Origin: Hydrolagus colliei
Taxonomy: Eukaryota
Direction of reading: 5' to 3'
DNA length: 64,000 bases
Assembly (NCBI GenBank): GCA_035084275.1
Contig: CM068747.1
Span: 2,914,001 to 2,978,000, forward strand
In this document: one piece after another, positions 1 through 64,000 of the stretch
Layout of the letters: every line of letters starts with the position of its first letter
Position numbering within the stretch: the stretch's first letter is position 1
Position numbers and translations under genes: made by a program
The notes under the pieces: generated by a model
Seen by the model: only the letters and a program-made list of their open reading frames with translations
The model's database searches: none
What the model was told of the DNA's origin: nothing

Positions 1-884
1 GATAATGTAACCTCGTGAAAACATCAATGTTTTCCTTCTTTATGAACAGTTATCCTGTTTATTGATGTTGACACTGTGGGTTGGAGACGCAGGGGAAAGT
101 TATTATTATATTTGCACCAATGTTGAGGATCCCAAGTGCTTTGGGACGTCCACCTGATGTGAAAGGCGCTCTATAAATGCAATTTTATTGTTGTTTGTTG
201 TTGTTGAATGGAGGACGGTTGGGTGGCTATTGAGGGAGGATGAGATCAGACGGGCAGAAGGGCCTCCATTTATCCAAACCAATCTTGTGATTGTGTAATA
301 TTACTTGAATTGGTTCTCAAGCAGAGATTGTAGTTTGTCATAATGGTGGGGGTCAAGATGTGCCCACCCTATGTGTGAAGGTACCAATTTTGACACTTTG
401 AAACAATTTCTGTAATCAACAAATTAACCTACCTTTTCGCGGGCGTGAACTTATTTATTTCACGCAAGACGCTGGCTGCTTTGATGAAGTTCAACTTCAA
501 AGTTAGTTTACAAGAATTCGACATTTGTACAATGTGGAAAGGTACAGTAATTCAGGATGACAATAAGTAGAAGATCACAAGATTGATTGGGATAAAGATT
601 GGAATTCAACCCGTCCAATCTCATCTGGGTTTTCTTTTTTAATCCAATTTAAGCAATACTCCAGATGAGATCTGAACAACACTGTATGGGTTGGACATGA
701 CTTCAAGAGGATTTAAATTCATTGTATCTCAATGTCCTGTCTACCTGTTTATTTTTACATTGTTTGGACAAGGCAAGGGCCAAGTCAACTAAGATCCCTT
801 GTTTATGTTCAATTTCTTCTTTTCCAAGTTCTACTGCATCCATTGAATGAATTTTACTCCCTCCAGTAACCTGTAGGTGCGGCT

Positions 885-1605
885 GCACACTCCATCTCAC
901 AAAGCCAGTCAGGAACCTGGGTGTCTTGTTTGACCCTGAACTGTCCTTCCACCTCCACATGCGCGCCGTGACAAGCACTGCCTTCCATTATCTCCGTAAT
1001 ATTGCCAAACTCCGCCACTGCCTCACCCCTCAAGCTGCCGAAACTCTCATCCACGCATTCATCACATCAAGGCTCAATTATGGAAACTTCCTCCTCGTTG
1101 GCCTTCCTCGTTCTTCCCTTCACAAGCTGCAGATCATTCAGAACTCTGCCCCTCGTGTCCTCTCCCGCACCAGGCTCTGTGACACCATCACTCCCACCCT
1201 CGCCCAGCTCTATTGGCTCCCCATCCCCCAGAGGATCAAATTCAAGATCCTCATCCATTCAAGATCATCCACGGCCTTGCCCCTTCCTACCTCTCTGACT
1301 TGCTGACTTGTTACCAACCCTCCCGCCCCCTCCATTCAGCAGGCTCCGGTCTGTTCCGCAGAAGCTTTCGGTGGCCGGGCTTTCAGCCTCTCTGCCCCCA
1401 CACTCCGGAACTCCATCGCCTCGCTTCCTTCCTTGCTTCCTTCAAGGATGGTCTCAAGACCCTCCTTTTCGATCATGCTTTCTGCCACCCTCCCACCGTT
1501 CTCCCTCCGCCCTACCCATGCTCGGGACCCAACCTCTGACTTTTCAGTGCCTTGGGACATCCTCCTGACGTCAAAAGTGATCTGTAACTGTCATTTTATT
1601 GTTGT
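885..1605 (+). mobile_element. L2 LINE 3' fragment (ORF2 C-terminus, 3' UTR and tail)
   Basis: FDPELSF...HAFITSRL...LQIIQNSA...WLPI..RIKFKIL; stem-loop tail ending in (ttg)n. Confidence 0.9.
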
Positions 1606-2229
1606 AACCAGCATGATGTTTGTCAGTGTTCAGTCACCCAATCAAATTTCTTAGCTAACCCTCCTCTCAGGCTTCCCAAGCTCATCCATCCACAAGTTTC
1701 AACTCATCCAAAGCTCAGCCAATGAAACTTTGTGTGTCCATGACCCCTGTTCTCACTGGGCACAACTGTCTCACTGACTCCCGGTAGAACTTCAAGATTC
1801 TAACCCTGAGCTACAAATTCCTGCATCCCTCACAGCTCAAAGGCACTGAGCTTCCATTGTAATTGTTGGGTTAATCTCATGGACTCCCCAAAGGGACTGT
1901 ATGAAATTAATCAGGTGTATCCATGTCAGTTGTCATGTATTATGTTGTTTTCATATTTATATTCATCTTCCATTTTGACTTAGCACGATCCAAATCTTGT
2001 TACTGTATATACAAATTCATATTTAGGTTATGGAAAACGTTTAGTGACAGAGAGATAAGTAAAACACTGCTCCTATGAGAGGGTAGATTCGGAAATGCTG
2101 AAAACATTTTGTAGTCGTGTTGGCTGCACATTGTTTTGAAGTGCTGTTGAGTGTGAGTGGTAGAATCGCTCTCAAATGATGCTCGATCAAATTCCCTTTG
2201 CAATGCTTCAATGTAATTTATTATATCTT

Positions 2230-2243
2230 CCACTAGATGGTGG
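2230..2243 (+). promoter_or_regulatory. Candidate CTCF site
   Basis: CCACTAGATGGTGG resembles the CCASYAGRKGGC core; motif match only. Confidence 0.3.
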
Positions 2244-3299
2244 TTGATTCCTTAAACTGGGAAGTGATTGCTTAAACGGCTGCTCGTTGTGACTCTCAAT
2301 TTCTATCCATCTTGTATTTGCTATTCTATTTTACAGAAAATACCTCTCTGCATCCACCTCAAGGAGATCCTTCATTATTCAATACTTAGAACAGCACTTA
2401 TGAGAACAGATGGGTAGAAACAGAACCCTTTGATCTGGGATCTAAGATAAGGAGAAGAAACGATTTAGAATTTATATAAATATTTTTTTCAGACTTAACA
2501 GTAATGTCCTGGATTGGTTTCAAAATACAGTCAGAATAGCTTCTGTAACAAACGTTCACTGCCCAAGTGTAATTTTGTCGTTGTTGTTATGCTCTGTATA
2601 GAGATTGAGCCTCAGTCGTGCGACTTTAATCACCCAGGAGGAGATGTGAATAGACTCCAGAGCCACAAAATGCATTCAAAATACTGTAAATGGAAAGCCA
2701 GCTTGGTCCTTGAATTTGTGAATTAACTACTGTACTTGACTCCTCACCAGAAATTCAGAAGGGAATCAGATGGGTTTGAATATTGCCGGAGGGCTTCATT
2801 GTGGTGCGTGTAGCAGATATGATAAATGGGTCAGCACTGATCACAAATTATACAGTCTTAAGCTGTATATTGCTTAATATAGCTTCAGCACACTTCCTTA
2901 AGCCTGTCAAGATCACACTCAGTTAACACAATGAGATACCAAAGCGAGCTTGTATAGGGATCTGGTTTTAGAGATGAGATTTTAGATTTTTAAAGAATAA
3001 TTTGCTATTTTGTGTACAGGATGAGTATAGGACATGTAACTCCCATTATCTCATTATTGCAATCCATTGATACTTACATCTATTATTTGCAAATGACTTT
3101 TTATGTGCTCCTATTCTTTTCCAAAAGGAAACTGCTTTCTCTTGTCTGCAGACTGTATCAAAAACTTTCCGTTCATTATGAAATAATAAAACTATTAAGC
3201 CTTGCATTTGGTATAGTGCGTGTCACCTCATTGAAACATCTCAAAGGTTCACAGCATTTATTGCAAAGTGTAATGGCTTTGTATTTATAGGATATGAAA

Positions 3300-3770
3300 T
3301 GGAGTCAAGGAATGTAAATTTAAGACTGATCTTAGAACATGGGAAGGGAGGAAACGTTAAAGCAATTTTTCTTTGTGCAAAATGTTAATAGGATGTAGAA
3401 CATTCTGCCACAATTGCCTATTGAAACAGAGTTACTGATGTAATTTAAAAAGAATTTCTGGACTAACAATTCCTTCAAAAAATAAGAATACATTGGTCAC
3501 TTCAATCCACGACTGTGTGTGGGACACTGCTGTGTGCAATTGGCTGCCGTGTTTAGCCTACAAAATAAACAGTCAATTCACTTTACAGTACTGTATATTC
3601 AGTGAAGTGCCTTTGGACATCTTGAAGACGTGAATAATCACTATACCAACTGCAAGGATTCTTCTTATTATAATTGCCTATTGAAACAGAGTCACTTATG
3701 TAATTTAAAAGGAATTTAGACAGTCCCTTGAAGAATACAAGGAAAGCGGAGGGTATAACTTTGAGCTAAA
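3300..3770 (+). mobile_element. Old CR1 3' remnant interrupted by a SINE (3493-3670)
   Basis: aatgttaataggatgtagaacattctgccac...tttaaaaggaatttagac resembles the CR1 RV..WN.LP...FK.ELD region. Confidence 0.5.
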
Positions 3771-5776
3771 ATTCAGCATCTAGCTCACTGAAGCACAATG
3801 GACTGAATGAACCTCTGTGGTGAAATTTCTGATACCTGTTCTAAAATGTTACATGAGATACGTCTGAGCGGCATGGCTGGATAACTTGAGGGACAAACTA
3901 CTCTTAGCATAGTCTTACTTAAGCTTGGATAGAGATACAAAAAGTAATATAAATGTGCTGCTTAATATCCCTTTCTCAAATAAATCAGTGTTTTTGTAAG
4001 ATGTAAAATCCTAATGTATTATCATTTTGTGACAGTAGATGTCACTGTAAATCTTTGGAATATAAAGTACAATACTGAAAATATAGTACTATATAACAGA
4101 GTTGAAGATGGTTGAGTACTAATCAGAGTTGATAGAGTGGAGGGTATGGATTGAATGACAATGATATGAACTTTTCCCTCTTTCAGAATGATTTATTGAA
4201 GTTAATGGTATGTATCTGGTAGGCAACTTACTCTGGCTGATTGAGTATGGACTGAGGTACTGCTGGAGCTAAAACGACACAGCTTGACATTGATAGCACT
4301 GCTCGGGAAGATTTCCCATTACTTCTCCAATTAGGACCACGCTACTCATTAGGGCTTTAGCTCCCGGGTTAACAAGAGCTGAATGGGATGACCGTCCCCC
4401 ACCACTACCCCAGCAACTGGTCTGCCCTTCCAAGTCCCGTTGGTGAGGCAGCCTAGCTACGCTGTCATCTGAATACACTGGAGTAATGCGAACTATCCCT
4501 AATTCAGGAACCGGACTTCAGAACCCGCCACAGAGGGCTGGCTTCATTTTGACTTAGCAAATATGTCACCTTGCAGCCATTGCAAAGACTCCTTCCATGC
4601 CTCCCCACCAACCCCCAATTTTTCCCTTGTAAATTTGAAACTTGCTGTTGCTTGTGCTAAAAGCAATATTCTTAAGTCTGAATACATTTAAGGCTGAAAG
4701 TTTCTGGCAAAGCTTGAAATTGAAGAACTATGTCTCTTGTGGGCTGCAATGACATTCGCTGACACTTACGAACTTTGCATTCGAAAGACACAGTACATAA
4801 CCTCTTTGCAATCAGAGAATGGAAATACACTAGCAATAGTATGTCTTGTGTTTCAGACCCAAGTCAACTTCATGACTGAGTGAGTTTTGTGAACACACAT
4901 TTACTAAAATTGCATTGCAACTTTGTGAATTGGCTCTCAGCACAATTGAAAGCACGTTTAATGTTTACAGGGGAAACGTCTGTGTAGTGTCTCAGTGTGC
5001 TTCCAATTTTAGAGTGCTAAAAATACCTTAATATCTCACAGTAGCTGCTCTTGCTGAAGCCTGGCTTCAGAAAAACTTCTAAGATGAAACGGGTTTCAGA
5101 CTCATTTAGCCTTTAGGCTTATCCAGCTGAGAATTCCACTCAGCTGAGAATAATAGAAAGATTCAAGATATAAATTTGCACCTACTCCAAAACGCCTGAA
5201 GTAATTTTCATCAAGAACTTCAACAGTTACCAAAGTAGGGAGCTTTGTGTTAGCTGGGTACCAGTAATGAAAGGAAGTTGCAGGCTTTCTTTACCACTCA
5301 ATGTCCAATTGTCAATTCTGTTAAAAATACAGTGTTGACATGAAAAAATAAATAATCTAGTTAAATGCATACATTTGCTTTAATATAATTTCAAACTCTA
5401 GAAAAACAATCACCAATAAATTGCTTAAGAATGATTGCCAAAATAATCCTGGTAACAGGGACTGCGTTGGCTAAATTATATCATCTGCAGCTGGTCATGA
5501 TTCTAAAACAATAATTCATGTTAACATGTTTCTGAAAGCCATTATTTTAATAAAGAAGCATTGATTTTTCAATAGAGTAAAATACTTCCATCGTTTCTCA
5601 TTAAAGCAATTGTGAATATCTATACAACACTTTCCAATCTCTTAAATGTTATAATTAAGAGAAGGCGAGTCGCCTTTGACAAAATCCTAAACTTTGATTC
5701 ATGGCGCAGCAATACAGCTCTCTGCTAAAATCCAGAACCGAACTCTTCTTTAATCTCCTTATCCCTACCACCATAT

Positions 5777-6101
5777 TAATAATCCTTGCATTTGATATAG
5801 CACCTCACCACTTCATTGAGACGTCTCAAAGTGCTTCATAGAATATATTGTAAAGTGATTTGACAGTGTGTTTTGTCCCACATACAGTAGTGTCTACACA
5901 AACAGTTGTGGGTTGAGTAACCACATTTTAAAAATATATATATTTTGGAGTGATTTTAACCCCCGAAAAGCAATCTGCCAATTGATGAACAACCAGGTTC
6001 CTGGTGTGCAGTAACAAAACTTATCGAAGTTTTTCCCCTGCCTGGGAAACGAACATCGGTCCACTTCAATTGTGAGGCCAGAGCTCTGACCATTGGGCTA
6101 C
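5777..6101 (-). mobile_element. tRNA-Deu SINE, older long variant
   Basis: Homologous to the SINE family, with an extra internal segment. Confidence 0.7.
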
Positions 6102-8214
6102 ACGTATCCACAAAAATCCTTACCAATTACGGTAACGGTTTTGTCTGCTCCCGGTTATTTAGTTTACTGATCATCCTGATAAACTCTTTGTTTGTCCAGT
6201 CCAGTACAATGTTGGGGGAACATTACATTATTAAAGGTGTGGTCTTTTGGAATGAATTGTTAAGTTAAAATTTGTTAAATTGCCAAAACCACTCAGCCCA
6301 TGTGAATTTAATTACTTATCTTCGTGGAAGGCACCCAGAGTCATTATGAACTAGGTGCAGTATTAAGTACAGATCAAGCATAAAGAATACTCCATACAGT
6401 TTGTCAGTTGAAATAATGATCCATTACGTAGCAATCCTTCAAAGTGCCAAATGTCATATTCCTTAAACAGTTGTCTTTTCCTGGAGTCACTTTCAGATAA
6501 CCTGTAATGAAGGGACTGGCGAGTACACGCGAGCAGGTAAAGTAAAGGAAATTAAACTTCAAAATTTGGAATAAATGTCAAGAAAGGGGAATAGAATTAC
6601 AGACCACTTATCTGTGTTTTGGATAATTGAAGTGTAAATCTTAATAGCTCACATTTAGCACAAAACAGCTCTGGTCCATTTGAAGCACTAAACAAAATCT
6701 CTTCTAAAATAAGAATTATAGCGGGAAATGGGAAATACGCCTCAACCTAAAAAGGTTTTTTATGAAAAATTGAAGATTTAACGAATAATTATATTCAAAT
6801 TTATGCTACTGTTAATGTGAAAATAGAATTAAAAATAAGACAAACGATTTGCTGGAGCAAGATGAATTGTTGCACATTTAAATATCAAATTGACAAACTG
6901 CAATCACGTTAATAGCACTGAAAACACTGTAATTTGATGCAGTTAGTGCTCTATGCTTCTGTGCTAACTTAGGATTCCAGCAAAAGATTTGAAGGAACAA
7001 AATTATCCAATTTAATCATTACATATTTCAATACCATTTGTAAATTGACATAGTGGAATCATGTTAATAGAACAAACACACTGTAATTGTGTGCACTTCA
7101 TGCTCTATCCACTGTGCTAACGTATGATTTGAATGATAAACCAGAAAGCAAAAAATACCACAATCATTATAGTTCAGCCCATTCAGAATCCACATTACAT
7201 AATCAATTAAACTTTTCAATGGAGAGACAAGGGATGGCCTTGCATATGAGTACTTGCACAATTTCAATCACTTCTATTAACTGTGAATCCATTTATCATT
7301 TATCTTTCTGATCAAGAATGTTTGTTTATTTATGGATTACATTCAGATCTATATCAGACTTGGAACTCAGAACTCTTAAATCGACACGGAAATAGTATTT
7401 GCCAATTAATATATTGTCTGTAATAAATTGCAAAGAAGCTACAAGCAAGCTACTCATTAAGGTGCACACTCTAGCACAGTGTGTAATACATTCACAGTGC
7501 CACCTACGCTCTATACTACACTTGAGAAAGTGCTCCTATATCAAGCAGTAACAAGCTTCTCAGAATCTGGTAGATAGATTAAAAAGACTAAATAAAAGCC
7601 ACTTGCTTTTCTCCCTGCCTTGCTCTCATAGACATTTACCATAAAAGTTTGACAGCGCAGAAGAAGGCTAACTATATTGCCGATTTATAATTGCAATTTT
7701 TCCCAGAGATGTCAAGTTACTGCTTCATTTACTGGGCTCAGATGAGTGTTTTGAACCATTCCCTATAAATATTATTATCTGGGATATTATTATGTGTGAA
7801 CAGTGAGCAACAGCCTCTGGTTTTGGAAGACGAGCAATTTTCCTATTCCGGGGAGAACAATTAAAATACCTCAGCAGCTGATATTTATCTGTACAAACAT
7901 AGTACAGTACTGGGGCTTGCTGCACATCCCCTGATCCCTCCATGCCGCCATCCGCGGCAGATGCTATCCCTCTACCTTCTGGAACTCTAACTCTCTGCCT
8001 TGCCTCTGCCTCAACCATCTCGCCTACAAAACACACGGTCACTGTCCTACATTAAATAGTAGCAGACGTACCTTCTTACGATCAGGTCTCACTTATTTCA
8101 TTCACTCAAGAAGGGATACTTTTTAAAAAAAATAGATATGGTAACGGCTGGATAAGCCACCAGGATACACAACCAGAAACTCTAACAAACAACAATGTGC
8201 AAAATCTGGAATAC

Positions 8215-8402
8215 AAATTGGTCATTTCGATCCACGACAGTTTGTGGGGACACTGCCGTGCGCAATTAATTGGCTGCCGCGTTTCACCCCCCAAAATATA
8301 CGGTCAATTCACTTTACGGTATATTGTGAGAAGCGCTTTGAGACGTCCAGAAGATGTGAAAAGTGCTATATCAAAATGCAAGGATTGTTATTATTTATTA
8401 TT
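8215..8402 (+). mobile_element. tRNA-Deu SINE, 5' truncated
   Basis: Deu core plus tail. Confidence 0.8.
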
Positions 8403-9411
8403 GATATAGTGCCTTTCACGTAGGATGGCGTCTCGGAGCTTTTGAACTAAATGATAGTTAAAAACAGGAACTAAAATTGTCACAAAGTTGGATGTGATCA
8501 CCAAGGAATCTCTCTGAAAAGAGTTATGGAGTATTGGCGGATGGACAATTTGTTTCACGCTGTATTCTTCTTATGCAAAACCACTGGAGATTGTGAAATC
8601 AGTTTTGACATGTTTGAAAATGCATTGAAAATAAAGAAAAACATTATTTCTTACTGGAGATTGAATGCCCTTGTGAATCAGATCCTGAAAATGTGTTAGA
8701 TTTTGAGCAGCTTATTCATTAGGTTGAATAAATTGAGCAAGTTGGAGCTATAGAAATTGTGAGGCGAGAGGCAAGGGATTGATCGTGGTTTCGGAGATTT
8801 CGGAATGCCTATGGGAGACTTACATGCCAAAAAATAATTCAAAAGCCATCAAACTGCATCATTTACAATTCTTACAATTTAATTCAATAACAAATTTCTT
8901 ATACTGTACTTTCCAAATGAAAGTATTTGTGTTTGAACGGATCAGAAATGGATTATAGTTTAAAATATAGTTTGACCTAATTTGGGTACGTTTCTGTTAA
9001 TTAGCTAGTGTCAAGCTGAATTGATTATTTCAATTTTTATGCTTGTTAGTTGATATGACTTGTTGAATTCTAAGCCCAATTAAATTGAGCTGAATTGTAG
9101 AATTTATATCTAAGCATGACATAAGTTACAGAGTAGTCGGTTTAACTCTGACCGCACAGATCTTCCTGATGTTACAAAGGTAAAAGAAATACAGCTAAGT
9201 TATACTTCATTCAATTTGAGTTGGTCAGTCCGTGTGTTCAGTTCACGTTGGTGAGAGTGAGTACATCTTTCGTTCCTCTTTGCTCTGTGACTGGAGCCAC
9301 TCGACCTCTGCAGTTGAAGGTTCAGGAATTCCAGTAACATTGGAAGAAAACGGAAGAAAAGAACAGAACAGAAGTCGTTGGGAACGGAAAGTGAGTCAAA
9401 ACAATTTGAGT

Positions 9412-9525
9412 CCAAATCGTTGACTCACTTTCCCTTCTCCACGAGTCGCTGCCTGACCTGCTGAGTGTTCCCAGCAACTTCTACTTTGGTTTCAGATTTC
9501 CAGCATCTGCAGTATTTTGCGTTTT
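9412..9525 (+). mobile_element. Penelope terminal-repeat derivative, truncated within the hammerhead
   Basis: Homologous to 14785-14890 (cgttgactcacttt...gcctgacctgctgagtgttcccagc...ttccagcatctgcagtattttg). Confidence 0.75.
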
Positions 9526-9729
9526 GGGAAGAAAAGAACAGACAGCTAATGATACAAGAACACAGTTGCAACACACCCGCAAGAGTTTCAACATCTGCTA
9601 TTCTCAGCGTTCCCGAAACATGAGAAACAAGAAAGCAAGACAAGTTTGCCCGCTGTCTATGAACTCTGTTGTTGTCATCACAGTGGCATGGTATACGTGA
9701 ACATAGCAGTCCAATATTGTCATATTGAG

Positions 9730-10196
9730 TGTAGCTCCTGTAGCTCAGTGGTTAGAGCACTCGCCTTACAAGCGTGAGACCTGTGTTCGAATCCAGGCAG
9801 GTCAGGGCGAAACCTTGGGCAAGTTTCCTTACTCCACACGCCTAATAATAATCCCTCAAAAAAAACCACAATAATAAAAAAAATTGTTCATTTTAATCCA
9901 CGACTGTTTGTGGGACACTGCTGTGCACAATTGGCTGCCGCGTTTCGCCCACAAATATATACAGTCAATTCACTTTACAGTATTGAAGGCATGATGAGGC
10001 GCTGTATCAAATGCAAGGATAAAATTGGTCATTTCAATCCACGACTGTTTGTGGGACGCTGCTGTGCACAATTGGCTGCCGCATTTCACCCACAAACATA
10101 CAGTCAATTCACTTTACAGTATATTCTGTGAAGCGCTTTGAGATGTCGATAAGATGTGAAAAGCGCTATATCAAATGCAAGGATTATTATTATTAT
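9730..10196 (+). mobile_element. tRNA-derived Deu-domain SINE with duplicated Deu/tail half
   Basis: A box tagctcagtgg, B box gttcgaatc, Deu core tgctgtgcacaattggctgccgcg present twice, L2-like tail ending in (tta)n. Confidence 0.88.
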
Positions 10197-10770
10197 ATCA
10201 AAACCCTGCTTACTGTAACCCTGCTTATTGAATCAATGTAAATTTTAACATGTCAACCAAGGAATTAGGTGAGGCTAAACCATTTAAACCATTAAACCAT
10301 TCTCGTAGTTAGCATAAATGTTGCAAGCCATTCATCATCTAACATTATTACATCAATGGATAGTATTAAGCAACGTGGGACATGCAAGCCACAGTTACTT
10401 CCTGGCAACCCGCCGTCAAACTGGTGGGTAGTTGATTTAGTGTTTCACTGCCCTTTAATCTGCAAACACCTACACTGAAGAGCTTGGTATAATTTGCGTG
10501 ATTTCAGCATAATTTCAATGTGATCTCTGCTCCCCTGGCTCAGTGTTGAAATACCAGCTGTCAACTAACTGAATAACGCCAATCAGAGGGCTAATTCTTT
10601 AAACCTTTCAAAGGGAACTAAATCGGATGTTCATCATTCAATAGTCTCTCTCACAGAATTGTCATTCAAGTTCATCTAGAGCATTACATGTTACTTAATG
10701 TTACCTTGACTTCTAAAGGGAGGAGAAGGATCAGAGATAAATCATGTGTTCCTTTACTTCAGATTCCCTC

Positions 10771-10993
10771 CAATAATAATCCCTCCAAAAAAACCCCCAC
10801 AATAATAAAATTGGTCATTTCAATCCACGACTGTGTGTGGGACACTGCTGTGCGCATATGGCTGCCGCGATTCGCCCACAAATATATACAGTCAATTCAC
10901 TTTACAGTATATTCTGTGAAGCGCTTTGGGACGTTGATAAGATGTGGAAAGCGCTATATCAAATGCAAGGATTATTATTATTATTATTATTAT
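10771..10993 (+). mobile_element. tRNA-Deu SINE, 5' truncated
   Basis: Deu core plus (tta)n tail. Confidence 0.85.
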
Positions 10994-11029
10994 TCTGAAT
11001 ATACACCAATAAGACCGTGACCTTTGGTC

Positions 11030-11140
11030 ACCTTTCTACCCCTGGCCCGGCCTGGCTCGGTCCCGGGATCTGCTATCTGAGACGCCGTCCGGCGTGGAGG
11101 GCGCTATATAAATCAAAGTTGTTGTTGCTGCTGTTGTTGT
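11030..11140 (+). mobile_element. Third retroposon tail family (also at 21495-21580 and 49575-49700)
   Basis: Shared cctttggtcacc...ggctcgg..cgggatc...gagacg...ggcgtggagggcgctatataaatc(ttg)n. Confidence 0.7.
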
Positions 11141-11234
11141 AAGAATGCCTAGAAGACAACAACAATTACGTTTATACATTCACATTTATATGGCGCCTTT
11201 CATGTCAGGAGGATGACCCAAAGCATGTTTGCAA

Positions 11235-11430
11235 AGCTCTGTGACCCTATCACCCCAGTTCTCGCCCGACTCCAATGGTTTCCCATCACTCAGAGGATTC
11301 AATTCAAGATTCTGGTCCTCACTTTTAAAGCCCTCCATGGCCTGGCCCAACCCTACCTCTGTGATCTCCCAACTCCCTAGTAACCTGCCCCCTTCTTCCG
11401 TTCAGCGAGCTCTGCCTGCTCCATGACCCT
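11235..11430 (+). mobile_element. L2 LINE ORF2 fragment
   Basis: Homologous to 1180-1350. Confidence 0.7.
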
Positions 11431-12317
11431 CAACCCACCTGCTTCACCTGAGAAGGTGAGGAGACAATATTCACTTGTTAATTCCCTCCTGGACATTCAA
11501 TAACCTTCAGGAACATTAGAGCAACCTACGCATAAAGGATTACAGAATGATGATTAACGACAAATAAATTGCAGTTGCACAAAAGGTACGATAACTACAT
11601 GGGGCACTTTCTGAAGGCTTGGTTCATTCAGTTGTTTGTAATGATTGCTGCATTAAATGCCAAGGGATTCAAAAAAAACAATGGAAAAAAAACCTCATAC
11701 ATTACAACTAAGGATACAAATTAACCCTTTCCATAAGATTATTATTAGTCTTTTGCAGCCATAGAGAGGAAAATGTTATCACTCATACCTAATTTTTTGC
11801 GTTAGTCTTTCAAAGTGTGACACCAATTCAACCCGAATTTAGTGAGTACTGTAATTATATATTTATTGAGAATTGATGTAAAAATAGAACATTTAAATGA
11901 AATTCTACATCTTGTATTTTAATGTAGTTAATTGTCTGAAGAGTGCTTAGGGCAATTGCCTCAAATACGTATAGTCTTCCAAAGCACTTAACAAAATAAC
12001 CATATAATTAATGCTTAAGGATCATTAATGTCAGCTTTCAACCACAGAATAAAATCATGGGCAATTTACACAGAACTATTGAGGTTCAAAAGAAGAAAGG
12101 AAAATTAGGGGGAAAGAGTCTGAAAACAAAAACTTCATGGGAATTTGGTGAAGATCAGATACTGTACAAATAGTATAGCTGCTTTATTGATGAATAAAAT
12201 TACTGAGATAGTAGAGAGCCAACTATCCATAGTAATTGTAATAAGCCATACATTTGGCGCAGCACTTTTCACATGGGATGATATCTCAAAGTACTTCACA
12301 GTATGCACTGTACAACA

Positions 12318-12720
12318 AACAACAACAAAATGACTTTTGTCCAGTGCCTTTCACATCGGGAAGACAGTCCAAGGTGGTGGACAATCAGTGTTTCGGACTC
12401 GCGCTTGGGTCGGGATTGGGGAGGGTGAAGGACAATAGGGGGTAAGAAGGGTGATAGAAGGCACAGTCAAAGTGGAAGGTCTTGAGATGGGCCTTCAAGG
12501 AGGCAAGGGAAGGGGCAAGGTGGAGGGACTGTGGGTTGAATTTCCAGCGGGAGGAGTCATAGTGGCAGAAGGCCCACTCGCCAATAGTGAGGTGGGCGAG
12601 GTGGGGGACATGAAGCGGCCTGTAGCGGAGGGAGCGGGCAGGTTGGTAGGGGGTTAGAAGGTCACAGAGTTAGGGGGGAGCAAGGTCATGGTGGGCTTTG
12701 AAAATGAGGACCAGGATCTA
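12318..12720 (-). mobile_element. L2 LINE 3' fragment
   Basis: Reverse complement of the L2 C-terminus plus (caa)n tail. Confidence 0.75.
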
Positions 12721-13199
12721 GAGTGCAATGATTGTGTTTGTGGGTGATACATTGTGCCAGCCCTCATCTTTCTCTATTATGGTTTGCAAATGTTTCCCTA
12801 GCAATCTTTTGCATATATTTGAATCCATAAATCAGTATACCCATGATCCTGGAAAACTAAAGCATGTGCACTATAGGGAACACCAAAAATAAATCCATTC
12901 ATTTGTTTTTATTTATGACCCAAATTAGGGAGAGAAGCAGGAATTCTTTGTTGAAAAATGGTGATCTAAACAATCTTCAATTGTAAACTAAATAAACGTA
13001 TGTACTTCAGTTCCAGTCGTTTATATCATAATGCATTAGAATGAATAATCTGGTCTATATTTTGGTATCATGCCAGTACTGTATTCCATGTTGCAAAGAA
13101 TTAAGGCTTGTGAGTCTACCGTGCAATTACAAATGAGTCTATTCGCCAGTTGCTTCATATCACCAGCAAATATAGTTCACTGGAATATAATAATAATAC

Positions 13200-13351
13200 T
13201 GTAATAATAATCCTTGCATTTGATATAGCGCTTTTCACATCTTATCAACGTCTCAAAGCGCTTCACAGAATATACTGTAAAGTGAATTGACTGTATATTT
13301 GTGGGTAAAACGCGGCAGCCAATTGCGCAAGCAGCGTCCCACACACAGTCG
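13200..13351 (-). mobile_element. tRNA-Deu SINE, 5' truncated
   Basis: Reverse complement of core plus tail. Confidence 0.82.
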
Positions 13352-14784
13352 CAGGAATACACACAACCGAGGGATTTGATGGCCCCTTTTGTTTAAACAT
13401 GCGAGATTTTGAAGTGCTTGCTCTCAACGCTCATCGATGGCCGGTTTGCGCATGAACAACGCCAAAACAACAGTAACACATTGCATTTATCTGACTGGCT
13501 TCAGGATTCAGAGCATCCAAAGAGGATGATCTCCCAGTGATTCACACTCACAGAAGCTGAAGGCGCTTAAACTCAGATAATCAGTATCCAAAACATGCAG
13601 TTCAGATATCATTTAGGAGTTTTTGCAGCATCAATCCTAGTATAATAGCAACTCTTCTGTGCGCTTTTTTGAAAATACTTTCTGTAAAGTTCCCAATGCC
13701 ATCAGAGACATAACACGTTAAAATCCGACATTTGACTCACTGTCCTTGAGAGAGCTACCAAACTGCTTCACAGAGATTTACTCTCGCATTGTTTCAACTG
13801 TAATCAGTTAAAAAAGCTGGGAGGTATGGTATTAGCAGTCTCATACCTGGATATTTCTTTGGTCCACACTGTATTCTATGTTGTCTGATGCTACTGTATG
13901 TCATTTAGTACCCACCTGATGATACAGGACAAAAGGCGAAAATATGTGCATCTGAACCCTAATTAGCTCTGGTGATGTTTGCTGCTCTTACTAATGAGTT
14001 ATGTTCTGTCATAGCTCTGATAAGTACTGCTTTAAACACTCGCAAAGCTACAGTTTCATCTTGTTGTAAAGACCTGCTGACTGCAAAAGTTACACAATCC
14101 TGTAATTGAATAAGGACGTGTACTGCAATATGCTGCTACATATTTGTGATAATTGGTTAATGAACGGTAATTAAGCTCGTATAAAAGGTGCCTGCATTAC
14201 ATCAACAGCAGGATTCAATAAAAAGCACTTTAGCTCTATGAATTAAATATTAAAGTAACTGTCCTTTTCTCCTATTACTATATGCATAATGGAAACACAG
14301 GCTCTTGCATTTCACCTATTATGCTCATTTATGCTGATGGGGAAACATACTGTCATTCAAAACAATGTTTCCATAACGCTGCTGTTCTGCAGTCAATAAT
14401 TTCCTTCTTTGCAATGTGGGCCACCCTGTTTCACTTCGCTGGCTTCCTTATTCACATATAAACTGATGCCTACCTACTCCTACCCCAACAACAGGTTTGC
14501 CATTCTCTGTGCCCCCATTCCATCGTTCAATTGTTCCCAATTATTAGCCAGGCCTTTGTTGCTACTCTCTCAATCTCAGTTTCCTTATCAAAATGTTTTA
14601 AAGATGATTTAAGTTTCATTAGCGAACAGATTTGCAGAGGGTTCACAAGACCTCAAGCAAATGTGATCTCTAACTTTGGAGACAGCGAGCTTTCAAGATA
14701 AAGTGGACAGGACACGCTGCTTAACCTTTTCCGTTCCTGTCTCTTTAGTGGGTCCATTATTTAAAAATAATTAATAATAACAAT

Positions 14785-15385
14785 AAAAACACAAGATACA
14801 GCAGATGCTGGAAATCTGAAACAGAAACAGCTGGGAACATTCAGCAGGTCAGGCAGCATCTATGGATAAAGGAAAAGTGAGTCAACGTTTCAGGTCCACA
14901 ACCCTTCATCAGAACTGGGGAATGTTGGCAGGGAGAGGCAGGATTAACAGAGAAGGAGAGGCAGGGCAAGGAAGACAAAGGAGAAAATAGGGTATGGAGA
15001 TAATGGGATAAAGAGGTGTTAATGTGAAACAAAAGGGGGAATTGCAACAAAACTGGGTGAAATTGCCAAAGAACAGGCAGATCAGACGGTCGCAATAGAG
15101 GAGGGAGGTGAGCTGTTATGGCCTGAAATGATTGAAATCAATATTAAAGACCGAGGGCTGTAAGATCCCTAGCAGATGGATAAAGTGTTGTTTCCTCGAG
15201 CTTACGCTACAGTTCATTGGAACAGCGGAGGAGACCGTGGATGGAGAGGTCAGACTGCGAGTGGGAAGGAGAGTTGAAATGGCATGAAACCAGTAAGTCA
15301 GGGTTGTATTTACGGGCAGAGTAGAGGTGTTTGGCAAATCAGTCACCCAATCTGCATTTTGTTTCCCCAATGTAGCGGAGACCAT
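14785..15385 (-). mobile_element. Penelope-like retroelement 3' end: degenerate GIY-YIG endonuclease plus terminal repeat with hammerhead motif
   Basis: Minus-strand translation GLRYIGETKCRLGD*FAKH...VSCHFNSPSHSQSDLS, a frameshift, then QHFIHLLGILQPSVFNIDF, followed by the repeated ~150-nt terminal segment. Confidence 0.85.
14880..14916 (-). ncRNA. Minimal type I hammerhead ribozyme motif (Penelope-associated)
   Basis: 5'-AGUU CUGAUGA A GGGUU-GUG-GACCU GAAA C GUU^GACU-3': both core boxes, helix II, helix I (AGUU/GACU) and a palindromic ACGU helix III. Confidence 0.7.
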
Positions 15386-17561
15386 AAACTTTTATAAGAT
15401 CAGGTGATACCCCCGCTATCATATCAAAATATAAAAATTGGATACCTCTTGCATGTGGAAGGCTCCAAGATCAAAATAATGTCGGTAACGGAATTACAAC
15501 AGAAAATTGGGTATAAGTTTTTCCCTCCACTTTCAAAATAATTTCTATTGCATCAAATTTTCATGCAAACCAATGAAGTTATTGAAAAACGGTTTTCTGT
15601 TCCCTGTTAAATAGGCATTTATTCACACAAAACATGTAACTAATTTCATAGAGATTTGATAACTTTTAAATGTGCTGTTTTTGTCCTCTCCCGTGCGGAG
15701 TTGCCCAAATTGCAAATTATTTTTTTTCCAGCTTTTCATCAACGTGGCACTGAAATGACACTAGCATTTTCGATGGGTGCTGTCAGGAAGAGGGCACCAC
15801 TAAAAAACAAAATTGACCTTGAATGCTGAATTTGACTGCATTGCAAAAAGCTAAGTTGAAACCTTTTGAAACCGCACTGCCAGTTTGAGAGATTGCCCCC
15901 CTCAAAGGCTTTAGAAGCCAGTGTTTCTCAGATTGAGTAAACTGTAGTTCTAAACTTCTCACAAAATATTTTTATTGGCTGAACTTACGATGGTCATATA
16001 ACTAAAGTGCTCGCTTTTATTTAACATCCAAAACACTGCACGGCTACCGGGGGATCATGGCTGGAAACCGGTTGCCTCTTGAGAACTCGTTAAGAATGAT
16101 CCACAAGTGCCCTGTCCATTAAAAATGGTGTGCGCTCAAAGCGATAATTGGCAGCTTTTATGATACAGCATATTCGCTACCAACAACAAATCACATTTAC
16201 ACTTTTACATTGGGAGGACGTCCGAAAGTGCTAAATCAATGTGGTCGCCTAAATGATTTGTCCTTTGCTGAATTTTCCTTTCAAGCTATCGGATCTTAAG
16301 GAATCCCTTGCTTAGTTAATTGTCTTCCCCTCACCCACCCTTGGTTCATTGTTCAGTCCCTTTCCGGTCATTCCATTGGATTTGAACAGGGTACTCATTA
16401 ATGTATTGGTATCTAGTCAACTGCTATGTCTTCTACTAACAGTTTGAAGGTTATTTCAACCTTACCCAATTAGTTTGTACTGCAGCAGACAATGGGTTTC
16501 ACTTCACCCACAAATATAGTCAATTCACTTTATAGTATATTCTGTGAAGTGCTTTGAGATGTCTCGAGACATGATAAGGCATTGTATCAAATGCAAAGAT
16601 TATTATTACATTCTCTCTGTCTCTCGCCGGTGTTTGGTTTGGAAGCTGCCAAACATCACGAAGGGATGGCCAGCACACAACACCGGATTCTAGTCACAAG
16701 GTTAGGACTTCAGAACTTTATGCTATTTTCCAAGATTAATTCTGCTCTGAACATTGTGTTTACGTGGCTTTGGCGTGACTGCTCTGTACGTTGTATTTAC
16801 ATGACTACTCTAGGAATCTCTGAGCAATTCCTTTTTTTACGCAGGAGATGGCACTATAGTTAATACAGTTATCAATTTATTATTCAGAACAGACACTCCA
16901 GCGGCAATCTCTGAACACTTTTCATTTCACCCTGTGTAAGACATAAGGGGGGCTTTGGGCTATAGTCTCTCTCTCAACAGTGGAACAGATGTAGCAAACA
17001 CACACACACACACGTATACAGTCAGTCTGGATGGCAAATATCTACCTCATCTGCATGACTTACAACTGCTGTCTTTGTGGGGGATGGGAAACAGAATTCT
17101 TCTGATGCAGTCTGGTAAGATTTAAACAGAAGGCATTTGACAAAACTTTGCTGGGAAGGAAGGAATGAAGAAAAGAAGGAAGGAAGACTGCTCTTGAATA
17201 ACTTATTTTTGTTGGGAGCAACTTGCCTCTGAGATACTCAAGGATTTTGGAGACTGTGAATAAGGAAATCTGCTGAGGTTGTTGGCTGGCACTGTCAGTA
17301 TAAGTTGCTAATAACTAGAAGGTGTGATAACGTTTGACAAAAAAGACATCGAGAATCACGTGGTGAGCGTTTGAAGCTCAGAGACATTCAAGTCTTGATC
17401 CAACACACAAACGGATCTCCAAACCTGGTCAACATGTCCCCAAGATAGGCTCCCCAAAGTATTCCCCAAAGTGGACATCCAGTCGAGAAGACATCTACAC
17501 GGGGACATCTACATCTATTTGGGAATTTTGCTGCCTGGACGTGGAAGTTCCTGACCTGAGG

Positions 17562-17627
17562 ATGAGCCAAACTTCCCTCCTGAGAGCGTTGGCTGTGATG
17601 TGCTGCTGTACTGCTGGGTCTGCACAG
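17562..17627 (+). CDS. PTH2R: PTH2R exon 1 (signal peptide [22 protein letters not shown])
   Basis: ATG in AGGATGA context, hydrophobic core ending in ...SAQ (human PTH2R exon 1 ends ...RAQ), strong phase-0 donor CAG|gtaagg matching phase-0 exon 2. Confidence 0.82.
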
Positions 17628-20600
17628 GTAAGGCGAGCTCAACTTGTTTATCATCAAAGGTAAACAGGGAGCCAGACATATCATCAAATAACAGCAGCCA
17701 GCCACTTCACTGAGATTTATCTACTCTACATTTACTACTACAGCTGTTGCATGGTTTAAAGCAATACCCAAGCCATTGGAATGCTCCCTTTAGTTAATTC
17801 ATGGCAAGGTTGTAATGGGTATTTAGTCTGCTGGGTATGAGATTGAGTATTCACCTGTAGGTGATGGTTAACACATGATATTTAAGTTTAGATTAGTTCA
17901 TCGGCTGCTTTGCTACAAGGGTATTTAAAGGAGAAGTTTTATTGTTCTGTATTTCAGATATGGAGTGTGTTGCCTGCAGTAGTGTGTATGTATGTATGTG
18001 TGTGATGTACTTAAAGCTTTCACGTTTGCAGTGTTCAGCCTTGCACATTTAGACTCTGTGAACACATTTATTGGAATGTTAATCTTTTAATTTGATTCAA
18101 TGAAGGTGTGTGTGTGTGCCTTGGATTGACTCAGTAATGAGGAGGATTGCACCACGATTTTCATAGTCTGTTGTTCATTAGTTGGTGGAAACATAAACTG
18201 GGGGGAAAAAAAATTACATAAGGAATCGGTGATGGGATGGATTTTCGATCCTTTAATTAATTGATTCTTCAATTAATGAATTAATTAATATGCCAGACAT
18301 ATGATTAGAGATGGAAGCCTTTGACTCTAGTTAATTAATAGTGGGTGTGGATTGTCAAACATTCTTTAAATTGTAGTTTGTAATTGTCCCTTTCAAACTT
18401 TCCCTCTAAAATCACTGGTCTTGTCACTTTAGATATTGCCTATAATTATCTGTAGTATATATCAGGGGATATACATAGATATATATATAGATATATTATT
18501 AAACCAGTATGGTGAATGCAAAGAAAAAAAATCTGCATCAAATGTTTGTACAAGTTAACAATATGAACAAAAATCTGAACTGAATTAAAGTTTATTTTTG
18601 GGGTGGAGGAGAGGAAAATATTCCTCCAGTTGTTAATCACAGTGAGACACTCTTAACCCCTTGAAACCCATGTTTAAATCCTCACAAACACAATCGATTC
18701 ATTGCTGCTTTGTCCCACGAAAGGCTGGGATGAGGAAACCGAGCCACTCCACAGTGTGTAGTTGTACTGGGAGAACGCCTCGTTTAACTGTTAATTCCAG
18801 GTCAGAGATGATGTCAGTAAATTTGATGACCTGATGACAAGTTGAATGTATTCACACAAATGCTGGAATTCATTGTACATTGGGGGGGATCTCTTGTAAA
18901 ATGTGACACTCTCTCAGCCTTTCTCATTGTAATTCACGAACAATCCATGCTTTTTAATTCCACGTTTACAAATTTCCCCCCCTATGATATTGTCCACATA
19001 CTTGGACACATACACACACAAGTATATTATTGATGCAATGTTTTTTTTCACACTTAATCCTGTTCATTAGACTGTTTTATATTATAATGAATCAATGACA
19101 TGTGGTCTGATACATAATTAGAAGTCGCTGGGAACACTCAGTAGGTCAGGCAGCATCTATGGAGAGAGGAAAAGTGAGTCAACCTTTGGGATCCACCACC
19201 CTTCGTCAGAACATGTGCTCTGATCACAGCTTTACTATACTGTACTTTAAACGCTTGAGCAAAAGATTTCCTCCCTCCCTGGGTCTGTGCTAAAACACAC
19301 AATCTCCACAAATACATTTGGCTTCTGTTCTGCAGAAATGTTTTGTAAGATATGCAAACTCATGCTTAGGGATGGAAACCTTTCATTTCTAGTTGAAGGC
19401 GTCCGTCATTCGGGACAGCATCTTGGAGAGCTTTATCAGATCATCGAGGCATCTCAAACTGTATCGCAGGTTATTCTGGTCACGTAATGTGAGTGTAATA
19501 TAATATAAATTATCCTTGCATTTGATGTAGCGCTTATCATGTCTTCTAGACGTCTCAAAGAGCTGCACAGAATATACTGTAAAGTGAATTGACTGGATAT
19601 TTTTGGGCAAAACACAGCAGCCAATTGGACACAGAAGAGTCCCACAAACAGTCATGGAATGAGTGATCAAATTATTTATTTTTAGTTTTTAAATTTATTT
19701 TGTTGAGCGATTATTATGAACTTGCCCATGATTACACCCTGCAGGCAATATTGAACCCAGGTATCTTGCTTGCGAGGCGCATGCTCTACCCATTCAGCTA
19801 CAGGACTCTTTAATTGCTTGGAGACGCTTCCCCCCAGCATGAATAATAATAATATAATATGAAGGATGTTACGCAAATGTAAGTTGATGTTGTATTTTGT
19901 GAGGATTCCCTAAAGATGCTAAATGTCCAAGTCTCACCTGGATACCAAACCCCATTAGAATCAACAGTGTGTTATACTGGTTATTAACGCACTTTTTTTT
20001 CTCTTCTAGTTTTAATTTACACTTCTTTCCCATTTTAAACAATAATAATGATATATTTTTATATGTGAGGGAAGGAGGGGGAGGTGGGGGTAGAGCAATG
20101 TAGCTGTAGAGGCTCATGTGGATCATAAACACCGGCATGGCCAAGTTGGGCTTGTTTGGTTCCCAGATTCTATGTCATTTCACGATGGCGCAGAGCAGCT
20201 CACTGCACTCCATCTGTGTCTCCCACTCACCGCGGGCAGATTGCTATCAGCAGGCAGCAAACACAGACACGCACGTCTCGAACCCCCTTCTGTTCCTAGG
20301 GGAGGGTTTGTGGAAAAATAGAGAAACGACAAGGTGGCGGAGAGGATGCAAATAGAAAGCAATAGGAAAGTTTCCCAATTATCGTCACCGGATACGTCTA
20401 AAAGTCTAAAAGTGAATCCTGAACAACGTTAATATCACAATAGGCAAGACAAATGCAAATAATTTTAGAAGGTGTTGGTATCGGGATTATCACTCGGTCG
20501 GCATTGGCAGTTTCACACAAAGTTTTGCATCCCGTTTAATTATGGAATACAGCAGTCTTTATTGTGTGCAAATGAATATGTTCAAAATGCTTATTGGCAA

Positions 20601-23600
20601 ACAGCATGGCATAAAACACAGGAGCCAACATCAGGAACATATGCTGTTCCCTGATGCTTTCTATCAATAGAGAAAATTAGATTTTGTGAAGATGTACTGG
20701 TAGCATTATGACAAAAACATCTTTGTGCTAAAATGTCTCAATTCACGGTTTATTACTGTGATGCTCAGGGAATTCCAAGTGAAACGGTTAGAGCACTTGC
20801 CTTACAAGCGTGAGACCAGTGTTTCGAATCCAGGCTGGTCAGGGCGAAACCTTGGGCAAGTTTCCTTACTCCACACGCCTGATAATAAATAATCCCTCCA
20901 AAAAAACACAATGATAAAATTGGTCATTTCAATCCTCGACTGTTTGTGAGGACACTGCTGTGTCCAATTGGCTGCCGCGTTTCACCCACAAATATACAGT
21001 CAATTCACTTTACAGTATATTCTGTGAAGCTCTTTGTGACGTCTAGAAGACTTGAAAAGCACTATATCAAAAATGCAAGGATTATAATTCATTTGAGCAT
21101 ATTGCACTGTGTGCACAGAATTTACAGGAACATACATACCATCCATGGCCAGGCCATTAGCTCAGTTGGTTTGAGCCTTTCAATCGGAGTCCTGTAGCCT
21201 TAGAGAGGCATTCACCTCTCAAGTGAGAAGACTTGGGTTCAGTTCCCGGTCAGGGCAAAACATTCGGCAAGTTTTCTTACTCCGCACACTTCTGTTCACC
21301 TAGCAGTTAGTCAATTGATGGATCCTTTTTTCTGGGAGTAATAATCCCTTCCAAAAAAAATACTAATGTGATCGCTCAATCCATGGAGATTGCTGTGCGC
21401 AATTGGCTGCCATGTTTCTCCCACCAAATGTACAGTCAATTCACTTTACAGTATATTCTGTGAAGCGCTTTGAGGAGTCTTGAGGGCAAGATATGGCTCG
21501 GCCCCGGGATCTGTTATTCTGAAGAGCTCTGAGACGCTGCCTGGCGTGGAGGGCGCTATATAAATCAGAGTTGTTGTTGTTATATTAAATGCAAGAATTA
21601 TTATTATTATCAGCTGGACTTTGAACGAATGAATCTGCGGGGGTTTTAATACTCAGGGTTCATCCATTGCTGCTCAGAAAAGAGCTGAATGTTACATTGG
21701 AGAGTTTTATAATTGTTGTAGTTTAAGAATGGGATGGTTATTAATTTAACAGCAATCAGGGAGGTATTGTGAATGACATTAAGTGTACATGGCTAGGCAG
21801 CACGGTATATAAAGAAAAAATAGAGGATTCTGACCCTCTCTGAGCTTGAGCTGCTCATGACAGTGTGTTAATCTTTTTTTTTATCATTACTGCCTCCACA
21901 AACACATCCAATGCCTCTGCTGAGATCCAACTTTGGAACATCTTTAACCTCCCGTAAAGCTTTGGTTCCTAAGAATTCCATATCACAGCTAGATTCACAT
22001 ATGCACTACTTTTCTACTGCTGAGTTAATGAATGCGTCAAGAGTGAGAGGGGGAAGCAACTTGACTGATTAAAAATGTGTCCATTATTCCTCGTGTGTTC
22101 GTAATTGGGAGCAATCATTTTATGAACACTAATAAAACTCCATTTCTCATTGAGTGTTTGCAGGAATGTCAGGTGTTTGTATAATTTATGGTGTTCCATT
22201 CTATTTGGAAGAATTGTTAAATGGGCTTTACGTTAAAGCTATTGCTCAGTTAAAGCTATTCTTGCAATTATTCATTCGTAGAAAGACGTTCATTCCCCAG
22301 GGATTGTTTTTGCTGATTTTTCTCCCAAATTCAACAAACGGCCAATTTTCAAGCTTCATGTTTCAACAGTTTGAGGATGATGAGTGGCCAGAGTTGGGTG
22401 TACGTGAGCAGTTTCTCTCCTACAACCGCAGGCGATTGTCATCCATTACAAGCAGCTTGGTGCCAAGATGCTGAGTGTGAATGTTGTAGAACTGTGAGAT
22501 CAAATGCACTCAAGGGCCTTCTCCATCCAAACATCTCTGAGAGATCATTGCAATTACAAGGCCCCCCCCACTCCCCATAAAACCATTAAAAAAAAAAGGT
22601 TTCAACACCCGCTGAGCCCCGCAGGCTACACTGAGTGGAAAATAATTCTAACTTCCAACGACTTTTGTTTTCCCCCGTAAACTCCGCTTCCGCAGTGCAT
22701 CTGTGGACTATGTCCTCGCTGGCCACACTGAACGCACATCTAGACAGTACACCATAGCTTTGCCCTGTTGACAAATCTTGCTGGCTTTCTCACTAGCCTC
22801 TGCACGGTAAAAAGAACAGTTCAATGTAGAATCCAAATCATTATTTCAGATGCGTACCGTATTTGAATTTTGACATCTGTGATGTAGAGTAACTAAGAGT
22901 GAAACGCACGCACTGTAATCTCCCTGCCTTCTCTCCCCCACCCCCCACTCCCCTACCACAGTGGAATATTGTATGTTCTACTTCGGGTGACAGGCCTCAG
23001 GGAAAGGATGGTGGAAATGGTTTCCTGAGTGAGTTTGGTGTTTCCTGAGTGAGTTTGCTGGGTGATAGATACATGGCAAGCAGTGGCCATGCATTGGTCT
23101 TTGTAATAAAAAAAATCTGATTGCATTTGAGATGAAACATTATTGCTAACAGCTACCAGGAATCAAGTTTAAGGCTGTAAATCCTGGAGGATTCAGAGGT
23201 TCATGTTCACACACTACTCTTGCAGTTTACAAGATTAATTGAATCACTTCAGTCAGATTCCAGCCTGGTAAATCAAACCTATTTTTTTGTACCACATTTA
23301 TGAAATGCAAATTGTATAAATGATTGCTGTTCAAATGTTGCGGTCGAGACGCATTTCAATACCGTCCTCTTCGACCATGCTTTCGGTCACCCTCTTATCC
23401 CTCCTCACCCCGCCCTCCACCCCTCCTGATCCAACCACTGGCTGGGGTGCGGATCCCTGACTGCCTTGGGACATGCTCCAGACGTGAGAGGCGCTGGACA
23501 AATGTCATTTGTTGTTCTTGTTGTTGTGATTTTTTTTCAGGTTGACTCCGACAAGGTTGTTACCAAAGAAGAGCAGATGTACCTTCTTATTGGGGCGAAA

Positions 23601-26600
23601 ACAGATTGTGATCTACACGTATCTACCCAGCCCGAGGAAGGTACAACTTCTTACAGCCTTTGTTTCTTCATATGATTGGCCTGACAGCTCTGCATTTATA
23701 CAGATAATAATTGACTGAAGAAGCTTTCGGTGATGCGATCGGGCCCCTTTCACAACTAAAGGAGTGTGTTGAGAGTGTGTTGACAGAATGAGAATACATT
23801 TCTCTTACACTAAGGATGTATCCTTCGGAACATTTGTCAGCCCAACTGGAACATACCTTTGGTCGTCACATTGATTTGTGCCGGATCTTTACTCTGATAA
23901 TCTGGAAAACCACATCATAGCAAACAGACAACTGAGTGTTTCTGGTTCATCTCTTTCCTCCACTTGCAATCAACACCCACTGCAATGTTTTATTTGCCAT
24001 ATTTTAGTGTTGCTTCAGTTCGGCAATAGCTTCAACTAACATTGATCAAACATTGTTTGAAATCCAATTCATTAACACTGAACTACTCAGGACTTATTTT
24101 GTGGACTGGAGCAAACTTAACCTATATAATGATAGGTAATAATCATAATCCTTGTATTTGATATAGCGCTTTTTACATCCTATCGACATCTCAAAGCGCT
24201 TCACAGAATATACTGTAAAGTGAATTGACTGTATATTTGTGGGTGAAATGAGGCAGCCAATTGTGCACAGCAGCGTCCCACAAACAGTCGTGGATTGAAA
24301 TGACCAATTTTATCATTGTGTTTTTTTGGAGGGATTATTTATTATCAAGCTTTCGCCCTGATCTGCCTGGATTCGAACACAGGTCTCACGCTTGTAAGGC
24401 AAGTGCTCTAACCACTGAGCTACAGGAGCTCCGCAGCAAGTACTCTTAACAGTAAGGTCACAACAGCTACAAAATGCAACAGCCTATCTACGCTCATCAC
24501 AATTCTGTGAGGTTTCCTCAAAACAGACGGACAATGGCATCGAGAGCTGCTAAGAAGTGCAACAATGACTGAAACTGCTCACCAGCTACACTGAATGACA
24601 CTGATTATAGTCGATCATCCTCTACAAATTACATCGAAATGATATTCCAAACGTGGAAGGAGGAAAGGACTGTGTTCTGTAAAGGATATGTGATTGATAT
24701 AATTTAATCAGGCTACCACTATGATTCGGAATATTATGCAAAATAATTTGCAGTGATCTGTGCTGCAATTTGTATAAAGAGCATTCTACAGGATTGCTGC
24801 AGCTCAGTGGTTAGAGCGCTCACCTCATAAGCGAGAGACCTGGGTTCAAATCGTAGCAGGGCGAAACCTTTGGCAGGTTTTCTTGCTCCACATGCCTACT
24901 AATAATCTCTCGAAGAAAACCCCACAATAATAATTTCAATCCACGCCTGTTTGTGGGACACCGCTGAGCGCAGTTGGCTGCCGCGTTTTGCCCACAAAAA
25001 TATACAATCGATTCACTTTGCAGTATATTCTGTGAAGCGCTTTGTGACGTCTCAGAGAAAAGGGCGCTGCATCAAAATGTAAGGATTATATCAAATTGCA
25101 AGAATTTTTACATTCTATATTTTCTCAATCTGACTTTTTTTTTAAAAAAAGATGGATTTTGCCCTGCGGAGTGGGATGGATTAATATGCTGGACAAAAGG
25201 ATCCCCGGGAGAGGTCACTGCGGTTCTGTGTCCAAGTTACATTTATGACTTTAATCATGAAGGTGAGTAAGCCATGAAATCTGAAATATTGGCATTTTTA
25301 TTTATTCTTTGTGGCCGGGTTTATCGTCCGAGTTTGATACCTCAGTGTGTTCTTCAATCTTTTCCAGGACTTGCCTACCGGAAGTGTGACGACAATGGGA
25401 ACTGGGAATACGTGGAAAGCCTAAATAGGACGTGGGCTAATTACAGCGAATGCATCACATTCCTGCAATTTGACACTACCCACACACAAGTAAAGTTAAC
25501 AAAACAACAATGCCACAGTACCTTCATCCTGAGACTTTAAGTCAGTGTTAATTGCAGTTACGACAATAGTAACATGCATTGATATATCGGGATAGATTCT
25601 CGTAACGCTAATTAGTAAAGGAAACAAAGAGCACACAGCTCTTGACTTCATTTAATGTTCATTCTAATCATTTAAGTATTATATTCCCAATGTATTTGTG
25701 TTTGATTTACCAAAAACTAAGAGCCAGCAATTCCGCTCAGTTGGAAAGTAATTTGTTTTTTCAATTCTCTTTAACATGCAATGTTCTCTCATTCAATAGG
25801 AATTCTTTGAACGATTGTACATAATGTATACTGTGGGGTACTCTGTGTCACTTGGCTCATTGACTGTAGCGATTATGATCATAGGGTACTTCAAGTGAGT
25901 AGAAAAGTTTTTATTTTATGCACGTTGAATCTTGAAAACCAAGTTAACCATGACATCCATCATAGCGTTAAATCCTCAACGTTGGAAAAAGATTCACTGG
26001 AGAAACCTTTAGGACATAAGGGTTTTCTCAATGAGGTTCTCTCAATGAGGTTCTCTCAATGAGGTTCTCTCAATGAGGTTCTCTCAATTAAGCCGCTGAA
26101 ACCCTCATCCATGCCTCATCCATCACATCCTGTTCTCGACTACGCCAATTCCCTTCTTGTCGGCCTTCCCAATTCTTCCCTCGATTCGTTGCAGGTAATC
26201 CAGAACTCTGTGGGCCGTGTCCTCTATTGCTTCCCCCTTTCCCACCACCCTCCCCGTCCCCGACCCTAGCTCGGGTCTGAAATAATGACTTCCGGTGCCT
26301 TGGGACGTCCTCCTGACGTAAAAGCCGCTATACACATGTCATTTTGTTGGTGTTGGAAATGTAATTTTGTTGTTCGAAATGGAAAATCTACATTGGTCTT
26401 TAGGTTTGGGATTCACTACATTGCTGTGCTAGAGGCCTTTCACTTTCTAGCCAACAAAAGTTATCCTCGCGTGTGAGTTGGTGATACTAGCATATGCTGA
26501 TATTGGCACACGCTGGGATGAAATAATTAACCCCACAATACATATTCGTTGGTTCACATCAAGTGCTTTGAGAGGTTTCAATGACATGATAAGGTGCCGT

Positions 26601-29600
26601 GCAAAACACACGGATTATTTGTTGTTACTTTAAGTGCTGTGACTTGCATTCTAAGTAGCCTAAAACATATGGCTCGCAGCTTGCTGAGACGCCGCAGTGG
26701 TACATACAATCGTATGCAAGCCTTACTACACGTACAATTGTGGCTGGGGACTGGAGCGGCGGAGGGTGGGAGCTGAAGGGAGAGGGAGTGAGGAGGTGAA
26801 AGAAGAAGGTGTAAGAGAGTCCAAACGCATGGTGAAAGAGGCACATTTAGAGAGGTTGTTTGCAAGAGAGGAAGGAGGCTTCTGGGCACAGATCATTGGT
26901 AAACAACAATGGTTGTTAAACTATTCCAAAAATGCTTAAGAGAGCTGACACACGTTCCTACTTTCCATCCACAGAAGGCTCCATTGCACCCGGAACTACA
27001 TCCACATGCATCTGTTTGTCTCCTTCATGCTCAGAGCCATCAGTATTTTTGTCAAAGACAAAGTGATGCATTTTAACTTGGAGCAGGAAAGTGACTCCTT
27101 TACAGTGGAGGATCTGAAAGTGATGGTGACTGATAAGTCTCATTATGTAAGTACACGTGTTTGGATTCTGTCACTTTTGTACTTGATGCACGAAAAGTGT
27201 CACGACATATCAAAGCTGGATATGCTTGAATAAAGCTGATTCATATATAAATATCTGTATCCATAAGCAACGAGCATAAAGCAGAGACAATTTTCGAGTG
27301 CGTCTCAGTTAAAGTGTAGCAGTCGGCACAATTAATAAGCGTGATATTTTTATCTAATTAACATTTTGATCTATGACACGAGAAACTGGACATCAAATCG
27401 GTTTTCAGATTGCAGGGTAGTCCTACCTGCACAAAAACAATTTTCATCGAGAACGCATTTAGATACTGCACTTCAGTTGAACTCTTGCAAAACGGATGGA
27501 AGGAGGAAGATAGAAAACGTGATGCAAAGGTAATTTGCAGTTTTTAGTCAGATAGAAAAATATTGACATGTCGGCTAGCCGTGTATAGTTTGCATTGGAA
27601 GCCTTTTGGGAAACAAAAGAAAATTCCAGTTCTGATAGAAATGGTGGCAATAATCTTTCCATCTGATGTAGCGCTTGGCAAGTTAGGGAGTCTACCTCAA
27701 AGAGTTTCACAGAATTTACCGTGATTTTAAGTGACTGTATTTTGTACACAAACAGCCAAGAAGTAGATGACCAATTTTATCAGGGGGATTGTTAGACAGC
27801 AGTGAACTGATTTCAACCAGCACAACAGATTGGACAGTTACAGTTGTCCTCAGCATCTCTGAGGTATAAGCAGAATACAACAAAAACTGCTGGAGTTTCT
27901 GCTACTGATGGTTGATGTTCGACGGTGACAGGATACGCTTGGATGCGTTTCCTTCAGTCATCGACTGCCGTGCCGACACACTCACTGTCAATGCTCTTAC
28001 ATGAGTTATGGGATAGGTACCTTGAGGTACCTGGTGTCTATTATACTGTACCTCAGCTGCAGGAAAAAATGAGTGAAATGTCTTCTTTTTAGGGAGGGGA
28101 CACAACGTTAAAAAAAAAATCGGAAAGAAAATTGTTACAGAAATAAATTTACATTTATGTCCTGCCATATGTTCATCACCCAATTCATACCTCTATTAGT
28201 GAGTAACCACTACCCCCTGTACCCCCCCCGGGCTTTTACATTCCTTCCTGTACCTTCTCCCACTTCCATCTTCAAAACCTGTCCAAAGACCTACCTCTTT
28301 GAACATATTTTCGGCCACCTTTCCCTATCCACCTGCGATCCCCTCTTCCCAACTACCACTAGATACACGAATCCATAGAAACACATGGATTATTCATCTA
28401 TCTTACGTCGGGGATAATTTAAACTAAGACTGTTTAGAGCAGCTCACAAACTGAGCATTCAAGTCACATAACACACTGTTATTTGTAGCTAATCATTAGG
28501 AAAACCTGAGGTCTTATTCAAACTATTACCTTAATGATCAAATACCTTCAGAAGATATCCAAGTGGAGTCTTTCTAAAGCTATTAAATGTTTTAACGGTA
28601 CACACAATTATGTCTCTGGGTTTCCAATCATCATTCATTGAAGTGGTCTTTGTAAATTACTAAGCAAAGCATTAATATATTAATATATATTACGAGACAG
28701 CTCGTAATATATTCCTAAAATAGTCTGGTGGTAACTCATCACTGGTACAGACATGTTCCTAGTGATATATTATGTATACAGTATTGGAAAAAGATTGTTT
28801 TTGAGTTTGTTAGGTGAACATGGCAGCCAATTTGCGCTCAGAAATGCCTCACAAACATTCATGAAGTGAATGACCATTTTTTTGAATCTGAGAATCATTG
28901 GCCAAGACACCAGAAGAAACCTTCTTCTCTTTTTCAATAGTTAGTTCCATGGGATCATTAAGTGTTTATCTAAACAAACAACATCTCCAACAATAAAGCG
29001 CTTCTCAAGAACTACAGTTGCGTCTCAGTCTAGACTAGTGGTTCAAAGAGCTGATTTGTGAATACCGTATACAAATTTATGACTCAAATGAAACCTTGCT
29101 GAACACCTGAAACAGGAGCAGAGTCGTGGACCTGAAACATTGACTCACTTTCATTTCTCTCCAGGTGCTGGCTGACCTGCTGAGTATTCTTAACGATTTC
29201 CGTTTTGGTTTCAGACTTCCAGCAACTGTAGTACTGTATTTTGGGTTTTGTGCTATCACCTAAGCAGGCTGACATCTCTTTGATGTTAAATTGACTGTTA
29301 CTTAACTGCTAACTTCGAGCTTGGGAATGAAGCAATTTAAAATTTTACGTTAGTTCGTTGGTGATAGAATTACAGTATTGACACTTCTCCCAAGAACACA
29401 ATGATGTTGAAGCTTCCATCTACTTTCATTAACCTTTGATGGATTTTTGTTTGAAAATGGACCGGTTTTCTGGTCTTGTCTAATTATTTACCAAGTCGTT
29501 TGTCACAACAGCAATTGAGGCATAAACTCACGGAGGTAAAAGCAATTTTAATGCAGTTATGTTTATTGTGGAATAGGTGGGATGTAAGATTGCGGTCATG

Positions 29601-32600
29601 CTGTTTCTGTATTTCCTGGCCACAAACTACTACTGGATCCTTGTGGAAGGCCTTTACCTGCACTGCCTTATACTGATGGCTTTTCTCTCGGACAGGAAGT
29701 ACCTGTGGGGGTTCACTCTCCTAGGATGGGGTAAGGCAACAACTTGACACATACACAGTAGCTTTCAAATAGGAAAACGTCTTGAAGGGTTTGCAGAGAT
29801 CGAGCCTGAACACGGGGTGAAAGATACAATACAATTTTTCTTTTCTATAGTGCCTTTCAAGTTAGGAGCACCTCCCATAGTGCTAGACTCGAGGGTTGGA
29901 GGGGAATAGAAGATAGGAGGCACTAAAACCATCCCTCGCAAATGGTGGCCATTAATAATCCAAACACAAGAGATCATCACTGGCAAATGTAGCTATGCTT
30001 GTGGAATATACTGCACATGAAAAATAATATGCGTAAGTCCCATTCAGAATCCAAAGCTGACATAACAACAGTGCCTTCCTGGCATCTGTTTTACGCCATG
30101 CCAATGAAATCCTCAATCCACACAAATGCCCTCAACAACACACAATCTGCACATACTTCAAGATCATTTGCAGGATTATACTGAAGCCTGTTGCACAGAC
30201 AATGTAAGGGTAAGATTAGTGGCGTAGAGTAGTGAAAATGACCACAGACCCGAATACAAATGAATTCTATTTCTATTCCAGGAGTTCCAGCGATCTTTCT
30301 GGTAGCTTGGGCCATTGTTAGAGCAAAGTTGGCTGATGAAAGGTGAGACAAATGGTTTTCTTTTATGAGAAACTATTTTAAAATCCTCCTTTATTTTTTT
30401 TTTAAAAGTACCTCTCAATACATTTCCAACAATTATCCTACAAAATACCCAGTAAAACCTGTGAAGCGCTTTGAGATTTCCTCCTGATGTGTGAAAGTAA
30501 GGATTATTATTGTTAATGCTTTAGTACAACAATTCTATCACCTGCTCCGGAACGATTTGACTATCTACAGCGTTGCTTTCTTCCACTGAGGGCAACATCA
30601 GCTCCTCTTCTTACAATGTATAGGCTTCAGAGCGCAAGTCCGAGTCTGAAGGTATAAATCTGTGCTGCTAGAAGCTCCTTTTTGTTTAGAATGGCACTGT
30701 GTTCACAGTATGCCCTAACCATTAATATCGCAAACTTTCGACGTGTCGCAAGACTCAGTTCATGTTCGTGATCGGTTTGAGTGCAAGCTAATGCTCTGAG
30801 ATCACACTCCGTAAAAATACTTCAAAATGCAAAATTAGGATTTCCATGTGTTTATTATATGCCTCTTGTTCCTTTTGAATGTGGCAGCTCACAAAATGCA
30901 CACACTCGCATATTGTTCTGAACTTTAGCGGGTGACTCTCCATCTCTCGAAGCCAGTCAGGAACCTGGGTGTCTCGTTTGACCCTGAACTGTCCTTCCTC
31001 GCCCACATCCACGCCACGACCAGTACTGTCTTCCACCACCTCCGCAACATTGCCAGACTCCGCCACTGCCTCACCCCTCAGACCACCGAAACCCTTGTCC
31101 ACCTATTCGTCACATCAAGGCTCGCTATGGAAACTCCCTCCTCGTCGGCCTTCCTGGTTCTTCCCTTCACAAGCTGCAGATCATCCAGAACTCTGCCGCT
31201 CGTGTCCTCTCCCGCACCAAGCTCTGTGACACCATCACTCCCTCCCTTGCCAGGCTCCATTGGCTCCCCATCCACCAGAGGATTGAATTCAAAATTCCAG
31301 TCCTCACTTTCAATGCCATTCACGGCCTTTCCCCCTCCTATCTCTCCGACCTGCTGTATCCCTATGAACCTGCCCGCCCCCTCTGTTCAGCGGGCTCCGG
31401 TCTGCTCCATGTCCCCTGCCTGAACCGCCCTATCATCGGTAGACGGACTTTCAGCCTCTCTGTCCCCACACTCTGAAACTCCATCCCACAATCCCTCTGC
31501 CTCGCTTCCTGCCTTGCCTCCTTCGAGGCCGGTCTCAAGACCCCCCTCTTCAATCATGCCTTCTGCTGCCCTCTCAACTCTCTCCCTCCCCTCCTAACTC
31601 TCTCCCTCCCCTCCTAACTCTCTCCCTCCCCTCTACCCTGTTCCTCCCCCTTGCTCGGTCCTGACCTGATTGTTCAGCACCTTGGGACATCCTCCCAACG
31701 TGAAAGGCGCACTATAAATGTAATTTTGTTGTTGTTGTTGTAACAGTGCAGTTGCCCTCAGTGGTAGAAAGCTCCAATGCAGTAACGTCAAATCCTTCCA
31801 GAGAAGAATACTGAATTGTTATAATAAAATATGAATACTTTTGGGGGAAATCAGGTTTCAGCTGCCTGGGGTCAGAGTAGGTCAATCACTAGATCTGAAC
31901 ACTCTCCGAACTCTGGTTCCAAGGACTTCTGTTTCTATGTTTTGATGTGGCTTCATATAGACTGATGCAGGCAATTTGTAGCTTCTGGCATATTATTGTG
32001 TCTATAAATAATAATAATCCTTGCATTTGATATAGCGCTTTTCACATCTTAGCGACATCCCAAAGCTCTTCACAGAATATACTGTAAAGTGAATTGACTG
32101 TATATATTTGTGGGCGAAACGCGGCAGCCAATTGCGCACAGCAGCGTCCCACAAACAGTCGTGGATTGAAATGACCAATTTTATTATGTTTTTTTGGGGG
32201 AGGGATTATTATTAGGCGTGTGGAGTAAGGAAACTTGCCCAAGGTTTCGCCCTGACCTGCCTGGATTCGAACACAGATCTCCCCAGCTTGCAAGACAAAT
32301 GCGCTAACCACTTAGCCACAGGAGCTCCACTAATGTCTCCATCGCATGTAGCTTTGCTTTTACTGCTCGTTCTGCTTTAGCTTTTAAACATGACCAGGTG
32401 ATTTACTGCTCCTTACCTTTCATGCTTAATATAGACTTATGCTGGCAATTTGTAGGTTTTAACATGTGATTTTGACTGATTTTCATCTCCAGCATGGCTA
32501 CTTTAGCCTTTATAAATTGGCAGCCAGCCCAAATACTGTCAGATCAATCTTATCCGGCATCTAAAGAGCTGCAGGCTCTTTAGATGCCGGCATGCAAACA

Positions 32601-35600
32601 AAACTGCTTTCAGTGATTTGCTTAGAAGTGATATCAATTGGATTCAAGCAAGGACCTTATTTAAATAATGGGAGAAGCACCCATAGATTGTCGGCTACTT
32701 CATTAAAAACAGTCAGGAACTATCAGAAAGTGTGGATCAAAAGAAATTGGGCCTCAACAGACTACGTGTATTAAATATGCTTTTCTTTCCCTCTTCAAAG
32801 ATGCTGGGATTTAAACGTGGGCAATTTTAACTGGATTTATCAAACACCAATTCTTTTGGCTATTGTGGTAAGTCTTCCCTGAATTCATTGAGAAAGGGAG
32901 AATCGTGCGAGGGTAGCAATGCTTTAAATAAATGAAACACGGAGGTTGCGTGAAAGCGCAAAATTGTGTTGCTGAAAAGCGATTTCTGACTCGCTGCAAA
33001 ACTTGTCTCAGCTTTTATCTAATTTTTCAGGTCAGTTTTCTCTCATTTTCAGGTCAATTTCATGTTGTTTGTAAACATCGTTCGAGTTCTGGCTACTAAG
33101 CTACGTGAGACAAATGCTGGGCGATACGATACAAGGAAACAGTACAGGTAACAGAACTAAATATCCTTAACGTATAAGCAATGAAGGCTAGAATCCTAGC
33201 ATGTCCACCAAAAACGCGATGCCCATGTTGTTCCTTTCTGAACAATATATTGGTATTGTAGCAAAATATCTTCACAGTAATTACATTGCATTTGACAATC
33301 TCATAACACTTTTCACATCAGAATATTAAGACATGCCGTTTAACTGCATTTTTGGTATGCAATATTTAAAAAAGAGCCTTTTAATAGTTTAACGTGAAAC
33401 AGAAGATAAAAATTTAAGAATACCTAGATTTTGGGATGAAGTTTCTCTATACATATCAGCACCCCATTACTCACCCTGATAGAAATATAGACTTGTATCA
33501 TATTCCCATCCAGTGCCTTGGGATGTCCTCCCGGTGCGAAATGCGCTCTACAAATGTCATTTTGTTGTTGCTGTTGTTGTTATGTGCCACGGTCCATTTT
33601 GTTCCAAACAAATCAACGTTGGCTGATAAGTATCATCAAAAAACATTCCAATGTAGAGAAATGTCTGTGCTGTTCTTTTCTCTTGAAGGAAACTGGCAAA
33701 ATCTACCCTGGTTCTTGTGTTTGTGTTTGGAGTACACTACATTGTGTTCGTAGGCATACCCCATACCTTCACTGGGCTGGCATGGGAAATCCGCATGCAC
33801 TTTGAACTTTTCTTTAATTCTTTTCAGGTAAGGCTACATTATTTTTTCGTAACTTTCAAATAAAACAGCAGGATTCTTCATTAGCTTCATTGGTCAAAGT
33901 GCTGCTGCCCCATGTTGAGACACAAAGACCCAGGAAGGTTGGAAATTTATCTCAGAGATCGCTGGGAACACTCAGTAGGTCAGGCGGCATCTATGGAGAA
34001 AGGAAAGTGAGTCAACGTTTTGGGTCCACGACCCTTCGTCAGAACCCTGGAAAACTTGTTGAGTTTTTTTTTCGGTCGTGGAACTGAAACGTTGACTCGC
34101 TTTCCTTTCTCCATTGACGCTGGCTGACCTACTGAGTGTTCCCAGTGACTTCTGTTTCGTTTCAGATTTCCAGCATCTGCAGTATTTTGTGTTTTCAAAT
34201 GCAATGAAAATGTTATTCAGCCAGATTCACAAATGTTGAGATAATTTGCGGCTCAATTCCTGGTACATTTTGCTCAGACTTGGGATCTATGTTACCTTTG
34301 TGTTACACTGTGATTGATGCTGTGGATTAATTTTTTTGCTGAGCTGACCAGATTCTAATACCGTAGTCTGAATCCTTATGGACATTTCTGCTCTTTGCAG
34401 GGATTTTTTGTTGCAGTCATATACTGTTTCTGCAATGGAGAGGTAAGCTCACCTAATTCTATTCAAAAAGTACGGATTGAAGTGCTCATATTGTACCCAA
34501 CAAGAGATTTTGTTTTATCCATTAACATAAAGCAAAATAGTCTGAGTGCAGCCCTGTGCTTGAAATGATTGTGCTATTGATATTGTGCCCATTGGATTTA
34601 ATGCCTGGAGATCTCATGACCTGACTTGGTTGAGTTGGGCTCCATCTCCTCTTGTTACCACTTATAGTTTTTAACCTCACTCGTTTCTGTTCTTCATATT
34701 GCAACACGTATTTCAATTCAGACCACGTTTCACATTGGTCTGGGGATATGGGGGAATCAATTCTGCAGTTGTAAAAATATAAGTTCAGCATTGATCCTGT
34801 CTCTATTGGGAATAATTCTGCATTTGCCAGCATAAGTACCTGAGCAAACTGGCTCACACTCGCACAACAAGCACCATGTGGGATTGGTTGGACACAGAGC
34901 TGTTGCCTCCGCATTCTCTCTTGAAAGTTCCTCAGGAGTGAATAGAATAATCAGCAGGGAATGTCAGGTCTTCCCTGACTTGATTCATTCCTTTTCCTTT
35001 CACCTCCTGTTTCATTTCTCTCTCCTTGAACTATAACTGGAGAACTATATCCCAGTCTCCAAAGGCTCACATAGGGGACATCAAAGACACCAATTTGCCA
35101 AGTGGGTCCCCTGGCGGCAGAAGTATATCAAATACCAAACTCAACACACACATTTTACGGTGACATACACATTTGACTCCTGTTCTAGTTGCTCTATCTC
35201 CCCCTTCCCCCTCTACACCATCACATACAGTACTTTATTTGATCAGCACTTTAGGACGTGCTCCCGACGTGAAAGGCGCTATACAAGTGCAATTTTGTTA
35301 TTGTTGTGCAGTGCACACAATGTTGTAGTGGAGAGAAACATGGCTTAGAAATAAACTCTGGAATAGTTGACGACTGAGAAGAATAAAACCTTCAAGGGCG
35401 AGGGTGGAGTATGAATCCAAAGAGCAAAATAAGTGAATGTTGAATCAAAATCAGATTGGGGAGGAGGTCACGCATCATTAAGGCAAGTCTGAGATTAGTG
35501 ACTGCCAGAATTACGTAGAGTATAATAAACACCAGTGTCCAACCGTGAAAATAAAGCATTAAAGACAAACGGAAGCAAATGGCCTTAGGAAAACCTGCCA

Positions 35601-36218
35601 AAAACCAGCAATAATTTATCCATTATAATGTAAAATAGACATTTGTCTTTGTAATCACTCTGAAACAGCACAACTTTTTTTTTAGAAAAAATTCAGTGCC
35701 AAACATTTCCTTTGAAACATTTCCAGTCTGCACTTCAAGCTGATCAAATGAATTTCATGGCACTGTGAGAGGCAAAGCAGGATTTGTTACAGTACGGGAA
35801 TAATGAACAGATGATGTGCCTTGATGCAATTTGCCTACCGCAGGTTCAGACAGAGATCAAAAAGACATGGACAAGGTGGAGCCTTTCTGTTGATTGGAAC
35901 GGAAAGACCAGCTGTGGGAGTTACCGCTACGCCTCGGTGTTAACCAACATAACCAACAGCAGCAGCACCAGCCAGGCACACGGGAATGGCCGAATGCCGC
36001 TAATGCCGCGCAAAACACTTAAAAACGGCGCGAAGAGGGAAAGTGGGCACTTAACGTTACCCGGGTACGTGAGGAGCAACTCCGACCCAGACAGTGTCCC
36101 GCCGTCTGTCCCTGAAGAAAATAAAAGTGAAGAAAACGCAGCCGATGTAATTTACCTGAAAGAGTCTTCGAGGCCGATGCTCGAGGAAGACGTGGAAGAG
36201 CGCGAAGATACAGTGTAA
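17562..36218 (+). CDS. PTH2R: Parathyroid hormone 2 receptor, whole spliced CDS span (13 coding exons, 532 aa)
   Basis: Exons of 66, 100, 111, 122, 95, 172, 154, 61, 67, 95, 139, 42 and 375 nt join in frame with GT-AG introns. Class B1 motifs include [40 protein letters not shown] and [12 protein letters not shown]2R rather than PTH1R because there is no E2 exon and the C-tail is PTH2R-type ([31 protein letters not shown]). Confidence 0.93.
19120..19212 (-). mobile_element. Penelope terminal-repeat derivative with decayed hammerhead (intron 1)
   Basis: Minus strand reads CTGACGAAGGGTGGTGGATCCCAAAGGTTGAC; GAAA box mutated. Confidence 0.75.
19508..19807 (-). mobile_element. tRNA-Deu SINE (intron 1)
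   Basis: Head and tail both recognisable. Confidence 0.78.
20785..21088 (+). mobile_element. tRNA-Deu SINE (intron 1)
   Basis: Near full-length copy. Confidence 0.85.
21187..21610 (+). mobile_element. tRNA-Deu SINE, long variant, with a different retroposon tail nested at 21495-21580
   Basis: SINE tail interrupted by ggctcggccccgggatc...ggcgtggagggcgctatataaatc(ttg)n. Confidence 0.75.
23345..23528 (+). mobile_element. L2 3' UTR/tail abutting the exon 2 acceptor
   Basis: ctcttcgaccatgc...gccttgggacatgctccagacgtgagaggcgc...(ttg)n. Confidence 0.75.
23541..23640 (+). CDS. PTH2R: PTH2R exon 2 ([33 protein letters not shown])
   Basis: ttttcag| acceptor, G|gtacaa donor; N-terminal ECD helix of PTH receptors. 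Confidence 0.92.
24138..24432 (-). mobile_element. tRNA-Deu SINE (intron 2)
   Basis: Head and tail present, with an internal deletion. Confidence 0.85.
24795..25090 (+). mobile_element. tRNA-Deu SINE (intron 2)
   Basis: Full head and tail. Confidence 0.83.
25152..25262 (+). CDS. PTH2R: PTH2R exon 3 ([37 protein letters not shown])
   Basis: T9-A7-G acceptor, G|gtgagt donor; hormone-binding domain cysteines. Confidence 0.95.
25368..25489 (+). CDS. PTH2R: PTH2R exon 4 ([41 protein letters not shown])
   Basis: ttccag| acceptor, |gtaaag donor; [10 protein letters not shown] motif. Confidence 0.93.
25800..25894 (+). CDS. PTH2R: PTH2R exon 5, TM1 ([32 protein letters not shown])
   Basis: caatag| acceptor, AA|gtgagt donor; not in the ORF track, translated by hand. 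Confidence 0.94.
26021..26090. repeat. 14-bp minisatellite (ggttctctcaatga) x5
   Basis: Three perfect units and two with one mismatch each. Confidence 0.95.
26091..26375 (+). mobile_element. Internally deleted L2 fragment with tail (intron 5)
   Basis: gctgaaaccctcatccatgcc...ccagaactctg joined directly to the 3' tail. Confidence 0.75.
26376..26453 (+). pseudogene. Decayed copy of a class B GPCR TM6 exon (KSTLV..FGIHYI) in PTH2R intron 5
   Basis: Two blocks match exon 11 at 13/15 and 17/20 nt, separated by an in-frame 6-nt deletion. Confidence 0.5.
26975..27146 (+). CDS. PTH2R: PTH2R exon 6, TM2/ECL1 ([29 protein letters not shown]...DKSHY)
   Basis: ccacag| acceptor, |gtaagt donor. Confidence 0.96.
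28812..29040 (-). mobile_element. Ancient DeuSINE (SacSINE1/AmnSINE1-like) remnant; related remnants at about 40635-40830 and 60420-60585
   Basis: ggcagccaatttgcgc...ttggccaagacacc...ccatgggatc; the other copies show ggcacctccgacaatg...gctagcaactgagcca. Confidence 0.55.
29120..29250 (+). mobile_element. Penelope terminal-repeat derivative (intron 6)
   Basis: gtcgtggacctgaaacattgactcacttt...ctgacctgctgagt...gtttcagacttccagca; CUGAnGA box absent. Confidence 0.75.
29577..29730 (+). CDS. PTH2R: PTH2R exon 7, TM3-TM4 ([51 protein letters not shown])
   Basis: gaatag| acceptor, G|gtaagg donor. Confidence 0.96.
30282..30342 (+). CDS. PTH2R: PTH2R exon 8 ([21 protein letters not shown])
   Basis: ttccag| acceptor, AG|gtgaga donor, 61 nt. 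Confidence 0.95.
30935..31740 (+). mobile_element. L2 LINE 3' fragment (intron 8)
   Basis: [14 protein letters not shown]...; highly similar to 885-1605; full tail present. Confidence 0.92.
31571..31633. repeat. 20-bp tandem repeat (ctcctaactctctccctccc) x3 in an L2 3' UTR
   Basis: Directly visible. Confidence 0.9.
32008..32329 (-). mobile_element. tRNA-Deu SINE, full length (intron 8)
   Basis: Near-consensus copy. Confidence 0.88.
32554..32590. repeat. Perfect 16-bp inverted repeat with 5-nt loop
   Basis: CCGGCATCTAAAGAGC tgcag GCTCTTTAGATGCCGG. Confidence 0.95.
32801..32867 (+). CDS. PTH2R: PTH2R exon 9 ([22 protein letters not shown])
   Basis: tcaaag| acceptor, |gtaagt donor, 67 nt. 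Confidence 0.95.
33053..33147 (+). CDS. PTH2R: PTH2R exon 10 ([32 protein letters not shown])
   Basis: tttcag| acceptor, AG|gtaaca donor, 95 nt. Confidence 0.95.
33689..33827 (+). CDS. PTH2R: PTH2R exon 11, TM6-TM7 ([46 protein letters not shown])
   Basis: ttgaag| acceptor, CAG|gtaagg donor, 139 nt. Confidence 0.96.
33955..34197. mobile_element. Inverted pair of Penelope terminal-repeat derivatives (intron 11)
   Basis: 33955-34047 (-) and 34072-34197 (+) are reverse-complementary over about 75 bp. Confidence 0.8.
34401..34442 (+). CDS. PTH2R: PTH2R exon 12 ([14 protein letters not shown])
   Basis: ttgcag| acceptor, |gtaagc donor; canonical 42-nt class B TM7 exon. Confidence 0.96.
35844..36218 (+). 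CDS. PTH2R: PTH2R exon 13, C-terminal tail ([12 protein letters not shown]...EEREDTV*)
   Basis: ccgcag| acceptor; stop TAA at 36216-36218. Confidence 0.95.
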   Translation, partial: VQTEIKKTWTRWSLSVDWNGKTSCGSYRYASVLTNITNSSSTSQAHGNGRMPLMPRKTLKNGAKRESGHLTLPGYVRSNSDPDSVPPSVPEENKSEENAADVIYLKESSRPMLEEDVEEREDTV

Positions 36219-36244
36219 GATACGTCTTAATGACAATAACGCAA

Positions 36245-36706
36245 ATCTGGCTCCCCGTCCTCCAGAGGATCGAGTTCAAGATCCTCGTCCTCACCTACAA
36301 GGCCTTACACGGCCTTGCCCCGCCCTATTTAACCGATCTACTCTCCCCCTACACGCCCACCCGGACCCTCCGTTCAACAGGACTTGGCCTGCTCCAAGCC
36401 CCCCGCCCGAACCGCCCCACCATCGGAGGCCGGGCCTTCAGTTTCTCCGCTCCCACCCTATGGAATTCCATCCCCCAATCCCTCCGTCTCGTTTCTTCCC
36501 TTTCCTCTTTCAAGGCCGGTTTGAAGACTTTCCTCTTCGATCGTGCCTTTTGTTCCACCCCGAACTTTTCGACCTCCCCTTCATGTTTCACCCCTTCCCA
36601 AACACTCCCCTCCCAGCTCGGGTCACACGCCTCCTGTGCAGCGCCTTGGGACGTCCTCCCAATGTGAAAGGCGCTTTATAAGTGTAATTTGTTGTGGTTG
36701 TTGTTT
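36245..36706 (+). mobile_element. L2 LINE 3' fragment in the PTH2R 3' UTR
   Basis: Uninterrupted WLPVLQRIEFKILVLTYKALHG...GGRAFSFSAPTLWNSIP...FKAGLKTFLFDRAF plus tail. Confidence 0.92.
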
Positions 36707-36932
36707 GCTGTGCGGGTTAAGACATAAAATTTTCTATGTTGAGAATCTTTTTTTTTGTCAAACGCGTGGCTGCTCGATGAGGAGCGGTTTTACTTTAATG
36801 TGAATGTTAATCACCGCTGATGTTTGGTTCCCATGTTGAGCTGCCTTGCTCATCAGTCACTGTGCCAAACGGATTTCAAAAGTTTCCAATCGATACAGTA
36901 TTGTGTTGTCTATAATAGTTACTGATGGAAAC

Positions 36933-36938
36933 AATAAA
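36933..36938 (+). terminator. Candidate PTH2R polyadenylation signal (further AATAAA near 36976, 37868 and 38162)
   Basis: First AATAAA seen downstream of the stop codon; actual usage unknown. Confidence 0.3.
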
Positions 36939-37194
36939 TATGTATGAAACCAAAGGATATTCATTACCCTGGAGAAATAAATCGATTTGGTGCGGGTATT
37001 GATTGCTTATGGAGGATTCCCCGTCAGCGATATATGCTGTCGGCTTAAAAATAATCAAATAACAAGCAAGTGCGTTTCACAAGTGTGTGTTGAGATGGGA
37101 AAAGATCTCAGAGTCTGAAGAGCGCTTCAGAATGAGAAGCTACTTCATTACGAACTTGAAAGGCTTTACGGAGGCTATAACGCTACCAGCACCC

Positions 37195-37822
37195 ACAATG
37201 TCTTGTGTGGCGTCCCTCAGGGCTCTGTCCTCGGTCCCCTCCTCTCCAAACGTGTGGTGATGACATCAGCAGGCATGGGGGGAGGGGGGGGGGGGTCAAT
37301 CTCCACGTGTGCGGATGACACCCAACTCTACCTCGCTGCCTCCACCCTCGACTCCAGGGCCATCGATGTCCTCGCTGACAACAAGTCTTGGACGAGAGCC
37401 AAATACTGCTTGCTGGTCTGTCCAACTATTCCCTCCACAAGGCTGCAATTATTCAGAACTCTGCCTCTTTTTTCCTCTCCTACACCAGGGTTTGCAAACC
37501 AACCACCCGAAATTCTTGCCCGGCTTCGGTCCTCGGAGAATTGACTGTGAAACCCTTGATCTCACTTTCAAAGTGCTCCATGATCTTGCTCCCTCCCGCC
37601 TCTCAGACTTCCTAACCCCATATCAGCCCGTCCTCTCCCTCTGCTCGGTGGACACCAGCCTACTTCAGATTCCCAGCATTTCCCGCCCCACCATTGGTCG
37701 AGCGTTCAGCATCTCTGCCCACACACTCTAGAACTCTATATCACAATTTGTCCATCTCACCCCCTCCCTTGCCTACCTTCAAGTCCTGTCTAAAGAACTT
37801 ACTCTTCGACCTCGCCTACAGC
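37195..37822 (+). mobile_element. Degenerate, internally deleted L2 with RT motifs
   Basis: GVPQGSVLGPLL and (Y>C)ADDTQLY, followed by C-terminal ORF2 remnants. Confidence 0.85.
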
Positions 37823-38475
37823 TAATTGGGTAACATGTACGTGTACAAAAACATAGTCACTACATCTAATAAAGGCCAATATTAAATGTACACTATCTTT
37901 TTTTTTATTAATTAGGCTCAAATTGGTTTATGAATTTAGTTGCTGACTCTTTTTGAAAATGGCAGCCAGAGCATTAAAAAGTGCTTAAACCGTAATATTC
38001 CATTTAAAAATAAATTACATTTTCATTTCAGAACAAAGACAAACTGCCCTCAAACTGCTCCAATGGTGCAAAGTTTATTCACTGAACCACTTTGTGAATC
38101 TGAGCAAACTAATCCAGGGCATCTATAAAGAACAGACAATTTGAAAGTGATTTTAAAATGGAATAAATAATTCTTTGTGATCCACTGAACCATTCAATGC
38201 CACACAAAACAAGCTTGTAATTTGCATTTTGTTCATTTAAAAAAAAAATACTTGTCTTGTACTTGTCGAAGAGGTTCTTGGCTAAATGGGTGTTCTCATA
38301 ATTGATCTTTAAATAAGAACCATAGAGTGGGTGGGTGGGACAAAAGAAAATCTCAACAGTGGATTTAAATGATGCATGAAATGAGAGATCACAGTTCCAA
38401 TGGTTTATCCTGAGTTAAAATCAGTGTTGTGTCATCACCTTTTCCCATCCATTGCTTATTTCACGTAGGTAAATT

Positions 38476-38782
38476 AATAATAATAATCCTTGCATTTGAT
38501 GTAGCACCTTTCATGTCTTCTAGACATCTCAAAGCTCCTCACTGAATATAATGTAAAGTGAATTGACTGTATATTTGTGGCCGAAACGCGGCAGCCAATT
38601 ACGCACAGCAGTGTCTAACATCTAACAAACAGTCATGGATTGAGTGACCAAATAATTTTTTTCTTGAGGAATTATCATCAGGCGTGTGGAGTAAGGAAAC
38701 TTGCCCAAGGTTTCACCCTGCCGGGAATCAAACCCAGGTCTCTCGCTTGCAAGGCAAGTGCTCTAATTACTGAGCTACAGGC
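38476..38782 (-). mobile_element. tRNA-Deu SINE
   Basis: Full head and tail. Confidence 0.82.
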
Positions 38783-39082
38783 CTCCCATGTTCTGGTTTC
38801 TTGCCATGAATATTTTCCCCTCTCACGCCATAGATAAGCAATCCAGCCCACTTGTATGATATTTCTTTACACAAGCCCATTGGTTGAAATCTTAAGAATT
38901 ATCTTCTTAGGTCAGGGTTATAGAATATGATTGGGCAGAATTGATGCGAGATTCAGTCTTCATCTGCTTTCGTTGTACCTGACCTGAGAGTGTTTAATGA
39001 TAGATGTCCAAAGTAGTAGTGTTCGATTCTGTGCTAACACTCATCTTGAGTAACACTTGGCTTTTAATATTGGCTTTTAATA

Positions 39083-39438
39083 TTCCTTGCATTTGGTATT
39101 GCACCTTATCATGTCTTCAAGATGTCTCAAAGTGCTTCACAGAATACACAGTAAAGTGAATTGACTATATTGTGTTGGCAAAATGCGTCAGCCAATTGCG
39201 TATAGCGGTGTCCCAAAAACTGTCATACATTGAGTAACCAATTTTGATTCTGGAAGAAATTATTACCCCCGGAAAAGCAATCTGCCAATCAACTAACAAC
39301 CGAATTCCTACTTATTGCAAAGTTAAACAGAGGCATGTGGAGTAAGGAAACTTGCCCAACATTTCTCCTTGCTGGGAATCGCACCCAGGTCTCTCAATTG
39401 TGAGGCATGTGCTCCAACCACTGATTTACAGGACTCCA
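39083..39438 (-). mobile_element. tRNA-Deu SINE, long variant
   Basis: Head, extra internal segment and tail. Confidence 0.78.
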
Positions 39439-41546
39439 CGTAAGTATTACAGTACAAAGTCATTGCTAAATGCAAATCGGTTTCTGTGATCACTCACAAA
39501 ATACATAGCACCAGTCACACCACTTTACTGTGTATCCGATGAAGGAGATCTACGAGGCATCTGAACCACACTGTATTGGAGGCGCAAAGGTTATTTACTG
39601 TTTTTATTCACGTGTGTATTATTATGGGAAGAGATGTCAAACACTCTCTCTCTCTCTCTGGAGACCTGCACCAGAATGAGAAGCTTCTTGAGAACCAAAC
39701 AGAAATACAATTATATCGTTTAAAAAAAGTTCCTACGAAACATTACCCCATTGTTCAGGGTTCAAGAATTCAGAAAATGAAGTGACAGATTGGGGCATGT
39801 GGTTCTGCAGCCTTTAGAAGTTCAATTTCAGTTATTAATCATGTCCTACAGTAAAACTGCATCATATGTTCTTAGCAGAAGGATGGTGAGAATACAGCTC
39901 TTCTGCCAGCTGATGAAATTGTTGACAGTTAATCTGTTGGTGATGCCTTTTTTTAAAAAAAAAAAACCTTTACTGATACAGCAAAGGATTCTCAAAAAAA
40001 AACAACACATTTTTGGAGTCTAATTAAAAGACATGATGCCTCAAGTCAAGCAATTCATTTTCTGCTTTATCTGAAGTGATGAATTCTGATCGCTAACTTC
40101 AAGCTACGTCAAATTTGATTGTTGGCACTAAAATAGTATGACTTGACAGTTATTTGCTTTGATAGTATCTTGTTAGTGTTCACTATAAAAATAAATAATC
40201 CTTCACATCACTTTCTTTGGTAAAAAGCGTTTTTTTTTAAATGGTTCAAACATATGTCCGAATCCTTGAAAACTTCCAAAACCACTTTGTCTCTCTCCAC
40301 ATCAAAACCTCCTAAAGCATACTTGTAAGATTCTGCCTTTGGTTAACATCTTTGTATTTCACTCTCATTTCTCTGAGTGGTGTCCACTACCAGATTTGTC
40401 AAGTGTTTGTAATAATAATAATAATAATAAAACTGATAATATAACTTGCGTTTGATGCTGGATCTTTCATACCAGAGATGGATATCTCAAAATGCTTCAC
40501 CGGATTGTACTGTAAAGTACAGTGATTATTATATTGTAATTTCAGTTCCTTGGGACATCCCCCTGACGTGAAAAAGGCGCAATACACACGCGACTTCCCA
40601 CCGCAGCCATGAAGGGAACGACGAGTGTTACTGAAGGGTTGCTGGCCAGGATATCAGGAAGAAACTTTAACGTCTATTTGAATAGGCAGTCGGAGGGTCA
40701 GCTTTTCATTTCATCTGAAAGGTTGGCACCTCCGACAATGTAGCGCTCTCACAGAACTGCACTCGAGCGCCAGCCGAGCAACGTGAGCGCAAGTTTGACT
40801 CCGAAGCAAAAATGCTAGCAACTGAGCCAGGCTTTTTTTTTGTGTGTGTGTCCATTGTTTAGAGGCGATTTGTAATAGATTTCCATAGTGATGTTTATTT
40901 CTTCTCCTCCGCCCTCACTGTGAGCACGATGTCAGAATAGGACCGATGAGCAAATAGCCGCCGCATCCCAGCTGCGCAGAACAGTAGCCGAAAACAAACC
41001 ACTCAGCTTCACTCCGTTTCAGATCAGTGCACAATTAACAAATGGGTTAAAGTCTCTTTACAGCTGTACAGGGCAGCGGGAGGAAGGATGCAACGGTCTC
41101 AAAATAGATCCGGCACTAAATGCAAACACAAAATACAAGCCAGAAATGTTACGTCAAATGTTATTCAATGAGACATGTCAAGGCTGATTTATGGAAAGCA
41201 ACAACTTGCTTATATATCAACAATTGTAATCTTAAAATTATATAAATCAAAATGCAGAAATTGACCTCTTTTATGATCCAAACTTCTGTTTTGTTTTTGC
41301 CAGTAGCAGAAATTTAGACTTCCTACTTTAAGTTTGTTCCTGCTGTGTTACTTCGGCTATAATTAAGCCTGTAACACCTCACTAAACCTGCAATAATCTG
41401 CAGACACAGACATAATTAAGGAAAGTCATATTGAACTAATACAAATAATAAGGTTCAAATCTAAGATAATTCAAACTTCAAGTACAGACAAAAAGGGATA
41501 ATGACATTTACCGAGGTAGGAGAAAAATAATAATACAGTACTTATT

Positions 41547-41812
41547 CAGGTTCAATTCCAGGCAGAGCAAAACCTTGGGCAAGTTTCCTTACTCCACACA
41601 CCTAATAATAATCCCTCCCCACAAAAATTGGTCATTTCAATCCACAACTGTTTGTGGGACACTGCTGTGCACAATTGGCTGCCGCATTTTGCCCACAAAT
41701 ATACAGCCAATTCACTTTACAGTATATTCGGTGAAGCGCTTTGAGACTCTAGAAGATGTGAAAAGTTCTATATCAAGTGCAAGGATTACAATTACAGTAT
41801 TATTATTATTAT
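41547..41812 (+). mobile_element. tRNA-Deu SINE starting at the B box
   Basis: ggttcaattcc...Deu core...tail. Confidence 0.82.
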
Positions 41813-42669
41813 GAAAAGGCAATTTCTTGAAAAGTCGTAGGGCAAACCTCAATTTTACTTTGGGGAGCAATTTGTGAGTCCTGAACAATTGAAGGAAATA
41901 TTGGCAAATGCTTATTCTAACCTAAGGAAACAACTGAAAGTGATTTATAATTTGGTTATTAAGCCATTAAAATATCTTGGTGGCAATAGAGATGCAACTA
42001 GTTCTACTCCCTTGACATAACAAAGACTCATATAGTGATGGAGCCAAGATTCAAAACAAGAGACTAATTTTATCCATCTGGACTAGAGGATTGTGTTCGG
42101 AGATTTGGGCAAAATTAATGAACGAGTACATTTGTTAGCAAAAGCCTAACACAAGCAGAATAATAACCCTTGCATTTGATATTGCGTCTTCTAGATATCT
42201 CAAAGTGCTTCACAGTAAAGATCGTTAGAAAAATATCAAGCACGGAACGAAACTCCGATACCTCTTTTGGGTTCACTTCGGTGTGCAATTAGAAGATGGT
42301 TTCTTTTCATCATGTAATGTACCATTTCACTTTCTGCTAGGTGTTTGAACACACTCACTTTCTTAACAAACTCTTCAAGTTGTAGTGTTTCCAAGGCACT
42401 GAAGTTCTTTTAGCATTATCTTTGATCATTTACAATTTCCCTTCTTTGAACTTGTGGGGATGTAAGGAATGTGTGCCTACCTCAGCCGCAATACCTCAGC
42501 AAGCAAATAGCCATTTGCGAGCATCCCAAGTTTAATCTCTTTTTTGTTTGGGATTGAACGGTCAAAAATAATAAAATTAATTAACGTGAGTTTTTTTCTC
42601 TCTCTCTCTCCATTGATGCGATAAGGAAGATCAGATAACACAATGTTCACAATGTTCAATTAACTATTT

Positions 42670-42937
42670 GTGGAGCTCCTGTAGCCCAGTGGTTAGAGCA
42701 CTTGCCTTACAAGCATGAGACCTGTATTCGAATCCAGGCAGGTCAGGGCGAAACCTTGGGCAAGTTTTCTTACTCCATACATCTAATAATAATCGCTCCA
42801 GAAAAACCACAATAATAAAATTGGTCATTTCAATTCACGACTGTTTGTGGGACGCTGCTGTGCGCAATTGGCTGCCGCGATTCGCCCACGAATATACAGT
42901 CAATTCACTTTACAGTATATTCTGTGAAGCGCTTTGA
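42670..42937 (+). mobile_element. tRNA-Deu SINE, 3' truncated and joined to an L2 3' UTR remnant
   Basis: Near-consensus head and core. Confidence 0.83.
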
Positions 42938-44114
42938 AAACTCCATGTCGTAGTCCCTCCGCCTCACCCCCTCCCTGGCCTCCCTCAATCCCGCCTTAAG
43001 ACCCTCCTCTTTGACAGTCCCGTCGGTCATCCCAAATCCACCACTTTCCCTCTACCCTCCCCATCTCCAACGCCAGCTTGGGTCTTTTTGCACATTTAAA
43101 GAGAAGAGGCTGCACAGTCCTGTTGGTGTCAAACCTCTGTAGGACCAGCACATTTTATTCTAATGGTACAATGATACATTTCAATCGATGAGCAAGAATT
43201 ATGCCACCTGTGGAACACACTAAAAGCAATTTAACTGCTGAATTGTTCAGTCAACGACAGCTATTATTGGGAGCAAAGCACTTTTCTAGATTATTATGGA
43301 ACGCAGGATGTTTTTCCCCCTCTGATGACAAAGCTGACCTATGATTTCATTGAAATATATTTTAAAATGCCCAACCGCTGACGAAAACTGGATTACTCCA
43401 GAAGAGGTAAGAATGAATGTCATCCCTTCCTGAATACTAGTGAGTGGCAGAGTCTCTCTGCAGTAAACATTTTGATATCTTCCTCCATTGCTGCCCTGCC
43501 CCAGTGAGAACTTGTGGATGCACAAAAGAGAAAGTGGACATTAAGTGTATGAAGAACATGCTCAGCTAGATGTCCTCCTAATGTGAAGGGCGCTGTATAA
43601 ATGTAAATTGATTGAAATTACATCATATCTTTATTAAAATATGAGAGGCAAATGTACTTAAACCGCTTAAACCATCACACAAATAGGCTTTAAAATCACA
43701 GCAGCTGGTGTATAATCAGATTACTCAGGCAAATATCGAATGCTCAAAATTTGCATGGTACAACACAAATTGCAATAGCTCACTGTGCTTTGCTCTAATG
43801 CAGAGCAACAGTGATAATTAGTAGAAAAATATAATTATCAAGATCATTTTTGCTGCCTGGATACTGACTGTTTTCGCCTGACAACAGAAGTGAAATTGTT
43901 ATAATTATATGGTTCAAACAGGGAGAAAGCAGCAGCTAAGAAAGGTCTGGTGTAAAATGACAGAAACAGTTATGGTGGTCACCGAATTTTGTGAGGAAAA
44001 AATACAGCAAAGTTCGGGCTGGCTTTTCAGTGGCGCATGGAGATGCAATGATGGAGATGCCAAAACGTGTGTGAGATATTAAAATCAGCAAATCATCTGC
44101 CAATTTGGATTGCC

Positions 44115-44426
44115 AGCACCTTGGGACGTCCTCCTAATGTGAAAGGCGCTGTATAAGTGTAATTTTGTTGTTGTTGTTGTTCATGGTTGATTAATGGTCG
44201 CCTCACTTCCTCCCTTTCCTCCTTCAAGGCCGGTCCTCTTTGATTGTGCCTTCTGCTCCCCCCCTAACTCTTCCCCCTCTCCTAGTCTCCTTCCCCTTTC
44301 CCCTACTCTGATCCCCCCTTCTCCTCACCCCCACTCCCCACTCGGGTCCCGACCTACTTGTTCAGCGCCTCGGGACGTCCTCCCGACGTGAAAAGGCGCT
44401 CTATAAATGTAATTTTGTTGTTGTTG
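44115..44426 (+). mobile_element. Two tandem L2 3' ends
   Basis: Tails gcaccttgggacgtcc...(ttg)n at 44115-44180 and 44365-44426. Confidence 0.75.
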
Positions 44427-46334
44427 ATATTGAAGATCTCAAAGTGTGAGAGCATGGAGCAGTCCAGTTGTCTTAACTTGTCCAAAACATTCAAGTGAGC
44501 ATTTATTTCATTGTCTTTAGTGAAACATCACAGGTACAGATTAGCTTGTCTCTTCCCAACCATCCTTAAAGATCATTCACACATCAATAGGACCAGCAAA
44601 TAGTGGTTACAAACAATCCTCCGCCAATTCTCTGGGACGAAGGATCGATCAGAAGAATCATTGCATGTGTCATCCCAGCTCATGTCCCAGACTTGCCATC
44701 TCCACTCCACAATCATCAAGATCCTATTTTCACGGTTCACACTCCACATCGAAACCGGGTAAACTCTTTTTGTTTGTTTTTGCAAAGGTTATTTCAAAAT
44801 AATTTCTGGAATAAATCGACCTATCTGATTTAGGCTGAGGCAAAGTAAGACTTTTTTTTTCCTTTATAGTAACTGAATCCTATTAAAAACAAGATACGGC
44901 ATGATGTCTGAGGAGTTATTTACTTTTCTATCCGACTTATATTTGAGGCTTCACAAATCCTGTAAGATGATGAACAGTTGTTTGATGTTACTGATCTCAT
45001 GCTCATTAATTATTGATCTCATGCCCATCTACACTCATTCCTGGAGTTTTATTGCGCAGCCCTTGACATCCATTATCTTTTGAAGGTTTAGTTTTGAAAC
45101 TCTCATGCAGCCCACACCAGTGCTTTTTAAAAGAAATGCCTTCAATGCACAATGTTCTGACAATGTAAAAGGATTTGAACAATACAGATCACCTTTAATT
45201 CGATGTGTTGTTCTATTTCTCCCCGTTCTCCTTGTAATTGTGAGAGGTTTGGGAGAAATGGTAAAAAACAGAAGGAATTATAATAAGTCGACCCTAGACA
45301 AAGATTCTATGCGCACTAAAGATATTTGAGGAGTGGGAGGATTTTAAGTGCAAATAATTTTCTTACTTACAATAGAGAGACCTTTTGAAAGTCACCCCCT
45401 TACAGAAAGAAAGAGATTCCCTTTATCTGAGAGCTCCAGATAAACAAACACCACAAAGACATGTACCTGGACTGATTTAGTTGGTTTTCTTGTTGATACT
45501 GACCTCCTACACAGTAGAACAAGATGACCATGGTTAAATTAAGAATTGCAGAGGACAATTTGGGGACAGTAGTATATTACATCCCAATACTAGGTAAACT
45601 TAAAAGTAAAAGTAGGACATAAGATAATTATGCAGATATTACATTTATGCAAAATTTCTTCACAGAATTATGTCATTAATGATACGAGACAGAAAATCTC
45701 ACTCAGCAACAAGTTCTAATTCACCAAATTCAAGCAACATAAATCAATGTAGAGAATTATGTCGAAATTGAAAGCAAAAGATCCTTTAGAGAAGAGGGAT
45801 CAAATACACAACAAAACAGAGAGGGAGATTGCCTTCTATGATAATAATAATAATCCTCAAATTTTTATATATATTTTAATAATAAGTCTTATCTCGGCAT
45901 TGACACATCTCAAAACACTTCTAAGAATGTATTGTAAAGTAAATCGATTGTGTAGTGTGTGGGCAAAGTACATCGAGCCAAGCACTGAATGCCAAACACA
46001 GAAACCTGTTGTGCAGACGGTCAAATATTCCTAGATATCCCAGCAGGTCTTTGCAATTGAAATTGTTCCATCTATTGCACCAAATGTGTGCTGATACCTG
46101 ACAAACACAGCTGATCCAAATCTAAATTGAAATGCAGGGTGAATTAAGAAGTCAATTTAAACACTTCATTTTCGAGTCCTTCATGTCATAGCCTCTTGTG
46201 TCTGTGTAATTACAATGGACGCTGATGAAATGAAAAAGAAACAGAGGTAATACTCTCTGTCAGCGAAAGATCTCAATTCCAAATATGTAGTCCAATCTAG
46301 AGTATCAAAAGGATTAGGGATATGAGCGTTATAA

Positions 46335-46765
46335 AACAACAACAACAACAACAACAAAATTACATTTGTATTGCATGTTTCACGTCCGCAGGATGTCCCA
46401 AGGTGGTAGAACTGGGGTTAGAATTGGGGATCTCGAACTGTATTCTCTTTGTGATTGGAAGTCAGTAGAAAGAGTGTTAGGTTTGCGGAATCTGGTGCGG
46501 GAGAGGACACGGCTGCAGAGTTCTGGATGACCTGCAGTTTATAGAGAGTGGAGTTGGGAAGGCCGACAGGCAGGGAGCTTGCGCAGTTAGGACGGGATGA
46601 TATGAATGCGTGTTTGAGGGTCTCGGTGGCCTGCAGTGTGTTTCACTGGCTGAGTCGGATGATGTTGCAGAGATGTAGAAACATCAGCAAGCTGGCGTAT
46701 GAAGGACAGTTAAGAGTCAAACAGGATGCCGAGGTTCTGTATTGGCTCCGCGGGATCCAGAGTGC
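46335..46765 (-). mobile_element. Internally deleted L2 fragment
   Basis: (aac)n tail plus reverse complement of ORF2 segments. Confidence 0.7.
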
Positions 46766-47452
46766 ATCCGTGTCTTCCTTCTGCGCTTTCTCCTCGAGGC
46801 GACCACACGGTAAAGGATATAGAAACAACATCAAAATAATTATTAACCATTCATTTTCTTCTGCAAACATGCAAACACACACCCACATGCACTCAAATAA
46901 AGCTTGTCCTGTTCACAGATCCAAGTCAAGGAAGTCATTTTTGATAAATTCCTTTTCGTACAAACTATTTATATGAAAACAAGTGAATCATCAAGAAGTG
47001 CTGGTGCATCAACACTTTATAATGGTGTTTTATGTGAAGGTACAATTCAATGAACAACCTTTTAGCAGCTGTGTTACTTTATAACAACAAACTATGTTTA
47101 TATAGTATAGTTCACGTTGGGAGGATATCCCAAGTAGCTGGACAGTCAAGAGATTACACCCAAGCTACGATTTTGAATCAGGACTATTGGAGGACAAGGT
47201 GGATGGAGATGAGTAGATGACTGAAGGCATGGTCAAAGAGGAAGGTCTTAAGAGGGGTTTGAAAGAGGCAAGTGCATAACAGCACACAGTTTAAGTGAAA
47301 CTCAAATCACACCACAACAGAGGACACAGGATGTTACTTCATGCTCTAGTTATACTGTGACTCCTGGCACTTCTTGCCTTAGACCAGTGATCTGACTGTC
47401 TACGACAACAGCAACTGCTGACAGCACTACTGTACTACTGTACTGTACCAGC

Positions 47453-47484
47453 GACTGACTGACTGACTGACTGACTGACTGACT
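47453..47484. repeat. (GACT)8 microsatellite
   Basis: Directly visible. Confidence 0.9.
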
Positions 47485-47739
47485 GGCCTACATGAAGGAA
47501 AATACACCATTATATTTCATAGTTGCATCCAAACAAACAAGAACAAGCACGGAGCAGGCAGAGTACTTGGTGCTGAGGTGACCTCCAGAAATCATCCGCG
47601 TTTGATGCCACAAAGCAAGTCATTTTGCGATTTACATTCTATTTCTCATGTGCAAGGCAGGTTGATTCATCAATATGGAAGTGAATACATCTAAAAAGCA
47701 GAATGGCCCCATGTGACCAATGGCCAATGGGTTGGACAA

Positions 47740-47880
47740 GAACAACAACAACAAAAACAACTTTCATTTGCGTAGCGCCTTTCACGTCAGGAGGGCGTCC
47801 CAAGGCACCGGACATACAGGGATATATGCCTGTGGTTGGGATCAGGAGGGAGGGAGGGCGGGGAGGTTATGGGGCAAGAG
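47740..47880 (-). mobile_element. L2 3' tail fragment
   Basis: (aac)n...gcgcctttcacgtcaggagggcgtcccaaggcac. Confidence 0.7.
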
Positions 47881-50800
47881 AGTGGACAACGCTGCTTTAC
47901 AATAAATGTGGTGAAGAATGAATATTTCGACAGAAATAGGCAACACACTTTGGGTTTGGAGTTGTCCCAGGTTTGGTCTTTCAGCTCATTGTTCAAGCTG
48001 ACACTTCAGCACAGGTTTGGGGGGGAAGACAAACCCACGTACTTTCTGAACTACATTTCTTTACTGTGGCCTTACTACTGGCAAGAAACGTTTCCCTCTC
48101 ACAGAAACAGGTAGAAACAATGATCAAAGCCACATGGTCCAGGCCCAAAGAAGTGTCAGTTAAAATGGAATTGGGGGAGTAAACATAAAGCAACGCTTTT
48201 AAACGTAGCAAGGCAAGAGATTTGATTGTTACAAAAAGTGAAATCAACACCTCAACAATTAGGGCTTTGGTTTTGTAGTGTTAATGCGGAGCTGAGAGGG
48301 AAGAACCCCTGCCCTCAACATCATTTTGAGGCTGATTTGTAGATATTTCGAGTCTTTTGCAGTTTCCAATTCAAACACCTACCTGATTGCAATTATCCAA
48401 CATAACCGGGATACAATGCGGCCACTTGAAGTGAGAGTCTCACTGGCGGGGTCCTCTTTAAAAATCAACCCCTTAGAAAGGAGTTTGATTAATATCCTTT
48501 AGTTTCGTTCCAACCAGTTTAATTCATATGTCCTTTAAAATAAATCGCAGAGCTAATCCAGCCTCCTTCTCTGGCTTTAAAAACAGACACGTCTCTATAA
48601 CGGTCGCCAAAATTACATTGTCTGAGCGAGAAGGAAATAATAGGATGTTAATCATGACTCTCTGTAATGGGTTGCTTTTTCAAAGAGGTCCTGTTGGTCA
48701 GATGCCCTCTTTAGATGCATGCTGTGTTCAGAATTGCAGATGAAAACTACTCCCATTTGCGTCCACTTAGCTAAACAGGTTTGATCAGAGAGAATGGAAA
48801 ACGTTTAAAGTGCTACTATCCCCTGAATAAAACAAGAAGCTGAATATAATTCATGGGCAGAATTTTGTATGCTGACCATCTCCTCACATTCCCATTTTAC
48901 TGCTGAAAATCGCTTTGAGTGGTTGAGCTTTTAGCCATTCTCCCCCGCTTTGTGGAACTCCAAACAGCTCTCTCCCTCTCTCTGCTTCACTCCCACCCCT
49001 CCTGTAAAGCCTGCCTTGAGACCTTTCTTTTGCTTATCTTTCCTCCCCTCCCTTCTTCACCTCTCCACCTCTATTTCCGGCTCCCAGCTGGCTGTGATGC
49101 GTCTTTTTAACACGAAAGGCACTATATAAATGTAAAATTGTTATACTTCTGAAACAGTTTGGGAGATGAAGCAGTGAGAGGCTGAAGAAGTGAGAGGCTG
49201 AGCAGTCATTTCAAGCAGCCTCCGCTAAATGCATACTGTGGATAACATGCAGAGCTGCGACTGGTTTATGTGGAAAGAATGGAAAAGTTTGTGTGTTTTG
49301 ATGCTGCCAGAATTGCAATCATTACTGTATAAACATTCACATTGCCTGGGACATCCACGTGACCTTATTTTCTGTGCCAATTTTCAACTAGAATACCAAT
49401 TGAATGGAAGAAAGGCCGGGGGGTTACTCTGGAATGATTGCATCAGATTCAGATGGTGCAATGGTAGCGCTCTCACTTCCGAGTCAGAAGATTTGTGGGC
49501 TCTGGAATTCCCTTCCTCACTCCCTTCGCCTCGGGTCTCAGTTTCAGGTCTCAGCTGAAGACCTTTTGTTTGCGCCTTTGGTCACCTTTTTCCCCCTCCC
49601 CGCTGGCTCGGGCCTGGGATCCGTTATTGTGAAGCGCTCTGAGACGCTGTCTGGTGTGGAGGGCGCTATATAAATCGAAGTTGTTGTTGTTGTTGTTGTT
49701 TGGCTTTCAGATCAGCTGTAGATTTCCAGCACTTGTGTTTTTATTCCAAGCTGTGTGTTATGTTAGAATCTGGGGCCAAATGGCTCATTGAGAATATACA
49801 ATGGTTCTTCACACTGACTGATTAGGACACTGTTATTTCCTCTGCAATTAAATTGTACCTGCCGAAGACGTGTGAAGGCACAATAACTCTTTTATTCTAA
49901 TTCATATCCATTTGATAGCCAAGTTCTTGAAGGATAACAGGAAGCAAATTACATTCATATAAAATATACTCTTCAATTGCATGTCCTGATAAGTGAGTAT
50001 TAATAAGGGGAAGGGGTAACAAAGCCACACCTGATTCTGTCTCACCCAACATTCACATGTGCATGTCTCATGGGAGATAATTGTTTTGTGATTGGTAGTG
50101 TGGACTACAGCTAACTTTATCTTTCTCTAACCCAAGTAATAAGTTGGCAGAATCAAGAGTTTGACAAAACAGGAGTAGTTCTGTGGCATTTCAGTAACAA
50201 CTGGCTTTTAAACTGAAGGTCCAACTTTAATAACACTGGGCGATACACCAAATTTTACAGCAATATGGCAATAATTTTACCAGGATGACAGACAAAGAAA
50301 TCGCTTTGGGAAAAGCAGCATCAAACATTCAAGTTAATATGATATTAAGAAATAAATGGAGGAAACATCAATAACCATTATACTGTATAAAGCAGTATAT
50401 TAATTTACCCAGAGCAGAAAATGAAATGTTTTGGGGGTTTGTTCTTTTTCGTGTCAGCTGGGGTTACAACAATCCTGTGGTGAATTTTATTTGGGTCCTA
50501 ATTTGTGGAACAGACCCTAAACAAAAAGCAGCAAAAATTGCATTAGCCTCGCATAGAAATGGGATAAGTGTCTAATTGGAAAGTGCTAAGAGGGTACAGG
50601 ATCAATGGAGACTGAAACCAAGAGCAGACTGAATCCAATAAATGCGTCAAGTGACACAACAATACACTTACTAAGGTCTTTAGAGAGAAATGCTTTTAGA
50701 CGATGGAAGTCGGCTGAGGCTGAACAGTGTAGATGGTAGAAATGGTTGAATAAACCCAAAGAAACATAGCGTATTTGAAAATAACATAATGTACTCTGCC

Positions 50801-50934
50801 GAGCAACTTTACACTCTCACAATCTTGTGGATGTCAGAGGTGACATTTATTCCAGAACATAGACAGAGTTCCTCTTTACTGTCGGAGAAAAAACATTAAA
50901 TCAACAGCAGACCAGGTGCGTATCCTTTCATCAA

Positions 50935-51135
50935 ATCATAGAATCTTAGAAGGAGGCCATCCGGCTCATTGTGCCGTAGCCGTCTCTTTCAAAGAGCTAT
51001 CCAATTCATCCATTCCCGCTCTTTCTCCACAGCCTTGAAAATGTGTTCTAATTGGTAATTGTAGTTAAACTACAATCGGCCATAAGTTGGTGGAACAGAC
51101 TTGAGGGGCTGATGAGCCTGCTCCTGTTCCTATAT
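50935..51135. mobile_element. CR1 3' UTR remnants, opposite orientations
   Basis: atcatagaatc...aggaggccatccggc (-) and gacttgaggggctga...gcctgctcctgttcctat (+). Confidence 0.55.
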
Positions 51136-51877
51136 TCCCAAATAAATTTCTGATAATTATGTTACGTTGTGTGAAGTCGTGGGCAAAATAGCCTCACAAT
51201 TTCTACGTCTTAATGCGATTGCGAGGGAAATGGATGATAGGTTATGCCATAGCGTGGATCAATAAAACAGAATTACCTGATGTTGTTACTTCCCACAGTG
51301 GCTCTGCCCCAGAGGAGCAAAAGTGAAAGCGTTCCTGTTGATTGATAAGTATAACTTCTGCTCACACGGATTGTGAAATGCCTTTGACAACCATCAAAAA
51401 TGCCTTCGATAACCAACAACAAAAATAATCATTTGGTCACTCAATCCACGTCTGTTTGTGGGACACTGATTAATGGATCACTTCTCTGTTAGCCAACCCA
51501 CAGTGGAAATATAAACATGCCCTGAAAATATGCGTGGACATCAAAAATCCTATATTAATAATTAAATATTAAAAATTAATAATCGCATTTATAGTTAAAT
51601 TCTGCATGGGTCCTTGGGTGACTATTCCCTCTTTGGAGGATAATGTGGGCAAAGTTGATTTAATGCAGAAGTTATTAGAACAAGTAACAATTTAAATACT
51701 TGAATGTAAAGGACAACGGGGAAAGAGTAGATCATTGCTAGTGTGAAACTTTAGACAAGAAGCATCAGCGTGGGCTTGATATCAATTTTTCATCAAGTGT
51801 GTATTTTGTATGATTTTATTACTGCTGCTGTAAGAACCCTGAATACGAGAGCTCTTTTCATAGATTCCCTCATGTAA

Positions 51878-52185
51878 TGGAGTCCTGTAGCTCAGTGGTT
51901 AGAGCACTCGCCTCGCAAGCGACGTGGGTTCAATTCCAGGCAGGGTGAAATCTTGGGCAGGTTTCCTTAATCCACATATCTGATAATAATCTTCAAGAAA
52001 ATTAAATAATAAATTGGTCACTTCAATCCACGTTTGTTTGTGGGACACTGCTGTATGGGATTAGCTACCGCATTTCACCCACAAATATACAGTCAATTTA
52101 CTTTACAGTATATTCTGTGACATGCTTTGAGACGTCTAGAAGCCGTAAAAAGTGTTATATCAAGTGCAAGGATTCTTATTATATT
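51878..52185 (+). mobile_element. tRNA-Deu SINE
   Basis: Full head and tail. Confidence 0.82.
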
Positions 52186-54434
52186 ATATACTATAATAAA
52201 ATAATCATACATATGTACTGTACATATGTTTTCTTTATAAAGCTATACGTACGAGAGTAGACACAGAGTAAATGCATCACCCCTGCCAATGTGAAGTAAA
52301 CATAGGGGTTAATTATAACATTAGTTCATTTGCTGGCTCTTTTCTTGGCTACAGACAAGAGAAGACAACATTGAAAAGCCACATAGTCGTACAATAGGCT
52401 ATTAGCACCTCAATGTTAAAAGGAATGCAGCAATTTCAACAAGCTATTGATTTTGAAACTCTCCACCACAGAATGTCTTTGCTCTTTGCATCATTTATTT
52501 CAAGAGATCATTTATCATTGTGGGTGACCAAAGTGGCAGCCCGCTGAAAAGTGGAATAGGTGGACGGTCAAGATCCCCTTGTTTGAAATGTTTATCCCAT
52601 ACCCTGCCCAACCATCAATCCTCCAGATGAAATTGGTCATTCACATCTTGGCTGTTTGTGGGAAATTTATGTATGCAAATTGGCTGCTGTGTGTGTGCCT
52701 ACAAAGTACAGTACATACTTTACAGTAAATCCTGTGAGTAGTCTGAGACATTGACAATGCGATCTGTCAAATGCAATATTATTATATTATTATAATAACA
52801 CGAAGAGAGAAACAAAGGCCAGCAAACCAGATTCAGTTCAAAATGAATTACGAATCCAATTTGGCAAGTTTGGATTTGGGGTTTGAGCTTTAAGTTTCTT
52901 TCTTATACACATTGAAACACAAAACGTACCTTAATCCATGTTGCCATTTAATACAGCCATTTGGGACCTGGTTTGTAAAATGGATCTAGTTGCAATTCTA
53001 ACTCTGGTTCCTGGGAATGAATTGCAAAGCAGACCGATGGCATGAACCAGGAATGGCAGTGATGAGAGAAGTATTGAAGGAAGCAGAGCGTAAGTGGAAC
53101 CGAAGGGGTCAAATTCGGAGTCCATGAAAAAATGAGCCAGAGCTGGAACCGAGCACTGAGAATAGAAACATGGTTATGAAAATGATTTAGAGTAAGTACA
53201 GTATGAGAAAGGTGGACGACGACAAAAAAGATGGGATGAAGCAGAGAAGGGGAAATTAAGATGAAGAGAGGAACAGAACTTTTTATTGCTGGGCAAGAGA
53301 AGTGGCATCAATTAATAAAGATAAAAGGAGCTGAAAATACGGGAAAGCTGTGATAGGAATAATTGCAGACAATCCGCAGTGGCTCAATCATCATCTTAAG
53401 ACGATACATTAATATTTCTGAGGTTTTTGCAGGGTCCAGGCATCAGCCAGCCAGACTAATCTCTCTCCCAATAAAAATTTCACCAACTTTCAGTGTTTAA
53501 ACTATATATGAGCATCTGTGATGGACTGTCATGGAACGGGTGTTTGCTCAGTTACTTTACATAAGAAATTTGACTGCCATTGATAAGTTTTACGAGACAG
53601 ATGTTGAAGATAATAACGATAATAACGAATCGTCAGTTCGATGCAGACATATGCGGCGATCTATATTAAAAAATTCCTGTGTTACTGGGATTGTTAACAA
53701 GACTATTCAAAAATAGCTGGACAAAACTCCTGTGAACAAAATATCAACCTCACGCACATAGCAGCTATTTTAGGAAGTTCAACTATATTAAGGGAAATAA
53801 CATCATATACAGTATAATGTGGCAGTATTATTGGTTTGGCTGGTCCATCACTGAAAAACATTTAGAAATTACCTCCACAGAGTGATTTAAACTGCAACAA
53901 AATAATAATTCTTGCATTTACAGATAAAATTGTTTACAGGTAAATGTTCTTGTGGATAGATGCAATGAAATTTTTTTCACAAATGTACACTTTAAGAGAG
54001 GCAGCGGGAAAATTCAGCTCCCAATCAGTCATTTGTTGGCACTTTATGCCATTTGCAGAATTATAATCCGCTGTGGGATTAGGAAGCTAATGCGTGATGT
54101 TAGGTGAACGTTTAAAATATTTAAAAGCACACAAAAATGTATCTATAGATACAGTATAAGCCATACACTTTTGAGAGTTCAATGAGCCATGTATATGGTT
54201 ATGAAGGTTAGTAGTTAGACAGGGCTCACTGATTTCTCCCCTTTGCACATTTAAACAAAATTGATGTCTACTAATTGATTCTTCCAAAACAGAAAACTGT
54301 TTGCCTCTTCTCAACGAGTTTACAGAATAAATTAATAATAAATTCAATTTCACTTTTGCCTTGAATTCCTTTCAGAATGTTCTTTTAAGGATAAACTTTA
54401 CCCACCAACTGTTTTAATAATAATAATACCAATA

Positions 54435-54734
54435 ATGCTTACTTTTGATATAGCGCTTTTCACGTCTTCCAGACGTCTCAAAGCACTTCACAGAGTATAC
54501 TGTAAAGTGAATTGACCGTATGTTTGTGGGTGAAATGCAGCAGCCGATTGCACACAGCAGCGTCCCACAAACAGTCGTGGATTGAAATGACCAATTTCAT
54601 TATTGTGACTTTTCTTGGAGGGATTTTTATTAGGTGTGTGGAGTAAGGAAACTTGCCCACGGTTTCGCCCTGACCTGCCAGGATTCGAACACAGGTCTCA
54701 CGTTTGTCAGGCGATGGCTCTAATCACTGAGCTA
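54435..54734 (-). mobile_element. tRNA-Deu SINE
   Basis: Near full-length copy. Confidence 0.84.
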
Positions 54735-55122
54735 ATCAAAGGAAACTAACTGAGAGAAAAATATATTTATTTATAAATAAATATATTTATTTGTCACAAA
54801 AGACAGGTGAGATCTTTCAGACTCAATATTGGAGCTGAGGGGATAAACAAGTTAGTTACAGCATGTTGAGTTGCTGGCTACCTTGAGCTAGACAGTAATT
54901 TTCTCCAGGCAAGTTCCTGGCCAGAATTTTCTCATACAGTGAACACAAGGTAATTAATCTTTGGGAATTACTGTTCTGTACTAACATGTTTACTAGTACA
55001 ATGTGGGATCGGAAGGCATTGAAATGGAATGTGTTTTTGAATTGCTTTTGAATATCTCTTAATACCCAGACAGTGATCGCTCACTGGGCCAGACTGCTCT
55101 GAAATGTCTGCCCCAAGGTCTT

Positions 55123-55902
55123 AAGAACATAAGAATTAGGAGCAGGAGTAGGCCAGTCGGCCCCTCGAGCCTGCTCCGCCATTCAATAAGATCAAGGCTG
55201 ATCTTCTCACCTAACTCTGATTACCTGCCCTATCCCCATATCCCCTGATCCCTCTATTTTTCAAAAATCTATCAGTCTCAGCCTTGAAAATGTTCAAGGA
55301 CTGAGCATCTACAGCCTTGTGGGGTAGTGAATTCCATAAATTCACTACCCTCTGAGTGAAGAAATGTTTCCTCAACTCTGTTCTAAAAGGCTGACCCTTA
55401 ATTTTAAGACTGTGACCGCTGTTTAGAGATTCTCCTACCAGGGGAAACAGTCCCTCACTGTCTACTTTATCCAGCCCTTTAAGAATCTTATATGTTTCAA
55501 TAAGATCCCCCCTAATTCTTCTGTACTCTAGAGAGTACAGCCCTAGTTTATTCAACCTATCCTCATAGGTCAGTCCCCTCATCCCAGGAACTAACCTAGT
55601 GAATCTACGCTGCACCCCCTCTAAGGCAAGTCTGTCCTGTTTTAAATAAGGAGACCACAACTGCACACAATACTCTAGGTGCGGTCTCACCAGAGCCCTA
55701 TACAGCTGCAGCAAGACTTCCCTACTATTATACTCTAAACCTTTTGAAATGAGCACTAGCATGCCGTTCGCCTTCTTAGTTGCTTGCTGCACCTGCAAAC
55801 TAACCTTTTGGGACTGGTGTAGAAGGACACCCAAATCCCTTTGAATACTAACACTATCTAACTTTTCCCCCTCTAGAAAATAATCTATTTTATTCTTGCC
55901 CG
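55123..55902 (-). mobile_element. CR1 LINE 3' fragment with open ORF2 C-terminus
   Basis: RDLGV...LYRALVRPHLEYCVQLWSPYL...LEGVQRRFTRLVPG...RRIRGDLIETYKIL...FFTQRVVNLWNSLP; 3' end (cttatgtt)-type repeat. Confidence 0.95.
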
Positions 55903-57528
55903 CAGCAAGACTGCTCTCACTGCAACACACACTACAGGGAGTGCAGTCGGAACTCTAAGAAGTCAACTGAACTCTAAGAAGAGAAGTTTCACGTATGTGA
56001 TCGCTGAAGTATTTTTGGGGGGAAAAGAATGAAACAACACAATACAGATTTATACAACGCCTTTCACATCCTGGCCTTGAGACACACCTCACACCTTGAA
56101 TGAGGTGGGGGAGCAAGAGAATTGGAAGGACCTCAAGATCTTCATTGCTCAAGAATTGCTGCCTCAAAGCCAGATCATACACAAGGCTGAAGGCCTATCA
56201 CACTTTCCTGAAGTGAGGTGCTCAGAACTGGATGCCATACTCCAGCTGTGGCCCAACCAATGATTTATAACAGACTCAGTATAATCGCTACCTTTAAAGT
56301 AAGAGGTTATTTTATTGTTATTGCTGTGCATTTGTCCACCTTGTCCATGGTTAAGCGCATTAGCTGGAAAGATTGTCTCTTAGGTCAACCTGTTGATCAC
56401 AGTTCAGGCATGTCATCTTTCTGAAAGCCAACCCTTGGGATCAGAGTAGCTATTAATCAACTACTGAGCAATTTAAATTTCATTCAGGGGTGGATCTGAA
56501 ATAATTATTTCAGTGATTAAGTATTTGAAAGTTCTATGTCTATTACTTAATACAATATCATAACAAACGGTAGTGATACTAACTTTTGGACATTCGCAAG
56601 TTTTTCAGGGATAACATTTATCACTGCTGCCACTAGTTAATTGCACCCCCAACCCCCACGAGGTTAATTCGCTGCTATTTTAGACTGAAATCTCTTCAGG
56701 ACACGCAGTAGCGCAGTGTCAAGCTTTCACTTTCAGATCCAGTAAGTGTCCCAATTATATGCATGTAGAATGCATCTTGACTCGTGACAATTAAACCTTG
56801 AATATATTTTCCAGGTCATATTTGTATCCGTTCATTAAAAGCCCACACCTCGATTATAATAGGATTGTGGGTCGTTTGCACATTACATCATGCACTCATA
56901 TCAAACCTTTGCAGATTGGTGTAAGTGTTGGCAACAAGAAGATAAGGAGATACATTTATTTTAACTCCCAGATTGATCAGAAAAGCTAAGTTAAGGATAG
57001 AGAAAAGAGTTATGGAGAAATCAAAGACGGAATTGGTTGTTGTTATAGATAGTTAACAAAGCTGGTTAACAAAGAATCATTTGGAAAATATGATTTCTTA
57101 TCCAAAAATAACACAGCCCAGCAAATAAAAATTTCAGTGAGTCATTTAAACCTATCTTTGATGAAATATAGAAATCCAAAATAAATTCAGATTTAAATTC
57201 ACCCCAATAATTTACTTAATGGATGTTTAAAATCAGCCAGTGGTAATCCATTAACTGAGTGTTTAAATATTATGTGAAATCTGTTCAGGCAGACACGTTT
57301 TGTACAGTTGTTAAATTGTCTTGTTAGGTGCAAAGGTAGAGAATGTTTCATAAACTCAATTCGAAGCTTTTCATCAGTCACATTAACTGCACTGCTGTGA
57401 ATCTCAAAGCATCCTTAAAATCGTTTGGTACACTAGCTTCAATTCTTTCTCTCTCTCCCTTGCATTTAATATAGTACCTTATCATGTCCTCAAGACACCT
57501 GAAAATGCTTCATAGAATATACTGTAAA

Positions 57529-57672
57529 CTGAAACAAAAACAGAAGTTGCTGGGGAAACTCAGCAGGTCAGGAAGCATCCAGAGAGAAAGGAAAGCGGGT
57601 CAACGTTTCGGGTCCTCGCCCCTTCGTCAGAGCCGTTTCAGATTACCAGCATCTGTAGTATTTTGTGTTTTG
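57529..57672. mobile_element. Penelope terminal-repeat derivative with internal inversion, nested in a SINE, 10-bp TSD
   Basis: Flanked by atactgtaaa at 57519-57528 and 57673-57682. Confidence 0.8.
57597..57634 (-). ncRNA. Minimal hammerhead motif, second copy with intact core
   Basis: GGCU CUGACGA A GGGGC-GAG-GACCC GAAA C GUU^GACC; one mismatch each in helix I and helix II. Confidence 0.55.
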
Positions 57673-59074
57673 ATACTGTAAAGTGAATTGGCTATATGTT
57701 TTGTGAGCGAAACGTTGCAACCAATTGTGCACAACTCAATATTTGTGGGTTGAGTGACCAAATTATTATTATTATTTTGTTTGGAGGGATTACTATCTTC
57801 GGAAAGTGATTCACCAATCGACTGGCAAAAAGGTTCTTACTCAGTGCTAGGTAATCAGAGGTGTGTGCGCCTGTGCGTGCGTGCGAGCGTGCGTGCATGT
57901 GTGTGCAGTAAGGAAACCTGCCTAAGGTTTTGCCCTGTCTTGCCTGGAATTTGTTAAGTCTACTGCTTGTTCCAATACATTTAGCGATCTTGATTGCATG
58001 TGAATAAGCTTCTCCAAACAATTCCAAATAGGCTGACAGAATGCCTCATTAAAAAGGAAAAATATATGCACAGCAGCTGAATGTTAAATGATATGATACC
58101 CGCATGAATCAGAATTTCTAATTGACCAGGTTTAACTGTACAGTATTCTAGAAAATAATTGCATTTTTTTCCATTGGGTTATGAATGGCTTTATATTTTG
58201 ATTGTAGGCGATAAGATAATGCATGAGTGCTGACATAAATAATCTAATAACTCGTCTCATTAATCCAAAGAGCTCCATAAATCGAAATTCTGAGGAACAA
58301 TGCGCAATTCTGTCAAAACAGTCACAATGTTCATTGCTCATTTTTAGCGTTTTGCTTCTTAAAGAGTTTTCAGAATAAATTGGGAGCTTTTCAGTTTTGC
58401 CGTTAACTCCCCTCCCTCAACAGGAGAGCGAGCAATCATAGTCACAAGATCACAGGATTAGTTCAGATCAAGAAAGTCCCTTTTGGCCATCTGATGTTAG
58501 CCTTTGAGAACCCCTACCTTATTTTTCCCATCACAGCATCAAGTGTCATGGCCTCAACCACTGGCAACCTGTTCTGGTAGTTCATCTAATTCTGGGCAAA
58601 GTAAAACCTTCCTGTTGTCTGTTCGGAAATTCTGCTTTGAACTCTAAACCTGTGTCCTCTAAACCTGTCTTGCTGCGTCTGAAAGTATTGCCCTGGGTTT
58701 ATTTTTGCAATCCCATTAAAATGTTTCTATAGTCTCCCTTGATGTGCCCCGTGATTATCCTAAGTTTATGTTTTATACAATGAGGTGCGCCAGAAATAAC
58801 TTTATATCTCATATTCCATTCTCAACTGCAAATTTAAATGATAGCAATTAAATGTCTTCAATCTTATGCCAAACTGTGAGAATATGGTGTTTTTCATAAA
58901 TGATTTCAATACTGCATTTCAAAAGGTCACTCTTAAGAACCCCCACAGTTAACTCAAACCTACAGAGGTGAGAGTTTAAAAAAAAGCGATAAGAGTTTGT
59001 GTTCCTGAAAGTCAATATACACGAAAACCTTAGGACATTAATCCTGGAGTGGTTCCTGTGTTCATGGTTTAAGC

Positions 59075-59198
59075 CTGTTTGTGGGACACTGCTGTGCGCA
59101 ATTGGCTGCCGTGTTTTGCCCACAGAATATATGGTCAATTCACTTTACAGTATTGAAGGCATGATGAGGCGCTGTATCAAATGCAAGGATTATTATTA
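59075..59198 (+). mobile_element. Deu SINE 3' part with the short-tail variant
   Basis: Tail identical to the first tail in 9960-10020. Confidence 0.78.
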
Positions 59199-62100
59199 CA
59201 TTTTCATTATTCACCCTCTGAATTGGTGCCTTTTACCTCATTCTAACACATGTGAAGGGCTCTAAATAAATGCAAATTGTCATTGTACCCACACTGGGTC
59301 ATCGTGTAGGCTAAATTCCTCATTTAGAATCTTGCCACCAAATCAACAGATTTGTTTCAATGCAGCTATATTCTAAACCTTTCCTCTCTGGTTATTTTTA
59401 GATGGGAATACATTTTTGTTATGGACTGGGGAAAGGAGCACTTATTTGAAGGTATGTACATTAGAATGACAGTAGAATTTGTTAGCTACAGTAACGGTTC
59501 CCAGAATACTGTCGTGGTGAGCCAACTGGGTTTGGGCCTCAGTGCTTCAGAGCCATGTTAGGTAGACTCTGATTCTGGTCATTTGTAGAGATAGAGCTGT
59601 AAGGATTGGTATTTAATGACAATTAATCATTCAAGTGAATTGCGTCATAAGCTGATCCCATGAGAAAATAGCTTCCTCGGGCAGACAATGTAGTCTTCGA
59701 TTTATATAGAAAACCAATACCAGCCAAGAGCACGATTCTTGGACACTCTACGTGCAGTATTAACCCCTTCGTACCCATTACATCTTAGGAGCAGAGTAAT
59801 GCGGACTGTACTTCCATTAGGGTTGTCCATTTCAGCACTGACTGAATCAAGGAAAAGGTTGAGCACATTGCCCTCTCTCCATGGGGAGCGGGGGGAATAA
59901 TGCGTCACCATTCTGTGATGGCTACAGCAGCGTGGGGACCGGGATTCAAATGTCACTCCTACCGTGACACTAAGACACATAAATTCCAGCTCCTAGAGGA
60001 TCCTCGGCCCAGGATCCTGCACAAAAAGAAATCGAATGCCCCAGCAATGTGTCAACCTTGTTTTTCCAATGGGTCACCTGTTTTTGTTACACAAATGTAA
60101 TATTGTTGTGGTCATTACCCGTCACAAGATACAGTAATAGAGAACATTGATTTCATCTCTCTGGAATACTCACTCCACCTTGCTTATTGGAGCCTTGGGA
60201 CGTCCTCTTGGCGTGAAAGACGCAATACAAGTGTAATTTTGTTGTTGTTGTTCTTATTAATAATCTTTGTAGTTGATACAGAGCTTTATCATGCTGTTGA
60301 GATGTCTCAAAGCGAGTCACAGGATATTCTGTAAAGTGAATTGACTCTGAGTCAAACGCAGCAGACAGTTGAGCAAAGCAGATAGTTACACGTAGCAAAG
60401 TCCCTAAATAGCCAGAGTTTAGTGACCAATTTTATTTGGGGGATTGTTGGCCAGGACACCTTCTCTTTCTGAATAGTGCCATGAGATCTTTGACATGATT
60501 GGACCTCACTTTAACATCTCATCCAAAGGACGGCGCCTCTGACAATGTCACACACCCCGACACCTATTTGGAGCGTCAGTTAGCATCGACATCAGTTAGC
60601 ACCATAATATCTTCTCATCACAGCTTCACACAGTTTCTTAAATTGTAGGACATTGTTGGCTACCATGTTTCTCTCGCAAAGTGTAGTCAGTTCATTTTAC
60701 AATATATCCTGTGAAGTGCTTTCAAACGTTTTGGTTGATGCAATAAGGCACTACATCAAATGCAAGGATTTAAAAGTATTTCAATTACATTTCATGGCAT
60801 GCAATGCAACACATTTCCTGTAAGCTGTAATTCATATTTTGAAATGTGACAGGCATATCTAAAGAGGATGTACTGTATTATTAAATACGACATCCCTTCA
60901 CCAAATAAATGAAGGCTGATGTTTTTCCCCCATCCAGGTTTGAACACAGACTCACTTTCCTTTGTTTCATAAAACTGTTGATTCCTCTGGAAGCTCAACA
61001 AGTTTACTCAGTGAGTGTCTGAGCCACATAGCTCTGCCATATAGTTTCAGATTCTAAGTGTGCAACTGAATCCTAAGCTTCTTAATTCTCTTGCATAATC
61101 AGTGCTCTGTATGATCAGTGAGTGCTCTGTATGATACTAAGGTATCAATGTTTGATGTGTATGGAACCTGCAGAAAATCATTCCCCGCAACAGGATTTAT
61201 TTTTATGCTAATTTAAGCCTTAGGAGGACAATACTATTCAAAAGTGTTTCTATGGCGACAAAATATTAATTCAAGGGGCCAATCAACCAAAGATATACTG
61301 GATAAAAAAGCAATCATCATCCATATTGAACAAAGAAAAGTTCCTAATACTGTATTTTAATTTATAGTGTGACAACGAGGAAACATTTCTTCCAAAGGCT
61401 CACAAAAAGTGAAAATATTGCACCATCTCAAAATGCCCGAACAACTGAAATGACAAGAACTCATCAGCCAACAATACAGTTCTTTCCAGTGAGGAAACAC
61501 AGGGGACACATAGTCAATGGCTCCAAATAACAAAGCTGAAGTTATTTACATATCAATTTCACTTTGCAATTTAGTTACAGGCTTCTCTTCCAAAAATGAC
61601 CGAACCTCGTTATGTTACCAAGAACAATTTGCATTTATATAGCAACCCTCAGTGTGGCGTCCCAGAGTTCTTGTTAGTGGTGGGGTATAATGCTGAGAAT
61701 GAATGAATGAAAGACATAATCTGATCCATTCACCTCTGTTGCCACAGCTTCAACATAGACAATCACACTTAAAGGCTTGGAGATGCTATTTAGTGGAGAG
61801 GAAGGGCTTGATACTCCTATATCTTTCTAATCGGAGAATAAACTTGATCGCTTAGTTTGAAATTCTTTCATCTTTGTTCAGAAGCTGTTTTAAGCTTTTC
61901 CTGCCCCAAAGTTGCCATTCCACATCCAAATTAAATCAGAAGGGGCTTCCACATTCCCTGGACTGTCCGACTGACTCTCAGATTATTGCCAAATATTTTG
62001 CTTTTATTAATTGGAATGATTGTGAGGTAGGTAATATCATACATGAATTGTTTAAAACAATGACAACTTTTTATAGTGACCTTATCAAAGGATAGCGTCT

Positions 62101-64000
62101 CAGTCAGAGTACTTCACTGTGGTTGGGGTACTTATGTTCAAATAACAAATTATGCTCAGGTGCCCTAGATTATCATATACAGCCACTCACAGGCAATTCT
62201 TCACTTCCCTTCATTCCAGGAGGAATCCATTAAACAAGTACATGAATAATTAAATTGAAAGTGGAACTCAATTATAATAAACGATTGTGATTTCCACGGT
62301 ATTGTATTATGGTGACTGAATATCAATTCCTCGGTTTAGCAGGCGCACTAACTGACAAGGAATTGGATTCACAATATAAAATTTACGTTACAATTCGTGC
62401 AAAATAATGAAGCCCTCCCTGTTTTCAGTGGCTTGAGTAACCATTTTCTTTCCTTCCTATGAATATTCTCCTCTTCTGTTTCAAACTTTTTTCTTCGACT
62501 TGGGTAGGAGTGGACTCAGCGGGCAGCATCAGATGTATAGGATGAACAGTATATTGTGTGTTAGATTGTTTGTGGTGGTGGGTTGGGGAGGGGGGGAAAG
62601 AGTTTTTCTGTACAATTTGATGGCTCCTTAAAACGTGCTGGGAATCTGAAATCAGTTTGTTGCACACGCACTAAAACAAACAGTTTGCAAATCACAAGCA
62701 AAAATACTTTTGTGATTGGCCTTGATATCCTATATTACAGATGTCTCTATCAAATGGGCATTCTGTAAAAAGCTCTACCAAATGGATTCTCAGTAGAAAG
62801 CTGAATATTAGCATCTGAATATGAACAGCTAATGGACTCATAACAATCTATGCCAAAACAAGCACTATTCCTTTAGACACACACAAAAACATATTTGTCC
62901 CAATCAGTAGTACTATATCCACCAGATTTGTTTTGAAATATAATCAATTTGAGGTTAGAAATAGTTCACGATTCCAACTGATAGCAATTATTTGTACTTC
63001 ACAACCTTTTACAATACAATTTACAGCTGTATTGTGCCTGTCACATCATGAGGATGTCTCATAGCACTTCATGTAGCTGGAATGAGCACCTGAAGTGGGG
63101 TGAGGGGCTGAAAAGTATGGGTCGGGGAAGTGAAATGACCGAAAGCATAGTAACAGAGATAACAGATATAACAGATAAGCCTTGAGGTAACACCGAACAT
63201 GGCAGATAAGAGGGAAACAATCTTGTCTTGAAAACATCTCTAGTTTTCTTTGGTCTATTTTTTTTCCCCATTTCCAATCAGATTTTATAATCATTGAACA
63301 CTTAGCCTCTGGTAAAATACCCTGAATCATTATTTTAAGTAGCTTAAAAAAATAATTATAATTTGAGCATTTTTAATTATTGAAAACAGAGATAATTGCA
63401 GAAATTATTTCCAGAATTCTTTCACCACGAGGGACTATAGTAAAACAACGATATCTTAAACAAATCAGTCCGCTACTGTCTAAATGAATTACAAATTGAA
63501 TGAAAACTCAATGAGTAAGTTGGAGAGCTCTATCTAGTGGACAAGAACAGTGGGTGTATATTTCTTCTAATGGGGATGCAAAGCATAAAATCTTTCAATA
63601 TTAGCTTGGCTTTTGTTTTGCTAGAAATAGCCCTGAGGAATATATACCTGCCAAAGTAAAATTACAGAATATTAGCTGGACTTGGAGAAGTTTCTTTCTT
63701 CTTAGTGAAAAAGCAAATTCGTAAGAACACTGGATCAATTCAATTTCATGAAAAAGCACGTATCTTGTCAAATTATTTCAAATGCAATTCCCTCGCCTGG
63801 CTTTTCCCTGGCTAAAGCAAGAACTTTATGCTGCGATACGAATCCTGTGTCATTTTGTTTAGTTATATAGGTGACAAGCAGGCAGTTTGAGCACAATAGT
63901 CAATGTTTACATTACATGTGAATTACACCACTCCTATTCTCCCCATTACTTTTCACCAATATGATAGTTAAACCTGTTAAACAGCTAAACAGAGTTTCCA

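Follow-up and report, generated by a model that had tools for sequence, protein, structure and literature searches.

Short copies of a probable Neptune-type Penelope-like element in Hydrolagus colliei share a narrow 5' boundary near the start of a minimal hammerhead ribozyme

The short, hammerhead-bearing repeats that abound in the genome of Hydrolagus colliei are probably copies of a Neptune-type Penelope-like element. Its own reverse transcriptase (RT) has likely made them from uncut RNA, running from the tail back to an RNA 5' end that is likely situated where the ribozyme begins. We give this reading a probability of about 0.7. A hammerhead carried in a pseudo-LTR is already known as an arrangement, and the noteworthy trait is the fixed 5' boundary of the short copies, hereafter called stubs. 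As a ribozyme or as an element the family is ordinary; its value is that of a large natural data set on the copying of Penelope-like elements.

One locus of the family lies on the minus strand of the 64,000-nt stretch analysed here (the window). Motif positions are numbered from the predicted cut after GUU, which places the ribozyme start at -33. The features of the locus are as follows.

14782..15384, minus strand: 3' end of a probable Neptune-type Penelope-like element, 5'-truncated and decayed, about 600 nt, 84% to the family majority over 662 columns
15116..15384, minus strand: GIY-YIG endonuclease coding end, broken by stops and a frameshift (from translation)
14917..15115, minus strand: pyrimidine-rich 3' UTR / upstream pseudo-LTR part
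14880..14916, minus strand: minimal type I hammerhead motif, all core bases intact
14916-14913 paired with 14883-14880, minus strand: hammerhead helix I
14912-14906, minus strand: hammerhead core (CUGA from 14912), with the extra A at 14905
14904-14892, minus strand: hammerhead helix II, two of its pairs being G-U wobbles
14891-14888, minus strand: GAAA box, followed by the palindrome AACGUU
between 14884 and 14883, minus strand: predicted hammerhead cut
14786..14815, minus strand: optional tail of about 30 nt, matching the bimodal 3' ends of family copies

A decayed GIY-YIG end followed by a hammerhead had been predicted on this strand, and both were recovered, at 15374-15116 and 14916-14880. 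YIGET...HFNS..HS is readable from 15374 on, with a TAA stop at 15118-15116, and the motif at 14916-14880 reads AGTT-CTGATGA-A-GGGTT(GTG)GACCT-GAAA-CGTT^GACT, in agreement with the proposed minimal type I hammerhead with a palindromic helix III. No clear target duplication was seen in the flanks of the remnant. In the window, an Rfam scan gave no match to the hammerhead model at E<=1, and Tandem Repeats Finder found no array of the terminal unit. Single-strand folding z-scores (0.97, 0.43, and -0.65) gave no support, as expected for a ribozyme that acts as a dimer.

The assignment to Penelope-like elements was borne out by longer copies, in which an RT, a Cys linker, and a GIY-YIG domain are found. 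Stepwise upstream extension through these copies yielded an endonuclease with cysteines and histidines, then the linker, then RT motifs, for an element of about 3.2 kb. The RT and the C-terminal GIY-YIG occur in this order as fragments in decayed copies, with no intact ORF seen, and a C-x4-C-x2-C linker separates them in copies L105, L111, L112, and L120. In Pfam the decayed fragments score weakly and below cut-off (RVT_1, E 0.022; GIY-YIG, E 0.015 in a sister copy), and longer homologues clear one or other of the two cut-offs. Among named proteins, the nearest are RT-domain proteins from a bamboo shark and two rays (59%). In the near full-length copies L179 and L180, the terminal segment and tail continue directly into the N-terminal coding region; the terminal segment is thus both the unit end and the RNA front, a dual role of pseudo-LTR sequence described in the available text of PMC2377424. 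The signs of a pseudo-LTR are all present, namely a partial tandem, an inverted 5' copy, and a 30-40 bp tail, and the longer copies show a ladder of 5' ends with a single 3' end. The locus and its short relatives are therefore likely insertions of a Neptune-type element, Neptune being assigned by sequence features and not by a tree: the CX2-5CxxC linker marks Neptune and Nematis elements (PMC8557442, in part), and only Neptune and Poseidon are reported from the vertebrates sampled in the part of bioRxiv 10.64898/2026.07.22.740005 available to us. Copies L120 and L123, on contigs 3 and 65, are 99.9% identical including their flanks, which corresponds to a segmental duplication or an uncollapsed haplotype.

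Six further copies of the terminal segment had been noted in the window, and all were recovered at their places by blastn/nhmmer (E 1e-18 to 1e-29; 0 matches in a reversed-sequence control). They belong to the following insertions.

9352..9542, plus strand: stub insertion with a 16-bp direct repeat (9352 and 9527), its arm at 9412-9525 beginning within the ribozyme
19098..19224, minus strand: tail-less stub with a mutated GAAA, its start 32 nt upstream of the cut
29120..29249, plus strand: tailed stub starting in helix II, no CUGAnGA box
33940..34195, both strands: head-to-head pair, tail-less arm 34045-33953 (minus, start -32) and tailed arm 34074-34195 (plus, start -20)
57519..57682, both strands: head-to-head insertion, tail-less arm from 57631 (minus, start -30) and inverted tail 57635-57671 (plus)

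The copies listed at 33955 and 34072 are both real, but they form one head-to-head insertion and not two, for which folding predicts one long hairpin. The tail-only fragment at 57635-57671 is additional to the six. Only the stub at 57631 keeps both catalytic boxes, with weakened helices: three of the six (9412, 29120, and 34074) begin within the ribozyme and hence lack the CUGAnGA box, and two (19212 and 34045) have a mutated GAAA. Three insertions are head-to-head, the inverted arm upstream in 9352..9542 being internally deleted, and three have clear target duplications, including one of 14 bp with one mismatch at 19098..19224 and one at 57519 and 57673. The window copy had been taken for the parent of the stubs; it is instead a sibling, since its private changes are absent from them and it has no RT. 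With six insertion events, the window stands at about four times the genome mean (P 0.004, for a window that was selected). The host sequence at 57519..57682 is an interspersed repeat of about 20 copies. The same target duplication, inside this abundant repeat, is common to two independent stub insertions (window 57519-57682 and copy L238:1485-1615), and the flanks of copies L246, L255, and L320 resemble the same repeat, which is possibly an insertion hot spot for stubs.

Genome-wide (1.0 Gb, 532 contigs), the family was followed in two samples. The blind sample consisted of 120 stretches of 10 kb at round coordinates (1.2 Mb); the core-intact sample comprised the first 70 of 1,444 matches to an exact 32-nt core pattern (control 0), all in the first 36 Mb of contig 1, with two pairs belonging to the same insertion. 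The 37 terminal segments of the blind sample trace to 28 insertion events, of which 19 are single, 9 head-to-head, and 0 in direct tandem. Extrapolation gives about 23,000 insertion events per genome (95% range 15,500-34,000, old copies being missed), which upholds the claim of a very abundant family, and the 10,109 exact matches to a 20-nt anchor set a floor for the number of segments. Stubs of 100-145 nt dominate: 35 of the 37 blind-sample segments start no more than 110 nt upstream of the cut. The 3' ends are bimodal, about 30 nt apart, at +65..77 and +96..108 from the cut. Half of the core-intact copies (35/70) were flagged with an inverted partner, and exact flanking direct repeats of 9-15 nt were found for 26/70 vs 1/344 shuffled pairs. 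These target duplications surround entire inverted pairs.

In 44 of the 70 core-intact copies the 5' ends lie at -29..-35, with a mode at -32 (lengths beyond about -50 being underestimated by ungapped extension), and 29 of these 70 lack the full 5' strand of helix I. The rate of 5' ends per base in the 37 blind-sample segments is 0.147 at -29..-35 (9 ends for 14 segments at risk), vs 0.023 at 0..-28, 0.007 at +1..+35, and 0.014 at -36..-100. The peak is about 7 nt wide rather than a single base, as microhomology blurs the boundary, and ordinary truncation also occurs, given that 23/37 blind-sample segments stop downstream of -29. No peak is found at the cut itself, where about 4-6 of 100 matches listed begin, next to about 9, 6, 3-6, 9, and 16 at -1 to -5 (a count by eye that leaves out deletions and frame-shifted rows; there were 558 such matches among the 10,109 anchor matches). 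Copies spanning the cut were made from uncut RNA, and the 5' pile-up likely records the 5' end of that uncut template. The CCAGTTC context at the boundary fits the initiator consensus. The bases at -31 look like a splice acceptor as well, and the intron of Drosophila Penelope ends at the start of helix I according to the available text of PMC4209133; the boundary need not, therefore, be a transcription start, and neither a shared first exon nor a clear cap signature was established there.

The ribozyme itself fits published minimal hammerheads. Core-intact family members, the window copy included, have the CUGAnGA and GAAA boxes, an NUH triplet, an unpaired base between 9 and 10.1, a palindromic 15.2-16.2, and a short helix I. 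The extra A noted after CUGAnGA is real, and is expected because this unpaired base recurs in published minimal hammerheads (PMC4209133, in part). The predicted GUU triplet also held: 1,444 matches carry GTTGAC vs 36 with another base than the U of GUU at position 17 (4 of them GTCAAC), so that GUU is the master triplet of the family, and its origin by CpG decay of GUC was ruled out by the same counts. GUU is probably a weaker cleavage triplet than GUC. The changes between subfamilies are compatible with the helices: the first pair of helix I is U-G in 35 and C-G in 6 of the 41 core-intact copies that reach it, and the base of helix II is A-U in 39, G-C in 18, G-U in 6, and A-C in 2 of 65 (by eye). 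A covariation count on nine sequences only did no better than shuffles, the pair changes between subfamilies amounting to one or two evolutionary events. Copies L224, L283, and L069 represent a third subfamily, apparently older, with A-U at the base of helix II, U-A in helix I, and GUU. The majority core is predicted to favour a GACG-CGUU pairing that would occupy the core in the monomer. A strict intactness test (both boxes, palindrome, and helices) was passed by none of the 29 blind-sample segments that span the cut; by their sequence, most genomic hammerhead motifs are dead. A search for unrelated hammerhead families with GUC/GUA gave 156 matches vs 75 in the control, and the matches listed are mostly family variants or chance. 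Three near-identical divergent GUC cores lie 28-48 kb apart on genome contig 1 (155.35-155.43 Mb), likely through local duplication.

These observations suggest a route for the formation of stubs. The GIY-YIG domain would cut target DNA, and either of two internal sites would serve to start reverse transcription, in many cases from both ends of the broken DNA. The RT would then run off the 5' end of its template, whose simplest source would be transcription starting inside the pseudo-LTR. Long copies could arise when a read-through transcript is primed on its downstream repeat. In the available text of PMC11167929 on Poseidon from a lizard, the green anole, two internal priming sites define the tail in vitro, both strands are cut and extended, and uncut RNA is the main substrate. 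Cutting by the ribozyme would need a second copy, through the palindromic helix III, or help from a protein, and would be dispensable for making short copies. A more specific version, to which we give slightly less than an even chance, treats stubs as a fossil map of Neptune RNA: transcription from the first base of the ribozyme, priming of uncut RNA at its 5' repeat from one or both ends of the broken DNA, run-off, and a hammerhead that would take no part in template processing in vivo. If true, it would explain the solo and inverted pseudo-LTRs that swamp these genomes. The stubs bear on whether the hammerhead acts on the template, a question left open in the available parts of PMC8557442 and PMC11167929.

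Other accounts of the stubs have to be weighed against copying of uncut RNA from a fixed start. They might stem from the 3' repeat of full-length RNA through ordinary 5' truncation, with the pile-up caused by microhomology joining at that point or by an RT that stalls or switches template on meeting the folded ribozyme. Strong 5' truncation is normal for Penelope-like elements (PMC8557442, in part), and 5' ends are already more frequent within the ribozyme than downstream of it (0.023 vs 0.007 per base). The peak, however, lies at the upstream end of the structure, and an enzyme that travels 3' to 5' would have unwound the fold before arriving there; beyond the peak the rate falls about tenfold, leaving this account unlikely. 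That stubs far outnumber long copies would also suit a SINE-like non-autonomous family, in which solo repeats are transcribed from about -33 into the flank and re-copied in trans by the Neptune protein; in a rotifer, repeats are enough for trans mobilisation (PMC3846280, in part). Yet the stub variants correspond to the subfamilies found among long copies, and a non-systematic comparison revealed no stub-specific subfamily or carried flank, so we judge it improbable.

The original prediction had favoured a retrozyme-like family, spreading via ribozyme-cut, circularised RNAs of about 150 nt. In size the unit comes close to the lower range of animal retrozymes, and retrozymes derived from Penelope-like repeats appear in bioRxiv 10.64898/2026.07.22.740005 (in part). 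Like the animal non-LTR retrozymes of PMC7229834 (in part), stubs are small, non-coding, hammerhead-bearing, and related to pseudo-LTRs. Those retrozymes, however, are described in the available text of PMC7229834 and of the same preprint as units in tandem that bear canonical ribozymes, with circular RNAs. Here, neither the 28 events nor the window contains direct tandems (rare arrays elsewhere in the genome may exist), unit ends are neither at the cut nor permuted around it, and target duplications of 9-15 bp, head-to-head pairs, and an optional tail are found instead. The missing helix I strand in 29/70 core-intact copies and the lack of strictly intact ribozymes (0/29) argue against it as well, and only the minimal form occurs, without canonical helix I/II loops, in place of a canonical type I ribozyme with its 6-bp helix I, its 4-bp helix II, and contacts between loops. 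Because tandem units and canonical ribozymes are both defining features and neither was seen in the events sampled or in the window, the stubs are not classed as retrozymes, an origin that we consider very improbable.

Cervera and De la Pena (2014; PMC4209133, in part) described minimal hammerheads in pseudo-LTRs of metazoan Penelope-like elements, including Neptune and Poseidon elements of fishes, with an unpaired base between 9 and 10.1, G10.1-C11.1, and a palindromic 15.2-16.2 as recurring traits; these ribozymes cleave at a low level as dimers and not at all as monomers (for dimer cleavage, see also Lunse et al. 2016, as cited in the available text of PMC6765202). The present family shares their core boxes, unpaired base, G10.1-C11.1, palindrome, and 4-bp helix I, as well as thousands of mostly single motifs and opposite-strand pairs. 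It differs in its helix II of 5 bp, vs 7-8 in Schistosoma and 6 in Drosophila, and in having GUU as its triplet throughout; the available text names no cartilaginous fishes. With the Neptune clade as described in PMC8557442 and PMC3846280 (both in part) it has in common the RT, the CX2-5CxxC linker, the C-terminal GIY-YIG, partial tandems, an inverted 5' copy, an optional 30-40 bp tail, and target duplications around inverted units, whereas the dominance of 100-145 nt stubs with a narrow common 5' boundary sets it apart from these accounts. As in green anole Poseidon, two priming sites would define the tail and the repeat runs into the ORF start, but Poseidon belongs to another clade and has its start codon in the ribozyme, while the ORF here likely starts downstream of the tail (PMC11167929, in part). 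A search of the openly available literature returned no prior description of the family in cartilaginous fishes, nor of its 5' boundary, and the available part of PMC12602865 holds nothing on repeats or ribozymes. The survey in bioRxiv 10.64898/2026.07.22.740005 (in part) includes one chondrichthyan genome, and the family may be catalogued already.

Several minor observations concern the rest of the window and the surroundings of the stub boundaries. Both preferred boundaries, the 5' start near -31 and the tail start near +73, are preceded by a pyrimidine tract and CAG, a splice-acceptor-like combination located on the minus strand at 14914-14913 and 14816-14815. Seven tRNA-like heads (9737-9801, 24363-24425, 24797-24859, 38713-38784, 42678-42742, 51881-51948, and 21189-21257) sit in a repeat of about 300 nt with about 20 copies in the window, a tRNA-derived SINE. 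Open frames at 851-1303, 30929-31473, 36131-36678, and 37119-37728 on the plus strand, and at 55214-55954 on the minus strand, resemble decayed LINE RT ends, which we take to be L2/CR1-like.
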